Part shown: in pieces, positions 1 to 64,000 of the stretch
Numbering within the stretch: the first letter of the stretch is position 1
Layout: every line of letters starts with the position of its first letter
IMG/VR virus record: IMGVR_UViG_3300042484_000872
Location: 48,338-112,337 of that record
Length of the DNA stretch: 64,000 nucleotides
Reading direction: 5' to 3' (one strand)
Origin: a virus
Taxonomy: Duplodnaviria; Heunggongvirae; Uroviricota; Caudoviricetes
Translations under genes and position numbers: made by a program
Notes under the pieces: model-generated
Told to the model about the DNA's origin: nothing
Database searches by the model: none
Seen by the model: only the letters and a program-made list of their open reading frames with translations

Positions 1-1773
1 GCCCTTCTCTTTCATATGTATTTACATTTCTTAATATTCCTTTAGCAATAATAGATTTGTTTGTTCCTCTATCACCTCTAATTATTTTAAATCCTGCTAT
101 ATCAGCTTTTTGATCTGCTGTTAAATTTGATGAATTAACTAAACTACTAATTTGACTAATGTCTAGCTTTACACCAATTGGATATATAGCATCATTTTGC
201 ATTACTGGTTGAAAATTACCAGTGGTAGAATAAGTTGGAGTTTCAAATATAGGACTAACTAATACATCAGGAAACTTATGATGTCTAATTTTTTGATTAG
301 CAAGTTCTCCCCATACATCTAAGTTACAAGGATAAGTTTCATCTGATTCCCAATAAGCAAAGTTTCCATATTCATATGGTGTTGCATTTCCTATTTTAGC
401 ATCTGATGTAGCTGGTCCTATAACAGAAGCTGTATTATATATTTTCCAATAAGGACTATATCCAATTCCTCCTGATTCATAAGTTGGTGTTCCTACAAAA
501 TCTGCATTAGTATTAGGAACATCTGGAAAAGAAGCATCGTAAATAGAATATGCTCTTCCAGGAATATGAAACCCATCAGTTTGTTTTCCATTCTTTAATA
601 AGAATACTATTTCAAATGCATACACTTCATCTCTAAGATATCCTCTAAGATTTGTAGCATTTAATTCATCTGCATAGTTTTCACTTGATGGAATTCTATA
701 TGTTTCCCATTGAAGTGTAACTTGACTAGCAATAGATTGATAATTAATTCTATCAATAGATGTAAGATTATCCCATACAAGAATATCTTGTACAGCTGTT
801 ACATCTTGTGCAATTTCATAATAAGGATATTTTTCAAATATATCTTGTATGACAAGTCTTATTTGTGTTTGATTTTGTCCTGTATATGTAATGTTCTTAC
901 TTACATTATCAATAAAATATGTTCCAACTAATTCAACTGAAGGAATATTATTAACTGTTTTAATTACAGCTAAATTAAAATATTGAAACTGTCCTGATGA
1001 ATCTAAATTGCTAATATTTATTCTAATAGATTTACCCACCTCATAATTAAAATTAGGAGTGGTAACATTAATATCAGCAATAGGTGTAGGATTTGTTACA
1101 GAATAATATGATGTATAAGGATTACCAGATGCATCAGAATATTGTATAGCAAATTGATATGTACCTGAGATAAGACTTCCTCCTGTAATAACATCTGTTA
1201 TTGCTAAAGATGGTATATCAAAAATTGGTTGTAATTTTAATTGATTACAATCAACTTCATTTGTATATAAAGGATCACATAAATCTGTACCAGGTACTAT
1301 AATATAAGGGATACTATTAATATCTAAATATCTTCTTGGATTATATCCATCTGTCCAATATATCTCTGTTGTACAATTTGTAATTTTATGTACTACTTTA
1401 TGTATAGGATGATTGATATTAAAATTAAGACAAGGAGCATCTATAAGCGTATGATAAACACAATCATTATTATCCATATATCCAATCTGACATTCTAATG
1501 TTGTAGGATTAGTTATAAAGAATATGTGTTTATTTTTTTCTTGTATTAGGTGTGTTCCTATTAATACAAACTCATTAGGAAATGTTAAACATAATTCATT
1601 CCCTTGTTCATTTTGGTAATTAACAGAACTAGAATCAAAGTTTTCTACAGCAGCATTTAATGCATAAGTTAATGTACCTGGTTTAATCTGGTTCAAAGTT
1701 TGATCCATATTTAAACCAACCGTAGCATTATTATACTCCAATCTAATATTTCCTTGTTGTTGTTCTTCTGCCA
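1..1773 (-). CDS. large structural-module protein, N-terminal part (ATG at 1773; ORF runs off the left window edge)
   Basis: Reverse-strand ATG at 1771-1773 (MAEEQQQGNIRLEYNN...), apparently stop-free to the window edge by a partial hand translation. The ORF track shows no competing long ORF here. It continues the minus-strand structural operon. Confidence 0.5.
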
Positions 1774-1779
1774 TAATTA

Positions 1780-2751
1780 TTAATTGTTACGTCTTCTACC
1801 AGCTCTATTAGTGCGGTTAGGAAGTTCATACATATTAAATCTATTAAGATCATTCTTAATCCTTCTTTGCTTCTCCCAAGGAGTTTGTTTCTTTATCTCA
1901 ATACTAGCCATGATGAAAGCCTCTTCATAAGCTTGTTTATGATACATCAACTTCTGTTGTAACTGATTAAATGTTTCATCATTAGTTTGGTTAGTAAGCA
2001 TTTCAAATATCTTAAACTTAAGGAATGCTTCTACATATTCTCTTATACGATAATTATCAGGAATTAATTGATTTCCTATCTCATCATACTCTGTAGCATA
2101 AAATATTAAATGTACTACACCATTTCTGAAATTAGTTACAAACTTATTATCTCGTATATCAAATGAATCATAACTAGCAGAGCCAGGAGTGAATTCATGA
2201 ATAGGTGGAGCTTCTGAATAGAATTCCCAATTGTTTGTATATTCCACTCCACAGTTTTGTCTTGCAGAGATGTTTCCAGGCTTAAGTAAATAGTTATGAG
2301 CAAATCCTCTAGTTACACTATTATTTGTCTTATACACTGTTTGTATTAACTCAGGCATACAAGAACCATCACATCCAACATTTCCACAACAAGGACTAGG
2401 AATAGCACAATCAGTAGTGATAGGAGATACCTGAATAGTAGTTGCAGTGGCTGCTTGTGAATAAAATGAATTAGCTGATTGATATGGATATCCAGATACT
2501 TGTGTACTCATCCAAGCTTCTCTAACAGCATAAAAGTTATCAGGAAGTCTAGCTTGAAAATCTTCAATATAAAGAATCTCATCAGTAATTACATAAGTAG
2601 TTCTTCCTAACTTCTTTAGAGCTTTATCTAAATACGTAGGAAATAAAAGATCATCTACAGCACCTGTATCAAAATAAGACTTTAATTCTTCTTTAACAGT
2701 TGAGTAGACAGGTTCTGGACTTATAAAAGCATATTTATAATAGTAGCTCAT
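1780..2751 (-). CDS. hypothetical protein (structural/morphogenesis module)
   Basis: 323-aa ORF tightly packed in the minus-strand operon; no recognisable motif. Confidence 0.55.
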   Translation of the reverse strand: MSYYYKYAFISPEPVYSTVKEELKSYFDTGAVDDLLFPTYLDKALKKLGRTTYVITDEILYIEDFQARLPDNFYAVREAWMSTQVSGYPYQSANSFYSQAATATTIQVSPITTDCAIPSPCCGNVGCDGSCMPELIQTVYKTNNSVTRGFAHNYLLKPGNISARQNCGVEYTNNWEFYSEAPPIHEFTPGSASYDSFDIRDNKFVTNFRNGVVHLIFYATEYDEIGNQLIPDNYRIREYVEAFLKFKIFEMLTNQTNDETFNQLQQKLMYHKQAYEEAFIMASIEIKKQTPWEKQRRIKNDLNRFNMYELPNRTNRAGRRRNN

Positions 2752-2757
2752 AATTAT

Positions 2758-3237
2758 TTAATGTTTCCATTCATGGTATAGGTGTTGATACTTATCGTTG
2801 GTCTTTAAGTAATGTGATAAAAGTCTTGAGGTTAACCTAGAAGGTTTGAAATACCAAAGATCAGAATTCTTAAATCTTGCTGATTGCTTAAACCACATCC
2901 AACCAAAAAAATAACCTTCCGTATGATAATTAAAGTTATAAATAACTTTTCCTTTCTCTTTAGTTTTCTGCCAATCAATTGGTAAGTTGACAAACTCTTT
3001 ACCATCTATGTTATTTTTTAATCTTCTTCTTTTCTTTTTATTGATAGAGAATTCTCCAAAACCATATGGAAGCTTTGCTTTATCACCAGTCTCTAAAATA
3101 TATTCTTTAAATGATTCATTGTAGGTGTATAATATATTCCTCCACTCATCAAAAGTTAATTTTATAGTTGAGTTTTTTTTGCAAAACTGATTATAGTTAT
3201 CTTTGCTAGAGCTTCTCCAATCAATCTTTGTCCTCAT
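2758..3237 (-). CDS. hypothetical protein
   Basis: 159-aa ORF, operon context, start/stop abut neighbours. Confidence 0.5.
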   Translation of the reverse strand: MRTKIDWRSSSKDNYNQFCKKNSTIKLTFDEWRNILYTYNESFKEYILETGDKAKLPYGFGEFSINKKKRRRLKNNIDGKEFVNLPIDWQKTKEKGKVIYNFNYHTEGYFFGWMWFKQSARFKNSDLWYFKPSRLTSRLLSHYLKTNDKYQHLYHEWKH

Positions 3238-3965
3238 TAATTAGTTGGTTTTGAGTTAGGTGCTTGACCATCTATTCCTTCTGCACTAATGTCTGATTTC
3301 AAATTAAAATAAGTAGATAATAGTTTTTGTGAGGTAAGTTGTAACACTTGTTGTTCTAAGTATCCAGGAAGAGCAAATTCTTTATCTAAAGGATTCTTAC
3401 ATATCTCATCATTGGTGTATTGTGGAGATCCACATCCACATTCAGGATACATAATGTCATTAGTTACATCTTCTTCGAAGAATGCTACAAATCTAATTGC
3501 TTTAAGTAAAGGATTGTTCACATATAAATATCCATTAGTAATCCAGAAGTATTCTTCTTTTTTAATTACAGGAAGTTTAAGTAAGTTTAAATATCTATTA
3601 ATAGAGATTTCTTTTAACTTCTTCCCTTTACCACTCATGGCATTAATAGAATAAACTCCTTGAATAACATATTGGTAATTACCTTCTGATATACGTGGGA
3701 GTTTAAATTTAGTTCTAGCTATAGAACAAGGATCTACGTAGTTACAACATTCAGAAATAGATACCTCTATCATCTCTAGACAAGGGATAGTGGTAAATAA
3801 TGTATCAGTAGCCCAAAGCTTTCTAAGATTGGTTTCTCTCTTGATTAATAACAAGGAGTTGTTTCTTATCTCAGAAGCAATTGCTCTATCTGTAATAAGA
3901 CTATCTGTAGAAAGTATCTTGTGGACACTTCTAACATCTGATACTAATTTTCTTAATGTTGCCAT
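3237..3965 (-). CDS. hypothetical protein
   Basis: 242-aa ORF, 1-nt overlap with the downstream gene (translational coupling). Confidence 0.5.
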   Translation of the reverse strand: MATLRKLVSDVRSVHKILSTDSLITDRAIASEIRNNSLLLIKRETNLRKLWATDTLFTTIPCLEMIEVSISECCNYVDPCSIARTKFKLPRISEGNYQYVIQGVYSINAMSGKGKKLKEISINRYLNLLKLPVIKKEEYFWITNGYLYVNNPLLKAIRFVAFFEEDVTNDIMYPECGCGSPQYTNDEICKNPLDKEFALPGYLEQQVLQLTSQKLLSTYFNLKSDISAEGIDGQAPNSKPTN

Positions 3966-3967
3966 AA

Positions 3968-5200
3968 TTATATTCGGGTTTCGAACTCTGCTATTTTACC
4001 TAGCTTACTGTCATAAACTAGAGCAAGAGCTGCACGTACTGAGTGTACGAAGTTATTATCTAAGTGCCATCTATCAGTTCCTGAAAGACTAGGCATTTGT
4101 TGTATTCTTACACCTTTGACTTCTTTAGCCATATAGTGATGTTTATCTCCTGTGTGTATCTCTCTGTATTTAGCATTACCAAAGAAATGACTATATTCAG
4201 GATGTGTAGCAAACAATAAAGGAAGATCATCTAATTTACAATTACCATGGTGCCATCCAATAAATGTATTACCTAACACTTTAGCTTTGATAACTGAATG
4301 TTCTCTGATAAAATCTACATCCATAGCATCTTGAAAATATACATCTAATGCATGTGCTAAGTAGAAAGATTTAGTTCTATCATGATTACCCTGTACAAGT
4401 ACAACAGTTACATCACTAGCATACTGTCTCAGCATATTGATTGTATCTACAAGAACAGAGAATCCTAATTCATACTCTGAATGGTAATCCATTATAGTAT
4501 CTTGTGGTGTACCCTGTGTAGTTTGATGTTGGTAGTTATCAGTATGGAAGAAATCATTTGATATAGGAAGTACAACAGTGTTTATGTTGTAATTAGCTTT
4601 CACTTTACAGATCAAAGATTGAGCCACATTGAAATATCTTAAGGCTCTTGCTTTTGGATCATTGTCACCATCTACACATCTTTTAGCTAAATGGAAATCA
4701 GATAAAGATATTTCTACGTCTACATAATCTTTATCAGTAGTACGATCTTCTTTAATGATTGATACATTAGTTGGTTTGTAGTTTTCTAAAAACTTAGCAA
4801 AGTCTTCAGGAGAATAATCTTGTGGTTGTTTTCTTTTACTAAAGACTGAGGAAGTAAAACTTCCACTTGGTAACATCTTAGACCAATAATTGGTAATGAC
4901 GTATTTATCTAGGTTTATCTTATGTAGCTTAGCTAACTCAAGATCATCTTTAGGTTCAAATGCACTAGTGACAGTACTTTCTATTGTTCCTTTCTCAACA
5001 TTCACTTTTCTAGATTCTTCCATGAATTTAGTAGCAATTCCTACAAGCACATCATCAACATCATCTTTTTCTCTCAGCTCTTTTAGAAGATCATTCACTT
5101 CAAATTCACTTATTCCTAGTTTTTCTGCGTAGAACTTTTTACTTTTCTTTTGCCTTAATAATTCTTCTAATCTATGTAACAAGCTTTGATTTTCAGACAT
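3968..5200 (-). CDS. calcineurin-like metallophosphoesterase
   Basis: VVLVQGNHD (GNHD motif), GWHHGN and HTGDKHH motifs typical of the metallophosphatase fold. Confidence 0.5.
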   Translation of the reverse strand: MSENQSLLHRLEELLRQKKSKKFYAEKLGISEFEVNDLLKELREKDDVDDVLVGIATKFMEESRKVNVEKGTIESTVTSAFEPKDDLELAKLHKINLDKYVITNYWSKMLPSGSFTSSVFSKRKQPQDYSPEDFAKFLENYKPTNVSIIKEDRTTDKDYVDVEISLSDFHLAKRCVDGDNDPKARALRYFNVAQSLICKVKANYNINTVVLPISNDFFHTDNYQHQTTQGTPQDTIMDYHSEYELGFSVLVDTINMLRQYASDVTVVLVQGNHDRTKSFYLAHALDVYFQDAMDVDFIREHSVIKAKVLGNTFIGWHHGNCKLDDLPLLFATHPEYSHFFGNAKYREIHTGDKHHYMAKEVKGVRIQQMPSLSGTDRWHLDNNFVHSVRAALALVYDSKLGKIAEFETRI

Positions 5201-5285
5201 ATGTATTCATATTAGTTAAAAAATATCGTAAAGATAAACAATAGTTTTTATATATTCCAAATAATTTTAGTTAGAGCTGTAATTC

Positions 5286-5308
5286 TTTATAACTAAATTA
5301 GTTATAAA
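5286..5308. promoter_or_regulatory. perfect 11-bp-arm palindrome TTTATAACTAA-a-TTAGTTATAAA upstream of the phosphoesterase gene
   Basis: Read directly: the two arms are exact reverse complements. Lies ~85-108 nt upstream of the minus-strand start at 5200. Confidence 0.35.
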
Positions 5309-5340
5309 ACAAAAACTCCCCAGACAAATGCCTAGGGAGA

Positions 5341-5372
5341 AACCTTAGAAAACCAACAAACTAAGGTTTTTT
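5341..5372. terminator. stem-loop AACCTTAG-N12-CTAAGGTT followed by TTTTTT (A-run on opposite strand)
   Basis: 8-bp perfect stem immediately after the stop of the 5371..5664 minus-strand gene; possibly bidirectional. Confidence 0.35.
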
Positions 5373-5664
5373 AAATTGGTTCAATTGCAGTAGTAGTGGT
5401 AGTTGTAGTTGGTACAACTGTAGTAGTAGTAGTAGTTGTTGTCACTTCATCTAAAACTATATCAATATAATTTGTGCATGTACCAGTAGAAAGAACTCTT
5501 ACTACTGTTGTGTAATCAGGTACAAGAGAGGATGCATATCCTGCTTCTAAAGAAGCTTTAGCTACTCCCACTTCAAATGCTGATGTAAATCCATCAATAT
5601 TTGAATATAAGTTGAAAGGGCCTGAATCAGCCCCAGCTGTTGTTAATGTTAATAATACTGTCAT
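5371..5664 (-). CDS. tail-fibre-cassette paralog: N-domain (GPFNLYSNIDGF) plus poly-Thr linker only
   Basis: N-terminal ~75 aa homologous to the N-terminus of 7085..7999 (GDAGPFNLYSNIDGF...TNYIDV). Ends after the T-rich linker. Confidence 0.5.
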   Translation of the reverse strand: MTVLLTLTTAGADSGPFNLYSNIDGFTSAFEVGVAKASLEAGYASSLVPDYTTVVRVLSTGTCTNYIDIVLDEVTTTTTTTTVVPTTTTTTTAIEPI

Positions 5665-5681
5665 ATATATTTTGGTTTAAA

Positions 5682-7061
5682 TTAATCTTGTATCAATCTT
5701 ACTGATAACCCAACTTTTTTGCTATCAATAGTTAGTAAAGCCAATTCACTATTATAAAAAAGAGAAACTTTATCTGGATTAAGTGGTAGCGTATCAATTG
5801 TTGAAGTCCAGAATCCTGTTTTTTCACGAATAGATTCAAAATCTCCTGTACCACCATTTCTTTGACCTGCACCAAATGCTGTAAAACCACTTGTATCTGA
5901 AGCTCCTGTATTTGGACTATCCCAATGAGCAAGACCAACTTGTTTCATTTTTCCTCCTGCTACAATATCTTCTGCTAATGTATTTATATAACAAGCAAAT
6001 TCAGTTTTTGAAGGAACATGATAACCTACTGGTGCAAATCCACGAGGATCATTAACAGCGTACCAGTTATATAGTTTTCCATAATCTTCATTAAAAGGAT
6101 CATTATCGTACCAACACCATGCACCTGTTGTAAGAGATGACCAAGTAGTTGGATCTGTTACTTGAGGAATTGGATCTCCATTTTGATAGTCTGTTCCACC
6201 ATAATTAATTTTAACAAAACTAGCAATTACATCACATACAGTTGTTGTGGTAGTGGTTGTTGGAGGAACAGTTGTGGTAGTTGTAGTGGTAGGACAAGCT
6301 GCATCAATACAATCAGCTCCTATTGATATAATTACTAATGGATTATCTGCAATAGCACAACATCCACAAACTTTAAGTACTTCAGATGAAGTAATTATAG
6401 TGTCAATAACTTCACCAACACAATTGTTATATGAAATATTATGATCTACTGCACTATTATCTGTATTAGTAAATGTAATACATTGACAAGGAATATATAT
6501 TGTTGTTGTTGTACTTGTTGTTGAACTAGATGTTGTTGTTGTAGTATTACATGGACCTGTTGGTGTAGCATTAACTACTCCAGGAACAATAAGTTCACTA
6601 GCTGTTTCAATACAAACTGCTGTAATTCCTGGCAATAATACTACTGGTGTAGAAAGACCTGTTACACAATCAGTAACTGATATAATAACTGTATCTAAAG
6701 ATAAGTTATCTAAATTATATCCTTGACAAGGATATGCAGTTGATGTACTAGTAGTAGTGGTAGTTGAATCAATACAACCCCACACTGTTTCACAATCTAC
6801 AGAGTTATTAACTATTGTTGTAAATTGATTATATAAGTTAACATTATTAAGTATATTATTAATAATAGTTTCTACCATTCCAGGTCCACATATAAAAGAA
6901 TCAATTTTTATAAATGCTTCAGTGACAGTATCACAATTTGAAATACCTGTACATCCTAATTCAGGACCTACATACACCACTTCATCAGAAGAAGTTTTAC
7001 ATCCACAAGGATTTGGATTTCCACATCCACAAGTGTTAACAATATTATTTGAACAAGACAT
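5682..7061 (-). CDS. tail fibre / receptor-binding-like protein, Cys-rich N-domain, Thr-rich linkers, C-terminal FISUMP (Fib_succ_major-like) domain
   Basis: C-terminus has YGKLYNWYA, GYHVPSKTEF, GGKMKQVGLAHW, SGFTAFGAGQRNG and GLSVRLIQD, matching the Fibrobacter-succinogenes-major-paralogous-domain pattern. Starts MSCSNN. Confidence 0.6.
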   Translation of the reverse strand: MSCSNNIVNTCGCGNPNPCGCKTSSDEVVYVGPELGCTGISNCDTVTEAFIKIDSFICGPGMVETIINNILNNVNLYNQFTTIVNNSVDCETVWGCIDSTTTTTSTSTAYPCQGYNLDNLSLDTVIISVTDCVTGLSTPVVLLPGITAVCIETASELIVPGVVNATPTGPCNTTTTTSSSTTSTTTTIYIPCQCITFTNTDNSAVDHNISYNNCVGEVIDTIITSSEVLKVCGCCAIADNPLVIISIGADCIDAACPTTTTTTTVPPTTTTTTTVCDVIASFVKINYGGTDYQNGDPIPQVTDPTTWSSLTTGAWCWYDNDPFNEDYGKLYNWYAVNDPRGFAPVGYHVPSKTEFACYINTLAEDIVAGGKMKQVGLAHWDSPNTGASDTSGFTAFGAGQRNGGTGDFESIREKTGFWTSTIDTLPLNPDKVSLFYNSELALLTIDSKKVGLSVRLIQD

Positions 7062-7084
7062 ATTTTTTATTTTTAGTTTTTAAT

Positions 7085-7999
7085 TTAATCTGCAGCTACA
7101 CGTACTGTGTAACCTGTACTTTTTATTGTATCTGATGCATATAAAGTAGCATTATAATAATAAAGACCTCTATAATATGCATTAGTTGAATTTATTTCAC
7201 TAGCTGTCCAAAAAGTTGCAAAATCTCCAAACCCATAAAATGAACCAGTGACACCATTACGATTTCCTACAGGAAGTGCTGTAAATCCTGTACTATTTGT
7301 TGCACCTGTATTTGGACTAGCCCAGTTTGTAAGACCCACTTGTTTCATCTTACCACCAAGTGTGTTTGGAAAATTTATTGGGTTTACAGAATAATAGTAA
7401 CACCACCATTCATTATTAGTTGGTACATGATATCCTAATGGAGCTAAACCTCTTGGGTCATTAACAGCATACCAATTGTATATTTTACCATACAAAGCAT
7501 CGTTTGCTGGGTCATTATTATAGTGACACCATGCTCCAGTGGTTAAAGCTGCCCATCCAGCATTTGGTCCAGTACCTACACTTACATATTCAGGAATAGG
7601 ATCTCCATTTCTATATGTATCTACATTAAGATTTGTAGGTGCAAATACTGGAACTTTACAAGTGGTTGTAGTTGTAGTAGTTGGTCCAGGTACTGCAGTG
7701 GTTGTAGTGGTAGTGGTTGAACTTGTACTTGTGCTTGTAGTGGTTGTAGAAGATGTACTTGTTGTTGTAGTGGTAATTAAGTTAATTATTACATCAATAT
7801 AATTCGTACAAGGAGTAATAGATTTAATTCTAATCACTGTTGTTCCATTAGGAACTAATGAAGAAGTGTATCCAGCTTCTAAAGCTGCGGCAGATATATT
7901 TGTTTCAAATGGAGTGATGAATCCATCTATGTTTGAATAAAGATTGAATGGTCCTGCATCACCTCCTATTGGTATAACTATTGTTATTATTGTTGTCAT
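7085..7999 (-). CDS. tail fibre-like protein: N-domain + poly-Thr/Ser linker + FISUMP domain
   Basis: C-terminus YGKIYNWYAVNDPRG...GYHVPTNNEW...GGKMKQVGLTNW...TGFTALPVGNRNG...GYTVRVAAD. N-domain shared with 5371..5664. Confidence 0.6.
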   Translation of the reverse strand: MTTIITIVIPIGGDAGPFNLYSNIDGFITPFETNISAAALEAGYTSSLVPNGTTVIRIKSITPCTNYIDVIINLITTTTTSTSSTTTTSTSTSSTTTTTTTAVPGPTTTTTTTCKVPVFAPTNLNVDTYRNGDPIPEYVSVGTGPNAGWAALTTGAWCHYNNDPANDALYGKIYNWYAVNDPRGLAPLGYHVPTNNEWWCYYYSVNPINFPNTLGGKMKQVGLTNWASPNTGATNSTGFTALPVGNRNGVTGSFYGFGDFATFWTASEINSTNAYYRGLYYYNATLYASDTIKSTGYTVRVAAD

Positions 8000-8016
8000 A
8001 TTATTTTATTTATTAA

Positions 8017-9021
8017 CTAAACAGCATCTGGTAAAGGTGGTGACGGATTTGGAATATTACATTTTAATGTATCACCACACAACACTGTAGTAGAACCATA
8101 AATAAATGCATGCGGTGTAGTAAGATGAATAAGTTGTATTACACCACAATGTATTGTTGTATATCCTTCAGCTTCTCTAATATATTGTACTGTATTACCA
8201 ACTACAAATGTTTGTCCAGCTACTGGTGCATCATCATAAAATCCTTCACCACATTCTTGTATTAAATAACAATTTTGAGGAGGAGGTGGTAAAGTTGTAG
8301 TAGAAGTGGTAGTAGTAGATGTACTAGTACTAGTGCTACTAGATGTAGTTGTAGTGGTAGTAATCTCATCAGCATCTCCTGTGAATGAACAATCTAACAC
8401 TGTAGTAGTGGTGGTGGTTGTAGCACAAGCTGCTCCAGTTATAACTATTGCATTAACTAATGTAAGTGATGTATTTAAAATACAACCTGTATACACCGTA
8501 GTACCAGAACTTATTATAATTCCTCCAACTGGAACACCTTCACAATTTAATGCAATCCAACTAGCATCATTTAATATTGATTCTATTGTATAATTAACAC
8601 AAGCTAAAGCAACTGTTGTTGTAGTGGTAGTGGTTGAACTAGATGTAGAAGTAGTAGTTGATGTGCTTGTACTGGTAGAACTAGATGTTGTTGTTGTAGT
8701 TGATGGAGGTGGTGGTCCACATTGAATAATTGTTTCACAATTAATTGCACCATTTATTATTGCTATGAATTCAGAATACTCTTGAGGATTATCTTGAATC
8801 ATATCTAATATATGTTGTGTTAATTCTATTCCACATATGAAATAATCTAACTCTTGAAAAGCTACACTAATGTTATCTTGGTTATTAATTCCTGAACAAG
8901 ATAAATTTTCACCATCATAAACCAAATCATCTGTAGTTAAACCATCATGGTTACATACAGAAGAATTTGGATTAGTTGGAGTTTCATTGCAATTACAATC
9001 TGATGGTAAAAACTTCCACAT
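8017..9021 (-). CDS. tail fibre-like paralog (Cys-rich N-domain, two Thr/Ser linkers, distinct C-terminal domain)
   Basis: N-terminal domain resembles those of 5682..7061 and 9025..10104 (paired Cys motifs, ...FICG...). Long S/T tracts. Confidence 0.5.
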   Translation of the reverse strand: MWKFLPSDCNCNETPTNPNSSVCNHDGLTTDDLVYDGENLSCSGINNQDNISVAFQELDYFICGIELTQHILDMIQDNPQEYSEFIAIINGAINCETIIQCGPPPPSTTTTTSSSTSTSTSTTTSTSSSTTTTTTTVALACVNYTIESILNDASWIALNCEGVPVGGIIISSGTTVYTGCILNTSLTLVNAIVITGAACATTTTTTTVLDCSFTGDADEITTTTTTSSSTSTSTSTTTTSTTTLPPPPQNCYLIQECGEGFYDDAPVAGQTFVVGNTVQYIREAEGYTTIHCGVIQLIHLTTPHAFIYGSTTVLCGDTLKCNIPNPSPPLPDAV

Positions 9022-9024
9022 AAT

Positions 9025-10104
9025 TTAAGGAATATATATTATATAATAACAACCTCTACTTGGTTGAATATTTGAATGAGGTAATCCACCACCAATGTTA
9101 CCAGCAGTTGCAGTTACACCCACTGTAATATTTGTTACATTAGTTGTAGTATCTCCTACAACACCTTGTCCATTATCTACTTTAGGATGAAGATTTCCTG
9201 AAGCACCACCTTGAACATTATGAAAGTGTCCAGGATCAGTGACAGTAACATTAGTTGTTATAGGATGTGCATGTGAAGGCATTTGTGTAACACCTAATAC
9301 AACTTCATTAGTTCCAGTAATTGTAGTTACTGTATATGTTGGATTACCTCCACCAGGCTGAACTACAGGATCAAATGCAGCAGCACTCATTGTTGTAGCT
9401 CCAACTAAAGTTCTTCCTCTTAAATCAGGAACACCAGGGTTTTGACCATTACATAAAAATATCCTTGCATAATCTCCTAAACCAGCTCCAGATGCATCAA
9501 AATTACCTAAACTTCCAAAATATGGAACTGCTGTGTAAGGAACCATTCTAGAACTATATAATGTAAATGTAGGATCACTGTTTATATAAGCTTCTATATA
9601 ATTATCAATATTAGCAATTGTTACATACTGTGTATGCACTTCTAATATTAAAGCTGCTAACGTTGTATTAATAGCACATATTTTATCAATTGTAGCTTGT
9701 AGGACATTATGTGTACCACCAGAAGCTGTAACTCCTGTAACACATCCTAATGTATAATCAGCGTTTAAATCTTCTATATCAGCAACAATTAAATCAATTT
9801 GATCTTGGAGGTCACATGTAGCTTTAATAATAGCTGTAAGCACTTCATTTAATGTAAATCCTGTACACTGTGTGCAAGTTGGTAAATATTTACTTACTAC
9901 ATTACAAATAATGTTATTATCTATAATAGGTTTAATACCTGTTCCATTAAGTACAGGAACAAGAAAGTTAACTATTGCATTTTCAACAGACAATAAAGAA
10001 TCTCCGTGAAGAATACCTAACTCAGGAACATTTATTCCTGTATATTTAATGCACTGATCTGAAATAGTCTCAGCACATCCATTAAAACAATTTGAACAAC
10101 TCAT
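9025..10104 (-). CDS. tail fibre protein with phage tail-collar domain
   Basis: FLCNGQNPGVPDLRGRTLVG...GVTQMPSHAHP...GGGLPHSNIQPS matches tail-collar domain signatures. N-terminus MSCSNC is shared with the other paralogs. Confidence 0.65.
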   Translation of the reverse strand: MSCSNCFNGCAETISDQCIKYTGINVPELGILHGDSLLSVENAIVNFLVPVLNGTGIKPIIDNNIICNVVSKYLPTCTQCTGFTLNEVLTAIIKATCDLQDQIDLIVADIEDLNADYTLGCVTGVTASGGTHNVLQATIDKICAINTTLAALILEVHTQYVTIANIDNYIEAYINSDPTFTLYSSRMVPYTAVPYFGSLGNFDASGAGLGDYARIFLCNGQNPGVPDLRGRTLVGATTMSAAAFDPVVQPGGGNPTYTVTTITGTNEVVLGVTQMPSHAHPITTNVTVTDPGHFHNVQGGASGNLHPKVDNGQGVVGDTTTNVTNITVGVTATAGNIGGGLPHSNIQPSRGCYYIIYIP

Positions 10105-10370
10105 TATCTATATTTTAAAAGTTTGATTTTACTAGCTATCATATTCACAGAATATAAACCAGCGTAATTTGGATTACAAATTTTATATGAAAGAATTCTT
10201 CTGTAATTCAATAAAGAATTCATTGTATATGCATCAAAAGATTGATTTAACATAAATGAGATGTTATTATATAATGCATTACTCATGTCTGCTATTTTAC
10301 AATCTATCTCTAATATTAAAGAAGGAATGTTAGCACATTCTTTACAATTGGTTAATCTAGGTGATAGCAT
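10104..10370 (-). CDS. hypothetical protein (possibly fibre-associated)
   Basis: 88-aa ORF directly upstream of, and coupled to, the collar-domain fibre gene. Confidence 0.45.
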   Translation of the reverse strand: MLSPRLTNCKECANIPSLILEIDCKIADMSNALYNNISFMLNQSFDAYTMNSLLNYRRILSYKICNPNYAGLYSVNMIASKIKLLKYR

Positions 10371-10372
10371 AA

Positions 10373-10398
10373 TTTTATTTATTTATTTATTTATTTAC
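10373..10398. repeat. (TTTA)n microsatellite, ~6 units
   Basis: aattttatttatttatttatttatttac read directly. Sits between the start of 10104..10370 and the stop of the small Cys-rich ORF. Confidence 0.8.
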
Positions 10399-10482
10399 TT
10401 TAGAAGCACAGTGTGCACATAACCCATTGGTCAATTGACATCCACACCCCACTTTAGCTCCACATGCTGTACATTGTGCCAT
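10387..10482 (-). CDS. 31-aa Cys-rich peptide MAQCTACGAKVGCGCQLTNGLCAHCASKVNK
   Basis: Hand translation of the minus strand. 7 Cys in 31 aa. Below the ORF-track size cut-off. Its stop codon lies inside the TTTA repeat. Confidence 0.3.
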   Translation of the reverse strand: MAQCTACGAKVGCGCQLTNGLCAHCASKVNK

Positions 10483-10484
10483 GA

Positions 10485-11048
10485 TTAATAAAAGTTTATT
10501 TGATAATTATTCCCTGAACATCCACAGTTATTTTTTAAAAAACTGTTTAACATATTATCTGCTTGGTTATATAGTTTATATGCATCAGTCACTGCACAAT
10601 TATTTGCTGCAGCAATTGATCCTTGTATAAAGAAATATATTGAATTTAATGTTACACTAGATTGTGTTTTCAATGCTTGATCACATTCCATTAAATCGAG
10701 TTTCATAAATGCTCCATCAAACTTCTCTTGAAGTTTATCTACACGCATAATAGACTTTTCTACAAAGTTCTCATACGCAGGAGTGATAGAATATTTTAAA
10801 TAATAAACACCATCTGGTAAAGGTTGGTTAATTCCTGCTGGTGTTATCCCTAAGTTAGATGATGTAAAAATATTAAAATCATCCACTGTAAAAGGTATAA
10901 CAGCTACATCAAATCCTGGAGGTGTTATTTCAATAGTTGGAGAAGATACAATAGGAGGTGTACTAGTGTATGTCGATGCATCTGCAACACCAAGTGTTAA
11001 TGTATTATATGTAGGAATTACTAGTATATCTAATTGTAAGTTTGCCAT
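10485..11048 (-). CDS. hypothetical structural protein
   Basis: 187-aa ORF in the structural operon. Confidence 0.5.
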   Translation of the reverse strand: MANLQLDILVIPTYNTLTLGVADASTYTSTPPIVSSPTIEITPPGFDVAVIPFTVDDFNIFTSSNLGITPAGINQPLPDGVYYLKYSITPAYENFVEKSIMRVDKLQEKFDGAFMKLDLMECDQALKTQSSVTLNSIYFFIQGSIAAANNCAVTDAYKLYNQADNMLNSFLKNNCGCSGNNYQINFY

Positions 11049-11141
11049 GTTGTTTTTTTAATAAATATGCCAGAGGAATATGAGTGATATCCTCTTTCCC
11101 CTGGCATAGGTTATTTAATAATATTTTACTTCTGCTTATCC

Positions 11142-12335
11142 TTAAGGAATGTTAGTAGAAGTTGTAGTAGTAGTAGATGCAGGAGCACTAGATGTAGTAG
11201 TTGTAGTTGTAATACAAGCATTGTTATCTAATACAGTTCCTAAAGCAGCTTCTAATACAGTTTCAATTGCAGCAGCAATACCACTTGTTAAAGAGTTTGG
11301 AGCAGCAATGATTACAGTTGAATCTTCTTGAATGTAATCACCCCATTGGTATGCAGATTTATCATACTCATTAAATTTAATGTAGTATGTATCATATGTA
11401 GTACCACCAGATACCCAAGTCTCAAAGTTCTCGTTGTATCCATTCATTCTGTAAAGGTGTTTCAAATAACCAGCTTGGTAGCTATAGAAATTTTTCTCTA
11501 ATTGAGCAATTTCTGCAGATGTACCAGTAGCATAAGAAGCACGTTGAGTGATGATTGGTTGAGCAACAAAGTTACAAGCATCTGCAACAATAAAGTCAGC
11601 AGTAGTAGCTGGACCAGCATATACAAATGTTCTGAAAGACATTCTGTCATATTCAAAAGGGAACGCAGCAACATCACATGGTTGTCCATATACTGTTAAT
11701 GGTTTTCCTGTAATACGCAAGATAGTTCCACCTACATTTTCAAATGTATAGAATGTAGAGAATGAAATGTTATCAGGGTTGTTTCCTGGAGCTTTCAAAT
11801 TCAATTGATAAATCAACTCATCAATGATAGTAGATGTACTTACATCAGCACATGGATTAGCATCACAGTCACAACAAGGAGCTTGAATAGTTACTGATCT
11901 AGTGAAACCATTGAAATACAATGTATCAATATAAGAAGAGTGAGCACGCAAAGTTAATGTAATAACTTCTCCACATTGTACAGTGAAATTAGTTACATCA
12001 GTAATTTGGTTAGCAGCTGTTGGGCATCCTGTTACTTTATACCATTCTGTTACATTAGAACCAGAAGGTCTAATTGTTTGTACATTTCCTGTAAGAACTA
12101 CTCCACCACCTGCAATTCTATCAGATCTTTTAGATCCTTGCAAATAAGTATTTGTTCTACCTTGGGCAATGTAAAAATAAGGGAAGTTATTAATAGTTGA
12201 GCTAGTTACCGTAGCATACAAGTTATTAAAAATCCCAACTTGTCCTGCAGTCAAGTTTTGTGTTGAGCCAGAGCTAGGGAGTGCAGTTTGCCCTACTGGA
12301 ACCACAAATAATGTGGTTAATGAAAAATCAGCCAT
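11142..12335 (-). CDS. structural protein with Thr-rich C-terminus (possibly major tail or capsid-associated)
   Basis: 397-aa ORF ending ...TTTTTTSSAPASTTTTTSTNIP, resembling the linkers of the fibre paralogs. Confidence 0.5.
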   Translation of the reverse strand: MADFSLTTLFVVPVGQTALPSSGSTQNLTAGQVGIFNNLYATVTSSTINNFPYFYIAQGRTNTYLQGSKRSDRIAGGGVVLTGNVQTIRPSGSNVTEWYKVTGCPTAANQITDVTNFTVQCGEVITLTLRAHSSYIDTLYFNGFTRSVTIQAPCCDCDANPCADVSTSTIIDELIYQLNLKAPGNNPDNISFSTFYTFENVGGTILRITGKPLTVYGQPCDVAAFPFEYDRMSFRTFVYAGPATTADFIVADACNFVAQPIITQRASYATGTSAEIAQLEKNFYSYQAGYLKHLYRMNGYNENFETWVSGGTTYDTYYIKFNEYDKSAYQWGDYIQEDSTVIIAAPNSLTSGIAAAIETVLEAALGTVLDNNACITTTTTTSSAPASTTTTTSTNIP

Positions 12336-12359
12336 TGTTTATTTATTTAAATTAATAGT

Positions 12360-13091
12360 TTATTCGTTTGTTTGAATTCTGAATTGTGCACTTTGTACAG
12401 CTGCAGCATTTTCAGTATACATTGCTAAGTTTTGAACTGTAAGATCTAAAAGTTCATCTTCTAGATATGTTTCTAATTCACAATCAGCATCATATGATGG
12501 TTGTCCATCTAACATAATATATCCTGTCTTATTTATATACACTGGATATCTCATGTACATTATCTGTATATTCGTAGGTGTAAATGTACCATCGGTGAAT
12601 ATACTTATTTCATCTGATGCTAAGAAGTTAAATGTTTCTTGGTATTCAAATGAAGGTTTATAATGATCATTATTTAATATGAATTGAAGATCGCCATGTT
12701 TAGCAAGATCTCGGTTAATCCATATCTTTCTATCTTTACATCTTCCTTTATCAGCTAATGCGTAGCTGTCAACATAGAACATATACTTAGGTTCAAGTAG
12801 ATGAATATTAGCAGCCCATTGATTTAAATCAGCATCCTTTAATGTTAACTCTAATGGTTGGTGATTATAATTCATTACAAGACTCTGTAAGTCTTCATAA
12901 CGTTTTTTAAATGCATCCATTCCTAATCCACTGGTTACACTAATACCATCAACTTTTTGTTTTATCAACTTTATCTGAGCTTCATTCAAAGCTAAGATCT
13001 TGTCTTCTAATTGAATCTGTTGGTGCTCATTAGTTGATAGTTTATTTAGTTTCTGATCAATCTTATACAATAAACTATCTACTGGGATCAT
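12360..13091 (-). CDS. hypothetical protein
   Basis: 243-aa ORF, operon context. Confidence 0.5.
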   Translation of the reverse strand: MIPVDSLLYKIDQKLNKLSTNEHQQIQLEDKILALNEAQIKLIKQKVDGISVTSGLGMDAFKKRYEDLQSLVMNYNHQPLELTLKDADLNQWAANIHLLEPKYMFYVDSYALADKGRCKDRKIWINRDLAKHGDLQFILNNDHYKPSFEYQETFNFLASDEISIFTDGTFTPTNIQIMYMRYPVYINKTGYIMLDGQPSYDADCELETYLEDELLDLTVQNLAMYTENAAAVQSAQFRIQTNE

Positions 13092-13119
13092 ATGCTTTTA
13101 TATTTTTAAAACTAGCCTC

Positions 13120-14091
13120 TTATACAGAAGCTAGCTTTTTAGTTTTCAATTTACCTTCTAATACTAATAACTCATCTTGGTTATCATCATCAGCTAGGAA
13201 TCTAATTAAATCTTCCTCATCTTTAGCTATTTCAAATTCACCTTCATAAACCTTACCGTTTGGTTTGATTCTATACACTGAATGTGCTACAGCTTGTTTT
13301 ACTAAATCTTTTATATGGAGTAAGGCTTCTTTCATATCTGCAAATCTATTGAACACTTCAACTGGACTCAATCCTGAATATTTACCATTCTTGAATTCTG
13401 TTTGTTTCAATACATTATCTACTAAGTTATAAACCACTTCTTCTTTTGTTTCTTCTGTTACTGGAAGACCTAAAAGTCTTGCAACTTTTTTCTTCTTCTC
13501 AGGACTCATAGAATCAAACTTAACAATAGCTTTATTAATTAATTGTTTTTTCTTGAAGATCACTGCGTTCTCAATCTCATCATCTACAACATAAAATTGT
13601 GTATCTGCTGCAAATTCTCCTCTTTCCCAAGCTTGATATGAACTTGCAATTGTTGGATGAACTCTTAACCATGAAAAAGCTATTTCTTGAAAAGCATTTG
13701 ATAGATCAAAATAGTTATCACCATCTAATAGTTTAACTACTTGTACGTGTGTTTGATCATCTGTAGAAGTTGATAAACCATAGTTCCAGAATTGTGAACG
13801 AGGTCCTAAATCAATATCCCCTATCTCATTTTCAAGTTTTATTTTAAGAGCTCTCACTCTTTCAATCTCTAATTCTTTTTCTAAAGGATCTTGGATTCTT
13901 TTAATGTACGTAGCATTTTCATCTAATCCTGTTCTGTACTTTCCATCTAATTCTTTATAAGGATATTTGAATACTCCTGTTCCAGGGATTCTTGTCATTC
14001 CTTTTTGTGATAGTCCACTATCCATTGTTTGAAGTTGAGCACTATTTGTATAGTCTCTCTTAATAGTAGAAATTTTTCCTGTCTTACCCAT
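13120..14091 (-). CDS. hypothetical protein
   Basis: 323-aa ORF, operon context. Confidence 0.5.
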   Translation of the reverse strand: MGKTGKISTIKRDYTNSAQLQTMDSGLSQKGMTRIPGTGVFKYPYKELDGKYRTGLDENATYIKRIQDPLEKELEIERVRALKIKLENEIGDIDLGPRSQFWNYGLSTSTDDQTHVQVVKLLDGDNYFDLSNAFQEIAFSWLRVHPTIASSYQAWERGEFAADTQFYVVDDEIENAVIFKKKQLINKAIVKFDSMSPEKKKKVARLLGLPVTEETKEEVVYNLVDNVLKQTEFKNGKYSGLSPVEVFNRFADMKEALLHIKDLVKQAVAHSVYRIKPNGKVYEGEFEIAKDEEDLIRFLADDDNQDELLVLEGKLKTKKLASV

Positions 14092-14125
14092 AATGTAGTT
14101 AAATTTAATAATTGGTTTTAATTTG

Positions 14126-14200
14126 TTGCGTGGGTTGGACTCGAACCAACGACCTCTAGGTTATGAGCCTAGCGAGCTAACCAACTGCTACTACCACACG
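14126..14200 (-). tRNA. tRNA-Met (CAT), initiator-like
   Basis: Reverse complement CGTGTGGTAGTAGCAGTTGGTTAGCTCGCTAGGCTCATAACCTAGAGGTCGTTGGTTCGAGTCCAACCCACGCAA. Anticodon loop CTCATAA, T-arm GTTGG-TTCGAGT-CCAAC, C1/A72 mismatch and A11:U24 as in bacterial tRNA-fMet. Strongly resembles E. coli tRNA-fMet by eye. Acceptor stem by hand alignment; D-stem pairing imperfect; no encoded CCA. Needs tRNAscan-SE/ARAGORN. Confidence 0.6.
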
Positions 14201-14412
14201 ATTTAGTAGAGTGGTTCCACCGAAGGAACCTGAACATGGATACTATCCATTTCAACACTCTGACACTTAGTTACGTTGCTATGCAAGAGGCTTGACTAAG
14301 TATGTTTGAGAATCATCCCCTCTAGGAGGGAGAGGAGTTGAGGGGAATCATCTCGGAAAAAAGAGATGTATGCTGTTCTATAATGGGAAGCAGTACATCT
14401 TCAATTTCATTA

Positions 14413-15975
14413 TTAGAATTGTGGCATTTCCTCAATCAACACAGTTCTAGACAAATCTTCAATAAATACATCACATCTGTCTTTCATCCAGATTTCGTAT
14501 CCTGGGAATTTATTAGCAGAGCTCATACCTTGAGATTTAGCAAAACCTAAGTGATGACGAGTTCCATCAATATAACCCCAAGTCATAGAAGGAGCACCTT
14601 TCATACGTACTTCTCTAATGTTGTTTACCATTGAACCATCAGACATTGGAGAAACATCAAACACCATAAATACAGGCGTAGATTTTTTGTTTTGTCCAAA
14701 CTCTAAGTTAGATTGTGGTAAATCTAATTCTTTTAAGTGAATCAATTCAACTCTACCAGTCTCACGAGTTACCATTGCATCAAATGCAAAGTTGTAAGTG
14801 ATATGTTGTCCTTCACCTTGCATGTATCTGTTTCCAGAATCAGCCATGAAAGTAAGACCTGAATTTAATGCATCTGTTTTCAAAGCTTGTTGGAATACAT
14901 CGAATCCAGCTTCATTAGTATACATTTTTACACTTCTATCTTTCACATCCACTCTTCTGTAGAATAAATCTCCAAATACAGAACGGATTAAGTTAGCAGA
15001 GAATTCACCTCTGTTATATTGTACCAAGTTTCCATTGTTACGCATTCTGTGATATACACCAGCAGATGTTCTTTTCAATTCTTGTTTAGAACCTCCAGAT
15101 TTAACTGTACCTGGTTTAGCCCAGATCATACGTTTAACTTTCAATTCAATCATTGACTTACGCATCCAGAATTCAATAAACGGTTCCCATTTAACATCAT
15201 TACGTGTAAGTGGTAATTGGTTACGTCTTTGTGGAGCATATACCAAAATGTCTAATGGTTTACCAGAAGCATCTCTCATCATTTTGTCATCAGCCCATTC
15301 TGTGATTTTGTGCTCATATCCATATGCAGAACCTAATGATTCAAACATTGTGATTTGCTCACCTAATCTTGGAAGACCTAATAAATCTTGATCAAACTCA
15401 CCAATAGCTGCATCAACTAATTCTAGTTCTACACCATATTGTAAGAATACAGGATTAACAAAATCAACTTGTGGATTATCAGTTACTAATGTAAATGAAT
15501 ACAAGTATCCCATATTCCAAGGTAATGGATCTTTGATCACGTAGAAACGTGGACCATATTGACGTGTACCTACAGAGATGATAGCATTTTTAGAAAACTC
15601 ATTAGTATCTAATACTAATTGGAATTCTTGACCATCGATACCTGTTTTACCAAGATCAATTAAATCTTGTGTAGAAGAAGGAATGTCAATAATTTTTGGG
15701 AATTTGTAAGGAACTGCTACTTGCCATTTCCATGCATCACTATTATTATCAATATAATAAGGTGTGCTTTTGTTGATCATGTCTAAGAAGTCATTACTGT
15801 AAAGTGAGCTCTGTGTATAAAGACTGATGATTTTTTTATCATAGTCTGCAGGCTCAGTAGAGTGAAAACTCTCTAAGTGGTTAGAGTCTGTTAGTTTTCC
15901 TACTGCACGTTTGTCCATAGACGCTACACGAGCATAAGTAAAACCAGTTAACCCAGGAATTGTTTGAATTGCCAT
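14413..15975 (-). CDS. putative major capsid protein
   Basis: 520-aa ORF directly downstream of the scaffold-like gene in a portal-scaffold-capsid order. No motif-level confirmation. Confidence 0.4.
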   Translation of the reverse strand: MAIQTIPGLTGFTYARVASMDKRAVGKLTDSNHLESFHSTEPADYDKKIISLYTQSSLYSNDFLDMINKSTPYYIDNNSDAWKWQVAVPYKFPKIIDIPSSTQDLIDLGKTGIDGQEFQLVLDTNEFSKNAIISVGTRQYGPRFYVIKDPLPWNMGYLYSFTLVTDNPQVDFVNPVFLQYGVELELVDAAIGEFDQDLLGLPRLGEQITMFESLGSAYGYEHKITEWADDKMMRDASGKPLDILVYAPQRRNQLPLTRNDVKWEPFIEFWMRKSMIELKVKRMIWAKPGTVKSGGSKQELKRTSAGVYHRMRNNGNLVQYNRGEFSANLIRSVFGDLFYRRVDVKDRSVKMYTNEAGFDVFQQALKTDALNSGLTFMADSGNRYMQGEGQHITYNFAFDAMVTRETGRVELIHLKELDLPQSNLEFGQNKKSTPVFMVFDVSPMSDGSMVNNIREVRMKGAPSMTWGYIDGTRHHLGFAKSQGMSSANKFPGYEIWMKDRCDVFIEDLSRTVLIEEMPQF

Positions 15976-16008
15976 TGTTATTCGTTTTTATTAATTATTT
16001 ATTATTTG

Positions 16009-17280
16009 TTATAAGAACCATGATTTTGAATTAGCACCACCAGTAGTAGGTCCAGCTGTTTTAGCTTTTGATACTTGTCTTGCAACTTCTCCAAATAACT
16101 GATCAGATTTTTTTGTAACACCTGATCTTTGTATAGTTGATAATGTAGGATCTTTTTCTAACATTTTAAGAATAAGCCCCACCTTAACTTTTTGTGCATG
16201 ATTCTCTGGTCTTTTAAGATCTAAAATAGCACGATCAAAATCAGTTAGGGTTTCTCCTGAAGGAGTTTTCCATTTATCAACTAATAAGAAGTCTTGTAGT
16301 TCTGTTGCTAATTTTGGATTGATTGGAATACCATCAAACTCTTTTGCTTTCACCTTATCATTTAAGATGGTTTGCACATTGTTTATATATTGATTTCTGA
16401 TTTGAGCTTTTTGTTGTAACTCTTGTTCAGATTTAGCTTCTAAGTCTTGTAACTTAGCTGCTTCTTTTTTAACTAACACTTTGTGATGTTTTGTTGCAAC
16501 ACTTTCTAAATCACCGTAGTTTTTAAGTCTTTCGATTTCTGTTTCTACATCATCTGGCTCAAATCCTTGATTAGTTAATGCTTGCTTCATTATTCTTTCT
16601 TGATTGTTCTCATCAGAAAGATCCATCTCAGCAAATCCAACAACATTGTTATATGTAGTGAAGTAATCTTTTGGATCAACTCCTTTTACAAATATGGCAT
16701 CAAAAGCTTCTTGATAGTCTTCTCCAAATTGTCCAATGAAGTTTTGTACTATTTCACTAGCACCTTTTTTCTTCTCTTCATTAAATCTTTCTAGAAATTC
16801 TTCTGCAGTGTTTACTGGTTCTTGATTATCATCCTCAGATGTAAATACACCTAGTTTGTAAAGATCATTTGCAAGAGCAGTGAATTGTGTTCCTTCTGGA
16901 GCATCAGTATCACTACTATTATCTTCATCAGTATTATCAACACTTGTAGATTTTGCAGGTTTTGCTACTGGGGGAACATCATCATTATCTTCATCATCAT
17001 CATCACTAAAGAAATCAGCAATCAATGATTGCCCTTCTTGTTTTTCTTCATCTGTTTTACCATCAACACTCTTAGGAGGAACAATATCCTTTCCTTTAGG
17101 AGTTGCTGGTGTAGCAGGTGCAGCAGGAGATTCTGCATCTTTAATAATTGCAGTGACATCTTCTGGATTGCTAGAAGCAGTCTCAGGTTCAAATAATCCC
17201 TGAAGTAATTCTTGATTACCCATTCCCATTTCCATAGTATCTTGGATACTAAAGTTGCTTATATCTAAATTATCAGCCAT
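16009..17280 (-). CDS. scaffold-like protein (acidic, coiled-coil)
   Basis: Long acidic tracts (DDDDEDNDD) and K/E/Q-rich helical C-terminal half; sits between portal and capsid candidates. Confidence 0.4.
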   Translation of the reverse strand: MADNLDISNFSIQDTMEMGMGNQELLQGLFEPETASSNPEDVTAIIKDAESPAAPATPATPKGKDIVPPKSVDGKTDEEKQEGQSLIADFFSDDDDEDNDDVPPVAKPAKSTSVDNTDEDNSSDTDAPEGTQFTALANDLYKLGVFTSEDDNQEPVNTAEEFLERFNEEKKKGASEIVQNFIGQFGEDYQEAFDAIFVKGVDPKDYFTTYNNVVGFAEMDLSDENNQERIMKQALTNQGFEPDDVETEIERLKNYGDLESVATKHHKVLVKKEAAKLQDLEAKSEQELQQKAQIRNQYINNVQTILNDKVKAKEFDGIPINPKLATELQDFLLVDKWKTPSGETLTDFDRAILDLKRPENHAQKVKVGLILKMLEKDPTLSTIQRSGVTKKSDQLFGEVARQVSKAKTAGPTTGGANSKSWFL

Positions 17281-17398
17281 ATGTAGTTGTGTTTGTGTTT
17301 GGTTTATTTATGTAAAAGTATAATAAGAGTTTCTAATATCAAAGAGTTATGTGTCAATGTGATCCAATTTTCTTGATAATATAGCATTAATATAAAAT

Positions 17399-17424
17399 CC
17401 TCCTCCGAAGAGGAGAAGTTTTTT
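17399..17424. terminator. stem-loop CCTCCTC-cgaa-GAGGAG followed by TTTTTT; T-rich flank on the minus strand too
   Basis: Lies between the portal stop (17423) and the scaffold start (17280). Possible attenuator or bidirectional terminator. Confidence 0.3.
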
Positions 17425-20008
17425 AACCTTTTTTGTTATTTCTGCCTTTAGCGTTCTCTTTTGCAACAGCAAGATCGTTTGCCATATTCTCTCTAGCCAC
17501 TTGTAGTTTCTCTTTTTCTACAGACATTTTATCGCTAGCTTGTTTATTCTTAGATTGAATATCAGCCATCTTTAATCCATAATCTTTTGTAGCTGTATCT
17601 TGATCGTGAGCTAACCTACTCATTTCCATTACATCAGGAATAGCATTTGCATTTACATCTTCTGATTCAACATTACCAAATCCTGTAGCTTGTATAATAG
17701 CAATCTTCTCTTTAGATAGTCTATCAAGTTCTTTTTGGTAATCATCATGAGCCAATTGCTCTTGGTGTTGTTGGATGAGGAACTGTTGTTGAGCTTGTGC
17801 TTGTTGTTGTTGAGCTTCTTGCTGTTGTTGAGCAAGTTGTTGTTGTTGCTCTTGTTGAGCAATTTGTCTATCTCTAAGATCTTTAAATACCTTCTTAAGT
17901 TCTCTTTGAGACTTAGTAGAATACAATTCTATTACATCATAAAGCGTGCCACCATTTTGAATAATAGCTTGAGAAAGTTGTCTAAGTTCATTAAACATTT
18001 GTGTATCTTCTGGTCTGTTTGTTAAGAACACTTTTAAGTCACGAAATTTAAGATCTGACCCATTTACTTGTACAAATGCAGATTGTCCCTCAGAGGTCAC
18101 ATATGAAAGCGTAGACTGAGGTTTTGATGATTCTACATAAAGAGCAGCATCTATAATACTTTGATACAGCTGTCCAAGCACATACTCGTGAGCTACAAAA
18201 AGAGGCTCTGTTTGAGAGTAACTCTGCTGCATCGCAGTATTAGTTCCTGTTGCACTTTCAGAAGCAGATACACTTCCCATACGTTGTTTAGACATACCTA
18301 CAAGTTCCCAGCATTCAAGTTTCACTTGCTGAGCTAATGTATATCTAGATTGTATCTCCTGTGTACGTGTAAGATCAAGAGCTGTAAATTGATTAAATGA
18401 ACTAGGACTCTTTAGATTCTCAGGACTATCATCAATAAATACCACTCCTCTGTTACGTGCTTCCATTTCCCATATATCAAGAGCATCTTGTGCATCTCCA
18501 TCTTTAGGAATAGGAATGTGTCTTAATGACATAAGCTGAACCTTACCCACTTCTTTCTCAAGTAGTTTGTATAATTGGTTCATACATACATTATAAATTA
18601 CTTGGAAAGGTTTCATAAGATCCACTAAGCTTTTTGCTTCTGTATTCTTCACCTCAAATGTTGTACCTATAATAGGACAATAGTTTAATAACTTAAATGG
18701 TTTGATATGATAGATATCTGGACCAATCTTTGTTCCTTGATACCATTCATTAATCCATCCCCATTCTAATGATTGTTGTGTAGGTATAGTACCTGATTTA
18801 TATGATTCATCAACAAGTGTAGATTGCTCATTACCCATTTCATCTATATAAATTAACTTACCAATTTTCTTTTTAGATATCCAATAGCTTCTTACAACAA
18901 CATACTTATATCCAAATGAGCTTACATTATTAGTAAGACCTAAGAAATCTTTTAGTCCATCATTGTTTTCTTTCATCTCTGATTCAATGATCATACGTGT
19001 CTGTAGAACAAGTGGATCAAATGTATCATACATTACAGAGTCTTGTCCTGGAACAGCATCTGGATTACCAAGGTTTGATTCTCTAACATTAATCAATCCG
19101 TAATCTTGTAAAGATGATCTAAGGTGATCTATTTCTTCTTTTGTAAGATCTGGTATAGATTCAATAATCTCAGATAATTCCATAACTTGCACAGTACCAG
19201 CAGCATATGCTCCTTGAGCTCTACCTGTAGGATCTGATATGTATTTTCTATCTGGTGTACTTAAGAACCATGTGTTCTTTGGATTAGCTACTTCAACATT
19301 AAATCCAAGTTTAGAATTGTCTTCATATATATGATAGAATTCTCTAGCAGATATTAACATATCTCTAAATGCATCCTCACTCTTTTCTTTAATATTAAAC
19401 TCAGCTTTCTGACATGTAAGAACATGGTTGGCCCATTTCTCAGCTATAGATGTATAGCTATCTAACTCATCCTTAACCTGTTCCATTGTCATTTGTTGCA
19501 ATTGCTCTGGATCAATTTCTTCTCCTTGCATTGCAGCTTTTTCTGTCAACTGTTGTTTAACTTGATTGATTACATATTCTTGTAACGTATCTGTTTTGAA
19601 CTGAAGCTCTTCTGCTTTACTATCATCATCAAAAGCTTTCACTCTAAATGTATCAGGTCTCTTTGATATTTCACCAACGAGCTCATTAACAGGAGTGGTG
19701 ATGATTGAATACATCTTTACATAAGCAGGAAGAGCTAAGTCTCCTGTAAGTACATCTGTAAAGCTTCTTACCTCTGGTTCTTGATAGAAATCTTCCATAC
19801 GAAGAATTCCTTTCATAAGATCGTAATTAGGAACAAAGGTGTCTCTGTTCTTTATATACTCAGCATATGCTTTATTGGAGAAATAATCCATCGTATTTTT
19901 AATCCAACTCTCATCTTGTTTTTCCTTATCTGTTTTGAATTGATCAGGAAAGATGTTTAAGTATGCATACCTAATAGTAGCATCTTTTGTATATCTAATT
20001 ATTGCCAT
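17423..20008 (-). CDS. putative portal protein (Gln-rich coiled-coil C-terminus)
   Basis: 861-aa ORF immediately downstream of TerL. C-terminal QQEQQQQLAQQQQEAQQQQAQAQQQ tract. Assigned by gene order. Confidence 0.5.
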   Translation of the reverse strand: MAIIRYTKDATIRYAYLNIFPDQFKTDKEKQDESWIKNTMDYFSNKAYAEYIKNRDTFVPNYDLMKGILRMEDFYQEPEVRSFTDVLTGDLALPAYVKMYSIITTPVNELVGEISKRPDTFRVKAFDDDSKAEELQFKTDTLQEYVINQVKQQLTEKAAMQGEEIDPEQLQQMTMEQVKDELDSYTSIAEKWANHVLTCQKAEFNIKEKSEDAFRDMLISAREFYHIYEDNSKLGFNVEVANPKNTWFLSTPDRKYISDPTGRAQGAYAAGTVQVMELSEIIESIPDLTKEEIDHLRSSLQDYGLINVRESNLGNPDAVPGQDSVMYDTFDPLVLQTRMIIESEMKENNDGLKDFLGLTNNVSSFGYKYVVVRSYWISKKKIGKLIYIDEMGNEQSTLVDESYKSGTIPTQQSLEWGWINEWYQGTKIGPDIYHIKPFKLLNYCPIIGTTFEVKNTEAKSLVDLMKPFQVIYNVCMNQLYKLLEKEVGKVQLMSLRHIPIPKDGDAQDALDIWEMEARNRGVVFIDDSPENLKSPSSFNQFTALDLTRTQEIQSRYTLAQQVKLECWELVGMSKQRMGSVSASESATGTNTAMQQSYSQTEPLFVAHEYVLGQLYQSIIDAALYVESSKPQSTLSYVTSEGQSAFVQVNGSDLKFRDLKVFLTNRPEDTQMFNELRQLSQAIIQNGGTLYDVIELYSTKSQRELKKVFKDLRDRQIAQQEQQQQLAQQQQEAQQQQAQAQQQFLIQQHQEQLAHDDYQKELDRLSKEKIAIIQATGFGNVESEDVNANAIPDVMEMSRLAHDQDTATKDYGLKMADIQSKNKQASDKMSVEKEKLQVARENMANDLAVAKENAKGRNNKKG

Positions 20009-20009
20009 G

Positions 20010-22040
20010 TTATCTAAACAATTTATTTTTTGGTGTGTTAAACATTGATCTGCTTTCTGTAAACAGTCTATTCAGTTTGTTCTTTTTGAACATTGATTGT
20101 ATTCTTACATCTTGCTCTCCTCCTATTTTTCCCATGATGGGATCTAGTTTCATTGCTAAAGCTATTGCTAACTCAGCTGCAATGATTCTATCAAAGTTAC
20201 CTGATTCATTATATTGGATCATCTCTTCAAGAAGAACAGGATCAAATATCTTGGCCATACCTTTTGTCTCAGACTTAATGTTTCCATCTTCATCCTTCTC
20301 TGTATGTATCACTTCTTCTGTATACTTCTTAAGACATCCGTGTAAGAAGTCTCGTATTTTCTCAGAAGATCTATGTATTCCGTAATCCCTTCTTACTGTG
20401 GTGTTTGGAACAATCTCTTTCAACCAATCTGGTTGTCTCTCTAAATAATGTGCATCTCCTTTAGCTATCATGTAGTCAATAAAAGATATTTCATCATTCT
20501 CACATAGAGCTCTAGCATTATAATACTTGATTAAGTATCTAGCTTGTTCTTCCCATGTTTCTTTCTTCTCTGGTCTAGCACAATAACTAGCTACAAACAT
20601 ATCTTGATACTTCTCTCCTGATATAGCATGCATACGTTTGTATATGTATACAGATCCTAATGAACTTGAATATGCAGATTTACCTTGTCTATAAGGGTCA
20701 ATCCCTGCAACATATAATCCATATGGAGGAGATTCAACAGGGAACTCATATATCACTACAGGAGCTTCTTTGTTATCACTATTCTTAAGTGGGAAGTTTG
20801 ATATAGGCACCTTATCACTAAACTCATGTTTTACACCATCACCATCATCATATAAAACAACAGGTGTTCCTGTTCTTTCTTGTGCTAATAGTCTGGCTTT
20901 CTGACGTTTAGATGCTTCAATATCAAATATGTTCGTATCCTCATTTAAGAATATATCATCCACTTCTTGTGGGTAATACATCTTCTCTTTTAAATAAGCT
21001 AGTCTATCACCAGCTTTCTTTAATCTGTCAAGGTTATCATTTGTAATCTTATCTGCTTTCTCTTCATTAGATACTAACATCTTTACATTATGTAATTCTG
21101 ATTCTGCTGGTTGTTCAAGATAGGCTCCAAGTGTAGAGTCTTCCTTAGCTTCCATTCTATACTTATGTGAGATGAATAGTCCATGGATTCTTTGATCATC
21201 CTTTGCACTATTATATTCCAGGAAGTTGAAATTGGCTACATCAAACATTAAGCTTTTTGCATCCATGAAATTCTGCATATCTCCACCTGTACCTGTAAGT
21301 ATAGGCGAACATCCCCAACCAAATGGTGTGGTGAAACCTGGTGTAGCTGCTTGTAATCCTCTAAGGAAATTACCCTTACCTATCTCATCAATAATAAGCC
21401 TTCTAGGTTTTGTACCTGCAATAGCCTCTTCATTATTACCACCATCTAAGTTACGAATAAGGATCTGAGAAAAGGGGATTCTCTCTCCTGCTTTTGTCTT
21501 GATCCCTAATGTAACTTGGTTTTTCCAGTTGTCTTCCACCCTCTGCCATCTCCAGGCTTCAGGTAGGAAGTTTAATCCTTTGTCAATCTTATCTGTGATA
21601 AGCTTTATATCGGGAGCATTCAATCCTGCTATAATGTTTTGGGAATTCTCATCGAATGTTGCCCCATGACCTATGTAGGAACTCTCAATTACTGACTTAG
21701 CTAAACGACGAATGCCTAATATTACTAGGCCTTTCTTTTCGTTGTGTGCTCTATCTATTTCATTTGTTATAATCCACTCATTATCACGTAGATATGGATT
21801 AGCATATTTTTGATTAATCCTTCCACGATCATCTATAATATCCACCTCTGTATTCCAGAAGTTTAAATGCCAATATAGAAAAGGGTTAATATATACTCCT
21901 CCCATTGTACAGCCATCAATACATAGTTGTTTATGGAAAGCATAAAATGCTTTATACTCTTCTGAATCCTTTGATGGAACTCTCTTTTGATTGATAAACC
22001 AATCTCCGTATTCAATACTCTGTAAGCCATCGATCATCAT
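20010..22040 (-). CDS. terL: terminase large subunit
   Basis: Deviant Walker A LGIRRLAKS (gp17-like), Walker B LIIDEIG, C-terminal nuclease-like VAGIDPYRQG (catalytic Asp). 676 aa. Confidence 0.7.
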   Translation of the reverse strand: MMIDGLQSIEYGDWFINQKRVPSKDSEEYKAFYAFHKQLCIDGCTMGGVYINPFLYWHLNFWNTEVDIIDDRGRINQKYANPYLRDNEWIITNEIDRAHNEKKGLVILGIRRLAKSVIESSYIGHGATFDENSQNIIAGLNAPDIKLITDKIDKGLNFLPEAWRWQRVEDNWKNQVTLGIKTKAGERIPFSQILIRNLDGGNNEEAIAGTKPRRLIIDEIGKGNFLRGLQAATPGFTTPFGWGCSPILTGTGGDMQNFMDAKSLMFDVANFNFLEYNSAKDDQRIHGLFISHKYRMEAKEDSTLGAYLEQPAESELHNVKMLVSNEEKADKITNDNLDRLKKAGDRLAYLKEKMYYPQEVDDIFLNEDTNIFDIEASKRQKARLLAQERTGTPVVLYDDGDGVKHEFSDKVPISNFPLKNSDNKEAPVVIYEFPVESPPYGLYVAGIDPYRQGKSAYSSSLGSVYIYKRMHAISGEKYQDMFVASYCARPEKKETWEEQARYLIKYYNARALCENDEISFIDYMIAKGDAHYLERQPDWLKEIVPNTTVRRDYGIHRSSEKIRDFLHGCLKKYTEEVIHTEKDEDGNIKSETKGMAKIFDPVLLEEMIQYNESGNFDRIIAAELAIALAMKLDPIMGKIGGEQDVRIQSMFKKNKLNRLFTESRSMFNTPKNKLFR

Positions 22041-22372
22041 TATCTTCTACCTTTTAAGAAATCTTCTGCCATACTACCAAGCTCAACACCACCTCTTACA
22101 GGTACCACCTTTGCTTCTTCTTTTTCACGTAGCTTCTCAACTTGTTCAAGAAGGGCAAGATAGTTTTTCATTGTCTCTTGTACAAACTTACCTTGAGCTT
22201 CAATACTTGCAATCACCATAGGCATAGCACCACCAGCTTTGGTTTCCTTCCATTTGATTCTATCCTCTAATGTATGTAAGGGATTAGCATCAACGTATTG
22301 TTTCCAGCTTGATAATTGTTCTTCAGCCCAATCAAGTTCTGTATTTATATATGTAGTTTTCTTTATTGCCAT
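22040..22372 (-). CDS. hypothetical protein (candidate terminase small subunit by position)
   Basis: 110-aa ORF overlapping the TerL start by 1 nt; helical, K/E-rich. Confidence 0.45.
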   Translation of the reverse strand: MAIKKTTYINTELDWAEEQLSSWKQYVDANPLHTLEDRIKWKETKAGGAMPMVIASIEAQGKFVQETMKNYLALLEQVEKLREKEEAKVVPVRGGVELGSMAEDFLKGRR

Positions 22373-22665
22373 TGTATTGATATGTATTTTGCAAAAGCTG
22401 AATCAATTTCTTCTTTACAATTTTTAATTATTAACATATGTTCTTTTAGTTTAAACATAAGTTCTTGTATTCTATCTTCTTCGTATAGAATTGATCTTAA
22501 TGCATCTCTTTTGATTCTTAAATACTCATCATATGATCCATCTTCTTCTCCAAGTAAATCTTGTATTGTATTGCAATCATTTTCTGGATTACAAGCTGGT
22601 ATATTTCCAGGATTGTAAAACTTATTTTCTGTAGATTCTAATTCAATTTTTAAAATATCTTCCAT
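22363..22665 (-). CDS. hypothetical protein
   Basis: 100-aa ORF in the minus-strand operon; the overlapping plus-strand ORF 22316..22618 was rejected. Confidence 0.45.
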   Translation of the reverse strand: MEDILKIELESTENKFYNPGNIPACNPENDCNTIQDLLGEEDGSYDEYLRIKRDALRSILYEEDRIQELMFKLKEHMLIIKNCKEEIDSAFAKYISIQWQ

Positions 22666-22691
22666 AATGTAGTTGGTCTTTATTATTATTA

Positions 22692-22961
22692 TTAGTCTTC
22701 CTCTTCTTCGAATAATGTATTCTCCAAATTCATGCCATCTTTTATAATGGCTTCTATTTCTTCTTCATTATGATCAACATCCATATCAAGGCTTGTCTCA
22801 TATCTCTGTAAAGAAAGAAACAATTCTTTATCAGACACTCCCCATAATTCACTGCCATCAATAGCTGTAGAAATATGTCTTCCCATATTATATGTAGTGT
22901 GGGATTTTCTCAAACGTTTTAATGTCTGAATGATTTGGTTATAATAGTTTACTTCTGCCAT
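22692..22961 (-). CDS. hypothetical protein
   Basis: 89-aa ORF. Confidence 0.45.
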   Translation of the reverse strand: MAEVNYYNQIIQTLKRLRKSHTTYNMGRHISTAIDGSELWGVSDKELFLSLQRYETSLDMDVDHNEEEIEAIIKDGMNLENTLFEEEED

Positions 22962-23254
22962 TATATAAGATCGTTTATATCATCCTCAGATAACAAGCTC
23001 CTCTTATCAGTGCTTGGTATGTCATCATCAGAATAATCTAGTTCTATCTCTTGTGTAACATCGTCATTATCTTCTTCATCCCTTTCATCATGTAACATGT
23101 ATTCAGGTTTGATTGTAATCTGTATAGTGTCTTTTGGTGCCTCACCTTCTTCACTCTGCTCTCCTGACAAATCAATAAAATCTGCCCCACTCTCATATAG
23201 ATCTTGTAAGATTTCAATAAGGGGATGTAATGGTATTTTACGTAGTCTTAACAT
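22961..23254 (-). CDS. hypothetical acidic protein
   Basis: 97-aa ORF, Asp/Glu-rich (DERDEEDNDD, SDDDIPSTD). Confidence 0.45.
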   Translation of the reverse strand: MLRLRKIPLHPLIEILQDLYESGADFIDLSGEQSEEGEAPKDTIQITIKPEYMLHDERDEEDNDDVTQEIELDYSDDDIPSTDKRSLLSEDDINDLI

Positions 23255-23519
23255 CTTCTGTTGGCATTTCTGCGGATCCCCATTTCTTCAATGGACATTC
23301 ACACGTTAAACATTTAGTCTTTGCTGATAATGTACATCCACAATTTGTGCAATGTGCATCTATTCTTAATGACGTATATCCTTCTTTGTTAGAAGAATGT
23401 TCTTTACAATTATGACATACATCCATTCTTAACTGACTTGTATGTTCTATAAAAGCTTTTGTTCTCTCTTCAGGAAGAAGATGATTCTTCCACCCTTCTA
23501 TAATTTGGTTTATTTTCAT
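23238..23519 (-). CDS. Cys-rich zinc-ribbon protein
   Basis: CHNCKEH...CTNCGC...CLTCEC, four CxxC pairs. Start moved to Met-28 (23519) so it does not overlap the GIY-YIG gene. Confidence 0.45.
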   Translation of the reverse strand: MKINQIIEGWKNHLLPEERTKAFIEHTSQLRMDVCHNCKEHSSNKEGYTSLRIDAHCTNCGCTLSAKTKCLTCECPLKKWGSAEMPTEDVKTT

Positions 23520-23523
23520 AATA

Positions 23524-24102
23524 CTATTTATATCTAATATTAAACTTTTTACTTTTATTAACACCTCTACAATTTGATGATATATTACTTTGAGATACAT
23601 TTAAAAACTCTGCAGCTTTTAATGATGATTCAAACTCTTGTATTATATTATTACTATCATCTAACAAAAGTACAATTTTTTGTTTAGTTAAACCTAATTT
23701 TTTATTATGTTCACTACTTCTAATTACAGTTCTTCCTTTTAATGAGTTAGCTATTTTTAATCTAGTTTCTTTTTTAACTTCCCTTCCTAAACAATTTCCT
23801 GCAACTGGAGTAGCATTATACCCACTGCTATATGAGTTATATTTATCTATATAATACTGTTCTTGTAAAAGAATGTTTTCATTACTGCATGTTTCTACTA
23901 TTTCAAAAATAAAACTATCTTCTCCGTATTTATTCCAAGCTCTTTGTAACTTAATTGAATGATGTTTATTCTTTTTAAGATTAGTTATATGACATCTTTT
24001 TCGTTTAGTTAATCCATGAATAGATGATCCTATATATACTTTATCTGTAGATATATTTTTTATCATGTAAATAACTCCTTCATATATCTGACTTAGGCTC
24101 AT
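23524..24102 (-). CDS. GIY-YIG homing endonuclease
   Basis: GVIYMIKN...KVYIGSS (GIY...YIG), conserved R/H/N downstream, C-terminal basic DNA-binding region. Confidence 0.65.
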   Translation of the reverse strand: MSLSQIYEGVIYMIKNISTDKVYIGSSIHGLTKRKRCHITNLKKNKHHSIKLQRAWNKYGEDSFIFEIVETCSNENILLQEQYYIDKYNSYSSGYNATPVAGNCLGREVKKETRLKIANSLKGRTVIRSSEHNKKLGLTKQKIVLLLDDSNNIIQEFESSLKAAEFLNVSQSNISSNCRGVNKSKKFNIRYK

Positions 24103-24442
24103 TGATTTTTGGTTTTAATGTTTTGATACTTGTTTCTAGTATTTGTAATTTTAATGTTACAGCATTTCTTCTTACATCTGTTATAGATGGATCTGCTAAC
24201 ATATTCTCATAAGCTTTCTTAATAGCTAATAACTTATTATATTGTGTAAGAGCTTTCTTCTCATTGAAATAGAATTTACCAAATCCAGAAATCTCTACAC
24301 TCTTATTAACATTGAGAGCATCATTGGCAGAATCAAACTGATGATTAATCACTTGCTCAATAATCTTCTCAGATATAACAAGGTTAATTGACATCTTTTT
24401 GATGATCCACTCCTTCACTGACATTGATTGTGGTTTCTTCAT
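24080..24442 (-). CDS. hypothetical protein
   Basis: 120-aa ORF; true start may be an internal Met, reducing overlap with 24384..24782. Confidence 0.4.
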   Translation of the reverse strand: MKKPQSMSVKEWIIKKMSINLVISEKIIEQVINHQFDSANDALNVNKSVEISGFGKFYFNEKKALTQYNKLLAIKKAYENMLADPSITDVRRNAVTLKLQILETSIKTLKPKINEPKSDI

Positions 24443-24782
24443 GTACTAGTTTTATATCTAATGTTAAATCTTTTGTAAAATCTATAATGATGATGGGATT
24501 TACCTTCACCTTTCCATTCTCCTTAATGAATATACCAATTCTTTTAAGTTTACTGATGATGTTATTAATAGAAGGAGATGTACTATTATATGTTCTGCAG
24601 AATTCTTCTCTTACATTAGCATATGTAATGTTTCCTTTAATAGCTGTAAAAGATATCAATTGAATCTCTCTTTCTGTTAGATGAAGATTGTTAATAGCAG
24701 ATAGTATACTATAATACTTCTCAGCTAATTGAATGTCTGTAGAAACATCCTTCTTCAGTTTTTGTATAATCATTGGTTTCAT
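24384..24782 (-). CDS. hypothetical protein (first gene of leftward transcription unit)
   Basis: 132-aa ORF abutting the divergent switch region. Confidence 0.45.
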   Translation of the reverse strand: MKPMIIQKLKKDVSTDIQLAEKYYSILSAINNLHLTEREIQLISFTAIKGNITYANVREEFCRTYNSTSPSINNIISKLKRIGIFIKENGKVKVNPIIIIDFTKDLTLDIKLVHEETTINVSEGVDHQKDVN

Positions 24783-25083
24783 AATGTAGTTTTATCTAAT
24801 CATATGACAAAGATATACAATAAACACATACAATGTATACTTTTTTATTTACCAATGCTATATTATGAAGTTTTTCTATATAGCTGTACTAGATAACCTC
24901 GCCCAACCACCACCCCAAAGGTATAATATAATTCTTATATCTACCAAATTTTTTTTAAATTTTTTTTTTCAAAATTTAGAAAGGTGTTATATGTGTGGTT
25001 GTGTAGAGTACTTCCAATCAGCTACCCCACCTATGTTTGGGTGAGCGGGGTGCTCCCCCATTAACAATTAAAAAACAGAAATT
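24783..25083. promoter_or_regulatory. divergent intergenic switch region, probably holding promoters for both arms
   Basis: Every gene to the left is minus-strand and every gene to the right is plus-strand. Contains poly-T/A tracts, a TATGTTTG (TAnnTTTG-like) box at 25032-25039 and a GC-rich hairpin-capable patch ccccacc...gggtgagcggggtgctcccccat. Confidence 0.4.
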
Positions 25084-25437
25084 ATGGCTATTCAAACAGT
25101 GAATGCAAAAGACATCTTAGGGATTCAAACAATTAGTGCACCAATGCCTTATGCTAAGGGAACAAAAATGGAAGGACAATTCTATCGTAGATTTAACTAT
25201 GAAGGTAAAGTGTTTATCAGTAATGATGAATCATTCTTTAATGAATTAGAAGCAGGAGGAATTGAGAGCTTAAAGCTTGATACTAATGATGAAGGTAAAC
25301 TTGCTTTAGTTAGTTATGTTACCTTTAAGAAATTGATTGGATTAAAACGTAATGAAATTACGCTTGAATCTATGACTGTTGAGAACTTCAAGCCTACAGT
25401 TAAAGAAAGTGTAGAAGCATATGAAGACTTAGGTTAA
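25084..25437 (+). CDS. hypothetical early protein
   Basis: 117-aa ORF, first gene of the rightward arm, followed by a strong intrinsic terminator. Confidence 0.6.
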   Translation: MAIQTVNAKDILGIQTISAPMPYAKGTKMEGQFYRRFNYEGKVFISNDESFFNELEAGGIESLKLDTNDEGKLALVSYVTFKKLIGLKRNEITLESMTVENFKPTVKESVEAYEDLG

Positions 25438-25440
25438 TGA

Positions 25441-25464
25441 AAAGGCTCTAACGAGCCTTTTTTT
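25441..25464 (+). terminator. rho-independent terminator AAAGGCTC-taac-GAGCCTTT + T7
   Basis: 8-bp perfect stem and T-run read directly after the stop at 25437. Confidence 0.6.
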
Positions 25465-25467
25465 ACG

Positions 25468-25817
25468 TATATAAATATGTAATATATCCTACCTATATAT
25501 ATATAGGAGTAAAAAAGTTTATTTCTTCCTAGTGGAAAAGTTTATTATCTATATATATTATGGGTTTTAGGTAGTTATAACGTTGTATGTTGTAGCAAAC
25601 TATTGTAAAACATTACCTCAAGGTATATATAAGTAATAAAACTTTTTACGAGGGAGAAAAAAACTTTTATTTAGTTAAATGCTTGATAATCAGACATAAT
25701 TTATTTTTGTTTGATGTTTATTTGAGTGTTAAAAGGTGGACGTGGAGACATAGACACAATAATGAAGCATAAATCATAAGACAACAAATCATTAAATAAT
25801 CAAATATATATAGCATT
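25468..25817. promoter_or_regulatory. 350-bp AT-rich non-coding region with a 16-bp palindrome and iterated AAAAGTTTATT motifs (candidate origin or promoter cluster)
   Basis: CCTATATATATATAGG perfect palindrome at 25492-25507. AAAAGTTTATT direct repeats at 25513 and 25536, with inverted-orientation copies (aataaaactttt, aaacttttatt) near 25636-25660. TATTTTTG box near 25703. Confidence 0.4.
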
Positions 25818-26021
25818 ATGAAGACAATAGCAGAACAAGTGGTAGCATCAATGAACAATCAAGCAATAGATGTTCTATATAATAGATTAGAACTATTAGA
25901 AGATGATTTTATTAATGGTCTTATATCATATATAGATTATTCTTTTTCTAAAGATGATATTGTTAATGATATACATTGTATTCTTTCTGAATATTTATGT
26001 CCAATTGATTTATACATATAA
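25818..26021 (+). CDS. hypothetical protein
   Basis: 67-aa ORF. Confidence 0.45.
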   Translation: MKTIAEQVVASMNNQAIDVLYNRLELLEDDFINGLISYIDYSFSKDDIVNDIHCILSEYLCPIDLYI

Positions 26022-26070
26022 TTATAGGCTCTTCTTAGGGCCTTTTTAAAACTCCTTAATAACAAATAAA

Positions 26071-26382
26071 ATGAACAAACATTTAACAAATGAACAAATA
26101 GATAACAGACTTGGTGCTGTTATGAATGCATTTAAAGAAGAGAATGCTACAAGTGTAATGAATATGAACTCTGTAGCTAGTTTATTAACTTCTGGTACAT
26201 ATAGTATCAATGGTGATGCTGAGATTAATGAGCAAGTAGCTAAATCAATCAAGAGATTGACAAGCTTTGTTAATAGAATATCTGATATAGTGCATAAAGG
26301 CACTGAAGAATGTGATCTTGATTCTCAAATTGATGAGAATCGTAAATTTTGGGAAGAACTTAAATCAATATTAAATCCTTAA
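26071..26382 (+). CDS. hypothetical protein
   Basis: 103-aa ORF; TCCTTAATAAC motif 7 nt upstream of the ATG. Confidence 0.5.
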   Translation: MNKHLTNEQIDNRLGAVMNAFKEENATSVMNMNSVASLLTSGTYSINGDAEINEQVAKSIKRLTSFVNRISDIVHKGTEECDLDSQIDENRKFWEELKSILNP

Positions 26383-26387
26383 TAATT

Positions 26388-26594
26388 ATGAAATCAACAA
26401 AAATTATGTTAGCTTTTATAGCTACGCTTATCGCTACATGGACTCTATTTAGTCTTATTGGATATTTATTATCTGATATGTCATTAAAAGAATGTTACAC
26501 AAATGGTGGAACAATTGGTTGTATGGCTGTATTTGGTTGGATACCAAGTATTATTGTAGGTGCAGATATTAGTGATAAACTTAACAACTATTAA
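26388..26594 (+). CDS. small membrane protein
   Basis: 68 aa, two hydrophobic segments. Confidence 0.45.
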   Translation: MKSTKIMLAFIATLIATWTLFSLIGYLLSDMSLKECYTNGGTIGCMAVFGWIPSIIVGADISDKLNNY

Positions 26595-26596
26595 TA

Positions 26597-26959
26597 ATGG
26601 ATCATCCAATATTTAAAGCTGCTGTATTGATTGGAAGTCAAGAAGAATCTGATATAGCTAAAGATATATGTCTTAAATATTCTCTTCCTGTTTGGGAAGA
26701 GATTGATTTAGGATTTGATTGGGTAGATTATGGTGATGATGATGTTCCTACATATTTATATTATGATAGTGAAAGAGATGAATCTGAAAAATCTCGTGTA
26801 GGTTTTTTTGTTGATGATATGGATAATAAAAAGAATTATAACATTATGTCAATAGAAGAATTTGAAGCATTAGCTAACACTCTAAATCCAGAATACGATA
26901 GTATAGAAGACATATTGTCTAAACTAAAAGAAATAAATAACATCCTTAATAACAAATAA
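26597..26959 (+). CDS. hypothetical acidic protein
   Basis: 120-aa ORF. Confidence 0.5.
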   Translation: MDHPIFKAAVLIGSQEESDIAKDICLKYSLPVWEEIDLGFDWVDYGDDDVPTYLYYDSERDESEKSRVGFFVDDMDNKKNYNIMSIEEFEALANTLNPEYDSIEDILSKLKEINNILNNK

Positions 26960-26960
26960 C

Positions 26961-27101
26961 ATGAAAAAGAAACCTATTACATCAATAGTATCATTGTATA
27001 CTATTACAGCTATTCTATTAGTTATCATCTTCACTATGGAGAGCTGTGCATCAAGATGCAAACAACAAAGAAGATATTGGTCTAATCATAGAGCTGTATA
27101 A
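26961..27101 (+). CDS. 46-aa membrane peptide (MKKKPITSIVSLYTITAILLVIIF...)
   Basis: Hand-translated; below the ORF-track cut-off. TCCTTAATAAC motif 7 nt upstream; abuts neighbours on both sides. Confidence 0.3.
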   Translation: MKKKPITSIVSLYTITAILLVIIFTMESCASRCKQQRRYWSNHRAV

Positions 27102-27103
27102 TT

Positions 27104-27295
27104 ATGAGCACAGAACAAATTGAACAAAGGTTACAGACTATCAAGAATGAAATACATGCATTAGATAGTCTAAGAGATGCACATGATGATACAAACATAC
27201 ATGTGATTGAAGAGCAACAAGACATATTGTTTCACGAAAGACAACAACTAACATTCTTGTTAGAGAGTTGTTTTGATGATCTTATAGGATTATGA
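27104..27295 (+). CDS. hypothetical protein
   Basis: 63-aa helical ORF. Confidence 0.4.
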   Translation: MSTEQIEQRLQTIKNEIHALDSLRDAHDDTNIHVIEEQQDILFHERQQLTFLLESCFDDLIGL

Positions 27296-27453
27296 TAACA
27301 TTATATATTATTACATCATATCTAGTGATGCTAGGTGTGATGATAGAGAGTTACGAGAAATTAGATGATATGAAAGGTTATGCAATAGCATCATACATCT
27401 TTAGTCCAATAGTATTACCAGTTCTTATTGGTATGATGCTAGGAAAGAAATAA
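27292..27453 (+). CDS. 53-aa membrane peptide
   Basis: Hand-translated MITLYIITSYLVMLGVMIE...; ATGA overlap with the previous stop. A further 32-aa hydrophobic ORF follows at 27453-27551. Confidence 0.3.
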   Translation: MITLYIITSYLVMLGVMIESYEKLDDMKGYAIASYIFSPIVLPVLIGMMLGKK

Positions 27454-27565
27454 TGGGAGAGTTTATAGCAAAGGTAGTCATAAGCATAGTCTTGTGGCTA
27501 CTAGTTGCTAGAGTGTTCCTATACTTTGGCAAGAAAATATTTAAAGATTAATCAAATCAAACACA

Positions 27566-27805
27566 ATGACAAAACAAAAATACAACATTGAAGAAGCATT
27601 CCAACAAGTTCAAGAACTAGTAGATGCTCAAGAGAAAGCATTGAGAACAGCTGACACTCTATTACATCTAAAAGATTGTATCATAGAGATATTAGAAGAC
27701 CAAAAGAAAATTAATGAAAAAGAGAATAAGATTCTTAGAATCTGTCTGTATTCATTAGTAGCATTGTATTCAATAATATTTATTGCATCATATTTTGCGA
27801 AGTAG
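27566..27805 (+). CDS. hypothetical protein with C-terminal TM helix
   Basis: 79-aa ORF. Confidence 0.4.
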   Translation: MTKQKYNIEEAFQQVQELVDAQEKALRTADTLLHLKDCIIEILEDQKKINEKENKILRICLYSLVALYSIIFIASYFAK

Positions 27806-27970
27806 AATATCTAGAGGTACATTGGTAGCATCAACAGACAGATTTAGAGCAATCAAAGCTAAAAGGTTGATAGTAGAAGTGATATATAATTTCAGAAATG
27901 GAATTATAAAGGAGAAGACAATAGACATAAGACAAACAATAAACCAGTAATCAATTAATTCCTTAATAAC

Positions 27971-28468
27971 ATGAGCACACAAACATCAGGTGGAATATTC
28001 ACCTTTGACCATGGTCAAAAAAAACTTAACCTTGCAATTGGTGTATCACCAGAATATTTAGAGGATCTTGGTACACAAGTATCAAATCTATTGAAAGATT
28101 TTATTTTTGATGATGATAAAAATCTTAGAGAAGATACATCACCAAGTCAATTAGTAGAAATATGTGCTAATGAGTTTAGTTATTCTCAATTAGTAGTTTT
28201 AGCATCATTCTATCTACAAGATAGAGTAGATGGATTTGCTAAGAAATTAGAGGACAAATTGAAAAATATGAAATCATCAGCTAAAGCTATAAGATTAAAT
28301 AGTGATGATGTTCCAGATAACATCAAAGAGATGCTTGAAAATCTTACAGAAGGACGTAGTGAAGGTGATCCAATTGATGGTGATTCATTACCACAAGAGC
28401 TTAAAGACTTTCTTGATAAATTAGCTGAAGAGCAACAAAGACAAGAAGGAGATGGTGATGATGACTAA
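27971..28468 (+). CDS. hypothetical highly acidic protein
   Basis: 165 aa, ends EGDGDDD. TCCTTAATAAC directly abuts the ATG. Confidence 0.5.
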   Translation: MSTQTSGGIFTFDHGQKKLNLAIGVSPEYLEDLGTQVSNLLKDFIFDDDKNLREDTSPSQLVEICANEFSYSQLVVLASFYLQDRVDGFAKKLEDKLKNMKSSAKAIRLNSDDVPDNIKEMLENLTEGRSEGDPIDGDSLPQELKDFLDKLAEEQQRQEGDGDDD

Positions 28469-28730
28469 TCCAACAAGAAGAAATCTATCTGGTGTGTATA
28501 TATTTGATACTCTTCCAGGTGATAAGAGAAGACAACCTACAGTGTTTGAAGATTGTACACAAGAGAAGCAACAAGAATGGTTAGATAGTCTAACTACAGA
28601 AGCTCTCAAGAATCTTGCTAAACATTTAGGCACAAAACTTAGAGACTTAGGTGATATGTTTGATATCATGAGTGGATCTGAAGAAGATGATGATGATGAT
28701 GATTATCCAATTGACATCATTAATGAATAA
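28452..28730 (+). CDS. hypothetical acidic protein
   Basis: 92 aa, C-terminal SEEDDDDDDYPIDIINE. Confidence 0.45.
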   Translation: MVMMTNPTRRNLSGVYIFDTLPGDKRRQPTVFEDCTQEKQQEWLDSLTTEALKNLAKHLGTKLRDLGDMFDIMSGSEEDDDDDDYPIDIINE

Positions 28731-28736
28731 TTAATA

Positions 28737-28764
28737 AGAGAGCTGTAATGGCTCTCTTTTATAT
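28737..28764 (+). terminator. intrinsic terminator AGAGAGC-tgtaatg-GCTCTCT + TTTTAT
   Basis: 7-bp stem read directly; the track's ATG at 28748 lies inside the loop. Confidence 0.5.
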
Positions 28765-28771
28765 CAAAGCT

Positions 28772-30088
28772 ATGAGTAAATATAGATTTAAGACAGAACA
28801 AGAGTTTAAATATGATGATTTTTGGAATGATGAATATGAATGCCCAGATAACTGGTCTGAAGAAGGTGATATGAATGGTTATATGGGACAAGATGTTCCT
28901 GATAAATTCATTAAACTAATTGAGAAAGGTCATTCATTTACTTATGATAATTGGTTATTCCGAGCAAACAATTGTATCATCAAAGAAATAGAAGTAGTAA
29001 ACGTAGAAGAAGTATTAGAACAAATTAAATTAAATAATTCCTTAATAACAAAAGAAAAAATGAAAGCAACAACAGTAAAGAAATCAGCAAAAGCAAATCC
29101 AGTAGCAGAGAAGTTCGTATTTATGGACAAAACAGTTAACATTCTAAACGTAGGATTCCAAACATGTAAGAATGTTGTATTATATGGTCCAGGAGGACAT
29201 GGTAAATCAGAAATGACACTTGATTTTCTAAAAGCAAAAGGTATTGAACCTTATGTTATTACAATGGGTACAGGTATGACTACAGACAGATTGTTTGGTG
29301 GTCTTGATATACCTATGTTTGAAAAGACAGGTAAAATAGAATATCTTGTAGAGAATTCATTTATGAATCATCCTTTTGTTATATTCGAAGAGATGTTTGA
29401 TGCTCCTGATTTCATCTTAGAACAATTAAAGGATATATTATCAAGTGGTACATTCAGAAATGGCACACAGATATTTCCTATTGAAACTAAGTTCATCATT
29501 TGTTGTACAAATAGAACTCGTGATGAATTCTCAAAGAATATGTCTTTGAAAGCATTGATGGAGAGATTTCCTCTTGAATTGAATGTTATCTGGGATAACT
29601 ATACAGAGATCAGCTACAATAAATTACTAGAGAGTAAGTTTGGTGTAGATAATGTAGATCCAGTGATTCCATATTTGTTACAAGAGTATGCTAAGAATGG
29701 TATTACAATTAGTCCACGTGTTGCTGTAACAGCATATCAAGTGTATGACCAATGTGGACCAGAATCATTAAGCTTTATTGCTGAGTTCTCTAAGAAACCA
29801 TCATTGATAGCTGAAGCTATTAAGAAGTTTGAGGCTACAATTAAGTTTAGAGATTTATCTGCATCTCTTACATTCAGTATTGAAACTCTAACTCATTTAC
29901 CATTGGTATCTAGAGATGATGAGAAGATGTACAAAGATGCTATTGTTGATCTTAACAAGCAATTGACAGACATCAAAGGATTAGCAGTGAGTGATGATAT
30001 TGCACAAATACATTCACAATTAGTAAAAGCTGCTACACAAGCTAAAGAGAAGTTTACTAAGAACCTACAAATTGCTTCATTCATATAA
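28772..30088 (+). CDS. MoxR-like AAA+ ATPase
   Basis: Walker A GPGGHGKS, Walker B-like VIFEEMFDA, sensor-1 CCTNRT. Start moved from 28748 (inside a hairpin loop) to the ATG at 28772 (MSKYRF...). Confidence 0.6.
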   Translation: MSKYRFKTEQEFKYDDFWNDEYECPDNWSEEGDMNGYMGQDVPDKFIKLIEKGHSFTYDNWLFRANNCIIKEIEVVNVEEVLEQIKLNNSLITKEKMKATTVKKSAKANPVAEKFVFMDKTVNILNVGFQTCKNVVLYGPGGHGKSEMTLDFLKAKGIEPYVITMGTGMTTDRLFGGLDIPMFEKTGKIEYLVENSFMNHPFVIFEEMFDAPDFILEQLKDILSSGTFRNGTQIFPIETKFIICCTNRTRDEFSKNMSLKALMERFPLELNVIWDNYTEISYNKLLESKFGVDNVDPVIPYLLQEYAKNGITISPRVAVTAYQVYDQCGPESLSFIAEFSKKPSLIAEAIKKFEATIKFRDLSASLTFSIETLTHLPLVSRDDEKMYKDAIVDLNKQLTDIKGLAVSDDIAQIHSQLVKAATQAKEKFTKNLQIASFI

Positions 30089-31479
30089 TGGCAAGTTTAT
30101 GGGATAATGGGTATGATGATTACTACGGTGATTATTATGCCCCTTCCTATACTCCTAAAAAGAGTAGTGGAGGCTGGAAAAGTAAATATGGTGGTAGTGG
30201 ATGGTCCAAGAGTTCTTGGTCTAATTTCTCATATGTTGTATCATATGAGGATAATGATGAAGATCTATTTGTTAAAGATCCAGTTAACTATTTAACACCA
30301 AGTGCTAAAGACATCAAAGCTAAGGTGAGAGGTGTTAAGAAGCAAGAATCTATTGATTTGATCAAAGAGTTAGCACGTGTGTGTTATTTCAAGATGATTG
30401 ATGAAACAGAATATGTAGCTGATAAGTATAAAGATGTAGATAATTTATCTGATGAAGACAAAGGAGAATATGCAAAGAAGAAACCTTTGCTTGATGCTGT
30501 GTATCAACAATATGTTCCAGGATTTACACCTCTTGAACAAGCTATTGCTATCTATCTGAAGCTTAAAGAATCTCCTACTGGAGAAAGAAATGAAGATGAT
30601 GATGATGAAGAAACAGATACAAGTAAAGCATTTGATTTTGATAGAAGTCTTTATTCTGATCCAAATATCAATGAACAATTAGATCTAAATGAACTAAGCA
30701 AGGATAAGAAGATGGAGATTATGAATCACATATCTCTTGTTGGTAAGTTTGGTAGTGAGTTTAAAGTGGAGAAAGAGATATCTGAGAAGATAGTGGCTAA
30801 TTCTGATCAATATGCAACAATGATTATGAGAGATTATGCTCAAATACATATGATGCCATTATATCAGAAGATGTTTCCTAATTTCAGAACTAAATTCTTA
30901 ACTAAAGACTTAACAGTGAATGTTCCTGTTGATAGAAAAGAACAGATTCAGAAGATTATTATTCTATTAGATTATTCTGGTAGTATGTCAGAAGAACAGA
31001 AACAAATTTGGGTAAATGCTATATTAATAGACAGATTCAAGTATGTTATGAGAGGTGAAGCTGAAGTGTTCTTTAGTTATTTTGTACATGATCCAGAGAA
31101 ATTAGACTTCCAACATATAAAGAATAGAGAAGATGTAATTGCATTTTGGCAAACATTCTCTAATAGTCCTAATGGTGGAGGAACAGAAGTTGGTGATATG
31201 GTTGAATATGTAGCTAATGAAATATCTAGTGGTAAATTATGTAATCTAGATGTTAATCTATTAGAAGAGAAGCCAGAGATATTAATTATCAATGATGGTC
31301 AGGATTCTATAAATAGTGAGAAGTTTCCTTATAAAGTGAATGCCATATCATTAATGCAATTTAGTGATGAGTTGAAAGATCTTTGTCTTGATACAGATGG
31401 TAAACAGATTAAGGTGACAGAAGACTTGGAAGTGTTCAGCTATGCTAAAGGTGTAGGTGAACAACAAATTAAATTATAA
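30088..31479 (+). CDS. von Willebrand factor A (VWA) domain protein
   Basis: MIDAS motif LLDYSGSMSEE; Gly/Tyr/Ser-rich N-terminus. Start codon overlaps the AAA+ gene's stop. Confidence 0.6.
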   Translation: MASLWDNGYDDYYGDYYAPSYTPKKSSGGWKSKYGGSGWSKSSWSNFSYVVSYEDNDEDLFVKDPVNYLTPSAKDIKAKVRGVKKQESIDLIKELARVCYFKMIDETEYVADKYKDVDNLSDEDKGEYAKKKPLLDAVYQQYVPGFTPLEQAIAIYLKLKESPTGERNEDDDDEETDTSKAFDFDRSLYSDPNINEQLDLNELSKDKKMEIMNHISLVGKFGSEFKVEKEISEKIVANSDQYATMIMRDYAQIHMMPLYQKMFPNFRTKFLTKDLTVNVPVDRKEQIQKIIILLDYSGSMSEEQKQIWVNAILIDRFKYVMRGEAEVFFSYFVHDPEKLDFQHIKNREDVIAFWQTFSNSPNGGGTEVGDMVEYVANEISSGKLCNLDVNLLEEKPEILIINDGQDSINSEKFPYKVNAISLMQFSDELKDLCLDTDGKQIKVTEDLEVFSYAKGVGEQQIKL

Positions 31480-31713
31480 TTTGATTAATTATTTGGTTTG
31501 TTACTCCCTGTAGATTATATTTGCAGGGATATTGTATAATCACTGGGGACTATAAACGCCACATAGCAGTTTAAATAGTCAATGTATGTGCTGCGTATCA
31601 TTGAACTTACCTATATTATGCATATTATGAGTTTAGAACTCACTAGAGTGATACAAAAAGAATAGGGAAGCTGAAAACTATATAGAGTAGGTACAAAATT
31701 AAACCAATGAACA

Positions 31714-31896
31714 ATGAAGTATCTAATAAGTATAGTCTTTACGTTCTTATCTGTATTAGCCTTTATGAAACTATTGTTTCTATTGAATAAGGGCAATACT
31801 GTTGCAAATGTTTTTGCTATAGTAGGTATATTCTTATTGGGATATATAATTGCAAGAACAAAGTTATTTACACAATTAAAATCAAAGAAAAAATGA
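31714..31896 (+). CDS. small membrane protein
   Basis: 60 aa, hydrophobic, overlaps the lipoprotein start by 4 nt. Confidence 0.3.
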   Translation: MKYLISIVFTFLSVLAFMKLLFLLNKGNTVANVFAIVGIFLLGYIIARTKLFTQLKSKKK

Positions 31897-32738
31897 AAAA
31901 AGTAGTATTATTAGGAGCATTAGTTGCTATGTTTGCAACATCATGTACAACAGCTGACTCAAGTGAAGTGGCATTAGTGGTAGATCAAATTGGAAATGAT
32001 AAGGGAATTCCAAACATTCAAATGGAATCAGGATTCATATTCTATTTCCCACCAACACAAGATGTATACACCTATCCAACATCTGTACAACATAAAGTGT
32101 GGAGTGCAGACAATCAAGAAGGATCAGAAACAGATGAGCACATTGATGTAACATCATCAGATGGAGCTACATTTGGTCTTGATGTATCTATAAACTTACA
32201 ATTACAAAGAGCTAAGGCATCAGAGTTGTTTATAAAATACAGAGTGGACATGGATGAGTTGATACATACAAGAGTAAGAACTATTGTTAGAAAAGAATTA
32301 TTAGATAATGCTGTTAACTTTGCATCAGATAGTCTTTTACAACATAGAAATATATATGAGGCCAATGTAACTAAGACATTAACATTATCATTAGAGAAAG
32401 AAGGATTCACATTGAATAACATTGCTGTATTAAAGATGGCATTACCATCATCATACAAGAAAGCTATTGAAAGAAAGATTGCTGTGTTACAAGAAACAGC
32501 AACTATCATCTCTCAGACTAAACAAGCTGAACAAACAGCATTGAAGAAAGTGGCATTAGCTAAGGGTAATTACGAAGCAGCACAATATGATGCTAAGACA
32601 AAAGAAATCTTATCACAACCTAAGCTTCTTGAATTATACAGAGCAGAAACAGAAAGAGTATGGGCAAATAAAGGCAGATCTCCATATGGTTCTAATAATG
32701 TATTTGGTTCTGCATCTGGAATTCTTTTAAATAGATAA
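31893..32738 (+). CDS. lipoprotein, SPFH/band-7-like
   Basis: Signal peptide with lipobox MKKVVLLGALVAMFATSC. The rest has prohibitin/HflC-like helical segments (weak, by eye). Confidence 0.5.
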   Translation: MKKVVLLGALVAMFATSCTTADSSEVALVVDQIGNDKGIPNIQMESGFIFYFPPTQDVYTYPTSVQHKVWSADNQEGSETDEHIDVTSSDGATFGLDVSINLQLQRAKASELFIKYRVDMDELIHTRVRTIVRKELLDNAVNFASDSLLQHRNIYEANVTKTLTLSLEKEGFTLNNIAVLKMALPSSYKKAIERKIAVLQETATIISQTKQAEQTALKKVALAKGNYEAAQYDAKTKEILSQPKLLELYRAETERVWANKGRSPYGSNNVFGSASGILLNR

Positions 32739-33048
32739 TTGCACAGTGGTCCTACATCCACACACATTAAACTTGTAGGATTGGTCTCTGATGTTAGGGA
32801 ACACTTGTGAGTTGCAATGATAAAACTCTCAAACAGGCTAAACATTGAACCAGATAGTGCATGAGGCCCATGCTACGAGTAACTATCAAAGATACTATCA
32901 GTAATGGTAGTTGGATGTTATGATGAATGGTGCTCTCTATGACAATTTGCACATAGGAGCACACATTTATCTAATTCAATTTTAAGATTATTAATATAAA
33001 TGCTTGGTACTAATCATTTTTATTTGTACATTTGTAAAAAATATTATT

Positions 33049-33534
33049 ATGTGGAAACAAATAGAAGACTATGATTATGAAATAAATCCTGAAGGAATAG
33101 TAATGAGAATTTCAACTAAAAGAATTAAAAAATCTTTTAAAAGACCTGATGGATACATTGGTATTCAATTGTACAAATCTAAAACAGAGATTAAAAACTT
33201 TCAGTTACATAGATTAATAGCAATTGCATTTATTAATAATCCTGAAAACAAAGACATTATTAACCATAAAGATTCAAATAGAGAAAACAATTCTTTAAAT
33301 AATCTTGAATGGGTAACAAAAAAAGAAAATGACAAACATGCTTATGAATTTGGTAATGCTTCAAACAAAGGTTCTAAAAATGGTTTTTCTGTATTAACAG
33401 AAGAACAAGTATTGAAAATAAGAAAAAAAAGAGCAGAAAATAAACTAACTTATCAAAAATTAGCAGAGTTGTATAATGTTTCTTACGGTTGTATTGCAGG
33501 TATAATACAAAGAACAAATTGGAAACATATTTAA
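33049..33534 (+). CDS. HNH homing endonuclease (HNH_3 / NUMOD4-type)
   Basis: MWKQIEDYDYEINPEGIV... start context, HRLIAIAF, INHKDSNRENNSLNNLEWVTKKEN. Start moved to Met-16 of the track ORF. Confidence 0.6.
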   Translation: MWKQIEDYDYEINPEGIVMRISTKRIKKSFKRPDGYIGIQLYKSKTEIKNFQLHRLIAIAFINNPENKDIINHKDSNRENNSLNNLEWVTKKENDKHAYEFGNASNKGSKNGFSVLTEEQVLKIRKKRAENKLTYQKLAELYNVSYGCIAGIIQRTNWKHI

Positions 33535-34169
33535 AATAATCTAAACCCTGACAGAAACTGTATAGTAATATATAGAATGGATATAGCTGTATGAGATATG
33601 CTATTATGTACCATTGGGAGTTCTCAGCAAGTAGTTAATCAGGTGTGAGTTCAGTAATCCTCCCAATTACACATCGAAAGGAGGTAATTAACTACGTGAC
33701 CCTACTCTTATATCTAACAATCGTAATTGATTTGCAGAAACAATAGTACATAAGAACAGACTATAAGAAAGAGGGTGCTAAACAATATTTAAAGCTCGAG
33801 GCTCAATCATTTGATTTGAGCACGCTACCTCGGACTATGATAAGTGTCCTCACATGAGGAATTTGGGCTCGACTGGAATTGACTGGTTATTATAGATTAT
33901 ACAATTCAGCCAGAGAGATAACTGTAAACTAAGGTGAATTATTTTAAATGGCAAAAACACAAGTCGTGTAGTGGCTCTAGGAGCAAACGCACAAATCGAA
34001 GCTAATATGAACAAAGTATTCTCATTATTAAATGAGGATGTAATCGTTGGTTTAGCAGCCTAAATTACCTCAAGATTTCTCTATTAGATTAAATAGAGTG
34101 GTGGGAACGTTAAGCCTAGCTTGACCCTAAATAAGCTGTATAAAATTGTATTTTTGAAGTAAGCAACAC

Positions 34170-34194
34170 GAGGGTTCGAATCCCTCCGAGTCCA
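34170..34194 (+). other. orphan tRNA 3' fragment (T-arm GAGGG-TTCGAAT-CCCTC + acceptor 3' strand CGAGTCC-A)
   Basis: Canonical T-arm read directly. No complementary 5' acceptor strand (GGACTCG) anywhere upstream. Confidence 0.35.
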
Positions 34195-34215
34195 CTGATT
34201 ACCAGTTAGTTAAAT

Positions 34216-34326
34216 GATTGAGTGGCGGAATTGGTAGACGTTATGTTATGTACAGATACTAAGCAGAAGTGAGATTGCTGTACTAAGCTCACATCCTGAA
34301 TACAGGTTCGAATCCTGTCTCAATCA
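34216..34326 (+). tRNA. tRNA-like gene, class-II-type D-arm, ~20 nt longer than a canonical tRNA; anticodon not assignable by eye
   Basis: 5' GATTGAG pairs perfectly with 3' CTCAATC. D-arm TGGCGGAATTGGTAGACG, T-arm ACAGG-TTCGAAT-CCTGT, discriminator A. The middle 60 nt contains a duplicated ACTAAGC and stems GTACAG/CTGTAC and GTGAG/CTCAC. Confidence 0.4.
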
Positions 34327-34547
34327 CAGCAGTTACTTGACGCAAATAGCACAGTAACAGACATTGGATAGTTTGCACATCACGAATGTTAAGTCCTTTC
34401 CACGCAGAGAAGGAGTTGAGTACTTATAGGGAAGAAATGTTCCTAATCTCAACAATTGACATCTCCCAAGGGAGAAGGTCCTATTAAAGCCTCTATTAAC
34501 ATAGGGGCTTTTCTTATTATGTATTAATCCTTAATAACTAAATAACA

Positions 34548-35330
34548 ATGAAAGAAAAGTTTATACCTTATACAAAGAAAAAGTATTCTATTACATCTGA
34601 TGGATTAGTTTATTCTAACTATAAAAATACTAACATTGGTGGAAAGTTTTATGAAAAGAAACTTATCAGCAAATATCTACAACAAAATTGTGCTGTTCTT
34701 AATTTACAATTTGGTAAATGGTCCAAAACCAATAAATCAACAACTGTTTTTATGAATACATTAATGAAAGATATATTTAAATTAAAAAAACCAGATACAT
34801 TTCATATGTATGATTTAAGACCTAAGAATGGTAATGTGTTCGATAGTTCATTAGATAATCTAGAATGGAGAATTAGATCCACTTCTGATTTCAATTTCTA
34901 TCCTCAACCATATTATGATAAAAAAGGCAATATAACATCTAAACGTTGCTCACATTGTGGAGAGATACATGATATTAATCGATATGTATTACAGAGGCCT
35001 AAGAGACCAGATGAGAATAATACATATAAGAACAAATGTAAATCTTGTAGACATGATCAAGAATGGAAACTTATAAATTCAGATGATAAAAAACTTGCTA
35101 GATATAAAGAACAACAAAAAAGATATACAAATTCTGAAAAAGGAAAAGCTTATCATAGAGAATATGGAATAGTTTGGTCTAAAAAAGATTATGATAGAAT
35201 AGGTGATCATTATATAAGTAATTGCTTAAAAGTAACAAGAAAAGAATTAACACCAGAATTACGAGAAATATTTAAAAAGAAAATAACCTTAAAACGAAAA
35301 TTAGAAAATCATGGCAACAAAGAAAATTAA
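34548..35330 (+). CDS. HNH-like endonuclease with Zn-finger (HNH_3-like LDNLEW motif)
   Basis: EKFIPYTKKKYSITSDGLVYSNY (NUMOD4-like), FHMYDLRPKNGN...LDNLEWRI, CSHCGE...CKSC zinc finger. TCCTTAATAAC 9 nt upstream. Confidence 0.45.
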   Translation: MKEKFIPYTKKKYSITSDGLVYSNYKNTNIGGKFYEKKLISKYLQQNCAVLNLQFGKWSKTNKSTTVFMNTLMKDIFKLKKPDTFHMYDLRPKNGNVFDSSLDNLEWRIRSTSDFNFYPQPYYDKKGNITSKRCSHCGEIHDINRYVLQRPKRPDENNTYKNKCKSCRHDQEWKLINSDDKKLARYKEQQKRYTNSEKGKAYHREYGIVWSKKDYDRIGDHYISNCLKVTRKELTPELREIFKKKITLKRKLENHGNKEN

Positions 35331-35529
35331 AACAATGAATGTTACAGATGTAATCAAAGTAACACAAGAGATCGGTGATGTACTATCAAGTCAATATCAC
35401 ACATCAAAAGATTTAAAAGTGGCTCAAGGAGCTTTATCAGCTTATAAAACTGCAATTGGTGCAGCAAAAGCTCAATTGATTTATAAGAAACTAACTGGTA
35501 CACCAACTAGTATAGAATTCTTTCAATAG
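35311..35529 (+). CDS. hypothetical protein
   Basis: 72-aa ORF. Confidence 0.4.
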   Translation: MATKKIKTMNVTDVIKVTQEIGDVLSSQYHTSKDLKVAQGALSAYKTAIGAAKAQLIYKKLTGTPTSIEFFQ

Positions 35530-35555
35530 ATTATTAATCCTTAATAACAATAGAA

Positions 35556-35702
35556 ATGAAAACAATCACAATGAAACCAACTGAGTTTTATCAGTTTAGA
35601 CAATTAGCATTCGCAATGAGTATAGCGTTTGCATGTACAATAGCACATGGTGTGTATATTGTAGAAGCCAATATAAACCAGCTAGAACAGTTGGGTTATT
35701 AA
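35556..35702 (+). CDS. 48-aa hydrophobic peptide
   Basis: Hand-translated MKTITMKPTEFYQFRQLAFAMSIAFACTIAHGVYIV.... TCCTTAATAAC 7 nt upstream. Confidence 0.3.
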   Translation: MKTITMKPTEFYQFRQLAFAMSIAFACTIAHGVYIVEANINQLEQLGY

Positions 35703-35769
35703 GGAGGGCAAAAGGGCTCTTGTGTAATAGCAGGAGCCTAATTGTTTAATCATTAATAGAAGAAATACT

Positions 35770-35997
35770 ATGGATAATATAACAGATAAAATTATTATTA
35801 GACCAATGTACAAAACAGATCTTAAATATATTAAGGGAATGAATGTAGCAATACTTGAGTCTACAGGAGAAATAATTAAAAGACATTTTGACAATGTTGG
35901 ACAGTATATACCAAAACAATATAGTAATGTGCCAGTGGAATTGTTATCTTATAATGATATAGATTGGGAACTTGCAGAATATAAAATTAAAAAATAA
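35770..35997 (+). CDS. hypothetical protein
   Basis: 75-aa ORF; variant motif TCATTAATAG upstream. Confidence 0.4.
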   Translation: MDNITDKIIIRPMYKTDLKYIKGMNVAILESTGEIIKRHFDNVGQYIPKQYSNVPVELLSYNDIDWELAEYKIKK

Positions 35998-36007
35998 ATT
36001 AGATAGT

Positions 36008-36127
36008 ATGAATAAATTTGAATGTAGTGAGTGTGGTACAAAATACAGCTCACCAGAAACAACACCACCTCCAGGAATCAAATGGAGTGATGGACATGTG
36101 TGTACACCTAAATCTGTAAACAAATAG
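36008..36127 (+). CDS. 39-aa Zn-ribbon peptide (CSECG...HVCTP)
   Basis: Hand-translated MNKFECSECGTKYSSPETTPPPGIKWSDGHVCTPKSVNK. Confidence 0.3.
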   Translation: MNKFECSECGTKYSSPETTPPPGIKWSDGHVCTPKSVNK

Positions 36128-36130
36128 AAT

Positions 36131-36472
36131 ATGGAACCTATACATAAGTTTAACAACGGTAGAGGAGCTATGATCTGCATAAAATGTAGAACTATTATAT
36201 CTACAGGTCCTGCAACTAAAGAGTTGTATTGTGAAAAATGTAAACCTAAACAAGAAACTACTCTTGAAGAAGCTGCTAATAATTATGCTAATCAAAAAGG
36301 GAATATTCCTACAACAGAATTAGAAGATGCTATTTTCAAACAAGGATTTTTAGATGGTGCTAAATGGCAACAAGAACAGATAGGTAAGTCAGAATTTCTA
36401 CAAAAATTAAGAGCAACTTTATCTGATGCAGAAGCAAGAAGATTAATATTTGAAACATTTAAAAACAAATAA
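36131..36472 (+). CDS. Zn-ribbon protein
   Basis: CIKCRT...CEKCKPK, 113 aa. Confidence 0.5.
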   Translation: MEPIHKFNNGRGAMICIKCRTIISTGPATKELYCEKCKPKQETTLEEAANNYANQKGNIPTTELEDAIFKQGFLDGAKWQQEQIGKSEFLQKLRATLSDAEARRLIFETFKNK

Positions 36473-36475
36473 GAT

Positions 36476-36685
36476 ATGAAACCTTCAGATGTAAAATCAA
36501 GACAACTTGATATAAAAGTATCTCCAAATGAAATAGAAAGATTTGGAGGTGTAGACAACATCAAGAAACTATTAAGAGCTGTTATACGTGATGTATCTGT
36601 TGAAACAAATGTGAAAATGGAATATGTTAAACGTTATGAGATACAAAAAGAGAATCAAAAATGGTATAATTTAAAAAACAAATGA
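36476..36685 (+). CDS. hypothetical protein
   Basis: 69-aa ORF. Confidence 0.4.
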   Translation: MKPSDVKSRQLDIKVSPNEIERFGGVDNIKKLLRAVIRDVSVETNVKMEYVKRYEIQKENQKWYNLKNK

Positions 36686-36921
36686 GTAAAGAAATAGAAA
36701 TAGGTATCACCGTAGGTGGTGTATATGTAACAGTGAGTGGTACATATCATCCAGAAGAACCAAGAGAAATGTATGATGGTAACATGGAAGGTTATCCAGG
36801 AAGTTATGCTGAGTTTGAATTAGAATCAGTACAAGTAGATGGCAATGAAATCATTGATTTGATTAGTGATGCCATATATGATGAAATTATAGAGAAAGTA
36901 TTAGAAAATCAAAAAGACTAA
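36682..36921 (+). CDS. hypothetical protein
   Basis: 79-aa ORF, 4-nt overlap with the previous gene. Confidence 0.4.
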   Translation: MSKEIEIGITVGGVYVTVSGTYHPEEPREMYDGNMEGYPGSYAEFELESVQVDGNEIIDLISDAIYDEIIEKVLENQKD

Positions 36922-36926
36922 AAATT

Positions 36927-37160
36927 ATGAAAATAGAAAATGGAAAGTGGGTAGACCAATATGGTGACCCTGTAACAGTATTTAATTATGATAAGATAAA
37001 AGAGATTGGAAGTAATCTTGTAAACTTATATGGTGAAGACATCACCTACAGTAGAATCAATTTGATCTCTACAATCAAAACTCTTACACCTAAACAAGAA
37101 TCAGATCTTGCTTATGTATTGAGTAATGAAGGTGCCATATCTAAATTAGCAGGATATTAA
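36927..37160 (+). CDS. hypothetical protein
   Basis: 77-aa ORF. Confidence 0.4.
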   Translation: MKIENGKWVDQYGDPVTVFNYDKIKEIGSNLVNLYGEDITYSRINLISTIKTLTPKQESDLAYVLSNEGAISKLAGY

Positions 37161-37162
37161 TT

Positions 37163-37459
37163 ATGGAAGCTAAAGATATAATCGGTAAAGAGATAGAATG
37201 TTTTGAGTTTAAAAGTGAAAACTTACTATCATACTCAAATCAACATAAACAATTATGTGGTAAAAAAGCTATTGTTCTAAACATAAATGAGTCTTATCCA
37301 CAATTTACTCTTGTAGAAATCACTTTACCAATTGGTAAAAAAGAGTCAAATCATTATCCTACAGCAGGTATCATTGAGCAATTAGAAGCAAAAGAGCTTG
37401 AGAATTTAACAATAGAAGAAATTCTAAACAACATGAAGATGCTAACGTCAAAAATATAA
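37163..37459 (+). CDS. hypothetical protein (paralog of 37463..37729)
   Basis: Shared ...GKE(I/M)..F(E/K)F...LT(I)E(E/Q)ILNN(M/I)K(M/K)LTS(K/E) C-terminus with the next gene. Confidence 0.5.
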   Translation: MEAKDIIGKEIECFEFKSENLLSYSNQHKQLCGKKAIVLNINESYPQFTLVEITLPIGKKESNHYPTAGIIEQLEAKELENLTIEEILNNMKMLTSKI

Positions 37460-37462
37460 ATC

Positions 37463-37729
37463 ATGGAAGATAAAGATTCACTTATAGGAAAAGAAATGAA
37501 AGGCTTTAAGTTTAGTGGTTATCCAACTTATATACCTCATATGCAACCATATGAAGGTGTTGTTGGAAAAATAACATTTCAAGATCATAATGTAACTCAA
37601 ATAAGATTTCCTAATGGTAGAAGTTATAATTATCCATATCCTGAATCACTTAATCATCTAGTAGTAGAAGAAGAATTAACAATTGAACAAATCCTTAATA
37701 ACATTAAAAAATTAACATCAGAATTATGA
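37463..37729 (+). CDS. hypothetical protein (paralog of 37163..37459)
   Basis: Tandem paralog; see previous entry. Confidence 0.5.
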   Translation: MEDKDSLIGKEMKGFKFSGYPTYIPHMQPYEGVVGKITFQDHNVTQIRFPNGRSYNYPYPESLNHLVVEEELTIEQILNNIKKLTSEL

Positions 37730-38031
37730 ATCCAGAACAACAACAAGAAATAGTCAGAGCAGTGGTTTCTGACTATTTTGACAAATATGCAATACAATAT
37801 GTTCCATACACAATGATGAACATTGAAAGAGAACATATAATTGATACAGGAACTAGTATAATGTGTGATAAATGGCATGTTGGTTATCCTCCAGGAAGTT
37901 TTGCAAAAGCTGTAGTAGATAATGATCTTTCTCAAGCATTTGGTAGAGCAGATGATATCACTATTCATTGTATAAGATTTTATGTAATGTTAATGTATAA
38001 CGTAGGAGCACCTACATCTTTATTTCAATAA
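37726..38031 (+). CDS. hypothetical protein
   Basis: 101-aa ORF. Confidence 0.45.
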   Translation: MNPEQQQEIVRAVVSDYFDKYAIQYVPYTMMNIEREHIIDTGTSIMCDKWHVGYPPGSFAKAVVDNDLSQAFGRADDITIHCIRFYVMLMYNVGAPTSLFQ

Positions 38032-38033
38032 TT

Positions 38034-38330
38034 ATGGGAAGATGGTATATATTAAAAAGAGGAAGACCTGTAAAAGCTAAAAGTATTAAGCATTATCATT
38101 ATTGGAGTTTAAATTCAAAATATAAAGCTGTTAAACAAGAACATATTGGTGATATATATGTATCAACAGTTTTTCTTGGTCTTGATCATGCTTTGAACAG
38201 TAATATTCCTGTATTATGGGAAACTATGATATTTGGAGGAGAACACGATCAGTATATGGATAGATATACATCTTATGAAGATGCTCTTGAAGGACATCAA
38301 ATAGCGTTAAACTTAGTAAACAAACAATAA
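38034..38330 (+). CDS. hypothetical protein
   Basis: 98-aa ORF. Confidence 0.45.
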   Translation: MGRWYILKRGRPVKAKSIKHYHYWSLNSKYKAVKQEHIGDIYVSTVFLGLDHALNSNIPVLWETMIFGGEHDQYMDRYTSYEDALEGHQIALNLVNKQ

Positions 38331-38707
38331 TGGAAAAAGAATTTGCACCTTATCAACCAAGTTTTAATATGAAAGAATTAGGATTTGATGAACCTTGTTT
38401 TGGTTATTATACTGGAGATAAAAAACATCTTGTACTAAGACCAAATATGGGTAGGAGAAATGAAGATTTGAATGATATAGTTTGTACAGCACCACTTTAC
38501 CAACAAGCATTTAGATGGTTTAGAGAGAAGTATAATTTAGATAAAGTAATCTACCCAACATTAGGAAGTGAAGGAAATTACTATATAAATATTTTTCAAA
38601 ATTATAATAGTGATAATTCTTTGTATTGGAATTGCTCCTATGAAACATTAGAAGAAGCAGAACTTGAATGTCTTAAAAAATTAATATCAATTGTAAAAGA
38701 GAAATAA
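38330..38707 (+). CDS. hypothetical protein
   Basis: 125-aa ORF. Confidence 0.45.
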   Translation: MEKEFAPYQPSFNMKELGFDEPCFGYYTGDKKHLVLRPNMGRRNEDLNDIVCTAPLYQQAFRWFREKYNLDKVIYPTLGSEGNYYINIFQNYNSDNSLYWNCSYETLEEAELECLKKLISIVKEK

Positions 38708-38708
38708 C

Positions 38709-39065
38709 ATGGCAACATTAAAGAAAGAAATACAAGATGTAATTGATAACACAAGTGATTTGTTATACAGAGAAGAAATCTATATCAATGGTAAACATGA
38801 ATATGATTATCATAAACTAGATGCTACACCACAAGCTACAGTTCATACACTATATTTTAGTGATGACTTTGAATGGAGTGAACATATTAGAAAAACAGTT
38901 GCTATGCAGCTAGTAGATACAGGTAGTGGTATAGAGCTAATTGGTATTAACTCAAAAAAAGAGATAAACTATTTAGAAGCTGAACAGCTTCACATTCTTT
39001 TAAGACTATCTAGTTCACATAGTGTATATCAAATTACAGAACCAGCACCTAAGAGAGAGTTCTAA
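38709..39065 (+). CDS. hypothetical protein
   Basis: 118-aa ORF. Confidence 0.45.
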   Translation: MATLKKEIQDVIDNTSDLLYREEIYINGKHEYDYHKLDATPQATVHTLYFSDDFEWSEHIRKTVAMQLVDTGSGIELIGINSKKEINYLEAEQLHILLRLSSSHSVYQITEPAPKREF

Positions 39066-39514
39066 TGTGGTATCCAGCAGAAATTGTATTAAAAAGCTAC
39101 CTTCCTCTTGAATTAGAGGAGGGTATGCTCTTTGTCAACAGAATATCTGTAGGTGTAATTGAACCATATGTTGAACTATGGGAGCTTGAAGAAGTTCCTG
39201 AAGATATGGATGAGTTCATGGCTAAACATGGTGCACCTGTAGAACTATTCATCATTGATGAAAATGAGAACATTCTTGCTACACATGATGAAATAGCTTG
39301 GTGGGATGAAGGAGAGCATACAGATGAGCTAAGAGAAATTACACTAGATGATATTAACTATCTATTAAGAGAACTTGATGGATATGTTGATATAGATATA
39401 GATGAAGATTATGGACCAACTATTTACGAAGGTAAAGTGGTACTAGGATTAGAACCAGAAGATGATCTAGAAGATTGGGATGTAACATTAAACGATGGAT
39501 TAGAAGAAATTTAA
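39065..39514 (+). CDS. hypothetical acidic protein
   Basis: 149 aa, Glu/Asp-rich. Confidence 0.45.
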   Translation: MWYPAEIVLKSYLPLELEEGMLFVNRISVGVIEPYVELWELEEVPEDMDEFMAKHGAPVELFIIDENENILATHDEIAWWDEGEHTDELREITLDDINYLLRELDGYVDIDIDEDYGPTIYEGKVVLGLEPEDDLEDWDVTLNDGLEEI

Positions 39515-39516
39515 AT

Positions 39517-39765
39517 ATGGAATTATCAGTAGCAAATAAACACACACACGAAAGAAAGGTAGCAGATTTTATAATTAAAAAAGTAAAATCACAAGCTATT
39601 ATTATTAAATCAGAGAATCCAAGTCATAAGAATGGTATAATGTATTCAATCAATAAGACTGAATATGAAAACCTTATAAACTATGAATTTGAAGCTAAAA
39701 GAGTTCCTCATGTAACCAGAATGGTTGTAAGAGAATTCATCAATCGTAAATTAAAATCAGTCTAA
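39517..39765 (+). CDS. hypothetical protein
   Basis: Start moved to the ATG at 39517 (MELSVANKH...), just after the previous stop, rather than the overlapping upstream start of the track. Confidence 0.4.
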   Translation: MELSVANKHTHERKVADFIIKKVKSQAIIIKSENPSHKNGIMYSINKTEYENLINYEFEAKRVPHVTRMVVREFINRKLKSV

Positions 39766-39812
39766 TTAAAATTGTTAGAATAATATAACATTTTTAATTA
39801 TCTTTGTAGGCT

Positions 39813-40010
39813 ATGAAATTTATAAATTATTTAGTTAGGTGGATATCGAATAATCTTGCTATGCCTTTTTGGGTAGTAGGACATATTCATCTATCTATTA
39901 ACATCTATGAAGACATAGCAGAAATTCTTGCATCATTTGGTATGAATATCATTGTAGGAATAGGATTTTGGTTAGATTGGAGAGATCATAAAAAAACAAC
40001 AAGACAATGA
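39813..40010 (+). CDS. small membrane protein
   Basis: 65 aa, hydrophobic. Confidence 0.35.
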   Translation: MKFINYLVRWISNNLAMPFWVVGHIHLSINIYEDIAEILASFGMNIIVGIGFWLDWRDHKKTTRQ

Positions 40011-41968
40011 AAGAAGAAGTAATAATATATGACATAGAAACCATGCAAGAACTATTCTTAGTTGTATGTATGGTGCCTGGTAAAGCTGGTAAGAGCTTTC
40101 AAGTGTCTAAATGGAAGAATCAATTAGATAAATTCGTTAGATATACAGAAGAACATACTGATGCTTATTGGGTAGGATATAATAATCTACGCTTTGACAG
40201 TCAAGTTGTTGAATGGATCTTGAGAAACTACGATAAGTGGCATGAGTTAAGCAATTTAGAAATATGTGCAAGAATAGCACAGAAAGCTGCTGATGTTATA
40301 CATGATGCTAACTATGATGTATTCCCTGAGTACAGAGAGCATGAATTAAGCCTCAAACAATTAGATCTGTTCAAGATAAGCCATTTCGACAATAAAAATC
40401 GAATGGTGAGTCTTAAAAGACTAGAGTTTGAGATGGATCTTGAGAATATAGAAGAAATGCCTATACATCATACTAAAACTAATATGACAAAAGAAGAAGT
40501 GGAGATGACCATTGACTATTGTTATAATGATGTAGATGCAACTTATGAATTCTACAAGATAACTATGGGTGATACAGATCATCCACTGTATAAAGGGAAT
40601 AATCAAATAGAGCTGAGACAAGATATTGAAGCTGAATTTGGTATCCCTTGTATGAACTATTCAGACTCTAAGATAGGGGATGAAATGATTAAGAAGTATT
40701 ATTGTTCAGAGAAAGGAATTACATACAGAGAACTTCCTAAGAAAGGATATTTCAGAAAGAGCATTGATGTAAAGAATTGCATTGCTAAGTATGTAACATT
40801 TGAAACTCCACAACTAAAAGACTTCTTAAAGAAGATTAATAAAATGCAGCTTGGTCTGCAAGATGATTTCAAAGAGCATATAGATTTCTATGGAAATGTG
40901 TATTCTTTTATGAAAGGTGGTCTTCACACAGAGAATGGTCCTAAGATCTTCGAAGCTGATGAAGACTATGAGATAATCGATTGGGATGTGTCTAGTTATT
41001 ATCCTGCCATCATTATCAACAATGGTAAGTTTCCTGCCCATTTAGGTAAGGAATTCCTTCGGGGATACAAACAGATGTTTGATAAAAGATTGGAGCTTAA
41101 ACCCTTTGCAAAGAAGGATAAGAAGATTAAAGGAATTGTTGGAGCACTTAAACTTGCAGTTAACTCTGTATACGGTAAGTCATCTGATATGCAGAATTGG
41201 ATATATGATAGGCAGTTAACTATGTTCACCACAATTACTGGTGAGCTTAGCTTGATGATGCTTATTGAAAAATATGAAACCAATGGCATACATGTGATCT
41301 CTGCTAATACGGATGGTGTAACCATCAAGATTAAGAAAGACATGATTCCTTTGATGCATGAAATCAATGCATGGTGGTGTGACATTACTCAATATGAGTT
41401 GGAGAGAACAGACTATTCCAAGATTATCTTTAGTACAGTGAATGACTATTTAGCAATTATGACCAATGGAGAGATTAAGAAAAAAGGTGATTTCCTTACT
41501 GATTTTGAATTGCACAAGAACAAGTCAGCTAGAATTGTTCCCATTGCTCTTGAGCAGTATTTTGTTTATGGTGTGCCTGTGGAGCATACAATTCGTGCTC
41601 ACACTAATCTTTATGACTTCTGTTTAAGACAGAAAGCTAGTAGGAGTTTTCACTATGAAGGAACTAACAGATCCACAGGTAAGAAGACAGTGTATGATAA
41701 ACTCATACGGTATTATGTATCCAACGAAGGAGATAAGATCTTTAAGATTAAGAATCCAGAGTGTCAAACCAGAGCTGCTGCAATCAGTCAAGTAGAAGCT
41801 GGTGAGTGGGTATGTAAAGTTTGTAATTTCTTACCAAAAGGTAGTAAAGTTGATAATGTCAATTATGATTACTACATTGAAAAAGCTAACAGATTAGTCT
41901 TAAAGATTAAAACTGAAGGCAGAAGAGTAAAAACGGTATTTATACCTAATCAATTAAATTTATTTTAA
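40007..41968 (+). CDS. family-B DNA polymerase, compact (653 aa), with 3'-5' exonuclease motifs
   Basis: Exo I IYDIET, Exo II YNNLRFDS, Exo III YCYNDVDATY. Motif A DVSSYYPAII, motif B KLAVNSVYGKSS. Motif C is ISANTDGV, i.e. NTD in place of the canonical DTD. Motifs A and B resemble phi29-type polymerases. Confidence 0.65.
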   Translation: MKEEVIIYDIETMQELFLVVCMVPGKAGKSFQVSKWKNQLDKFVRYTEEHTDAYWVGYNNLRFDSQVVEWILRNYDKWHELSNLEICARIAQKAADVIHDANYDVFPEYREHELSLKQLDLFKISHFDNKNRMVSLKRLEFEMDLENIEEMPIHHTKTNMTKEEVEMTIDYCYNDVDATYEFYKITMGDTDHPLYKGNNQIELRQDIEAEFGIPCMNYSDSKIGDEMIKKYYCSEKGITYRELPKKGYFRKSIDVKNCIAKYVTFETPQLKDFLKKINKMQLGLQDDFKEHIDFYGNVYSFMKGGLHTENGPKIFEADEDYEIIDWDVSSYYPAIIINNGKFPAHLGKEFLRGYKQMFDKRLELKPFAKKDKKIKGIVGALKLAVNSVYGKSSDMQNWIYDRQLTMFTTITGELSLMMLIEKYETNGIHVISANTDGVTIKIKKDMIPLMHEINAWWCDITQYELERTDYSKIIFSTVNDYLAIMTNGEIKKKGDFLTDFELHKNKSARIVPIALEQYFVYGVPVEHTIRAHTNLYDFCLRQKASRSFHYEGTNRSTGKKTVYDKLIRYYVSNEGDKIFKIKNPECQTRAAAISQVEAGEWVCKVCNFLPKGSKVDNVNYDYYIEKANRLVLKIKTEGRRVKTVFIPNQLNLF

Positions 41969-42225
41969 TGAAAGCTAAAATTAATCGTAAGAACATCTCC
42001 AAACATTTAGTTGAATACCAATTGAATATGGTTGGTAAGACCCTAGAGGACACACTATCTGATGATATGTGGTTCTTTAACTGGACAATGACTCCAGCTG
42101 AGCATGAGGAATTCAAAGCATATGCTATTCCTTTATTAAAAAAAACATTTAAATTTAACAAAGGAATTGCTGAAAAAACATTTGGGTGGTTCAATTTGCA
42201 GTTTGGTTTGAGAATTAAATCTTAA
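41968..42225 (+). CDS. hypothetical protein
   Basis: 85-aa ORF. Confidence 0.4.
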   Translation: MKAKINRKNISKHLVEYQLNMVGKTLEDTLSDDMWFFNWTMTPAEHEEFKAYAIPLLKKTFKFNKGIAEKTFGWFNLQFGLRIKS

Positions 42226-42249
42226 CATTAACAATTAAAATTAGAAATT

Positions 42250-42546
42250 ATGAATTTATCAAATGACACTTTATTCTACAGTATTGTAGGAATTGCTGTA
42301 TTAGCAGCAGCAAGATTGTATTATGTAGCATACAGAGATGCACATGAAATTAAAGAAGAACCTAAACAACCACATCAGGTTAGAAAGGTTACAGATTTTT
42401 CTAAAGGAACAATTGGTACAGATCCAATTGAGAAACCTAAGAAGAAAAAGAAGAAGTATTATAATAAGAAGAAAGCAACTCTTGCAGAATCTGCAACACC
42501 TGTTGCTAAAAGACCTGTTGGAAGACCAAGAAAAACTATTGAATAA
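42250..42546 (+). CDS. membrane-anchored basic protein with AT-hook-like GRPRK
   Basis: N-terminal TM helix, KKKKKYYNKKK and PVGRPRKT. Confidence 0.45.
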   Translation: MNLSNDTLFYSIVGIAVLAAARLYYVAYRDAHEIKEEPKQPHQVRKVTDFSKGTIGTDPIEKPKKKKKKYYNKKKATLAESATPVAKRPVGRPRKTIE

Positions 42547-42752
42547 TGAATTGGTCTGAGGATTATGAGTATCCCAATGATCACATATATGCTATGGAAA
42601 GAGAAAAAGATATAGTTGATTCATGGCATAAATGGGAAGCAGAACATAAAGCCAAGAGTAGAAAGCCTGCAATAATTAAAGTGGTAAAACCAAAAGATGA
42701 AAATAAACATAGAACCTCAACAATTCGAGGAGCTCATCAAGAGAGGTTATAA
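42546..42752 (+). CDS. hypothetical protein
   Basis: 68-aa ORF. Confidence 0.35.
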   Translation: MNWSEDYEYPNDHIYAMEREKDIVDSWHKWEAEHKAKSRKPAIIKVVKPKDENKHRTSTIRGAHQERL

Positions 42753-43326
42753 TCTAGATGTTATATTCTTATTAAAGTTGATAGACGAACAATATGATAT
42801 TTCTCCATTATGTGAGGGAAGTATGAAGATTGATTCTGTCTATCAATCTTTAGTAAGAAAAGGGCTTATAACAAAAGATGATGAAAAGCTCACGTTAATA
42901 GGCAAAGATTTATTAGAATTTGTAGATGCTAAGAGCACTGCAAAGATAATAAGAAGAAAACCTGCTACAACAGACTTTGAAGAATGGTGGAAGACTTATC
43001 CAGGTACTGATTCATTTGAGTATAAGAATAAGAAGTTTACAGGTACTAGATCTATTAGGAAGGGTAAAGATGAATGTAGACTGAAATTTGATAAGATATT
43101 ATTAGAAGGAGAATATACAGCTGCACAGCTGATAGGTGCTCTTAATTATGAACTCTTACAGAAGAAAGAATCTTCTATTGATACCAACAGTAATAGGATG
43201 ACATTCATGCAAAATAGTGTCACCTATCTAAACCAAAGAGCTTTTGAAGCTTATATTGAATTAATTAATGATGGATCTGCAGTGAATGTAGCACCACAAA
43301 AACCACAAGGAGGTACAGACATATGA
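42697..43326 (+). CDS. hypothetical protein (position suggests helicase-associated)
   Basis: 209-aa ORF upstream of the DnaB-like helicase; its start may be downstream of the track's. Confidence 0.45.
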   Translation: MKINIEPQQFEELIKRGYNLDVIFLLKLIDEQYDISPLCEGSMKIDSVYQSLVRKGLITKDDEKLTLIGKDLLEFVDAKSTAKIIRRKPATTDFEEWWKTYPGTDSFEYKNKKFTGTRSIRKGKDECRLKFDKILLEGEYTAAQLIGALNYELLQKKESSIDTNSNRMTFMQNSVTYLNQRAFEAYIELINDGSAVNVAPQKPQGGTDI

Positions 43327-43423
43327 AAGAATTTTTTGAAGCAATTAACGAATACCCATGGACAACATTTTTTGTTTTCATAATGATATTATCTATTACT
43401 GGATCTTTAAGAAATAATAACAA

Positions 43424-44488
43424 ATGAGTTTTGAACTATTAAATGCAGAAGTTAACAAAGGCCTAGGTGATTTCAATAGAGGTATACCAATGGGCTTTGA
43501 TAGGCTTACTAGATATGTAGGTATTCGTAAGGGAATGTATTATTTGATAGGTGGTAACACAGGTTCAGGTAAGACATCTTTTATTGATGATGCATTTGTT
43601 CTTAATCCTGTTGATTGGGCTATGTCCAAAGAAGGAATAGCTTCAGGTATAAAGGTGAAGGTGTGGTATAGGTCCATGGAGAGAAGTAGAACATACAAGA
43701 TGGCCAAATGGGTATCTCGTAAAATATTTCTAGACCAGGGTATAATTATTCCTGTAGGTAAATTACTTGGCTGGAATGAGAAGATGACTAAAGATGAGCA
43801 TGATCTATTTTTATATTATAAAGATTATGTAGAACAGCTCAGTGAGATAGTCACCATCATAGATGGTCCAGAGAATCCTGTAGGTATAGCAAAAGAACTT
43901 AAAGCTTATGCTGAAGAGAATGGTGAGATACAGCAATTGGACAAATGGAATAAAATATATGTTCCTAATGATCCAACACAAATTACCATGGTTGTAGTAG
44001 ATCACATTGGTCTATTAAAAACAACAACAGCTCAACCAACTAAAAAGGATGCTATTGATAAGATGTCTGATGAACTCAGATATGCTAGAGATTTCTATGG
44101 CTACAGTCCTGTAGTGGTAAGTCAGTTCAACAGAAGCATTTCTAATCCATCTAGGATAAAGAATGGTGATGTAGAACCTCAGTTAGAAGATTTTGCAGAT
44201 AGCTCAAGCACACAGAATGATGCTGATGTAGTTATGGCCTTATTTGATCCTATGAGATATAAAGTGGCAGATCCTAGTGGATATGACCTAGATAAATTAA
44301 AAGATCAATTTGGTGCTAAGTATTTCAGAAGTGTAAGACTAATCAAGAATTCATACGGTGAAGATGATGTGAGAATTGGACTAGCATTCCTAGGTGAACT
44401 TGGTTTATTCAAGGAGCTACCTAGAAAGAAAGATATCACAGAAGCAGATTATGAATCAATTACAAATAAGAGTTTCTTTCTTAGATAA
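43424..44488 (+). CDS. DnaB-family (SF4) replicative helicase, C-terminal RecA-like domain only
   Basis: H1 GGNTGSGKTSFIDDAFVLN, H2 VVVDHIGLL, H3 VVVSQFNRS, H4 QNDADVVMALFD. Lacks the DnaB N-terminal domain (354 aa). Confidence 0.65.
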   Translation: MSFELLNAEVNKGLGDFNRGIPMGFDRLTRYVGIRKGMYYLIGGNTGSGKTSFIDDAFVLNPVDWAMSKEGIASGIKVKVWYRSMERSRTYKMAKWVSRKIFLDQGIIIPVGKLLGWNEKMTKDEHDLFLYYKDYVEQLSEIVTIIDGPENPVGIAKELKAYAEENGEIQQLDKWNKIYVPNDPTQITMVVVDHIGLLKTTTAQPTKKDAIDKMSDELRYARDFYGYSPVVVSQFNRSISNPSRIKNGDVEPQLEDFADSSSTQNDADVVMALFDPMRYKVADPSGYDLDKLKDQFGAKYFRSVRLIKNSYGEDDVRIGLAFLGELGLFKELPRKKDITEADYESITNKSFFLR

Positions 44489-44526
44489 ACAATTAAAATC
44501 AATTAAATCAATTAAAATCAATTAAA
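44489..44526. repeat. 4x tandem CAATTAAA(A)T array ending at the ATG of the ParB-like gene
   Basis: caattaaaat caattaaat caattaaaat caattaaac ATG read directly. Confidence 0.7.
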
Positions 44527-44527
44527 C

Positions 44528-45211
44528 ATGAAAACAACAAATTATTCAAAATTCCTATTCTCTAAAGAAAACAGAGAAATTAAAACAAAAACAGTCTTAG
44601 CAATTAAAGACTCAATGACTAAATTTGGATTTATTCCAGGTAGACCAGTATTAATTACAAAAGAATGGGTGATCATTGATGGTCAACACAGATTCTTAGC
44701 AGCTAAAGAACTTGGTATCTCAGTAGAGTTTGAAATTGTAGAAGGAAATTACATTGACAAAATGATTCTTTTAAATTCTACACAATCAAATTGGACTTTA
44801 GAAGATTACGTAAATTCATATGCACAACAGAATGTTGATTGCTACAGAAAGCTTTTGAAATTCAAAGATAAATATGAATTAAATCTTTCTTGCTCAATCG
44901 TTCTTTTATTTGGTTCAGGTGTAAAAACTGCTGATATTAGAAAAGGAGAAGTTCTTAAACAAAATCCTAATGCAGATCGAATGGCAGAATATGTTTTAAA
45001 CTGTAGTACAATATCTTACAACAAAGATCAAAAGTTTGTTAGAGCAATTGCAGCAGTGTATGATAAGTTAACAAGACCTCAATTGATAAAATTAAGATCA
45101 AGATTGATCGTTGTTCCAGCTTTATCTAATACAACTGACTTTGTTATAGCCTTTGAAAACATTATCAATAAAGGTAAAAGAGGAGATTACAAAGTGAAAT
45201 TAAGTAGATAA
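44528..45211 (+). CDS. ParB-like nuclease domain protein
   Basis: VIIDGQHRFLAAKELG matches the ParB/sulfiredoxin DGxHR motif. Confidence 0.6.
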   Translation: MKTTNYSKFLFSKENREIKTKTVLAIKDSMTKFGFIPGRPVLITKEWVIIDGQHRFLAAKELGISVEFEIVEGNYIDKMILLNSTQSNWTLEDYVNSYAQQNVDCYRKLLKFKDKYELNLSCSIVLLFGSGVKTADIRKGEVLKQNPNADRMAEYVLNCSTISYNKDQKFVRAIAAVYDKLTRPQLIKLRSRLIVVPALSNTTDFVIAFENIINKGKRGDYKVKLSR

Positions 45212-45213
45212 AT

Positions 45214-45315
45214 ATGAGTATAAGAGACCTCAGACAGAAAGAGTTTGCTGATGTATGGTTAAAAGAAAAGCATGGTATACTCAATCTATGTCCAAGGTTG
45301 TTAATAACTTTTTAA
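45214..45315 (+). pseudogene. diverged duplicate of the 5' end of the SF2 helicase gene (33 codons then stop)
   Basis: MSIRDLRQKEFADVWLKEKHGILNLCPRLLITF* aligns with the helicase N-terminus MSKSLRDIRQAEFAKAWIDKGKKGIIYACPRFGK (RDxRQxEFAxxWxxxxxGIxxxCPR). Confidence 0.5.
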
Positions 45316-45340
45316 ATTAAAATTTGTATATTAAAAAGGA

Positions 45341-46153
45341 ATGTTATATCTTTGTCATATGAAAATAGATATAGCCCTTAGAAAAGTGACTGGTATATAT
45401 AAAATTACCAACACTATAAACAATAAATCATATGTAGGAAGTTCTGTTGATGTATATCAAAGAGGATGTATGTATAAGCACTTAATCAAAAGAAAGAAGT
45501 TACATAACAAACATTTACAGTCAGCTGTAGAGAAGTATGGATATGATAATTTTACATTTGAAGTCTTAGATAAGTGTGAAGAAGGTACATCTGTTTTTGA
45601 TTTGCATCAATTAGAACAATCTTACATAAACAAAATTAATCCTGAGTACAATAAAAGAACTGTTGTAGACACAAATCATTTACTTTCACATTCTCAAGAA
45701 ACTAAAGATAAAATATCTAATAGTTTGAAAGAATCTTTTAAGAATGGTAGTAAAGTTATCAATCGTATACAAGAACATAATATAAAAGTTAGTCTATTTG
45801 ATCTATCTGGAAATCATATTCAAGATTTTCCAGGATTAGCTCATTGTGCTGATTTTGTAGGAGTGAAGTATCAGAGCGTAACTTTTGCTATAAACAGTGA
45901 AAGAAGAAGAGTTAAGAATTACATAGTGCTACGTACAGAGGAATCTAATTTGGTAAAAGATTTTCTAAACATACCTAAATTAAATTATGCTAAAAAAGTT
46001 ACAGTTCTAGATATAATTACAAATGAGACATTACAATTTATTAATTGTAAACTGTGTGCAGAATTTATAAATTGTAAACCAACAACTGTAAAAAAATGTT
46101 ATGAGAATGGTAAAATTTGGAAAAACAAATACAAAATAATAAACTATGAGTAA
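45341..46153 (+). CDS. GIY-YIG homing endonuclease
   Basis: GIYKITNTINNKSYVGSS...R...KHLQSAVEKYG...FEVL...E. Alternative start at 45359. Inserted between the helicase fragment and the intact helicase gene. Confidence 0.65.
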   Translation: MLYLCHMKIDIALRKVTGIYKITNTINNKSYVGSSVDVYQRGCMYKHLIKRKKLHNKHLQSAVEKYGYDNFTFEVLDKCEEGTSVFDLHQLEQSYINKINPEYNKRTVVDTNHLLSHSQETKDKISNSLKESFKNGSKVINRIQEHNIKVSLFDLSGNHIQDFPGLAHCADFVGVKYQSVTFAINSERRRVKNYIVLRTEESNLVKDFLNIPKLNYAKKVTVLDIITNETLQFINCKLCAEFINCKPTTVKKCYENGKIWKNKYKIINYE

Positions 46154-47261
46154 AAGTTTAAGAGATATTAGACAAGCAGAATTTGCAAAAGCTTGGATAG
46201 ATAAAGGAAAGAAGGGTATAATTTACGCTTGTCCAAGGTTTGGCAAGATAAGAACTAGTATATTAATATTAAAACAACTTCCTAAAAAAAGTCTTAGTTA
46301 TACGAATGCAACAGTTTATCCTTCAGTATTGATTGCTTACCCAGATAATAAGATTAAAGAATCTTGGCAATCTGATTTTGATGATCTTGGATATGATGAT
46401 AGCAATGTCACATACACAACACATTTATCATTAAAGAAGTTAGTAGACAATGAGTATGATATTATTATTATAGATGAGATACATCTACTGAGTGAAGCTC
46501 AGATAGAAGCATGTCAAGATCTATTTAGTAACAATGCTTGTATACTAGGTCTCACTGGTACATTAGCCAGTGATACAGAAAGAACTCTCGAAGAGGAACT
46601 TGATTTACATGTTGTAGCTCACTATCCAATTGAAAAAGCGATTGAAGAAGGTGTTATTGTAGATTATGAGATACATGTTATTAAAGTGCCCCTTGACAAT
46701 CTTGTACACAATGATTATAAAGGAAAACTTAAAACAGAGAAGAAACACTATGATGGATTATCTTGGGTAATCAATAAACTTCAGAATAGTGGATCAGACA
46801 CTATGTTCATGCGTCTTGCAAGAATGAGACTTATTCAATCATCTTTAGCTAAAACTAATGCTACGAAAAAGCTATTAGCTAAACATAAAGATGAGAGAGT
46901 GTTAGTATTCTGTGGCACCACTGCTGTAGCAGATAGTCTTGGTATTCCTTCCTATCATAATAAGTCTAAAGAAAAGAGTATCTTTGAAGACTTTGCTGAA
47001 GGAGAAGGTAATCACCTAGCTGTTGTAAAGATTGGTAATACAGGAGTTACATATAAGCCTCTAGACAAAGTGATTATTAATTATTTCGATAGTAATGCAG
47101 AGAATCTCGCACAAAAAATAAATCGATGTATGGCTATGGAATATAACACTCCTGATAAGAAAGCCCACATATACATAGTGAGTTCTAATGAACCTGTAGA
47201 ATTGAAATGGTTACAGAAAGCTTTAGAATTCTTCGATAAAACCAAAATAAAATACATATAA
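46146..47261 (+). CDS. SF2 DExH-type helicase/ATPase
   Basis: Motif I-like ACPRFGKIRT, motif II IIIDEIH, motif III LTGTLASD. Confidence 0.5.
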   Translation: MSKSLRDIRQAEFAKAWIDKGKKGIIYACPRFGKIRTSILILKQLPKKSLSYTNATVYPSVLIAYPDNKIKESWQSDFDDLGYDDSNVTYTTHLSLKKLVDNEYDIIIIDEIHLLSEAQIEACQDLFSNNACILGLTGTLASDTERTLEEELDLHVVAHYPIEKAIEEGVIVDYEIHVIKVPLDNLVHNDYKGKLKTEKKHYDGLSWVINKLQNSGSDTMFMRLARMRLIQSSLAKTNATKKLLAKHKDERVLVFCGTTAVADSLGIPSYHNKSKEKSIFEDFAEGEGNHLAVVKIGNTGVTYKPLDKVIINYFDSNAENLAQKINRCMAMEYNTPDKKAHIYIVSSNEPVELKWLQKALEFFDKTKIKYI

Positions 47262-47325
47262 CACTTGATTTTATTAAATATTATTCGTATATTTATAGAA
47301 TAAATTAACTAAATAAATTAAAACA

Positions 47326-48000
47326 ATGGCAAGTAAATTAGTTGGGATTGTTGGTGCAACTGGTACTGGAAAGAGTACAGCAATTAAGCACCTAAATCCA
47401 GAAGAAACGTACATTATCAATGTTGCAAAGAAAGAGCTTCCTTTCAAGGGAAGTGAAAAGCTTTACAATGCTGAAAACAAAAATTACAAGGAAATTGAAG
47501 ATGCAAATGAAATATCTCGTCAGTTGAGAATTCTTTCAGACAAAGCTCCTCATATTAAGAACATCATCATTGAAGACTCTAATTACATTATGGGATTCAA
47601 TATGGTGGCTAAAGCTACAGAAGTAGGATTTACCAAGTTTAGTATTATGGCTAAAGACATGGTGGATCTATTTAGAACTGCTAGACAATTGAGAGAAGAC
47701 ATCACTGTATTCTATCTTACACATCCAGAAGAAGTGATGGATGGTCAAGATGTAATAGGATATAAAATCAAAACTGCAGGTAAGCTTATTGATAACCAAG
47801 TGTTATTAGAAGGATTGCTAACTGTATGTCTCTACACTCTTGTAGAAGAGAACAAAGATGGAACAGCTAATTATCAATTTGTAACTAATCGTTATAGAAA
47901 GTATCCAGCTAAGAGTCCTGATGGAATGTTCCAAGAATTAAAAATACCAAATAACCTGCAAATAGTAGCAGAAAGTTTAACAGATTATTATAACGCTTAA
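47326..48000 (+). CDS. P-loop NTPase
   Basis: Walker A GIVGATGTGKST near the N-terminus; 224 aa. Confidence 0.5.
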   Translation: MASKLVGIVGATGTGKSTAIKHLNPEETYIINVAKKELPFKGSEKLYNAENKNYKEIEDANEISRQLRILSDKAPHIKNIIIEDSNYIMGFNMVAKATEVGFTKFSIMAKDMVDLFRTARQLREDITVFYLTHPEEVMDGQDVIGYKIKTAGKLIDNQVLLEGLLTVCLYTLVEENKDGTANYQFVTNRYRKYPAKSPDGMFQELKIPNNLQIVAESLTDYYNA

Positions 48001-48013
48001 TTAAATAGAAATT

Positions 48014-48886
48014 ATGAGTAGTATCGGAGGAAAGAAAAGAGAGAACACAGGAAGTGGTGATTCAGTAAAGAAAGTAGGATTGTTCGAAGCAAACATTATT
48101 GCTATCAATCCAACAATTGAAGAGTATAAAGACAAGCTTGGTATTGATCTTAAAGAAGACAGCAAAGCTGCTGAGTATTTAGGTGAGACTAAAGATGGGA
48201 ACAGTTATGTTCGTTTAGATTTTTGGTTACAGAAAGTTAATACTACAGATAATTATAAAGTTAGCTTTTTCTTAGAAGATAAAGAACGTGAGAACAAAGA
48301 TGGAACTAAGAAACAATATATCAATTCTATTGGTATGTGTTCTTGGGCAGGAGATGAAAATGATCTAGCTGAATGGTTCACAAAAGGAAGAGATTTCAGA
48401 GTGGCGTATACAGGAGAAGAAGATCTTTACAACTTCATGAGAACATGGTTAGCTGATCTTGATTATCGTGATGCAGAAACTGTTCTACAATTAGAATGGA
48501 AGAAGTTGATGAGAGGTAATATAAAAGACATTAAAGACCAAATTGGTGGAGAATGGGCTAAATCTGTTATTGCTCTTGCTACTGTTATTGTTAAAGAAAG
48601 AGATGGAGATTCTAAAGAGTATCAAGGTATCTATAATAAAGCCTTCTTAGGTGGATATGCATTGAAACAATTTAGACTTGTTGATTATGGAGACAGAAGA
48701 GTACAAGAGGGTCTTAAAAACAAGAAACCAAAAGATTTGAAAGCACACGAGAAATTCGTAGTGAATGTTATAGGTGAATATGGTTGTAAAGACTATTATA
48801 CACTAAAGGACCTACAGGATTATAATGCAGATGACAATTTAGTTGCTTCTGATGCATATATTTCTGAAGATGGTGACGATTATTAA
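48014..48886 (+). CDS. hypothetical protein with acidic C-terminal tail (SSB-like?)
   Basis: Ends SEDGDDY, i.e. acidic tail with a terminal aromatic as in phage ssDNA-binding proteins; sits between ATPase and primase genes. Weak. Confidence 0.3.
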   Translation: MSSIGGKKRENTGSGDSVKKVGLFEANIIAINPTIEEYKDKLGIDLKEDSKAAEYLGETKDGNSYVRLDFWLQKVNTTDNYKVSFFLEDKERENKDGTKKQYINSIGMCSWAGDENDLAEWFTKGRDFRVAYTGEEDLYNFMRTWLADLDYRDAETVLQLEWKKLMRGNIKDIKDQIGGEWAKSVIALATVIVKERDGDSKEYQGIYNKAFLGGYALKQFRLVDYGDRRVQEGLKNKKPKDLKAHEKFVVNVIGEYGCKDYYTLKDLQDYNADDNLVASDAYISEDGDDY

Positions 48887-48908
48887 TTCAATTGATTGTT
48901 AATGAAAG

Positions 48909-48940
48909 CCTCTATCAGAAATGATAGAGGTTTTTTATTT
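48909..48940 (+). terminator. intrinsic terminator CCTCTATCA-gaaa-TGATAGAGG + TTTTTTATTTT
   Basis: 9-bp perfect stem read directly; the track ATG 48921 lies in the loop. Confidence 0.5.
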
Positions 48941-48947
48941 TAAAGCT

Positions 48948-49952
48948 ATGAGTATACAAGGGAAAAAGAAAATAAATTTAACACCTGATAGCATACTGGA
49001 AAAGATATCTGAATATGATATCTATAAGATGTATATGCCACATCAGAACTGGAAGATTAATGTTGTTACTTATTCAGCCTTCAGAGATGAAAAACATCCA
49101 TCATTCATTATAGGATATAGAGGAGGAGCATTGAGATTTTATGATTTTACAGACTCTAGTAAAAAAGGTGGCTGTTTTGATTTTGTAATGATGCTATTCA
49201 ATATATCATTGCGTGAAGCATTATTGATGCTTGATAGAGATTTTGATTTAGGGATTGTTAATGCATCCTCTACAAGGAATTATGAGAGGATTGTTTCTGA
49301 TTATGCACAACCAACAGCTACATCTAAACGTGAATTCTTTATTCAAGTGAAGACAAGAAAGTTCACACATGAAGAACTAGCATATTGGAATATGTATTAT
49401 CAAGACATAGATGATCTTAGAGCTAATAATGTGTATTCAATAGACACTGTATATCTAAATAAAAAGAAGTTTCCTATATTGGATTCAGAATTGAGATTTG
49501 GTTATCTATATGAAGGACATTGGAAGATTTATAGACCATTTGCAGACAAGAAGAATAAGTGGATGCCAAATAATGTGCCTATTACTATGATGGATGGATT
49601 AGAAGACATCAAAGATTGTGATGTAGCATTCATTAATAAGAGTAAGAAGGATTACATGGTGATGAAAAAGATTTACCCATGTTGCTGTGCAGTGCAGAAT
49701 GAAGGTATGGGATGTTTCTCAGAAGAGAATGTAGAATACCTAAAAGATAATTCTGATAGACAAATCTTAAGCTTCGATAGTGATGAGACTGGTGTAAAGA
49801 ATTCTCAATTGATAACTGATAAGTTTGATTTTGAGTATTGTAATGTACCAAAGCTCTATCTAGGAGAAGGGATAAAAGATTGGGCTGATCTTGCCAGAAT
49901 ACATGGATTAAAAGTTATAGAAGAATATTTAACACAAAGAGAAATTATATGA
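48948..49952 (+). CDS. DNA primase (TOPRIM domain)
   Basis: EG motif (CAVQNEGMG) and DxD motif (SFDSDETG) of TOPRIM. Start moved to the ATG at 48948 (MSIQGKKK). Confidence 0.55.
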   Translation: MSIQGKKKINLTPDSILEKISEYDIYKMYMPHQNWKINVVTYSAFRDEKHPSFIIGYRGGALRFYDFTDSSKKGGCFDFVMMLFNISLREALLMLDRDFDLGIVNASSTRNYERIVSDYAQPTATSKREFFIQVKTRKFTHEELAYWNMYYQDIDDLRANNVYSIDTVYLNKKKFPILDSELRFGYLYEGHWKIYRPFADKKNKWMPNNVPITMMDGLEDIKDCDVAFINKSKKDYMVMKKIYPCCCAVQNEGMGCFSEENVEYLKDNSDRQILSFDSDETGVKNSQLITDKFDFEYCNVPKLYLGEGIKDWADLARIHGLKVIEEYLTQREII

Positions 49953-50344
49953 AATTAACATCAGAACAATTAAGTGATGTAGTGATAGAAAGCTTAGCAT
50001 TATCTGTTACACTACTAGAGAGATTTGAGACAATGGACCAGAATGGTTTATTTACAATGAGAGCTAAACAATCTTTAAGACAAACTCTTCCACACATCGA
50101 AGCTTATGTAAGTAAACTAATTACTGTCACTGCAGAAGATGAGGTGGAACATTTTAAGAAAGGAGCTACAGTGATAACAGAACTATCAAATAGAATAGAA
50201 AGATCTCTTAAAGCTGAACATATATTAGATATATCAACCAGAAAGAAATATTTGAAAGAAATGATAGAACTAACAGCATTGTTCCCAACACAGAAAGAAG
50301 AACTTTATGAAGGTATTAGAGATTCAGGAATTTTAAATTATTAA
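49949..50344 (+). CDS. hypothetical protein
   Basis: 131-aa ORF, 4-nt overlap with the primase gene. Confidence 0.45.
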   Translation: MKLTSEQLSDVVIESLALSVTLLERFETMDQNGLFTMRAKQSLRQTLPHIEAYVSKLITVTAEDEVEHFKKGATVITELSNRIERSLKAEHILDISTRKKYLKEMIELTALFPTQKEELYEGIRDSGILNY

Positions 50345-50346
50345 TC

Positions 50347-50550
50347 ATGACATTAAAAGAAAGATTTAAACAATGGTTAGATACTGATCCAAGAGAACAA
50401 ATCAGAGAAGTTCCATTAGAAATTATAGCAGAAGACTTTGCTATTGGGTTTGCAGATTGGATTAGAGTGTGTAAACTCAAAGAGAGAAGTTATGATTTTG
50501 ATAACATAGAAGAATTATTAAAAACTTATAAAGAAGAAAAAGGGCTATGA
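50347..50550 (+). CDS. hypothetical protein (tandem paralog 1)
   Basis: MTLKERF...AEDFAIGFADWI...ELLKTYKEEKGL. Confidence 0.45.
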   Translation: MTLKERFKQWLDTDPREQIREVPLEIIAEDFAIGFADWIRVCKLKERSYDFDNIEELLKTYKEEKGL

Positions 50551-50726
50551 CACTAAAAGACAAGTTTATAGGAGCAGATAGATATTCAATTAGAAAAACA
50601 ACTCTTGCTGATAGATGCGAACAAATAGCAGATGAATTTGCTATTGGTTTTGCAGAGTGGATAACCCAAGCAGAATTGCCTTTAGAAGAACTATTAAAAA
50701 CCTATAAAAAAGAGAAAGGATTATGA
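50547..50726 (+). CDS. hypothetical protein (tandem paralog 2, 59 aa)
   Basis: Hand-translated MTLKDKF...ADEFAIGFAEWI...ELLKTYKKEKGL; ATGA overlap with paralog 1. Confidence 0.4.
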   Translation: MTLKDKFIGADRYSIRKTTLADRCEQIADEFAIGFAEWITQAELPLEELLKTYKKEKGL

Positions 50727-50880
50727 GATGTTCAGACAATGAGCTAGAGATGCTCGAAGAAGAGATTAAAGAGAATATTGAGTGGTTAATGGCTGGAAGA
50801 AACGATGTAGAATGTATTAGTGTAGAAAACTTAGAAGCTATACTTACGAGATTCTTTCACAGAAAAATATCATTATCATT

Positions 50881-51600
50881 ATGAATTTTCAGAATTTTAA
50901 ACATCAAATGCATCCAAGTTGGTATTCCAAACTTAGACCATTTATAGAGAGTGAAGAGTGTGATAAGATATATGCATATCTAAAATCAGAGAGTAAGAGA
51001 GGCAAAAGAGTTGCTCCTCTCTCTATGCATGTTTGGAGATGTTTCTTTGAGACACCATTAGACAATTTAAAAGTGGTGATGGTGGGCCTATGTCCATATC
51101 ATACACTTAGAGATGATGCTCCTGTAGCAGATGGATTACTTATGGGATGTTCTATTACAGGTAAATTACAACCTACATTAGAACAATTCTATACAGGTCT
51201 AGAGAAAGAATTCTATGATGGATTAAACTTAAACTATGTACCAGATCCAGAAGTACACTATCTAGCAAACCAAGGCGTTCTTATGTTAAACGCAGCTCTT
51301 ACAACAGAGATTAATAAAGCAGGAAGTCACCTAGAGATATGGGAACCATTTATTAAATATCTGTTTGAAGAAGTGATTAATCATTTAGGAGTTCCTATTA
51401 TATTCCTAGGTAAAGATGCAGCTAAGTATAAAAAATACACAGGCATATTTGCACATGTGTTTGAGCTTAGTCATCCAGCATCTGCAGCTTATAAGGGATC
51501 AGAGTGGGATACAGAAGGAGTGTTCAGTAAAGTAGATATATTATTAGAAGAAAACAATGGGTTCACAGTGCAATGGTTGCCTGTAGATATGCCTTTTTGA
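50881..51600 (+). CDS. uracil-DNA glycosylase family-1 homolog with catalytic Asp replaced by Cys
   Basis: LKVVMVGLCPYH aligns with UDG motif A VKVVILGQDPYH (Q->L, D->C). YLANQGVLMLNAALT aligns with GVLLLNTVLT. HPASAAY aligns with HPSPLSA. C-terminus QWLPVDMPF aligns with IDWMPVLP. Confidence 0.6.
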   Translation: MNFQNFKHQMHPSWYSKLRPFIESEECDKIYAYLKSESKRGKRVAPLSMHVWRCFFETPLDNLKVVMVGLCPYHTLRDDAPVADGLLMGCSITGKLQPTLEQFYTGLEKEFYDGLNLNYVPDPEVHYLANQGVLMLNAALTTEINKAGSHLEIWEPFIKYLFEEVINHLGVPIIFLGKDAAKYKKYTGIFAHVFELSHPASAAYKGSEWDTEGVFSKVDILLEENNGFTVQWLPVDMPF

Positions 51601-51635
51601 TGTAACAATCAAATAATTAAAAATAATGAAAGATA

Positions 51636-51944
51636 ATGAAAGATAACAAATTGATTGCAGAGTTTATGGGATTTACCTATGAAAAAAATATAGGTTGGTA
51701 TGATAATGACATGAATATGCCACAAATAGTATATGATGTTCAAAATGGTAATTGTTTTAATGAATTATTATTTGATCAATCTTGGGACTGGTTAATGCCT
51801 GTAGTAGAAAAATGCTACAACACAAATGCAGACTATTCTTTACATAAAAAAATTGAGGATACTTTTATGTGCATCACATGTAATAGAATAAAATTAGTTT
51901 ATGACGCAGTAGTAGACTATATAAAAGAACAATTAAACAATTAG
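51636..51944 (+). CDS. hypothetical protein
   Basis: 102-aa ORF. Confidence 0.45.
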   Translation: MKDNKLIAEFMGFTYEKNIGWYDNDMNMPQIVYDVQNGNCFNELLFDQSWDWLMPVVEKCYNTNADYSLHKKIEDTFMCITCNRIKLVYDAVVDYIKEQLNN

Positions 51945-51949
51945 AAATT

Positions 51950-52207
51950 ATGGAAAATCAAATTATTAAAGTTGACAACCTAGTTGTAGGTGATGAAGTT
52001 ATTTATGGATGTGGTAGTGATCTTAGAAGAATAAAAATTATAAGACCTCTTGTAGTAGCTAAGAGTAGAGGTTGGGGTGGACATTATAGTAATACTAAAG
52101 TGGAAGTCTTAAATGCACATGATTTAAATGACAATACAGTGGTAAGAACAATATACCTAGATCTTAATTATAGAGGTCTTTGGTTGATAAAAAGAACAGC
52201 AATTTAA
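51950..52207 (+). CDS. hypothetical protein
   Basis: 85-aa ORF. Confidence 0.45.
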   Translation: MENQIIKVDNLVVGDEVIYGCGSDLRRIKIIRPLVVAKSRGWGGHYSNTKVEVLNAHDLNDNTVVRTIYLDLNYRGLWLIKRTAI

Positions 52208-52218
52208 AATTATAAAAA

Positions 52219-54516
52219 ATGATATTAGAAAAACAGAAAGAAGCAAATGTCCTAGAAGAAGGACAATCACAAGAATCAATTGGAATGTCCCTAGACTTAG
52301 ATTCTGCTCAGATATTGATGCAGATGTTAAGTAAGAATTTATATTCTGATGATATAGGCTCTGCTATCAGAGAATGTGCAAGTAATGCATTAGATAGCCA
52401 TAGAAGAGCTGGAGTGGACACTCCTATAATTGTTTCATTTAAAGCATCTGCAGCTAACAACTATGAGTTTTGTGTAGAAGATTTTGGTATAGGCTTAGAT
52501 GCTGATGATGTAAGAAACATTATTAGTAAATATGGTAAATCTACCAAGAGAAATTCTACAACAGAATTAGGTATGATGGGTCTTGGTTTCAAGGCTCCTC
52601 TAGCATATTCTAGTAGTTTCTATTTTGTATGTAGAAAAGATGGAATGGAACGCAAGTATATGATGTATGAAGGGGAAGATGCTAATACGATTGATCTTTT
52701 ATATGAAAAAGAAACAACAGAAGCTAATGGTGTAAAAATCATTATTCCTGTTAAGTATGCTGATAGATGGCAGTTTCACAAAAAGATTAAAGAACAACTA
52801 TGTTATTTCGAAAGTGTATACTTTGATGTACCAGAAGATTCTAAGATTACTAATGATTTTGTAATCTCTAGACATCCACACTTTCAATTCTCTGAAATGT
52901 CTACAGATCAAAACTTACACATCTGTTTAGACAATGTGTATTATCCTTTAGATTTTGAGAAGCTTGGTATTGGTAGAATTCAATTTCCTATAGGTCTTAG
53001 ATTTTCATTGAGTGATGGAATTTATCCTACACCAAATAGAGAATCTTTAAGATATACACAAGAGGCTAAGCAGATCATTATGGATAAACTTGGTCAAGTG
53101 GGAGATTATTTTGTTACTAAGTATAACGAAGCTATCACTGAGGGAAGTGACATTAAATCTATGGTGAATCACCTTGAGAAGAATGGACATTTTGTTGAAA
53201 TGGGTAATGGTACTAAATCTAAGATTGATGAGTTCATTAAATTCTCCACTGTAAAACCTATTGTTCCAGAATTAGAAGGAGTAGAACTATTGAACTTTCC
53301 TTCTTTGTACAAAACCTATAAGCAAAACATTCTTGTAGATCCATTTCCTGTTAGATATTCATTGAAATATAAAAGAATGTCTGATGCAGATAAAGGTTAT
53401 GTATGGGGATACAACTTAGAGAGTGTGTGTAATGGAGAATGTAATGTTTGGGTGTACACTGATAGAATTCCTCAAATCAAGAAAGATTTCCTAAGAGCTA
53501 CATGTAAAGAAACTCAAAGTAATTTTCTTGTTAAGAGAGGTACACCTATGAAATTAGGAATTCCTGCTAAGTTTGATCTTAAAACTTATTATCATTTATT
53601 GAAACTTGATAGATTTCCAAAAGAACAATGGAGAGATGCTATTAAAGAGTATCAACACATTATGTCTATGATTGAAGAAAACTTCACAGACCTTGATGAG
53701 TTAGAAGTTCCTCAAGATTTCATTGATAGCAAGAAGAAAGCAAAAATTAGTAAAGCTGGCTTAGCTAGTACTAAAAGACTGAAGCTGCAGGGAGAAATAG
53801 TTTGCAAGAAAGGTGTTGACTTGATGAGATGGAATGATGGAAGAAAGTGTAAATTTGATTCTCAAATCTATAAGTTAGAAGATCTTCATAAGGGTAAAGG
53901 ATTAAAGGTGTATACTCATCATGAGGACTTCTTGAAACTTGATCCTTTATATGGAATGATGGGAAAACAAAAGATGGAAGTGATTACATTCTCTAGTAGA
54001 GAACTAAAGATTGTAGAACAACTAAACATACACAATTTAATATCTTACGAGAAGTTTATGGAAGGTAAAACAGCACCATTCAAAAGAATGATTACATCAA
54101 TATTGATTCATGAGATGATAAGTACTTATAGAAGTACATTTGATCATGCAGATGCTTTGAAATATGTATCTACTGACTTATTTAATAAATTAGATAGATT
54201 AGCTACATACAGAAAAGACAATTATGTAGAAACAAATGATACATTAAGAAAAGCTATGTTAGAAGTGGCAACAGAACATAAATTGTTTGATCCACAAATC
54301 TATACAGAGTATTTAGAGATGTTAGACATATTTGAGAAGCTTACATTCTTGAATCCTGTATGTGCAAGATTAGGTTACACTCGTGAAGATGATCCAATGA
54401 TCCCAGTAATGACTGATTTGTTCAAATATTACAAGCATAGAGTAGATTTAAAGCACTATAATATCAAAATCAATGATGAAGTACTTACAGAAGAAACAAT
54501 AGATCAATTAACATAA
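52219..54516 (+). CDS. GHKL-family ATPase (Bergerat fold; Hsp90/MORC/MutL-like N-terminus), 765 aa
   Basis: N-box IRECASNALDS (ExxxNAxD), G1 VEDFGIGLD, G2 GMMGLGFKA. No TOPRIM motif seen downstream. Confidence 0.5.
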   Translation: MILEKQKEANVLEEGQSQESIGMSLDLDSAQILMQMLSKNLYSDDIGSAIRECASNALDSHRRAGVDTPIIVSFKASAANNYEFCVEDFGIGLDADDVRNIISKYGKSTKRNSTTELGMMGLGFKAPLAYSSSFYFVCRKDGMERKYMMYEGEDANTIDLLYEKETTEANGVKIIIPVKYADRWQFHKKIKEQLCYFESVYFDVPEDSKITNDFVISRHPHFQFSEMSTDQNLHICLDNVYYPLDFEKLGIGRIQFPIGLRFSLSDGIYPTPNRESLRYTQEAKQIIMDKLGQVGDYFVTKYNEAITEGSDIKSMVNHLEKNGHFVEMGNGTKSKIDEFIKFSTVKPIVPELEGVELLNFPSLYKTYKQNILVDPFPVRYSLKYKRMSDADKGYVWGYNLESVCNGECNVWVYTDRIPQIKKDFLRATCKETQSNFLVKRGTPMKLGIPAKFDLKTYYHLLKLDRFPKEQWRDAIKEYQHIMSMIEENFTDLDELEVPQDFIDSKKKAKISKAGLASTKRLKLQGEIVCKKGVDLMRWNDGRKCKFDSQIYKLEDLHKGKGLKVYTHHEDFLKLDPLYGMMGKQKMEVITFSSRELKIVEQLNIHNLISYEKFMEGKTAPFKRMITSILIHEMISTYRSTFDHADALKYVSTDLFNKLDRLATYRKDNYVETNDTLRKAMLEVATEHKLFDPQIYTEYLEMLDIFEKLTFLNPVCARLGYTREDDPMIPVMTDLFKYYKHRVDLKHYNIKINDEVLTEETIDQLT

Positions 54517-54521
54517 TTAAC

Positions 54522-54548
54522 AGGGGGACATTCGTGTCCCTCTCTTTA
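54522..54548 (+). terminator. stem-loop AGGGGGACA-ttcg-TGTCCCTCT followed by a T-rich tract
   Basis: Read directly, after the stop at 54516. Confidence 0.45.
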
Positions 54549-54574
54549 ACAATTAACAATTAAATTAAATCAAA

Positions 54575-56122
54575 ATGGAACACAAATTTTTAAGTCTTGA
54601 CTGGTTCAAGCAAACAGCAGAATCTGCAATTACTAAAGTGGTGGCTAACAAGTTAGAGAACTTGATGGAACAAGAAATTCCTGTAGAACAACAATGTCAT
54701 GCTAAACATGAGAAACCATATTTTGCTATTAAATTGGTAAATGACACACTTACAGTGGTGTTAACAGATGGAACTATTATCAGTAAGCCTGGTGCAACTG
54801 AGAATGATTATCATGCTGTTCAAGCAGCAAGAGATATATATGAAATACATGCTATTGTAAGTTCTCAAGAAGTGAAACAAGATGTAGCAGATATGAAAGC
54901 TGAAGCAGCAAGAATACAAGCTCTTCAACAAGGAGTAGAACTACTTGGAAAACTTCCTGATTTTGTTGTAAAAGGTAATTCAGTTTATCTTTCAGATACA
55001 ACTAGAAGTATGCCTCAATTGCTTGTGGAGAAATTCATTGAGATAGTTGATAGAGTGGGAGAAGAACCACAAACAGATGGTAGATCTTTTCATGAAGCTC
55101 TTAACGAGAATGATGATTATTTAGCTCATAAGAACTTCTTCATGTGGTGTTGTTTAAATCCAAGAGCTGAAGTGGCTAATGAACTATATAGATTCTTAAC
55201 AGAGAATAGTTTCAAAATCACTAAACAAGGATTCTTTGTAGCTCTTAGAAATGTTGTAACATTGCATGGATCTCCAGAACTGGTTCACTTCGTAAGTAAT
55301 GCTTACAACAAGGTGAAAGCTGTATGGAAGAAGAATCCAGATAACTACACTATTTTCTTAGAAAATGGAGAATACAAACTTGTACATGATGATAAGTTGT
55401 TTGAAGATATAATTGTTGAGTCTACAATATGTCCAGATTGTGTTGGTGAGGGTGGATACTATGAATCTTCAGAACACATGCATTATGATGATAATTGGTT
55501 TGATTGTGATACTTGTGGTGGATCAGGAGAAGTGGAAGAGTATGAATGGGAAGAAACAGTTCCTGTAGACCATGGTCAAAAGATTGGTGGATTAACAGCA
55601 TTGTATTTAGATCTTCCTAATAGAGAAGAGAATAGATTCACTGATAACTGGAGTAAAACATTTGATATCCGTATAGGACAAGTGGTAAGTATGCCTAAAG
55701 AAGAATGTAACTGGAGTACACAAGATTGTGCTACAGCAGGTCTTCACTTTGCTGGTTACACAGCTCCTTATGTTCTTTGTGGTGATACTACAGTTATGAC
55801 TCTTCATAATCCTATGAAGGTTGTAGGTATTGGTGCAGTGAAAGGTAGATGTTGGGAATATCTTCCATTCATGTTGACTACTGTTGCTGAAGCAGATCAA
55901 ATTATGAATGATAGAAGCTTTGACTTCTTACAATTAGATGAGCAATATGCTATCCGTGAATTAGAATCTCTTGCAGAGAAAGCTAAAGAAGGATTTGCAG
56001 CTGAGTCTAGAAAGTATGAATTCAACATGCCATCTATATCAGCTCATGAAATTAATGCTATTGTTGGTAGTCTTAGTGAAATGAAAGCCAAAATAACTAA
56101 TCGTGTGATTACGATTAATTAA
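54575..56122 (+). CDS. hypothetical protein with internal Cys cluster (CPDCVGEG...CDTCGGSG)
   Basis: 515-aa ORF immediately downstream of the GHKL ATPase. Confidence 0.55.
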   Translation: MEHKFLSLDWFKQTAESAITKVVANKLENLMEQEIPVEQQCHAKHEKPYFAIKLVNDTLTVVLTDGTIISKPGATENDYHAVQAARDIYEIHAIVSSQEVKQDVADMKAEAARIQALQQGVELLGKLPDFVVKGNSVYLSDTTRSMPQLLVEKFIEIVDRVGEEPQTDGRSFHEALNENDDYLAHKNFFMWCCLNPRAEVANELYRFLTENSFKITKQGFFVALRNVVTLHGSPELVHFVSNAYNKVKAVWKKNPDNYTIFLENGEYKLVHDDKLFEDIIVESTICPDCVGEGGYYESSEHMHYDDNWFDCDTCGGSGEVEEYEWEETVPVDHGQKIGGLTALYLDLPNREENRFTDNWSKTFDIRIGQVVSMPKEECNWSTQDCATAGLHFAGYTAPYVLCGDTTVMTLHNPMKVVGIGAVKGRCWEYLPFMLTTVAEADQIMNDRSFDFLQLDEQYAIRELESLAEKAKEGFAAESRKYEFNMPSISAHEINAIVGSLSEMKAKITNRVITIN

Positions 56123-56183
56123 TTTAATTATAGTTTTGTCCCAAATTTATTATATCTTTGGGACGAAACTTAATTATAAACAT

Positions 56184-56573
56184 ATGGCAAAGAGAGTGTT
56201 AGTCCCAAAGACAAGATGTGCAGGCACCATGAGTGAAGCTGCATTTTGGAGCTTCATAAGAAGTGCTTTGAGACAAAAGAGCAGATGGTGGAAACCTATA
56301 TCAGTATGTAAATTAAATGCACGTAGAGATTACAAAGGAACTAGTAAAAGACAAAAATACGAATACCAATGTAAGAAGTGCAAAACTTGGACTACTGAAA
56401 AGAATATTAATGTAGATCATATTATACCAGCAGGTTCATTGAATTGTGCACAAGACTTACCACTATTTGTGGAGAGACTATTCTGTGAACAAGATAACTT
56501 ACAGGTATTATGTACTACATGTCATGATAAGAAAACGCTTAAAGAGAAACAAGCTAAAAAGAAAACACTATGA
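56184..56573 (+). CDS. HNH endonuclease
   Basis: CKKCKTW...NVDHIIP...LQVLCTTCHDKKT. The track start at 56136 is a TTG inside a hairpin; the ATG at 56184 (MAKRVL...) is preferred. Confidence 0.6.
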   Translation: MAKRVLVPKTRCAGTMSEAAFWSFIRSALRQKSRWWKPISVCKLNARRDYKGTSKRQKYEYQCKKCKTWTTEKNINVDHIIPAGSLNCAQDLPLFVERLFCEQDNLQVLCTTCHDKKTLKEKQAKKKTL

Positions 56574-56848
56574 TAAAAGAACTTATAAGTAGACTCACTA
56601 TGATAAAAACAGATAAAGCATCTACATATGACTTAATCAGTGGTAGAAGACTTAGTTATTATCAAGATTATTATTTCCAAATATTCTTAGCAGAATCAAG
56701 ATGGGGATGTAGAATGAGAGTCAAATGAGCAGAACTATCAAAAAGAAGTTGACTGGAGCTAAAGCTGTTAGTCATCAGTGTAGAAACAATGGTACATGTC
56801 CTGTATGTTTTGGAAATAGAATGTATAAAAATTTAAAAAGAATGTTCA

Positions 56849-57256
56849 ATGGAAATACAAATAATACTGAACAGGATTCAGTGTAAAGGCTGTGGAGAAG
56901 TTTTAACATCATATAACAGACATGATTATAAAACATGTGGATGTGAGAATGAAACAATGATAGATGGTGGTACAGATTATCAACGCTATGGAGGAAAAGA
57001 TCTTTCATTAGTAGATAGTAGTTCTACTATATATCTATCAGATGATCATATGATGAATAGAAGTGCTGCACATTGGGGCAATAGAGGTAAAGATGGTAGA
57101 AGTCCTCTATCATATAAATCTATAGCAGATATGTCAAATGATCACATCATTAATATTCTTTTAGATATGGGAGGTAAAATAGCTCCATGGATGGAAAGAA
57201 TTATGAATGATGAAATATTATATCGTATAAAAAATAAAGTAACAATAGATGACTAA
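56849..57256 (+). CDS. Zn-ribbon protein
   Basis: CKGCGE...CGCEN; 135 aa. Confidence 0.45.
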   Translation: MEIQIILNRIQCKGCGEVLTSYNRHDYKTCGCENETMIDGGTDYQRYGGKDLSLVDSSSTIYLSDDHMMNRSAAHWGNRGKDGRSPLSYKSIADMSNDHIINILLDMGGKIAPWMERIMNDEILYRIKNKVTIDD

Positions 57257-57479
57257 CGCAATTACAATTAACAAAACACCTGCTTTTAATGAAATTCACT
57301 ATGAAGGACATGTTGAGCATGAAGGAAGATATCATTATTTTTGGCTAGTCTATCCTCAAGGATTAGATGTAAATGGTCATGGTTATGAAATTGAAATTCG
57401 ATGGTTTTTCAGTAGAGTACCAAGGGAGATACGAGCTTTGTATCCACAAATTATAGAAGCATTTAAACAAACTTTATGA
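57249..57479 (+). CDS. hypothetical protein
   Basis: 76-aa ORF. Confidence 0.4.
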   Translation: MTNAITINKTPAFNEIHYEGHVEHEGRYHYFWLVYPQGLDVNGHGYEIEIRWFFSRVPREIRALYPQIIEAFKQTL

Positions 57480-57856
57480 ACATATTTAAAGTGATACCAC
57501 TAGATGTATATGGACATGATATAGTTGTATCTATAGGACAATCAGATGATGATCTTTATGAACACATTCAAGAGAATATACCTAGAAAACAGTTTGATAA
57601 ACATATGGCTAATCAAAAATCTATAGCAACTACTCACAAACTAAAAACTGGAGCTATTCTTATAAGATTTAAAGATGACATAGATGATCCAGGGATTGTA
57701 GCTCATGAAGCTTTACATGCTGTTGTATTCTTATTTAAGAAAATAGGGATAGATTTTGCATATGAATCAGAAGAAGCTTATGCTTACACATTAGAATATT
57801 TAACTAATCAAATTTTAAAAATCAAAAAAGATGAAAACATGGATATGGGAGAATGA
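57476..57856 (+). CDS. small HExxH zinc-metallopeptidase-like protein
   Basis: VAHEALHAVVF (HExxH) with Glu residues ~20 aa downstream (ESEEAY); 126 aa. Confidence 0.4.
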   Translation: MNIFKVIPLDVYGHDIVVSIGQSDDDLYEHIQENIPRKQFDKHMANQKSIATTHKLKTGAILIRFKDDIDDPGIVAHEALHAVVFLFKKIGIDFAYESEEAYAYTLEYLTNQILKIKKDENMDMGE

Positions 57857-58285
57857 ACATCTATTTGTAATAAATAGAGAGTTACAGAAATTAATAGATG
57901 ATAAGATAGTTAAGACTGTTGTATCAATGTCTTTAGTAGCTACAGAAGATCCAAAAGGATCATTGTCATTATATAGTGCAATATTAATCTATAAATGATA
58001 TGACACATACAGTGATCCAAGGGAATGAATGTTATATCTATATGAATGGAAGACTTATTCATAAGACTAGAACAGACAATTCAGAATCAGGCGTAACATT
58101 TGATGTAATGGCCTATAGAAAGAATGACACATTAAAATCAATTAAATTATGAAAGAATATACTGTATGGGTAGGAGGAGTAGAAGTTAATGACTACCATC
58201 TTACAAAAGAAGAAGCTGAGAATTTAGCTTTTGAATATGAAAATGATGGACATGATGATGTAATAATTGAAAAAATAAATAAACA

Positions 58286-59338
58286 ATGATAAAAGGAACA
58301 GCAAAAACAGAAGCTCAATATAGAGCAACACCAATGGATTCATCGAGTTCATTGAAGGATTTCTCAACAGATAGAAAGAAGTATTATAAAAAGTTTTTTC
58401 TTGGAGAGAAAGTAGAAGATAAAGATAGCTCAGCAGCTAATATGGGTAGAATAGTTGAAACCCTACTTATGGAACCACATCTATTTGATGATAAGTTCTA
58501 TATGTCATCTTGTATATCTACACCAACAGGACTTATGTTAGATTTTGTTGAAGCATTATATCGTGTAACAAGAGATGCTACAGATGAGAAAGGTAAGATT
58601 ACTAGAAACTTTTCAGATATATCATTAGAAGCTTATGAGAAATCAGGATTTAAGATTAAATACGAAGCTGTAATAGGTAAATTTCAAGGAAGTGATGCAG
58701 AACTATATTATAATGAAATTAGAATGGTTAGAAGTAAGAATCTAACTGTTGTGAATACATTAGAAATAACTATTGCTGAGAAGATTGTAGAACAACTTAA
58801 GACTAATAGTACAACAGCTCCAATTGTTAATCTTGTAAATAGCTCTAGATATGAAATCATAGATCAGATGCAAGTAGAAGGATACACAATTGATGGACAT
58901 TTGTTCAAGAGTATGTTAGATAAAGTGGTGATTGATCATGAGAAGAAGACTATACAACCATATGATCTTAAGTGCACATGGTCTGTAGAGAACTTCTATG
59001 AAGAATATTACTTGTACAGAAGAGCGTACATCCAAGCGTACTTATATTTTCATGCAATGCTACATCTTGTAAGAGATGAAGAAAGTCCATATTATCAGTA
59101 TCAAGTAGAATATCTGAAATTCATTGTGTGTGATAGCACAAATTATTATCAACCATTGATATACACTCTTGATCTATTTGATATGAATGATGCATATGAA
59201 GGATTTGTACACAAAGGAAGAACTTATCCTGGTGTAAAAGATTTGATAGCAGCATTAACTTGGTGTAGAGAAACAAATACATGGAACATAAGCCACAAAA
59301 ACTATTTATCTAACGGAATTGTAAATATCAAGGGATAG
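58286..59338 (+). CDS. hypothetical protein, possible PD-(D/E)xK nuclease
   Basis: VVIDHEKK...PYDLKCTW resembles D...(D/E)xK; weak. Confidence 0.3.
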   Translation: MIKGTAKTEAQYRATPMDSSSSLKDFSTDRKKYYKKFFLGEKVEDKDSSAANMGRIVETLLMEPHLFDDKFYMSSCISTPTGLMLDFVEALYRVTRDATDEKGKITRNFSDISLEAYEKSGFKIKYEAVIGKFQGSDAELYYNEIRMVRSKNLTVVNTLEITIAEKIVEQLKTNSTTAPIVNLVNSSRYEIIDQMQVEGYTIDGHLFKSMLDKVVIDHEKKTIQPYDLKCTWSVENFYEEYYLYRRAYIQAYLYFHAMLHLVRDEESPYYQYQVEYLKFIVCDSTNYYQPLIYTLDLFDMNDAYEGFVHKGRTYPGVKDLIAALTWCRETNTWNISHKNYLSNGIVNIKG

Positions 59339-59343
59339 ACAAT

Positions 59344-59910
59344 ATGACAATAAAGAAAACAATAACCAGCATCTTTATGGTGCCAACATTAAAATTTCCT
59401 AAAGATGCTCTAAAGAGTAATGGATTTATTAATGGATATGTAAAAGATGATAGAAAAGATGCACAGTATGAAAATGCTGTGTATATTCTATTCAAACCAG
59501 ATGATCTAGATAAGTTTAGAGAGTTTCTAGACAATGAATATGAAAGAACCAAAAACATAATAGAAGATTATGATTATGAAGATGGTTATGTCGTAGTGGT
59601 GTATCAGCTTAATGAGAAATTCAAAAAAGATTATGCACTTATTAGAGATGGTAAATATTCTCAGACATCAAAAGCATTTCAAAATGAATTTCCAAAATCT
59701 GTAAAGATTATAAAATCAGGACTCAGTAAAGATGAACTAAGTTTGCAGAGCAGAGTTTTTGCAAAGAGTAAGGATCTTATAGAATTCTGGGAAGAGAAGC
59801 TTGGTATTACATTTGAAGATGAGTATGAAGTGTGGGAAGGATTCGATGAATCAAAAGAAATTTTAGAACTTGATAAAATAAAAGAAGTATGTGCAACAGA
59901 GATATCTTAG
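59344..59910 (+). CDS. hypothetical protein
   Basis: 188-aa ORF. Confidence 0.45.
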   Translation: MTIKKTITSIFMVPTLKFPKDALKSNGFINGYVKDDRKDAQYENAVYILFKPDDLDKFREFLDNEYERTKNIIEDYDYEDGYVVVVYQLNEKFKKDYALIRDGKYSQTSKAFQNEFPKSVKIIKSGLSKDELSLQSRVFAKSKDLIEFWEEKLGITFEDEYEVWEGFDESKEILELDKIKEVCATEIS

Positions 59911-60092
59911 AAGCGATTATAGAAGAAGTAGGAAGTGATAAAGCTGCAGAGTTTTGTCATTTAGCTAGCTTGATGTATGATATTAAATATCAAGCATCAA
60001 AAACTAAAGATCCACTAACAGAATATGATTTTGAAAGAGTGTGGTGGTTAGACGCAGGAATAGCATTAAACAAACAATTAACAATAGATTAG
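59889..60092 (+). CDS. hypothetical protein
   Basis: 67-aa ORF. Confidence 0.35.
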   Translation: MCNRDILEAIIEEVGSDKAAEFCHLASLMYDIKYQASKTKDPLTEYDFERVWWLDAGIALNKQLTID

Positions 60093-60093
60093 T

Positions 60094-60489
60094 ATGAAAG
60101 GATTAGAATTGATAGAAAAGTATCCAGCAGCAGGTAAAATAGTAAAAGAGTGGTTTTTTAAATCAATGCTTGAATCATTTAAAGATGATACAGTGCCTGA
60201 TGAGTTTAAAGAATACATGCTTGAGCAAGGAATAGAAGATGATAAGATAGGTGTATTAATAGATGTTAATCCTAGAATGTTATTTGATGTATTTGATGAG
60301 AATGATGTTATTATTCAAATTATTCCAATCAAAGAAGATAAAGTCAAATATCTTTCAAGAGTTAATCAATTTGAAACTCCTTATGATTTTAGAAGACCTT
60401 ATTTTACTAGAAAAGAAGCAGAATTAGCTGCTATAGAAGCTGCATTTGAAATCTTAGAGAATAACTTATCTCCAAAAGTAGAAGAATAA
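60094..60489 (+). CDS. hypothetical protein
   Basis: 131-aa ORF. Confidence 0.45.
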   Translation: MKGLELIEKYPAAGKIVKEWFFKSMLESFKDDTVPDEFKEYMLEQGIEDDKIGVLIDVNPRMLFDVFDENDVIIQIIPIKEDKVKYLSRVNQFETPYDFRRPYFTRKEAELAAIEAAFEILENNLSPKVEE

Positions 60490-60541
60490 TTAGGAATAAC
60501 CAGGGAGATGATGTATATTTGTCTCCCTTAATTTAAAAAAT

Positions 60542-60880
60542 ATGAGAACAAATAAAGAATTTAATGATAAGTACGATGCTTATTTAGAAAAAGATCATGG
60601 AGGTATGCAAATACAAGTTCCAGCAGTGTTAAGTTATATTGATCAAATCTTTAATGACCTTACAGAGATTCCTGGTTTTCAATATCAACAAATCAAAACT
60701 AAATTTGGTTTAGCTAGAGTGCATACAAATCTTGAAGAAATTATGCCATTCGTAGGAAGAGTGATAAATCAAGAAATTGAAGAGAAGATTAACTTTATTC
60801 TTAAAGTGGAATACGAGGTAGAGAATAGATTAAGAAGTTTAAATCTAGACAAAGATGGAAAGACTATTCAACCAGTATAA
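60542..60880 (+). CDS. hypothetical protein
   Basis: 112-aa ORF. Confidence 0.45.
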   Translation: MRTNKEFNDKYDAYLEKDHGGMQIQVPAVLSYIDQIFNDLTEIPGFQYQQIKTKFGLARVHTNLEEIMPFVGRVINQEIEEKINFILKVEYEVENRLRSLNLDKDGKTIQPV

Positions 60881-61115
60881 GAACATGTTAATTGTACATC
60901 CAGGATATCAAGGATATGTTTGTGGATACAATGATGCTCACATCATCTTAGCTGTAGAAACTAAAGATGATAAGAACTTCTGGAGAAAGCTACAAAATCC
61001 ATACATCATGGAAGAGTATAAAGATACTAAGTATAGATATGTCTTTGAAGATGAAAGAGAACTTGTAAAACAATTTACAAATGGCACAAATAAGAAAGTT
61101 GACATTAAAGACTAA
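60855..61115 (+). CDS. hypothetical protein
   Basis: 86-aa ORF. Confidence 0.4.
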   Translation: MERLFNQYKNMLIVHPGYQGYVCGYNDAHIILAVETKDDKNFWRKLQNPYIMEEYKDTKYRYVFEDERELVKQFTNGTNKKVDIKD

Positions 61116-61258
61116 ACTCTTACTGTATGAGTATAAAGAAATGTATCCTGAGTTATCAGCAGAGTTCATAGCAGATTTATTTCATATAGAACTTCCAAGT
61201 GTAAAAAAGTTATTTGAAGAAGGAGAGATTGATGTTCCATCTAAAATGAATAAATAAT

Positions 61259-61435
61259 ATGGATGATAAAAAAGAATTTATACTAGGAGTAGATTATTAC
61301 TTAGAGGATGGAAGAATTCATTTCACTAAAGAGTATCTATTAAAGACTAAGAAACAATGCTGTGGTAATGATTGCAGACATTGTTGTTTTGATAAGCGTG
61401 AAAAAGGAAATACATCACTTAGAACAAGTGAATAA
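61259..61435 (+). CDS. 58-aa Cys-cluster peptide (CCGNDCRHCCF)
   Basis: Hand-translated MDDKKEFILGVDYYLEDGRIHFTKEYLLKTKKQCCGNDCRHCCFDKREKG.... Preceded by a 38-aa ORF at 61142-61258. Confidence 0.3.
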   Translation: MDDKKEFILGVDYYLEDGRIHFTKEYLLKTKKQCCGNDCRHCCFDKREKGNTSLRTSE

Positions 61436-61466
61436 AAAGTTCTGTTCTGTTTTTTAATTGTTGAGA

Positions 61467-61494
61467 AGGCCCTAGAGAAATCTGGGGCTTTTTT
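61467..61494 (+). terminator. stem-loop AGGCCC-N12-GGGCTT + T6
   Basis: Read directly; a second hairpin AACCCCA-attta-TGGGGT follows at 61585-61605. Confidence 0.4.
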
Positions 61495-61540
61495 ATCCTC
61501 AACCCATTTTTCCCAAAAACAGATCAGAAATACCTATTTT

Positions 61541-61660
61541 GTCACAAATGTATTCTAAATTTGTTACAAATCGTGGATAGATAAACCCCAATTTATGGGG
61601 TCTTTCTTACCACAAAAGGTCAAGTAAATGAAGTCGGAAACTTGACATTTTACTTGGAAA
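61541..61660. promoter_or_regulatory. operator-like nested palindromes upstream of recA
   Basis: ACAAAT-N9-ATTTGTtACAAAT (61544-61571) and GTCAAGT-N14-ACTTGAC (61619-61646), overlapping AAGTAAATG / CATTTTACTT. Confidence 0.4.
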
Positions 61661-61705
61661 AAACACAAAAATTAACTATCTTTAAACAATTAAAACAATT
61701 AAATA

Positions 61706-62761
61706 ATGGCAAAAAAAGCAGTGGCTAAAGAAACTAATAACAAGTTTCAAGAAGCAATGGACAAATTGAACAAGACTTATGGTGTTGGTTCAATATTAGC
61801 GTTAGATTCTAAAGCAGGAGGAGATTATGATGTAATCAGTACAGGTAGTATTGGTTTTGATCACATCACTCTTGGTGTAGGAGGATTTGTAAAGGGAAAA
61901 CTCTATGAACTTATGGGCTGGGAGGGCACAGGTAAATCTACAATATGTGGACATGCTGCAGCTGAATGCCAGAAGAAAGGTGGAACTGTTCTATATATCG
62001 ATGGTGAGCATGCTGTTGATAAGAGCTATTTCAAGAAATTAGGTGTAGATACTACTAAGATGTTAATCTCTCAACCATCTTGTGGTGAGGAAGGATTCAA
62101 CATTGCAATGGAAATGATCAACACTGGAGAGATAGATCTTGTAATCATAGATTCAGATTCATCTCTTATACCTAAGAAGATGCTTGATGGTGATGTAGGA
62201 GACTCTACAATCGGTAGAAAAGCTTTATTGAATAGTAATGCCTATCCAAAGCTTAAAGGTGCTCTATCACAACATAATGTATGTGTAATTGTAATCTCTC
62301 AATACAGAGAGAAGATTGGTGTTATGTTTGGTAATCCTACTACTACACAAGGTGGTCATGCTCTTAAATTCTACAGTGATGTAAGAATAGAAGTGTCTAG
62401 AAGTTTAGCTAAAGATGGTGATGTAACTTATGGTAATATCACTAAGCTAAAAGCTATCAAGAACAAAATGTCTCCTCCATATAGAAAATCAGAGTTTGAA
62501 ATTGTTTATGGATTAGGTATAGACAAACTTGATGAGATGATGAGTCTTCTTAATGAGTTTGAACTAGGACGTAAGTATGGTAAAACTATGACTGTAGATG
62601 GAACTAAGTATGACTTAGAAGAATTCAAACAGTTAGTAATAGATAATCCAGAGTTCTATGATGAACTAAAAGAGAAGATTGTAGCTGCAATTAATCAAAC
62701 TGATCTTCCTATAGAGGAAGTAGAAGTTGAAGAGGATGTTGTTGTTCCAGTATCAAGTTAA
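61706..62761 (+). CDS. recA: RecA-family recombinase
   Basis: GKLYELMGWEGTGKSTICGHAAAE...LYIDGEHAVDKSYFKKLGVD...LVIIDSDSSL parallels RecA GRIVEIYGPESSGKTT...FIDAEHALD...LGVD...VVDSVAAL. Confidence 0.75.
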   Translation: MAKKAVAKETNNKFQEAMDKLNKTYGVGSILALDSKAGGDYDVISTGSIGFDHITLGVGGFVKGKLYELMGWEGTGKSTICGHAAAECQKKGGTVLYIDGEHAVDKSYFKKLGVDTTKMLISQPSCGEEGFNIAMEMINTGEIDLVIIDSDSSLIPKKMLDGDVGDSTIGRKALLNSNAYPKLKGALSQHNVCVIVISQYREKIGVMFGNPTTTQGGHALKFYSDVRIEVSRSLAKDGDVTYGNITKLKAIKNKMSPPYRKSEFEIVYGLGIDKLDEMMSLLNEFELGRKYGKTMTVDGTKYDLEEFKQLVIDNPEFYDELKEKIVAAINQTDLPIEEVEVEEDVVVPVSS

Positions 62762-62784
62762 CTTATTTAATACAGAATTATAAA

Positions 62785-63099
62785 ATGACAGAACAAGATT
62801 TTGATATCTTAGTGCAACAGCGTGTGCAGAAGATACAACAAACATTAATTGAAAAAGGTAAGGAGTATAGAAGAGGGAATGACCCTCTTCACAACTTCAA
62901 TGTAGCAGCTAGATTAGGTAACACTACTAGAGAAAAAGCTTTATGGGGATTTGCTCTTAAGCATTATGTATCTTTTATGGATATGCTAAATGATGTAGAG
63001 AAAGGAAGTTTTCCTAAAGAAGAACATATTGACGAAAAAATAGGAGATTTAATTAATTACTTGATTCTATGTGAAGCAAGTTTAAAAGATAGATTATGA
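62785..63099 (+). CDS. hypothetical protein
   Basis: 104-aa ORF. Confidence 0.45.
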   Translation: MTEQDFDILVQQRVQKIQQTLIEKGKEYRRGNDPLHNFNVAARLGNTTREKALWGFALKHYVSFMDMLNDVEKGSFPKEEHIDEKIGDLINYLILCEASLKDRL

Positions 63100-63368
63100 C
63101 ATTAGGAGAAAAACTAAGTCCAATATTATCTGAGATAGAAGGTACATTGTTAGATAATTATGAAACTAAACCTGGATTCGATGATGAAGGGTTTAGAGCT
63201 TCAATCTTTATTTTTCAAAGTGCATTATTAGATAAAATGTGGGAGCTTCAAGAAAAAGAAAACCTTCCAATTGAAACAAGAGCAGATATGGCAACAAAGT
63301 GTGGTGAAGCCATTAGAAGTTTAGTTAAAACTTTTACAGATATAGACACACATAATCTTTATAAATAA
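63096..63368 (+). CDS. hypothetical protein
   Basis: 90-aa ORF. Confidence 0.45.
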   Translation: MTLGEKLSPILSEIEGTLLDNYETKPGFDDEGFRASIFIFQSALLDKMWELQEKENLPIETRADMATKCGEAIRSLVKTFTDIDTHNLYK

Positions 63369-63374
63369 TATAAT

Positions 63375-63683
63375 ATGAAAAGTTACAATGAATTAGAAGC
63401 TCTTGTTATAGCATGGGCAACACAGAAAGGTATATTTGAAAATGGTACCTTTAGAGCACAAGCAATTAAAACACTTGAAGAATCAAATGAACTTTATGAA
63501 GCTATTGTTAATGATGATAGAGAAGAAGTAATTGATGCTCTGGGTGATATACTAGTTACAATCATTATACAAGCAGAGATGCAAGGATTAAGCTTAACAG
63601 AGTGTTTAGAAAGTGCTTACAATGTAATCTCTAAACGTACAGGTAAGATGGTAGATGGTCAATTTGTAAAAGATGCAAAATAA
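63375..63683 (+). CDS. MazG-like nucleotide pyrophosphohydrolase
   Basis: LEESNELYEA...EEVIDALGDILVTIII matches the MazG EExxE...E..GD motif pattern. Confidence 0.5.
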   Translation: MKSYNELEALVIAWATQKGIFENGTFRAQAIKTLEESNELYEAIVNDDREEVIDALGDILVTIIIQAEMQGLSLTECLESAYNVISKRTGKMVDGQFVKDAK

Positions 63684-63897
63684 GCTATTCTTTACATCGA
63701 TAAATGATATATGTAAGAAATGTGGGGGGTATAGATTTGCCCCCTACAATTCTAATACATCAGCTACAGTGAGACTTTGTCATTGTACACAGATATCAAA
63801 AGAAGAACTTATAATGAAAGCAATGAAAACAGTATTTTTTAATGATCCACCAGGAGATAGATCAAGTAGTCATAAAATAGATGATGATGAAGTGTAA
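63673..63897 (+). CDS. Zn-ribbon protein
   Basis: CKKCGG...CHC; 74 aa. Confidence 0.4.
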   Translation: MQNKLFFTSINDICKKCGGYRFAPYNSNTSATVRLCHCTQISKEELIMKAMKTVFFNDPPGDRSSSHKIDDDEV

Positions 63898-64000
63898 AAC
63901 ATGTGGAAAGAATTCTGATGGAGAATATTGTTTTCAACATAAAGCTAGAAAGCCCTTATCAACTGGTAAGGGTTTTTCTACTAAAATGTCTGGTATTTTA
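63887..64000 (+). CDS. Cys-containing protein, 5' part (runs off the right window edge)
   Basis: ATG at 63887, MKCKTCGKNSDGEYCFQHK..., no stop before the window end. Confidence 0.3.
   Translation, partial: MKCKTCGKNSDGEYCFQHKARKPLSTGKGFSTKMSGIL

Follow-up and report, generated by a model that had tools for sequence, protein, structure and literature searches.

A phage helicase gene that appears to begin twice, once on either side of a homing endonuclease gene, raises the question of which beginning belongs to the resident genome and how the other one arrived. The locus lies in a 64,000-nucleotide stretch of a Caudoviricetes record in IMG/VR (the window). A previous reading, made from the letters and open reading frames without database searches (the sequence-only reading), described the arrangement as the footprint of an endonuclease insertion that carried donor-derived flanking sequence or, alternatively, of a partial duplication of the target gene during homing. 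Comparison with related loci makes it very probable that a free-standing GIY-YIG cassette homed into the helicase coding sequence and carried with it a replacement start for the gene. All sequences compared here, designated by L numbers, are metagenomic contigs, and neither host nor phage is in culture.

Organization of the locus

All of the open reading frames described by the sequence-only reading are present (mini-ORF, 45214-45315; GIY-YIG, 45341-46153; helicase, 46146-47261). They follow a ParB-like gene (Table 1) that also matches the PHROGs annotation 'ParB-like partition protein' (E 1e-26). Spacing is tight, with 2 nt between the ParB-like gene and the mini-ORF, 43 nt between the mini-ORF and the nuclease ATG at 45359, and an 8-nt overlap of the nuclease ORF with the helicase ATG. 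The helicase ORF begins MSKSLRDIRQAEFAKAWIDKGKKGIIYACPRFGK.

Table 1. Features of the endonuclease-helicase locus, in window coordinates
Feature	Coordinates	Strand	Description
ParB-like gene	44528..45211	+	Resident sequence, probably part of the left homology arm; PHROG 12305 ParB-like, E 1e-26
Mini-ORF	45214-45315	+	33 aa, MSIRDLRQKEFADVWLKEKHGILNLCPRLLITF, then stop
Orphaned resident helicase 5′ end	45214..45299	+	Start codon plus codons 1-28 and 2 nt
Junction and mini-ORF tail (LLITF and TAA), outside the homology	45300..45315	+	Beginning of the imported cassette
Probable older decayed helicase-5′ relic, AGGAATGTTATATCTTTGTCAT	45337..45358	+	Directly 5′ of the nuclease start
GIY-YIG + NUMOD1 homing endonuclease gene	45359..46153	+	264 aa from ATG 45359; longest ORF from 45341
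ATGAGTAA, helicase start codon overlapping the endonuclease stop codon	46146..46153	+	Read from the sequence
Imported replacement helicase 5′ segment	46146..46346	+	Codons 1-67, with PRFGK P-loop-like motif
Intact SF2 helicase gene	46146..47261	+	371 aa; hybrid of imported 5′ part and resident body

The nuclease is a GIY-YIG protein, as the sequence-only reading had it: residues 18-104 match PF01541 (E 5.6e-7, 30.2 bits, cut-off 22.6), residues 218-253 match the DNA-binding module NUMOD1 at the C-terminus (PF07453, 26.4 bits, cut-off 22.8), and PHROG 314 'homing endonuclease' matches with E 9e-23. GIY-YIG and NUMOD1 are its only Pfam matches above cut-off, with no intein or Hint domain among them. 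The gene probably starts not at 45341 but at ATG 45359 (MKIDIA...), since no ATG precedes this position in the homologue from L091 (83% identity). Other intact homologues are 94% (L183) and 91% (L090) identical. Across these four alleles (83-94% amino acid identity) dN/dS is 0.12-0.21, and the nuclease is under purifying selection.

Assignment of the downstream gene to the SF2 helicases is borne out by matches to ResIII (E 1.6e-7), Helicase_C (E 3.7e-7) and the PHROGs category 'DNA helicase' (E 6e-20), with PHROG 16 spanning residues 10-342. In a full-length alignment with more than 80 homologues, the helicase is colinear from residue 1. It carries PRFGKIRTS at residues 30-38 and DEIH at about residue 110, and the core PR[FM]GK is common to the homologues compared. 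From its position, we infer that PRFGK is probably helicase motif I; the homologous site in the helicase of L099, described below, reads ATGVGKT. A search of the helicase against PDB sequences returned no match below E 0.08.

Two copies of the helicase start

The resemblance of the mini-ORF to the helicase N-terminus is well supported. Fifteen of 28 residues are identical in an alignment with helicase residues 4-31, and the BLOSUM62 local score of 81 is reached by none of 5000 shuffles (23.9±3.7, maximum 46; z=15). At the DNA level, an nhmmer profile built from 66 helicase 5′ ends matches 45214-45299 over profile positions 1-89 with E=1e-19. The sequence-only reading proposed a duplicate of about 33 codons; this is correct for 28 of them, while the last five (LLITF, before the stop) lie outside the duplicated segment. 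Homology between the two DNA copies ends at 45299 in an exact common 11-mer, TGTCCAAGGTT, after which the first copy reads GTTAATAAC and the second TGGCAAGATAAG (Phe-Gly-Lys). The homology thus ends with the Cys-Pro-Arg codons, just before the FGK of the putative P-loop, and the proposal that the mini-ORF stops where Walker A would begin is accurate: the break lies between the codons for Arg28 and Phe29 (...CPR^FGKIRTS, the caret marking the break here and below). The tail at 45300..45315 is absent from endonuclease-free siblings and identical in L001 and L007, and a 13-mer from it, GTTAATAACTTTT, recurs in a decayed helicase remnant in L018.

The resident copy and the foreign tract

Among GenBank phages, blastn with 43400-48000 found no match, and the only tblastn matches to the helicase, at 28% identity, came from Flavobacterium psychrophilum phages and were too remote to be informative. 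IMG/VR, in contrast, holds many relatives of the locus. The endonuclease is present at the locus in the window, L001 and L007 and absent from L003-L006, L008 and L002. The ParB-like protein is 99-100% identical to that of the window in the endonuclease-free contigs L003-L006 and L008, versus 82% in the carriers L001 and L007. In L003-L006 and L008, the helicase starts 2 nt after the ParB-like gene, and its first 28 residues are those of the mini-ORF. Between the window and L003, 4 of 797 nt differ across 44503-45299 (99.5% identity), and none of the 86 nt shared by the mini-ORF and the L003 helicase start. The alignment halts at 45299 and picks up again at 46155 in the second copy, whose consecutive 60-nt windows are 65%, 78% and 28% identical to L003, with a 33-nt indel in the third. 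The final difference falls at 46346 and is followed by 242 identical bases, to 46588. Because identity to L003 breaks at 45299 and returns after 46346, 45300-46346 can be delimited as a foreign tract of ~1.05 kb in an L003-like genome, which runs from the tail and spacer through the nuclease gene to helicase codon 67.

The comparison with endonuclease-free relatives settles which copy is resident and which foreign: the mini-ORF is what remains of the resident gene start, and the N-terminus now in use arrived with the nuclease. Of the two origins offered by the sequence-only reading, the insertion footprint with a donor-derived flank is the one that fits, the mini-ORF being the sibling's (0/86 differences) and the second copy that of the other carriers. 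Duplication of the target gene does not fit these data. In its in-situ form, the helicase 5′ end would have been duplicated in tandem and diverged, with an endonuclease gene landing between the copies, and an endonuclease gene flanked by two colinear copies of the same 28 codons is what it would leave. However, the first copy is indistinguishable from the sibling's within 99.5%-identical flanks, whereas the second is 65-78% identical to the sibling and identical in other carriers. Local divergence cannot yield this asymmetry, which therefore excludes in-situ duplication as far as we can judge, and we regard it as highly improbable.

L002 was considered as a product of precise endonuclease loss and rejected, as its codons 21-28 (AATTTTGAATTTGTGCCCACGC) match neither L001 copy. 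From codon 29 onward it equals the cassette-type helicase, and it is better read as a naive relative.

The tract as a mobile unit

L001 and L007 share the arrangement of the window (remnant, nuclease, complete helicase). Relative to both, differences are dense up to 45250 and number just 1-4 across 45251-46336; the stretch of near-identity that begins at 45251 reaches 46336 in L007, whose helicase body is 90% identical to that of the window, and 46585 in L001. This near-identity (at most 4 differences) persists despite much more diverged flanks, and the tract is present in three different genomic backgrounds. In the window, the left crossover maps to 45251-45299, the 3′ half of the remnant. 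Since this crossover lies inside the remnant, the left homology arm would be supplied by the remnant and the right one by the helicase body.

These contigs also bear on whether the window could be an assembly chimera of endonuclease-carrying and endonuclease-free strains, a metagenomic artefact that is conceivable in that both allele types occur in similar environments and 11-50 nt of identical sequence lie at the junction. An identical junction in three separate contigs with different flanks (window, L001, L007), together with analogous junctions in L047, L183 and L099, leaves a chimera with almost no probability.

The overlap of helicase ATG and nuclease stop is also found in L001, L007, L090, L091 and L183. 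An 'MSKS' start preserves it in L188, where the endonuclease is decayed, and in L047 and L032, where there is none. A scan for the exact pattern of the endonuclease/helicase junction added no contigs to the four already known, and a viral-contig scan with an alignment of four endonucleases returned only generic GIY-YIG genes of at most 52% identity, its patterns being too general.

Splicing, split genes and the mini-ORF

Introns and inteins typically place endonucleases in conserved active-site codons, and the break here falls at a catalytic motif, as would suit a group I intron or an intein with the mini-ORF as exon 1 or N-extein spliced to the helicase body. Three observations oppose splicing. 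An Rfam search of 44400-47400 matched no family even at E<=1, so no group I or group II intron was detected; the downstream gene has its own start and a complete N-terminus, so splicing would duplicate 28 residues; and the nuclease occupies a separate ORF in another frame, the mini-ORF being closed by its TAA at 45313-45315. We consider either form of splicing scarcely credible.

Phage genes split by endonucleases are documented, with mobE in Aeh1 nrdA, mobA in T4 gene 39/60 and seg in gene 43 of Aeromonas phage 25 (PMC2988022). As in these genes-in-pieces, the endonuclease of the window lies in conserved, functionally critical coding sequence of a phage gene for replication or nucleotide metabolism. 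A single enzyme might then be assembled from the 33-aa peptide and the downstream protein, as for Aeh1 nrdA. In the documented cases, however, both halves are needed and reassemble as polypeptides, whereas the downstream ORF of the window is complete, with a full N-terminus that can be aligned to uninterrupted homologues from its first residue, leaving the upstream piece redundant. Older remnants also decay by frameshift and deletion (L018, L090, L091), so no long-term selection acts on the peptide. A two-part enzyme is accordingly a very improbable account of the locus.

A mini-ORF retained as useful in its own right, either as an upstream leader ORF that controls endonuclease expression from the promoter and ribosome-binding context of the native helicase or as a small interfering peptide, is less improbable than the accounts above, although still unlikely. 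Fresh remnants are intact, keep the native start context, might be translated and reach a stop 0-5 codons past the break (window, L001, L007, L047, L183). Their integrity is nevertheless matched by the identity of the window remnant to its sibling, which marks an event too recent for decay, and frameshifts or truncations mark the older remnants. RNA of 45285-45385 folds no better than shuffles (z=-0.97), and a scan for promoters and terminators found fewer promoter-like sites than in shuffles and no terminators.

A recurrent break site with decay and loss

Insertion next to the P-loop-like motif has apparently occurred more than once, as three different remnant junctions all lie within 2 nt after the Arg codon. 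The junction shared by the window, L001 and L007 reads CCAAGGTT^GTTAATAAC. In L047 it reads CCAAGGT^AATTAAAAAC; three small ORFs take the place of the endonuclease there, and the helicase begins ATGAGTAAAAGT. In L183 it reads CCTAGA^AAAAAAGTAAAA, followed by a Cys-rich ORF of 130 aa and by the endonuclease with 94% identity, and the remnant itself starts at the stop of another GIY-YIG gene.

L090 and L091 retain a shorter remnant, colinear into AGGAAT[G/T][T/C]T[A/T]TATCTTTGTCAT^ATG, directly before the nuclease start. It covers profile positions 1-82, with E 1e-10 and 2e-6, respectively, in a small search and 1e-7 and 3e-3 in the full search. In the window, the relic directly upstream of the nuclease encodes G-M-L-Y-L-C-H, compared with G-I-L-N-L-C-P in the helicase. 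The 'MLYLCH' extension of the longest nuclease ORF (45341-45358) therein looks like an older, decayed G-I-L-N-L-C-P segment, although the relic alone is not significant in the window by nhmmer (E 0.83). At a further stage, the nuclease of L188 is cut down to its last ~58 codons, before the MSKS helicase. Taken together, the loci show gain, decay and loss of the endonuclease.

Linked helicase alleles and other endonucleases

The imported helicase N-terminus, of the MSKSLRDIRQAEFAKAWIDKGKKGIIYAC type, reads IIYAC at codons 24-27, where ILNLC is usual. Among 86 contigs, which are not phylogenetically independent, the residues before PR[FM]GK are LNLC in none of 6 GIY-YIG-linked helicases versus 68 of 80 others (Fisher one-sided p=4e-5). 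Counted by unique 36-nt sites, the figures are 0/4 and 45/55 (p=0.002). The linked helicases read IYAC, LMLA, INAC or LLLA. The variants LLLA, IYAC and ILAC also occur in 12 of the 80 contigs without this endonuclease, and the allele linkage could partly reflect ancestry, not immunity.

The same position is used by a LAGLIDADG endonuclease (PF14528; PHROG 4645, E 2e-52) in L018-22, L043/44, L068 and L074. L018-22 and L043/44 carry a decayed helicase remnant upstream that extends to profile position 106, beyond the P-loop codons; in L068 and L074 the remnant traces are short and fall below significance. PRMGKCR is found in 8 of 9 LAGLIDADG-linked helicases, and PRMGK in none of the 71 helicases linked to neither a LAGLIDADG nor a GIY-YIG gene. 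Variant codons thus accompany each endonuclease family on that family's side of the break, and a linked resistant allele would look like this. An HNH endonuclease (PHROG 374, E 9e-59) lies directly upstream of the helicase in L015 and L024. Separately, a GIY-YIG + NUMOD3 gene lies directly downstream of the helicase in L007 and others.

A model for insertion and transfer

The insertion point falls between helicase codons 28 and 29, just 5′ of the P-loop-like motif. In the model that we favor, naive helicase alleles would be cut by the nuclease at CCAAGG^TTTGG or very close to it. Repair of the right end would draw on the donor helicase body; in founding events, an illegitimate join would connect the left end to donor DNA lying 5′ of the nuclease gene, so that resident codons 1-28 stay in place. 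Such a first junction would need illegitimate end joining, unlike canonical homing, a point against the model. Later transfers could proceed by ordinary double-strand-break-repair homing, with the remnant as left homology arm. Downstream of the nuclease gene, the cassette brings its own start codon and the first ~31-67 helicase codons; because it carries the helicase ATG and first codons, a full-length hybrid helicase ORF is rebuilt and the resident codons are orphaned. The imported N-terminus would keep the helicase functional and is probably an uncut, cleavage-resistant 'rescue' allele.

The predicted cut at CCAAGG^TTTGG, or in its vicinity, and the predicted resistance of the imported N-terminus are somewhat more likely than not. 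Characterised GIY-YIG enzymes may cut at a distance from where they are inserted, I-TevI about 25 bp off and SegG within a neighbouring gene (PMC2988022), and for this reason the junction need not equal the cut.

The same layout in other phages

A mirror image of the arrangement occurs at the C-terminus in L011, where the helicase ends ...KWLQSALSFFNPEKIKYI before its stop and is followed by a LAGLIDADG gene (2615-3541; PF14528, E 3e-11) and then by an orphan ORF, WLSKALEFFDENKIKYI, whose 17 codons are those of a typical helicase C-terminus.

Upstream and downstream peptides were also compared at 87 unrelated GIY-YIG loci taken from the viral-contig scan, with the window scoring 87 as a positive control and reversed-sequence controls at most 60. 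L099 scores 93. It has a ParB-like gene, a 29-aa ORF, MTREEIQKLALDATDKKRKCGLSLATG^GL, a GIY-YIG gene (31% identity) and a helicase beginning MTREKIQELALNATNNKKRCSLILATGVGKT; the remnant ends ...LATG^ where the helicase reads ...LATGVGKT. We are confident that L099, a much more remote phage, repeats the layout at the same motif-I site. L164, L166 and L173 score 56-59, at the edge of the control range, with their matches at the positions that the model predicts, and are probable further cases beside other genes, N-terminal in the first two and C-terminal in the third. Judged from sequence alone, the downstream gene in L166 looks RuvC-like and the upstream gene in L173 ThyX-like. Terminal replacement may be common in phages but under-described.

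Relationship to known systems

The closest documented precedent is the mORF elements of fungal mitochondria, of which the locus described here is an N-terminal phage version. In mORFs, LAGLIDADG or GIY-YIG ORFs are inserted in atp6, atp9, cox2 and nad3 and bring a foreign C-terminal gene segment, as in atp6 of Allomyces macrogynus and in Glomus sp. (PMC3630166). In both systems, the endonuclease ORF travels with a diverged copy of the terminal segment that it displaces, and the host gene becomes a functional hybrid. What remains of the original terminus is an untranslated or orphan stretch resembling that of close relatives; the inserted terminus falls into a different cluster. The differences are that mORFs replace the C-terminus, whereas in the window the N-terminus is replaced and its start codon overlaps the nuclease stop; that the nuclease is often fused in frame in mORFs and is a separate ORF here; and that the hosts are organelles rather than phages, although the C-terminal form does occur in L011.

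T4 SegF, SegG, SegB and MobE are likewise free-standing endonucleases beside a target gene with presence/absence polymorphism, and T4 intronless homing similarly involves a co-converted donor tract and a presumably resistant, endonuclease-linked allele (PMC2988022). The T4 seg and mob genes, however, sit between intact genes or in a split gene, whereas the insertion in the window lies inside coding sequence and results in a replacement terminus and an orphan remnant. The 2010 review of T4 mobile DNA (PMC2988022) contains no word starting 'duplicat'.

Endonucleases of group I introns and inteins also occupy conserved active-site codons of a host gene that survives, and pass through a cycle of gain, decay and loss. 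Here, by contrast, no ribozyme was detected in 44400-47400, there is no in-frame splicing domain, and the end of the gene is replaced at the DNA level. Synthetic 'home-and-rescue' drives place a nuclease in an essential gene together with a linked, recoded, cleavage-resistant copy of the segment that it disrupts; they are engineered, CRISPR-based, built in diploid eukaryotes and recode the 3′ portion. Their layout is like that of the locus, where the imported allele is predicted to be resistant. In the literature searched, which lies outside subscription journals, no phage report of an N-terminal replacement cassette was found.

Implications for phage homing endonucleases

By importing a spare gene start, as the exact boundaries and the endonuclease-free siblings show, a free-standing homing endonuclease can occupy an essential phage gene with no need of an intron, intein or split protein. 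The locus accounts for orphan mini-ORFs and mosaic N-termini of the kind that annotation pipelines would label as hypothetical genes or paralogues. It also predicts a nuclease target (CCAAGG^TTTGG, in the P-loop region) and resistance codons. Whether phage homing endonucleases routinely enter essential coding sequence by way of a recoded, cleavage-resistant terminus, a third way besides introns and inteins and a natural 'home-and-rescue' drive, seems to us evenly balanced. If they do, GIY-YIG and LAGLIDADG endonucleases would in this phage group compete for the helicase P-loop codons as a landing site, with HNH in the same upstream slot; orphaned gene starts would accumulate in nested generations; and every endonuclease family would have a resistance polymorphism of its own linked to it, on that family's side of the break. 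The locus itself offers a natural counterpart to engineered rescue-type gene drives.

Endonuclease genes of several families flank the helicase

The place directly upstream of the helicase, occupied in the window by a GIY-YIG gene, holds a LAGLIDADG endonuclease gene with an N-terminal helix-turn-helix in the related contig L018, and likewise in L019, L021, L022, L043, L044, L068 and L074. A frameshifted remnant of the helicase 5′ end precedes the LAGLIDADG gene in L018-22 and L043/44, and these remnants have a peculiar internal deletion in common with the remnant that precedes the GIY-YIG gene of L090. This common deletion hints that the remnants descend from one pseudogene, or else that one endonuclease took the place of the other. 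HNH is the third endonuclease family upstream of the helicase, found in L015 and L024, where the helicase 3′ of the HNH gene begins MKKS or MSKS and no helicase remnant was seen 5′ of that gene.

A further contig, L047, carries a helicase remnant broken at the same site as that of the window, and after this remnant three small ORFs (73, 95 and 78 aa) sit where the endonuclease would be, none with a Pfam match above the curated cut-off. The helicase after them has the same ATGAGTAAAAGT start, and this small-ORF cargo may have replaced a former endonuclease.

In L011 the window layout is mirrored at the 3′ end of this helicase gene: the helicase has a variant C-terminus, and the typical final 17 codons of the gene lie as an orphan copy beyond a LAGLIDADG gene. 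A GIY-YIG+NUMOD3 gene follows the helicase stop in L007, with similar matches at the helicase 3′ side in L015, L034, L041, L057, L058, L060, L061 and L063; it is present in many relatives and absent from the window at this place. Endonuclease landing sites exist on both sides of the helicase gene. Elsewhere in the window, a second GIY-YIG homing-endonuclease-like ORF is 41% identical to this L007 gene and 35% identical to the window endonuclease upstream of the helicase.

The same layout in a distant phage and probable remnants at unrelated loci

L099, a distant 121-kb phage contig, has the same layout as the window: a ParB-like gene is followed by a 29-aa helicase-start remnant, which stops just short of the Walker-A GKT codons, then by a GIY-YIG gene, the stop of which overlaps the start of an intact helicase. 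The GIY-YIG proteins of L099 and the window are 31% identical. Beside unrelated GIY-YIG genes, L164, L166 and L173 probably carry further gene-end remnants, judging by upstream-downstream peptide alignments whose scores, 56-59, are no more than borderline against the range of the reversed-sequence controls. By eye, we take the parent gene to be RuvC-like in L166 and ThyX-like in L173.

Features at the helicase locus and at other GIY-YIG loci
Contig	Coordinates	Feature	Position
Window	23524-24102 (- strand)	Second GIY-YIG homing-endonuclease-like ORF, 192 aa	
Window	46266-46304	33-nt insertion, encoding roughly SLSYTNATVYP (also in homologues)	within helicase
L007	7125-7640	GIY-YIG+NUMOD3 endonuclease gene	directly 3′ of helicase stop
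L011	1505-3595	Mirror-image layout	helicase 3′ end
L011	within 1505-3595	Helicase with variant C-terminus	5′ of LAGLIDADG gene
L011	2615-3541	LAGLIDADG endonuclease gene	after helicase
L011	3542-3595	Orphan copy of helicase end	directly 3′ of LAGLIDADG gene
L015	5330-6004	HNH endonuclease (PHROG 374, E 9e-59)	directly 5′ of helicase
L024	5330-6004	HNH endonuclease (PHROG 374, E 9e-59)	directly 5′ of helicase
L018	741-1652	LAGLIDADG endonuclease	directly 5′ of helicase
L047	5149-6008	Helicase remnant and three small ORFs	
L099	2094-4844	Same layout as window	
L164	~2700-3850	Candidate N-terminal remnant MKKKIEDITIGTD	beside GIY-YIG gene
L166	~2630-3990	Candidate N-terminal remnant	beside GIY-YIG gene
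L173	~2700-3880	Candidate C-terminal remnant	beside GIY-YIG gene

A mosaic marker within the helicase

The 33-nt insertion in the helicase is present in endonuclease-linked alleles and in the endonuclease-free contigs L002, L009 and L034, and the L003-type siblings, which are endonuclease-free near relatives, are without it. As a mosaic marker, this insertion records past co-conversion.

Follow-up and report, generated by a model that had tools for sequence, protein, structure and literature searches.

A family-1 uracil-DNA glycosylase homolog without the catalytic aspartate among the replication genes of a crAss-like phage lineage

Uracil-DNA glycosylases (UDGs) of eukaryotic viruses with catalysis-independent roles in the replisome are known, but their active sites are kept, and the poxvirus and herpesvirus proteins retain the catalytic Asp and are active enzymes. 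The vaccinia UDG takes part in replication through A20 independently of catalysis (PMC1936997), and the UNG of gamma-herpesviruses is a structural element of the replisome (PMC5934625). Cryo-EM has located UDG domains ahead of phage PolA and Mpox PolB, and many phage UDGs supplied in trans are predicted to associate with the polymerase (bioRxiv 10.1101/2025.03.26.645540). The closest annotated phage relatives of the protein analysed here are the UDGs of crAss-like phages, i.e. crAss001 gp74 and Cellulophaga phi14:2 g042, with 28-33% identity. They belong to the same phage-specific clade, share the ADG and HPA(x)A features and are encoded in Crassvirales-type genomes, but they differ at the active site: crAss001 gp74 keeps GQDPYP and the His and looks catalytically competent, while phi14:2 g042 reads GKEPYR and EDPIQA, with Asp replaced by Glu and the His lost. 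The protein described below belongs to a G[LM][CSA]PYH subtype. In the literature searched, with its incomplete journal coverage, we found no account of this subtype or of phage family-1 UDGs that lack the Asp.

We analysed a window of 64,000 nucleotides (positions 48,338 to 112,337 of the IMG/VR virus record IMGVR_UViG_3300042484_000872), in which an open reading frame of 239 aa with an ATG start (50881-51600, plus strand) encodes a family-1 UDG homolog without the catalytic Asp. The protein scores 29.6 bits against the Pfam UDG family (PF03167; gathering cutoff 24.3 bits), which it therefore passes, and a PHROG search returned only the unannotated phrog_12143 (3.8e-28). Its JGI name is uracil-DNA glycosylase. 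A phmmer search of the PDB gave 59 matches, UDGs without exception, the top ones being cellular family-1 UNGs aligned near full length, with Coxiella 3tr7 as the best (1.7e-13, residues 25-232) and the UNGs of Leishmania, S. aureus, Bacillus, Deinococcus, E. coli and human at 1e-9 to 1e-12 (E. coli and human between 1e-9 and 1e-10). The AF2 model, built from a diverse alignment, reached a mean pLDDT of 97.3 (a model from close homologs alone, with pLDDT 61, was set aside), and its best Foldseek matches are UNG structures with TM values of 0.75-0.87 (about 0.8 to human and bacterial UNG) and E values around 1e-15. By sequence and predicted fold, the window protein is thus confirmed as a true family-1 UNG homolog. 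The preliminary description had seen UDG homology over the whole length, including the GVLLLN region (GVLMLN in this protein), HPASAA and a C-terminal WLPV, and it proved right on all of these points.

Beyond full-length homology (1e-9 to 1e-13) and the predicted fold, the window protein shares with the E. coli, human and Coxiella enzymes the PY of motif A, the His at +3, the Asn of GVLxLN, the His of motif B and the C-terminal W-x-P. It differs from them in the change of Gln-Asp to Leu-Cys, Leu191 to Ala and Phe77 to Met, in its low equivalog score and in being encoded among phage replication genes. It falls short of the NCBIfam Ung equivalog cutoffs (NF003592 with 99.8 bits vs. 162; TIGR00628 with 81.1 vs. 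185.75), and because the motif-A Asp is absent as well, annotation of the protein as a functional Ung is not warranted. There is no second UDG in the window and its flanks (~84 kb).

Motif A, the water-activating loop, consists of G69-L-C-P-Y-H74 (51085-51102, plus strand; GGC CTA TGT CCA TAT CAT), with the TGT of codon 71 at 51091-51093. The PDB alignments place 'vglcpyh' under 'GQDPYH', 'qgvlmlnaalt' under 'QGVLLLNAALT' and 'hpasa' under 'HPSPL', and a profile of 43 close relatives gives the same register. In a MAFFT alignment with E. coli Ung, the motif-A residues Q63, D64, Y66 and H67 correspond to L70, C71, Y73 and H74, while elsewhere F77, N123, H187 and L191 correspond to M88, N137, H198 and A202. 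The family-1 GQDPY with its water-activating Asp is absent in all three alignment types, GLCPYH standing in its place, and the profile puts no conserved Asp at the catalytic position; the exchange of the catalytic Asp for Cys and of the preceding Gln for Leu, as first reported from the sequence, is the same in the pairwise, clade-profile and multiple alignments.

Most of the remaining active site is retained. Asn137 (AAC, 51289-51291, plus strand), the Asn of GVLMLN, corresponds to Asn123 of E. coli Ung, which recognises uracil, and together with Tyr73 it preserves the uracil-specificity residues of family 1. Motif B (H198-P-A-S-A-A-Y204, 51472-51492, plus strand) retains the His187 equivalent, and Thr99 stands at the Ser88 position, so that this DNA contact is kept. 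The stacking Phe77 is replaced by Met88 at a position where Met, Phe and Leu alternate across the clade. The position of the Leu191 wedge is occupied by Ala202, and since this column holds Ala (HPASAAY) in the whole phage clade, Asp-type members included, another residue may act as the DNA wedge in these phages. With the uracil-pocket and DNA-contact residues Tyr73, Asn137, His198 and Thr99 in place, the initial expectation that canonical excision is lost and base flipping and DNA binding are kept seems a reasonable prediction from the sequence.

The substitution recurs in independent assemblies. The identical protein is found on several independent contigs, one of them a 112,245-bp JGI contig, and 80 IMG/VR loci encode relatives with 62-100% identity. 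In the 48 loci with the first motif pattern, codon 71 specifies Cys by TGT (35) or TGC (7) or Ala by GCA, GCC or GCT (6), and the remaining, more distant loci of the 80 read GMCPYH, GLCPYH, GMSPYH or GTSPYH. The TGT codon, singled out earlier as a point to verify in the reads, is therefore backed by TGT and TGC codons for Cys in independent related assemblies. Within the close clade, position 71 toggles between Cys and Ala among relatives that are 71-100% identical (Ala in 25 of 120 otherwise near-identical relatives) and position 70 between Leu and Met, while G69, P72, Y73, H74, C90, N137, H150, H198, P199 and Y204 are invariant; Asn137 is unchanged in 57 of 57 close relatives. For 49 pairs formed with the window gene (median dS ~1), the median NG86 dN/dS is ~0.15. 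Given the TGT, TGC and Ala codons across relatives, the low dN/dS and the invariant residues, the change from Asp to Cys is neither a sequencing artefact nor an indication of gene decay.

Loss of the Asp extends far beyond the close relatives. A HMMER search of cluster representatives at 50% identity returned 4913 proteins at E<=1e-3, 136 of them at E<=1e-30, and another search gave 1263 cluster representatives at 90% identity. The best 150 representatives of the 4913 were aligned with the query, crAss001 gp74 and phi14:2 g042. Among these best 150, the Asp column holds Asp in 62, Cys in 25, Ser in 22, Glu in 16, Gly in 6, Ala in 5, Asn in 4 and Lys in 3, with Pro, Thr, Val and Leu in a few each. 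Asp and non-Asp proteins are mutual nearest neighbours in 21 cases (37-51% identity), and NJ/Fitch reconstruction yields ~17 switches between the two states, a number that is indicative only as the tree is rough and weakly resolved. These nearest-neighbour pairs and switches point to repeated loss of the Asp within the phage UDG clade.

The sequences fall into three grades. Asp-type proteins typically carry GQDPYP and keep both Asn and His in 60 of 61 full-length sequences. In the Cys/Ser/Ala type, with a typical G[LM][CS]PYH, the Tyr is kept in 50 of 52 representatives, the Asn in 48 of 52 (48 of the 50 ungapped) and the His in 41 of 44 ungapped ones. The third grade is a heterogeneous remainder in which the His and sometimes also the Asn are gone. 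Apart from position 71 itself, the residue at +3 discriminates best between the first two types: it is His in 34/52 Cys/Ser/Ala-type vs. 4/62 Asp-type proteins, and Pro in 42/62 of the latter. Two putative compensating features were considered and discarded. Asp84 of the ADG motif, a candidate for a replacement acidic residue, is common to the whole phage clade and equally conserved in Asp-type and non-Asp-type proteins, and is therefore a clade feature and not a compensation. A variant-specific pairing of Cys71 with Cys90 is unsupported, as Cys90 is common to all types.

The genomic context is that of a crAss-like phage. Pfam CrAss_Ring_2 is matched at 3237-3965 (minus strand), CrAss_Ring_1 and a crAss_MUZ protein of 1950 aa lie at or beyond the left edge of the window, and the terminase is closest to those of Leptolyngbya phage Lbo-JY46, Cellulophaga phi4:1 and crAss-like phages; the GC content is ~0.32. 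A megablast search with the region revealed no near relative among the collected phage genomes, and the lineage is known solely from metagenomes. All genes of the replication region are located on the plus strand. In order, they comprise a DNA polymerase (phrog_1252, 40007-41968), classed as family-B-like because homologous phage proteins are annotated so and without a Pfam or PDB sequence match of its own, followed by a DnaB-like replicative helicase (43424-44488), a ParB-like protein, a GIY-YIG homing endonuclease, a SNF2/ResIII-type helicase (46146-47261), a Sak4-like (AAA_24) ssDNA annealing protein (47326-48000) and a conserved 290-aa protein without family matches (p290, 48014-48886), which by synteny always lies between Sak4 and the primase. 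The DnaG-type primase (48921-49952), identified by annotation and synteny, consistently precedes the UDG-like gene, from which small ORFs separate it, and RIIA (52219-54516) and RIIB (54575-56122), supported by homology and synteny, consistently follow downstream (52219-56122 together). The order polymerase, DnaB, SNF2, Sak4, p290, primase, UDG-like gene, RIIA and RIIB recurs in related contigs, and in this environmental crAss-like phage lineage the UDG-like gene has a constant place in the replication module.

The contig L089 shows what can happen to this gene in the same genomic slot. Between its primase and RIIA it encodes an orthologue of 240 aa (P0125) with 47% identity to the window protein, in which the motifs read GPPPSYV, LLLH and LPDIELY, so that Asp, Asn and His are all lost. 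The ORF is nevertheless intact, and the other conserved blocks of the family are kept. Thus, at least in that phage, retention of the gene does not require a base-binding pocket. L089 also has a Pfam DNA_pol_A polymerase in place of the PolB-like gene of the window, and the C-termini differ. The exchange corresponds to the in-situ polymerase swaps reported from crAss-like phages (PMC7886860).

Membership in the replication module, the repeated loss of Asp and the pocket-less orthologue together favour a role that is replication-associated and does not depend on catalysis. We hold, with about even confidence, that the window protein is a UDG-fold protein with impaired catalysis and a replication-associated DNA- or uracil-binding role, largely independent of catalysis. 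It would descend from a phage family-1 uracil-DNA glycosylase and, as both Asp and Gln of the water-activating loop are lost, should at best excise uracil very poorly. With Tyr73, Asn137, His198 and the loops contacting the DNA backbone kept, it most likely binds DNA and accommodates a flipped uracil, and it would serve as an accessory or architectural subunit or as a uracil 'reader' beside the polymerase, primase and helicase machinery of the phage. Loss of glycosylase activity, binding of DNA or uracil and association with the replisome are what we infer for the window protein; gene adjacency within a replication module is a weak sign of physical association with the replisome. The Cys/Ser/Ala forms keep the pocket almost as well as the Asp forms do, which counts against a pure scaffold, as this would not need a pocket.

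The analogy is with the replisome-associated viral UDGs. As in the poxviruses with D4/E4, the UDG that is a processivity subunit of their polymerase, a UDG-fold protein is encoded together with viral replication genes and a B-family-type polymerase (here by homolog annotation), and the window protein may resemble both D4/E4 and the herpesvirus UNG in a replication role independent of glycosylase catalysis. Motif B of D4 is of the HPA type without a Leu wedge, like that of the window protein. The sequence match to D4/E4 is, however, marginal (phmmer E values of 0.015-0.11, confined to residues 131-233 in the C-terminal half), cellular UNGs are far closer, and unlike in poxviruses no A20/A22-like bridging partner was recognised here. 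By mechanism, the window protein would therefore most resemble the replisome-associated viral UDGs without being closely related to them.

A DNA glycosylase that remains active independently of the Asp is a possibility to which we give tentative weight; hydrolysis would then rely on Cys/Ser71 with His74, or on His198 alone activating the leaving group, and would act on uracil or a related base, perhaps with altered specificity or deliberately slow turnover. Tyr73, Asn137, His198 and the DNA-contacting Ser/Thr are conserved in Cys/Ser/Ala-type proteins about as strongly as in Asp-type ones. Cys or Ser goes together with His at +3 and Thr at +4, and the state persists between distant relatives (~35-40% identity at the lowest); the co-occurrence with His could reflect an alternative catalytic arrangement. 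UDG families 2, 3 and 5 and UdgX share a non-acidic residue at the water-activating position (motif A reads GINPG in the family 2 enzymes MUG/TDG, GMNPG in the family 3 enzyme SMUG1 and GLAPA in the family 5 enzyme UDGb), which makes Asp-independent chemistry conceivable, and families 2, 3 and 5 are active without Asp at this position. Family 4 also works without it, and there is a documented case in the superfamily of the residue that coordinates the water having moved to another site (PMC5387724). Further, a NADAR-UDG-like fusion (P0136) hints at base-level DNA chemistry. The window protein differs from these families, however, in that all its significant matches belong to family 1, and it has neither an insertion nor a covalent His loop of the UdgX type.

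Variation at position 71 speaks against such an active enzyme, since otherwise near-identical relatives replace Cys by Ala in the proportion given above and Gly, Pro, Lys and Val are also found there, and the syntenic orthologue P0125 lacks the Asn and His too. Moreover, changing the Asp of family-1 enzymes to Asn lowers their activity by 3-4 orders of magnitude.

The protein could also bind uracil sites without cutting them and so shield dU-containing phage DNA from the host Ung, or it could be a decoy that titrates a UNG-recognising host factor or inhibitor; we consider this unlikely. The kept uracil pocket without the catalytic Asp would fit such a protector or decoy. Moreover, Pfam, PHROG and precomputed Pfam annotations showed no dUTPase, thymidylate synthase or dNTP-modification gene in ~84 kb of the ~112-kb genome, and without dUTPase and thymidylate synthase the incorporation of dU is conceivable; the locus of an Asp-type relative (L095) does have a thymidylate synthase. 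On the other hand, a MazG-type NTP pyrophosphohydrolase (63375-63683, plus strand), the sole nucleotide-pool enzyme recognised in the ~84 kb, could clean the dNTP pool, nothing points to uracil in the phage DNA, and stoichiometric shielding of scattered uracils would be inefficient compared with inhibitors of the Ugi/p56 type. A pocket-less orthologue in the same slot could not bind uracil at all. The same gene content, which also includes a thioredoxin, PhoH and, past the right edge of the window, a GT2 glycosyltransferase, gives no footing to the link with modified phage DNA that had been suggested at first. In PADLOC, the UDG-like gene had no match at E<=1, in a database version (PADLOC-DB 2.0.0, 2023) that may predate Brig1-like defence glycosylases.

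Cys71 has also been seen as a potential covalent trap, attacking C1' after base release and crosslinking the protein to DNA in a UdgX-like manner. A nucleophilic Cys adjacent to His74, where the oxocarbenium ion would form, suits this idea, but it is very improbable: position 71 alternates between Cys and Ala in close relatives and holds Cys, Ser, Ala, Glu and other residues family-wide, and such free exchange argues against a Cys-specific trap; in addition, the protein is a family-1 homolog, and UdgX and family 4 are absent from the 59 PDB matches and the top 50 fold matches. That the gene is a decaying, functionless UDG remnant or its Cys an assembly or sequencing artefact, as the lost catalytic residue and the missed Ung cutoffs might suggest, is effectively refuted by an ORF that stays intact in dozens of independent assemblies (62-100% identity), by purifying selection and synonymous TGT/TGC variation at codon 71, and by the confident AF2 model (pLDDT 97). 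Of the interpretation offered in the preliminary description, UNG homology, the Leu-Cys exchange and the retained pocket stand, while the emphasis on Cys and the link to modified DNA are weakened or unsupported.

Going one step further, we would cautiously suggest, well short of even confidence, that the G[LM][CS]PYH proteins are an undescribed and widespread subtype of family 1 in which the Cys/Ser-His74 pair replaces the Asp in activating water or stabilising the oxocarbenium ion, as a replisome-coupled glycosylase or a non-cutting uracil sensor of new chemistry or specificity, or else that in this clade a repair enzyme has several times been turned, by natural change, into a pseudoenzyme subunit of the replisome. 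If the Cys/Ser-His variants are active, they would constitute a new catalytic solution in the UDG superfamily and possibly a source of useful enzymes or uracil-binding reagents. If the conversion into a replisome subunit is true, this phage clade mirrors the pox- and herpesviruses. Annotations as 'uracil-DNA glycosylase' in the genomes of crAss-like and related phages, the JGI name of the window protein included, may not mean uracil repair. In a large phage clade, the catalytic Asp has been lost time and again while purifying selection acted on the gene, and this loss is natural genetic evidence for a second selectable function of the UDG fold in phage replication.

The environmental phage, with a genome of ~112 kb, is placed among or near the Crassvirales because it carries the crAss-specific structural markers CrAss_Ring_1, CrAss_Ring_2 and a crAss_MUZ muzzle protein of 1950 aa, encoded on the minus strand at 1780-3965 and on the contig sequence past the left edge of the window. 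Its DNA polymerase (40007-41968, plus strand) has no sequence match in Pfam or PDB, but its phage homologs carry family-B polymerase annotations. In the syntenic contig L089 (1-136) the corresponding position is taken by a Pfam DNA_pol_A gene whose C-terminus differs. The two genomes thus differ by an in-situ PolA/PolB swap of the same kind as the swaps reported in crAss-like phages (PMC7886860).

The load of homing endonucleases in the replication and early region is unusually high, with one GIY-YIG/NUMOD1 gene (45341-46153) and three HNH genes (33004-33534, 34548-35330 and 56136-56573), all on the plus strand. In the relative L089 a LAGLIDADG ORF interrupts the RIIA gene, and P0152 consists of a GIY-YIG ORF that is fused, or run on, to a UDG-like gene. 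Several RNA elements were also located on the plus strand. ARAGORN calls a phage-encoded tmRNA (33865-34197) with the tag ANAQIEANMNKVFSLLNEDVIVGLAA, and the Rfam model RF00023 matches it as well, at 49.9 bits vs a gathering score of 47. Directly 3' of it comes a 111-nt tRNA-like match (34216-34326), which could be a tRNA carrying an insert or an intron. A DUF805b cis-regulatory RNA motif (31661-31693) scored 36.7 bits in Rfam, just over its gathering score of 35.6. Unusual for a phage early region is a plus-strand set (28748-31479 and 31893-32738) that comprises, in this order, a MoxR-type AAA+ ATPase (bpMoxR/AAA_5), a 463-aa protein without annotation and a Band_7/SPFH-like protein.

Immediately 5' of the UDG-like gene lie two tandem paralogous ORFs on the plus strand, encoding 67 aa (50347-50550) and 59 aa (50547-50726), which have in common the motifs MTLK..F, ..(D/E)FAIGFA(D/E)WI.. 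and a C-terminal ELLKTYK(E/K)EKGL; neither had a family match.

In a single case, the metagenomic relative P0136 (385 aa), an N-terminal NADAR domain (PF08719, 1.3e-14) precedes a GLSPYH-type UDG-like domain. Since NADAR enzymes act on ADP-ribosylated substrates, this candidate fusion hints at DNA base-level chemistry. The Asp-type relative P0165 (GQDPYH; locus L095) is encoded within a helicase/AAA_24 module similar to that of the window, but downstream of it lie ThiF and a thymidylate-synthase-family gene of 365 aa, whereas no thymidylate-synthase-family gene was seen in the 84 kb examined of the window phage. A UDG with an intact active site may correlate with thymidylate metabolism.

Follow-up and report, generated by a model that had tools for sequence, protein, structure and literature searches.

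An rIIA-rIIB gene pair with a predicted zinc-finger insert in rIIB from an uncultured phage of about 112 kb

Two adjacent genes of an uncultured ~112 kb phage belong to a known family, rIIA and rIIB of the phage T4 "rII" type, with an unusual predicted zinc-finger insert within rIIB. The genes were studied in a window of 64,000 nucleotides, the whole stretch of DNA that was analysed; the phage itself is distantly akin to the crAss-like phages and the Cellulophaga phages. By analogy with T4, it is probable that this rIIA-rIIB pair serves in counter-defence against systems of the RexAB type. A first-pass annotation, made from the sequence, had described an uncharacterised two-gene MORC/Hsp90-like module, a description that is replaced by rIIA-rIIB on the evidence of PHROG profiles, homologues, and structure matches. 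The parts on which that description was built were nevertheless all recovered: both open reading frames, exactly at the positions in Table 1, as well as the GHKL motifs, the Cys cluster, the hairpin after the first gene, and the flanking HNH gene.

Table 1. Positions of the features of the rII locus, numbered from the first nucleotide of the window
Feature	Position	Strand	Basis or remark
rIIA homologue (protein 1), 765 aa	52219..54516	+	N-terminal GHKL ATPase, second transducer-like region, long C-terminal region
GHKL (Bergerat-fold) ATP-binding domain, ~aa 45-196	52351..52806	+	Pfam, AlphaFold2 model, Foldseek
N-box ECASNALDS, aa 52-60	52372..52398	+	Read from sequence; candidate catalytic Glu52, Mg-binding Asn56
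G1 box DFGIGL, aa 88-93	52480..52497	+	Read from sequence; T4 counterpart DFGPGM
G2 box / ATP lid GMMGLGFKA, aa 118-126	52570..52596	+	T4 counterpart GGFGLGSKS
Stem-loop just 3' of the rIIA stop codon	54522..54543	+	9-bp stem, UUCG loop; terminator- or attenuator-like
rIIB homologue (protein 2), long form, 515 aa	54575..56122	+	PHROG 609/11221; BLASTP to crAss-like and T4 rIIB
~123-aa insertion, aa 228-350	55256..55624	+	Relative to T4 and crAss-like rIIB
Zinc-knuckle pair CPDCVGEG...CDTCGGSG, aa 286-318	55430..55528	+	DnaJ-type CxxCxGxG, putative
Conserved rIIB core, aa 351-503	55625..56083	+	Shared invariant residues; hhalign to T4 rIIB
Invariant GLH motif, aa 389-391	55739-55747	+	Within the conserved rIIB core
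Long stem-loop between rIIB and the HNH gene	56132..56170	+	Inverted repeat I3; invariant TAnnTTTG in 3' arm
Small HNH endonuclease, 129 aa from ATG	56184..56573	+	Pfam HNH, PHROG 1985

Gene order and neighbourhood

rIIB starts 58 nt downstream of rIIA, within a replication/recombination module that encodes a primase, UDG, a Sak4-like protein, an exonuclease, and RecA. The order UDG…rIIA-rIIB-HNH is kept in all of the related viral contigs with enough flanking sequence (51/51), and rIIA and rIIB likewise adjoin in each of these loci, in T4, and in cr116_1. The rIIA-rIIB family is annotated in thousands of phage genomes, among them crAss-like phages with a similar neighbourhood. One of these is cr116_1 (Crassvirales; QOR59363/65/66, "protector from prophage-induced early lysis"), which carries primase, rIIA, rIIB, UDG, HNH, and PD-(D/E)XK exonuclease genes and whose TerL is a distant relative of the TerL of this phage. 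UDG, however, lies downstream of the pair in cr116_1 and upstream here, and the cr116_1 rIIA is split at the G2 box by an endonuclease-bearing element, whereas the window rIIA is intact. Some close relatives of the window phage have an rIIA split at this same G2-box site. In six relatives an element of ~1 kb is inserted exactly between rIIA residues 121 and 122, and elements of ~1.1 kb are found near rIIB residue 391 in relatives.

Natural rIIA-rIIB fusions also exist. The "RIIA-RIIB" protein of Escherichia phage RB43 (Q56C47, 1049 aa) matches protein 1 structurally through its rIIA part (5e-21), and PHROG 609 spans both proteins, with protein 1 aligning at profile positions 30-305 and protein 2 at 902-955. 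Unlike the RB43 fusion, the window genes are separate, with 58 nt and a hairpin between them.

The HNH gene predicted by the first-pass annotation is present downstream of rIIB, as it is at all the related loci whose flanks are long enough, and its product is recognized by both Pfam HNH (1.2e-4, 22.6 bits against a cut-off of 21.4) and PHROG 1985 (5e-23). Homologues of it are found in 602 phage records, where the contexts are unrelated. Because synteny of the whole region is conserved in the relatives, the adjacency of HNH and rII genes carries no specific information; no evidence was found that the HNH gene is a member of the rII module, and it is best described as a conserved neighbour.

ATPase and nuclease pairs are common defence architectures, and with an HNH gene next door the locus might be read as a phage-encoded system of defence or superinfection exclusion against competing phages, in which a GHKL ATPase sensor works with an effector and the HNH nuclease. 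Such a reading is highly improbable. None of the defence-system models matches rIIA or rIIB, the PADLOC matches being only marginal (TmtA 0.005; ZorE 0.0014 over 18 residues); the two proteins are homologous over their full length to the products of the counter-defence genes rIIA and rIIB; and the locus belongs to the syntenic core, in a replication module of lytic type and not in a variable island.

The rIIA homologue and its ATPase domain

Protein 1 is an rIIA homologue. PHROG 612, "RIIA lysis inhibitor", matches residues 1-682 at profile positions 1-629 of 725 (3.2e-58), a full-length match that goes beyond the ATPase domain alone; T4 rIIA (NP_049616) scores 9e-250 on the same profile. BLASTP aligns protein 1 with T4 rIIA from residue 1 (1e-16), and hhalign gives a probability of 97.2% over 247 columns, an alignment that also reaches past the ATPase domain, up to the PNRESL/PSREAL motif. 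A tblastn search with rIIA found 2,595 phage records; of the best 30 listed, most are annotated as rIIA or rIIA-like. No solved structure of an rII protein was found. When an AlphaFold2 model of rIIA (pLDDT 72.6) was compared with BFVD by Foldseek, the matches were annotated RIIA models over ~800 columns (1e-20 to 1e-26), including that of KVP40 (5e-26). Even so, protein 1 is just 26% identical to T4 rIIA in the first 190 residues, and by sequence the remaining C-terminal two-thirds can hardly be aligned; the long C-terminal part of rIIA is family-specific. Unlike the rIIA described in PMC12633550, the window rIIA has no A6 homopolymer "contingency" tract.

By motifs I-III and by fold, protein 1 is a member of the GHKL/Bergerat ATPase superfamily. 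Pfam HATPase_c_3 matches residues 48-148 above its cut-off (1.4e-6), which bears out the first-pass assignment, and HATPase_c falls slightly under its own (1.5e-5). The N-box, G1, and G2 motifs that had been read in the N-terminus are all present and conserved: among 41 rIIA homologues (69-94% identity), residues N56, D88, G90, G92, G118, G121, and G123 are invariant, and E52 is conserved in at least 90%. The N-terminal GHKL motifs are shared with T4 rIIA, whose RELITNMIDA is the counterpart of the N-box in the alignment. The secondary-structure elements of the ATP-binding region are present in the AlphaFold2 model. With its nucleotide-binding motifs all kept, the domain is presumably an active ATPase. 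The GHKL domain of rIIA is already in the literature, where rIIA is treated as a GHKL-domain counter-defence protein (PMC7824862).

Outside phages, the nearest relatives of protein 1 are Hsp90, MORC, sacsin, Topo VI-B, and MutL, in keeping with the earlier view that it is "most like Hsp90/MORC/MutL, not GyrB". Foldseek against the PDB ranks Hsp90/TRAP1 first (5e-10), followed by Topo II, GyrB, MutL, Topo VI-B, and MORC2, with a probability of 1.00 for Hsp90, Topo II, MutL, Topo VI-B, and MORC2. The Hsp90 family (TRAP1, HtpG, Hsc82) shares with rIIA a GHKL N-domain followed by a middle domain. MORC, MutL, Topo VI-B, and GyrB have the Bergerat fold with its N-box, G1, and G2 in common with protein 1, and their structure matches extend for ~330-390 columns over the ATPase and transducer regions (1e-6 to 7e-6); protein 1, however, has no TOPRIM, CW/S5-specific signature, MutL C-terminal domain, or Topo VI-A partner.

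Assignments to Hsp90, MORC, and the type II topoisomerases were considered and rejected. For Hsp90, NF010683 gives 30 bits against a cut-off of 455, TM-scores are ~0.3, and neither a C-terminal dimerisation domain nor MEEVD was identified. MORC yields only weak local matches to the ATPase domain (MORC2, phmmer 0.005 and Foldseek 7e-6), with no other MORC domains in Pfam. For a type II topoisomerase ATPase subunit, the Topo VI-B equivalogs score 18-28 bits against cut-offs of 274-1310. As the first-pass annotation had observed, there is no Pfam match to TOPRIM in protein 1. A scan of window ORFs, which covered the 13 larger ones on the plus strand and the neighbours of the locus, found no topoisomerase partner either.

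MORC2 and Topo VI-B do appear among the sequence-level PDB matches of protein 1, although all equivalog cut-offs are missed widely. Together with the position of the locus inside a replication/recombination module, the HNH gene that always adjoins it in this clade, and the HTH-like domain of T4 rIIB, a protein put forward as a transcription factor (PMC7824862), these matches might suggest a DNA-acting ATP clamp of the MORC/MutL/Topo VI-B kind. Replicating phage DNA would then be compacted, repaired, or organised by the pair, with rIIB in a DNA-binding or regulatory role and HNH perhaps as a third component. We regard this as quite unlikely. DNA-binding, TOPRIM, Spo11/Topo VI-A, and MutL C-terminal endonuclease domains are undetected in either protein; protein 2 is without the T4 HTH and is strongly acidic (82 D+E vs 48 K+R); hundreds of phages have HNH homologues that are not near rII genes, and synteny here is region-wide; and where the host has no Rex, replication of T4 rII mutants is normal (PMC10312443, PMC11077077). 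Of the three functions that had been guessed at the outset, nothing was found in support of DNA compaction or repair; the third, anti-defence, agrees with the known biology of the rII family.

The rIIB homologue and its zinc-finger insert

Sequence comparison identifies protein 2 as an rIIB homologue, through PHROG profiles and with crAss-like rIIB as the intermediate. It matches PHROG 609 (4.3e-12) and PHROG 11221 (8.5e-5), both named "RIIB lysis inhibitor", on which T4 rIIB (NP_049889) scores 6.6e-111 and 1.5e-36, respectively. The crAss-like and T4 rIIB proteins belong to the same PHROGs as protein 2, and T4 rII shares PHROG families with both window proteins. Like the window genes, the T4 genes of Benzer's rII locus are adjacent and co-oriented. 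BLASTP finds two segments (6e-9 and 8e-14) over which cr116_1 rIIB is collinear with both halves of protein 2, and two weaker segments (2e-4 and 3e-4) with T4 rIIB, for which hhalign gives an E value of 2.5e-4 with a probability of only 43%. Since this direct similarity to T4 rIIB is weak, the assignment leans on the transitive PHROG and crAss-like links. The core motifs of T4 rIIB, NP...LF.FL...I...G and FD...G.VV.MP......GLH, are also found in protein 2, and residues D357, T362, F363, G368, M373, G389, L390, H391, P413, K423, R425, and Y429 are invariant across the window clade, crAss-like rIIB, and T4 rIIB (alignment A1). The AlphaFold2 model of protein 2 is poor (pLDDT 56).

Protein 2 is much longer than its relatives, at 515 aa compared with 312 aa in T4 and 320 aa in cr116_1. 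Its N-terminal domain differs from that of T4 rIIB, whose HTH-like region (aa 5-81, matching PHROG 867 "DNA binding domain") has no match in protein 2 by Pfam or PHROG, nor in crAss-like rIIB. Protein 2 and T4 rIIB may therefore differ somewhat in function. Besides an extra N-terminal segment, the long rIIB carries the insertion, a stretch of ~120 aa predicted to bear one DnaJ-type zinc knuckle. In alignment A1 the T4 and cr116_1 proteins are gapped over the insertion columns, and the BLASTP segments flank it; the cr116_1 rIIB has neither insert nor zinc finger.

The Cys cluster CPDCVGEGG...CDTCGGSG noted in the first-pass annotation is well conserved: C286, C289, G291, G293, C311, C314, and G318 are invariant in 42 homologues, with a spacer of variable length. 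Two perfect motifs are present, and Pfam DnaJ_CXXCXGXG matches at 3.5e-4, with 21.2 bits against a cut-off of 32.7; a profile match to the zinc-finger region of DNAJA2 scores 0.005. The predicted zinc finger is clade-specific: all 33 relatives at ≥61% identity have the CxxCxGxG pair, and none of the 8 at ≤57% does. In the central cysteine-rich domain of DnaJ (PF00684), as here, two CxxCxGxG motifs lie on β-hairpins, but DnaJ has two zinc centres where one is predicted in the insert, and its J-domain and C-terminal client-binding domains are absent from protein 2.

A DnaJ-type finger next to an Hsp90-like ATPase raises the idea of a chaperone-like remodelling machine, in which rIIA and rIIB would bind and reshape a client, for instance a membrane or defence protein of the host or a replication factor of the phage, and would neither work on DNA nor just mask a trigger. 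The top PDB structure matches of the rIIA model are indeed full-length Hsp90, TRAP1, and HtpG (5e-10 to 1e-8), its top NCBIfam match is "HSP90 family protein" (1.7e-7), and the rIIB insert best matches the DnaJ CxxCxGxG domain in Pfam and DNAJA2 in the PDB. We consider this idea unlikely all the same. The Hsp90 TM-scores are low (0.25-0.32, with an rmsd of 15-23 Å), the NCBIfam match stays at 30 bits against 455, the DnaJ match is under the Pfam cut-off with one zinc centre instead of two, and there is no J-domain. Furthermore, the zinc finger is absent from sister phages with the same locus, from T4 rIIB, and from crAss-like rIIB, and is therefore not central to rII family function.

Proposed role and intergenic hairpins

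The most likely role, by analogy with T4, is that of an early ATPase/partner pair that silences a RexAB-type abortive-infection defence. RexAB consists of a sensor and a membrane effector; we know of no RexAB-like system for the host of this phage. rIIA and rIIB would be made early, alongside the replication genes, and would work as a complex, stopping abortive infection of the RexAB type, encoded by host or prophage, from killing the cell ahead of progeny production. Like other GHL ATPases, rIIA may bind and hydrolyse ATP to power a cycle of clamping or remodelling, with rIIB giving target specificity. T4 gets past RexAB by means of rIIAB, and CARD/gasdermin defence systems sense its RIIB (PMC10312443); T4 without rIIA is RexAB-sensitive (PMC12633550).

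Expression of the pair may be shaped by two hairpins, of which the first, between the genes, probably sets the rIIA:rIIB ratio, and the second would close the unit ahead of a separately promoted HNH gene. The hairpin reported before the 515-aa gene is present, and another follows rIIB. The label "terminator" that had been attached is an interpretation, since neither hairpin in the window has a canonical U-tract. The first, with its TTCG loop, folds at -13.6 kcal/mol (RNAfold). It occupies the same position in most relatives, with different stem sequences and compensatory changes in 5/9 pairs (RNAalifold), and is missing from about 11 relatives with short spacers. The rIIB-HNH intergenic fold (-20.7 kcal/mol) is found in all relatives in which the spacer is short enough to fold, and 10/11 of its pairs have compensatory changes.

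Family assignment of the two proteins

Protein 1 and protein 2, the products of two adjacent ORFs, are almost certainly members of the rIIA and rIIB families, respectively. Given their length in a window of ~32% G+C, the ORFs are not the result of chance, and added support comes from the close metagenomic homologues of each protein (>100 clusters, at least 120, at 68-94% identity). Where metagenomic homologues of the two proteins have been named by their source, almost all are called 'hypothetical protein'.

Several comparisons connect protein 1 with rIIA. The motifs quoted for it in the first-pass annotation are all present: ECASNALDS at residues 52 to 60, DFGIGL at residues 88 to 93, and GLGFKA within GMMGLGFKA at residues 118 to 126. 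Pfam HATPase_c_3 matches above its cut-off (1.4e-6) and HATPase_c just under its own (1.5e-5). Protein 1 aligns with PHROG 612, 'RIIA lysis inhibitor', over residues 1-682 (profile positions 1-629 of 725; 3.2e-58), and it is also matched by five other rIIA PHROGs and by PHROG 609. T4 rIIA, run as a check of the family name, scores 9e-250 on PHROG 612. Direct comparison with T4 rIIA by BLASTP (1e-16, 26% identity) gives an alignment that begins at residue 1 in both proteins and pairs the N-box, G1, and G2 each with its T4 counterpart, and profile comparison (97.2% probability, 247 columns) extends past the ATPase domain to a common P(T/A)PNRESL / APSREAL motif. A tblastn search with protein 1 finds 2,595 phage records, and among the best 30 of these most are annotated as rIIA or rIIA-like. 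As read from its sequence, protein 1 retains each class of residue for nucleotide binding and hydrolysis in the Bergerat fold.

In the AlphaFold2 model of protein 1, mean pLDDT is 72.6 and the ATP lid is of low confidence, as is usual in models of Bergerat folds. Among viral predicted structures, the top match is an uncharacterised protein of Virus NIOZ-UU157 (2.6e-68), followed by many full-length annotated RIIA proteins (1e-20 to 1e-26, ~800 columns), including those of KVP40, 44RR2.8t, and Streptomyces phage Bmoc; the natural 'RIIA-RIIB' fusion of RB43 (1049 aa) is also found. The PDB copy searched contains no solved rIIA or rIIB structure; its best matches are the Hsp90-family proteins TRAP1, HtpG, Hsc82, and GRP94 (5e-10 to 1e-8), with the ATPase-plus-transducer modules of Topo II, GyrB, MutL, Topo VI-B, and MORC2 at about 1e-6. 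Sequence matches agree, both in the PDB (MORC2 and Topo VI-B) and in NCBIfam (HSP90, sacsin, and Topo VI-B), and all of them fall far under the family cut-offs. Thus, the placement of protein 1 as Hsp90/MORC/MutL-like and not a topoisomerase in the first-pass annotation stands, and membership of those families does not. Within the GHKL superfamily, protein 1 instead falls in the rIIA branch, which is already described (PMC7824862). Readings of the pair as a chaperone-like remodeller or as a DNA clamp are not favoured. A topoisomerase was considered and rejected, as protein 1 has no Pfam match to TOPRIM and the window ORFs scanned include no partner gene.

The assignment of protein 2 comes from PHROG 609 (4.3e-12) and PHROG 11221 (8.5e-5), both 'RIIB lysis inhibitor', on which T4 rIIB scores 6.6e-111 and 1.5e-36, respectively. 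Since the T4 proteins score on the same PHROGs, these family names go back to Benzer's genes. Similarity to T4 rIIB itself is weak, consisting of two collinear BLASTP segments (2e-4 and 3e-4) and an hhalign match of E 2.5e-4 with a probability of 43%. In crAss-like phage cr116_1, rIIB (annotation 'protector from prophage-induced early lysis'; PHROG 609 at 5.6e-35) is clearly similar to protein 2 and collinear with it: residues 55-227 of protein 2 align with 7-155 (6e-9) and residues 351-503 with 160-310 (8e-14). In a joint alignment, residues invariant from T4 through the crAss-like phage to the window clade include D357, T362, F363, G368, M373, G389-L390-H391, P413, K423, R425, and Y429. Protein 2 is acidic; Pfam and NCBIfam scans assign it no family. 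Its AlphaFold2 model, built from a 42-sequence alignment, is poor (pLDDT 56), and a Foldseek search of the PDB with this model returns nothing under E = 1, so that no fold is assignable to rIIB.

Neither protein has transmembrane-like segments. An A6 tract in T4 rIIA is reported as a contingency locus (PMC12633550); in contrast, the rII genes of the window (52219-56122) contain no homopolymer run of six or more despite being 68% A+T.

Features of the window and their positions
Feature	Position	Strand	Details
Portal, large terminase, major head proteins		-	
tRNA-Met (CAT)	14125-14200	-	among structural genes, adjoining major head protein gene
MoxR-type AAA+ ATPase	28748-30088	+	bpMoxR 1.1e-12, AAA_5
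463-aa ORF	30088-31479	+	no assignment; after MoxR-type gene
DUF805b RNA motif match	31661-31693		between 463-aa ORF and SPFH/Band 7 gene
SPFH/Band 7 protein	31893-32738	+	4.3e-18; near MoxR-type gene
tmRNA	33865-34197	+	ARAGORN tag peptide ANAQIEANMNKVFSLLNEDVIVGLAA*; Rfam RF00023, 49.9 bits (gathering score 47)
tRNA-like Rfam match	34216-34326	+	111 nt, directly after tmRNA
Replication/recombination module		+	DNA polymerase, DnaB-like and SNF2-like helicases, Sak4-like protein, primase, UDG, exonuclease, RecA
GIY-YIG + NUMOD1 homing-endonuclease-like ORF	45341-46153	+	between DnaB-like and SNF2-like helicases
Protein 1 (rIIA) ORF	52219-54516	+	765 aa; co-oriented with protein 2 ORF
Hairpin after rIIA	54522-54543		9-bp stem, UUCG loop, -13.6 kcal/mol
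Protein 2 (rIIB) ORF	54575-56122	+	515 aa; co-oriented with protein 1 ORF
Hairpin after rIIB	56132-56170		intergenic fold, ~-20 kcal/mol
HNH endonuclease ORF	56184-56573		from ATG; Pfam 1.2e-4, PHROG 1985 5e-23

Insertions in rIIB and rIIA

Residues 228-350 of protein 2 form an insertion with no counterpart in T4 or crAss-like rIIB, and the N-terminus carries a further ~50 extra residues. An exhaustive search for rIIB homologues yields 829 representative clusters (E ≤ 1e-3); rIIA relatives number more than 1,600. Most full-length representatives have 400-540 residues, so a long rIIB is common; they match protein 2 in two stretches, approximately residues 5-275 and 330-514, with a variable middle between. 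The Cys cluster CPDCVGEG...CDTCGGSG, which the earlier description had picked out and which is indeed present (residues 286-318), lies in this middle and occurs in only the closest two of 102 full-length representatives. Among 41 related viral loci, two CxxC motifs are found in all 33 at ≥61% identity, 32 of which have perfect CxxCxGxG pairs, and in none of the eight at ≤57% identity, where the gene order is nonetheless unchanged. Clade members share invariant Cys and Gly residues in the cluster, with a spacer of varying length between the motifs. The best Pfam match, DnaJ_CXXCXGXG (3.5e-4, 21 bits), is under its cut-off of 32.7, and the best PDB match of a clade profile is the zinc-finger region of DNAJA2 (0.005). 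We read the cluster as a single putative DnaJ-type zinc knuckle acquired in one lineage, in which it is probably functional; since the insert is clade-specific, it is dispensable for core rIIB function. The pair is a further member of the known rIIA/rIIB kind; its rIIB has a lineage-specific insert with this putative zinc knuckle.

Insertions of another type interrupt both genes in relatives. In rIIA, insertions of ~1 kb are present in the related loci L011 (1015-2007), L021, L022, L031, L033, and L051, between residues 121 and 122, within the ATP-lid motif of G2 (GMMG|LGF). The rIIA of cr116_1 is split at roughly the same G2 position. In rIIB, insertions in loci L041 (5174-6336), L050, and L059 lie at approximately residue 391, directly after the invariant GLH. 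Most of the rIIA inserts examined are not multiples of three, the two upstream exons inspected reach a stop within a few codons, and the inserts contain free-standing double-motif LAGLIDADG ORFs of 253 and 285 residues. On these grounds, the elements resemble introns carrying homing endonucleases more than they do inteins; an Rfam search with the inserts finds neither a group I nor a group II intron model at threshold. The location of homing elements exactly at the G2 box and GLH marks these as the most constrained sites.

Conservation of the locus and its hairpins

The window comes from the 112,245-bp metagenomic contig Ga0453662_0000013, and a search for near-identical DNA among phage records gives no match. 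By large terminase, the nearest cultured relatives are Leptolyngbya phage Lbo-JY46 (40%), Cellulophaga phage phi4:1 (31%), and crAss-like phages (26-31%). The arrangement in cr116_1 (primase, rIIA, rIIB, UDG, HNH, PD-(D/E)XK exonuclease) is nearly alike; searching the literature for rII genes of crAss-like phages was without result. Conservation of the gene neighbourhood, a check proposed at the outset, is borne out: the order UDG…rIIA-rIIB-HNH is constant in 51 related viral contigs wherever the flank suffices, down to 45% rIIB identity. The gene following the pair does encode an HNH endonuclease by both Pfam and PHROG 1985. Homologous HNH genes turn up in unrelated contexts in 602 phage records, and the adjacency of this one to rIIB has no specific meaning because the entire region is syntenic. 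The HNH protein has no similarity to DenB, whose gene follows rIIB in T4.

Many relatives have one or two extra small ORFs between rIIA and rIIB (loci L021, L022, and L054, with a 243-nt spacer; L024 and L031, with >350 nt; and, in the same group, L025, L026, L033, L049, L053, and L056), so that the rII locus is a hotspot for small-gene insertion in the clade. One of these ORFs encodes a Cys-rich peptide ending in an acidic EEEE tail, and another begins MKNKKEELIKAIETYL. In some relatives, ~550 additional nt lie between rIIB and HNH.

Hairpins follow each rII gene, and both are real conserved structures. Most relatives have a hairpin after rIIA, with a differing stem sequence and, in several, a T-run behind it; it is absent in ~11 relatives whose spacers do not exceed 27 nt. 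The hairpin after rIIB is present in all relatives whose rIIB-HNH spacer is short enough to fold. Compensatory changes affect 5 of 9 pairs in the former and 10 of 11 in the latter. Both are consistent with attenuation or termination. Because the window copies have no canonical U-tract, 'terminator' and 'co-transcribed', as the locus was first described, stay inferences.

The 3' side of the hairpin after rIIB contains TAnnTTTG (56153-56160), ~24 nt ahead of the HNH start codon, which is invariant in 20 relatives while the remaining stem covaries. We take this sequence to resemble the Bacteroidota -7 promoter element. It is not enriched in the window (93 copies vs 90 expected), and the possibility that a Bacteroidota-type -7 box lies inside the hairpin, ahead of the HNH gene, is a lead only. 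A second candidate phage promoter, the TAACAATTAA motif upstream of rIIB, was rejected, having only 5 copies in the window and no enrichment of its longer version.

Possible function of the pair and further features of the window

T4 rIIAB enable growth on RexAB hosts (PMC10312443), and rIIA null mutants are RexAB-sensitive (PMC12633550). RexB is an inner-membrane protein with RexA as its DNA-binding partner (PMC11077077). RIIB alone is toxic and suffices to trigger a Lysobacter CARD/gasdermin system, and T6 rIIB mutants escape a Pedobacter system (PMC10312443). The two genes are inseparable over large evolutionary distances and are fused in some phages, which argues for a physical complex of the predicted proteins. 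In the mechanism that we propose, rIIA would be an early-expressed, ATP-driven clamp paired with rIIB as a specificity subunit, and together they would stop a host abortive-infection system from firing. By analogy with T4, a counter-defence role of the pair in this phage seems somewhat better than an even proposition. The opposite arrangement, in which the pair itself is a phage-borne defence system, is rejected, as PADLOC defence models gave marginal matches only. The first-pass annotation, which saw an uncharacterised MORC/Hsp90-like module with a possible role in DNA compaction, repair or anti-defence, is supported in part: its observation is confirmed, and the locus is of the known rIIA/rIIB kind.

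A quite unlikely idea is that the rII pair of this clade has turned chaperone-like, rIIA serving as an Hsp90-like ATP clamp and the DnaJ-type knuckle of rIIB gripping a host protein, which may be, for example, an abortive-infection effector or sensor in a Bacteroidota-type host. If true, the clade would make the workings of the rII proteins tractable and would point to the natural triggers of RIIB-sensing CARD/gasdermin-type systems, including that of Pedobacter (PMC10312443).

With the family assignment, two large proteins move from unknown to known, a large metagenomic protein family receives a corrected annotation, and the reach of the rII locus widens to an abundant group of uncultured phages, ~110 kb in size, with crAss-like and Cellulophaga phages as relatives. 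The genes of the rII locus were some of the first to be finely mapped, and 70 years later their mechanism is still unsolved. The prevailing view of the system is unchanged by these results, which supply comparative constraints on that mechanism: the residues invariant from T4 to the clade (the N-box, G1, and G2 of rIIA; GLH and about ten more in rIIB), the insertion sites of homing elements, and a dispensable insert.

Elsewhere in the window, the tRNA-like element behind the tmRNA receives no ARAGORN call at 34216-34326, so an intron or a long arm may be present. The MoxR-type, 463-aa, and SPFH genes, at the beginning of the plus-strand arm, are unusual cargo for a phage.
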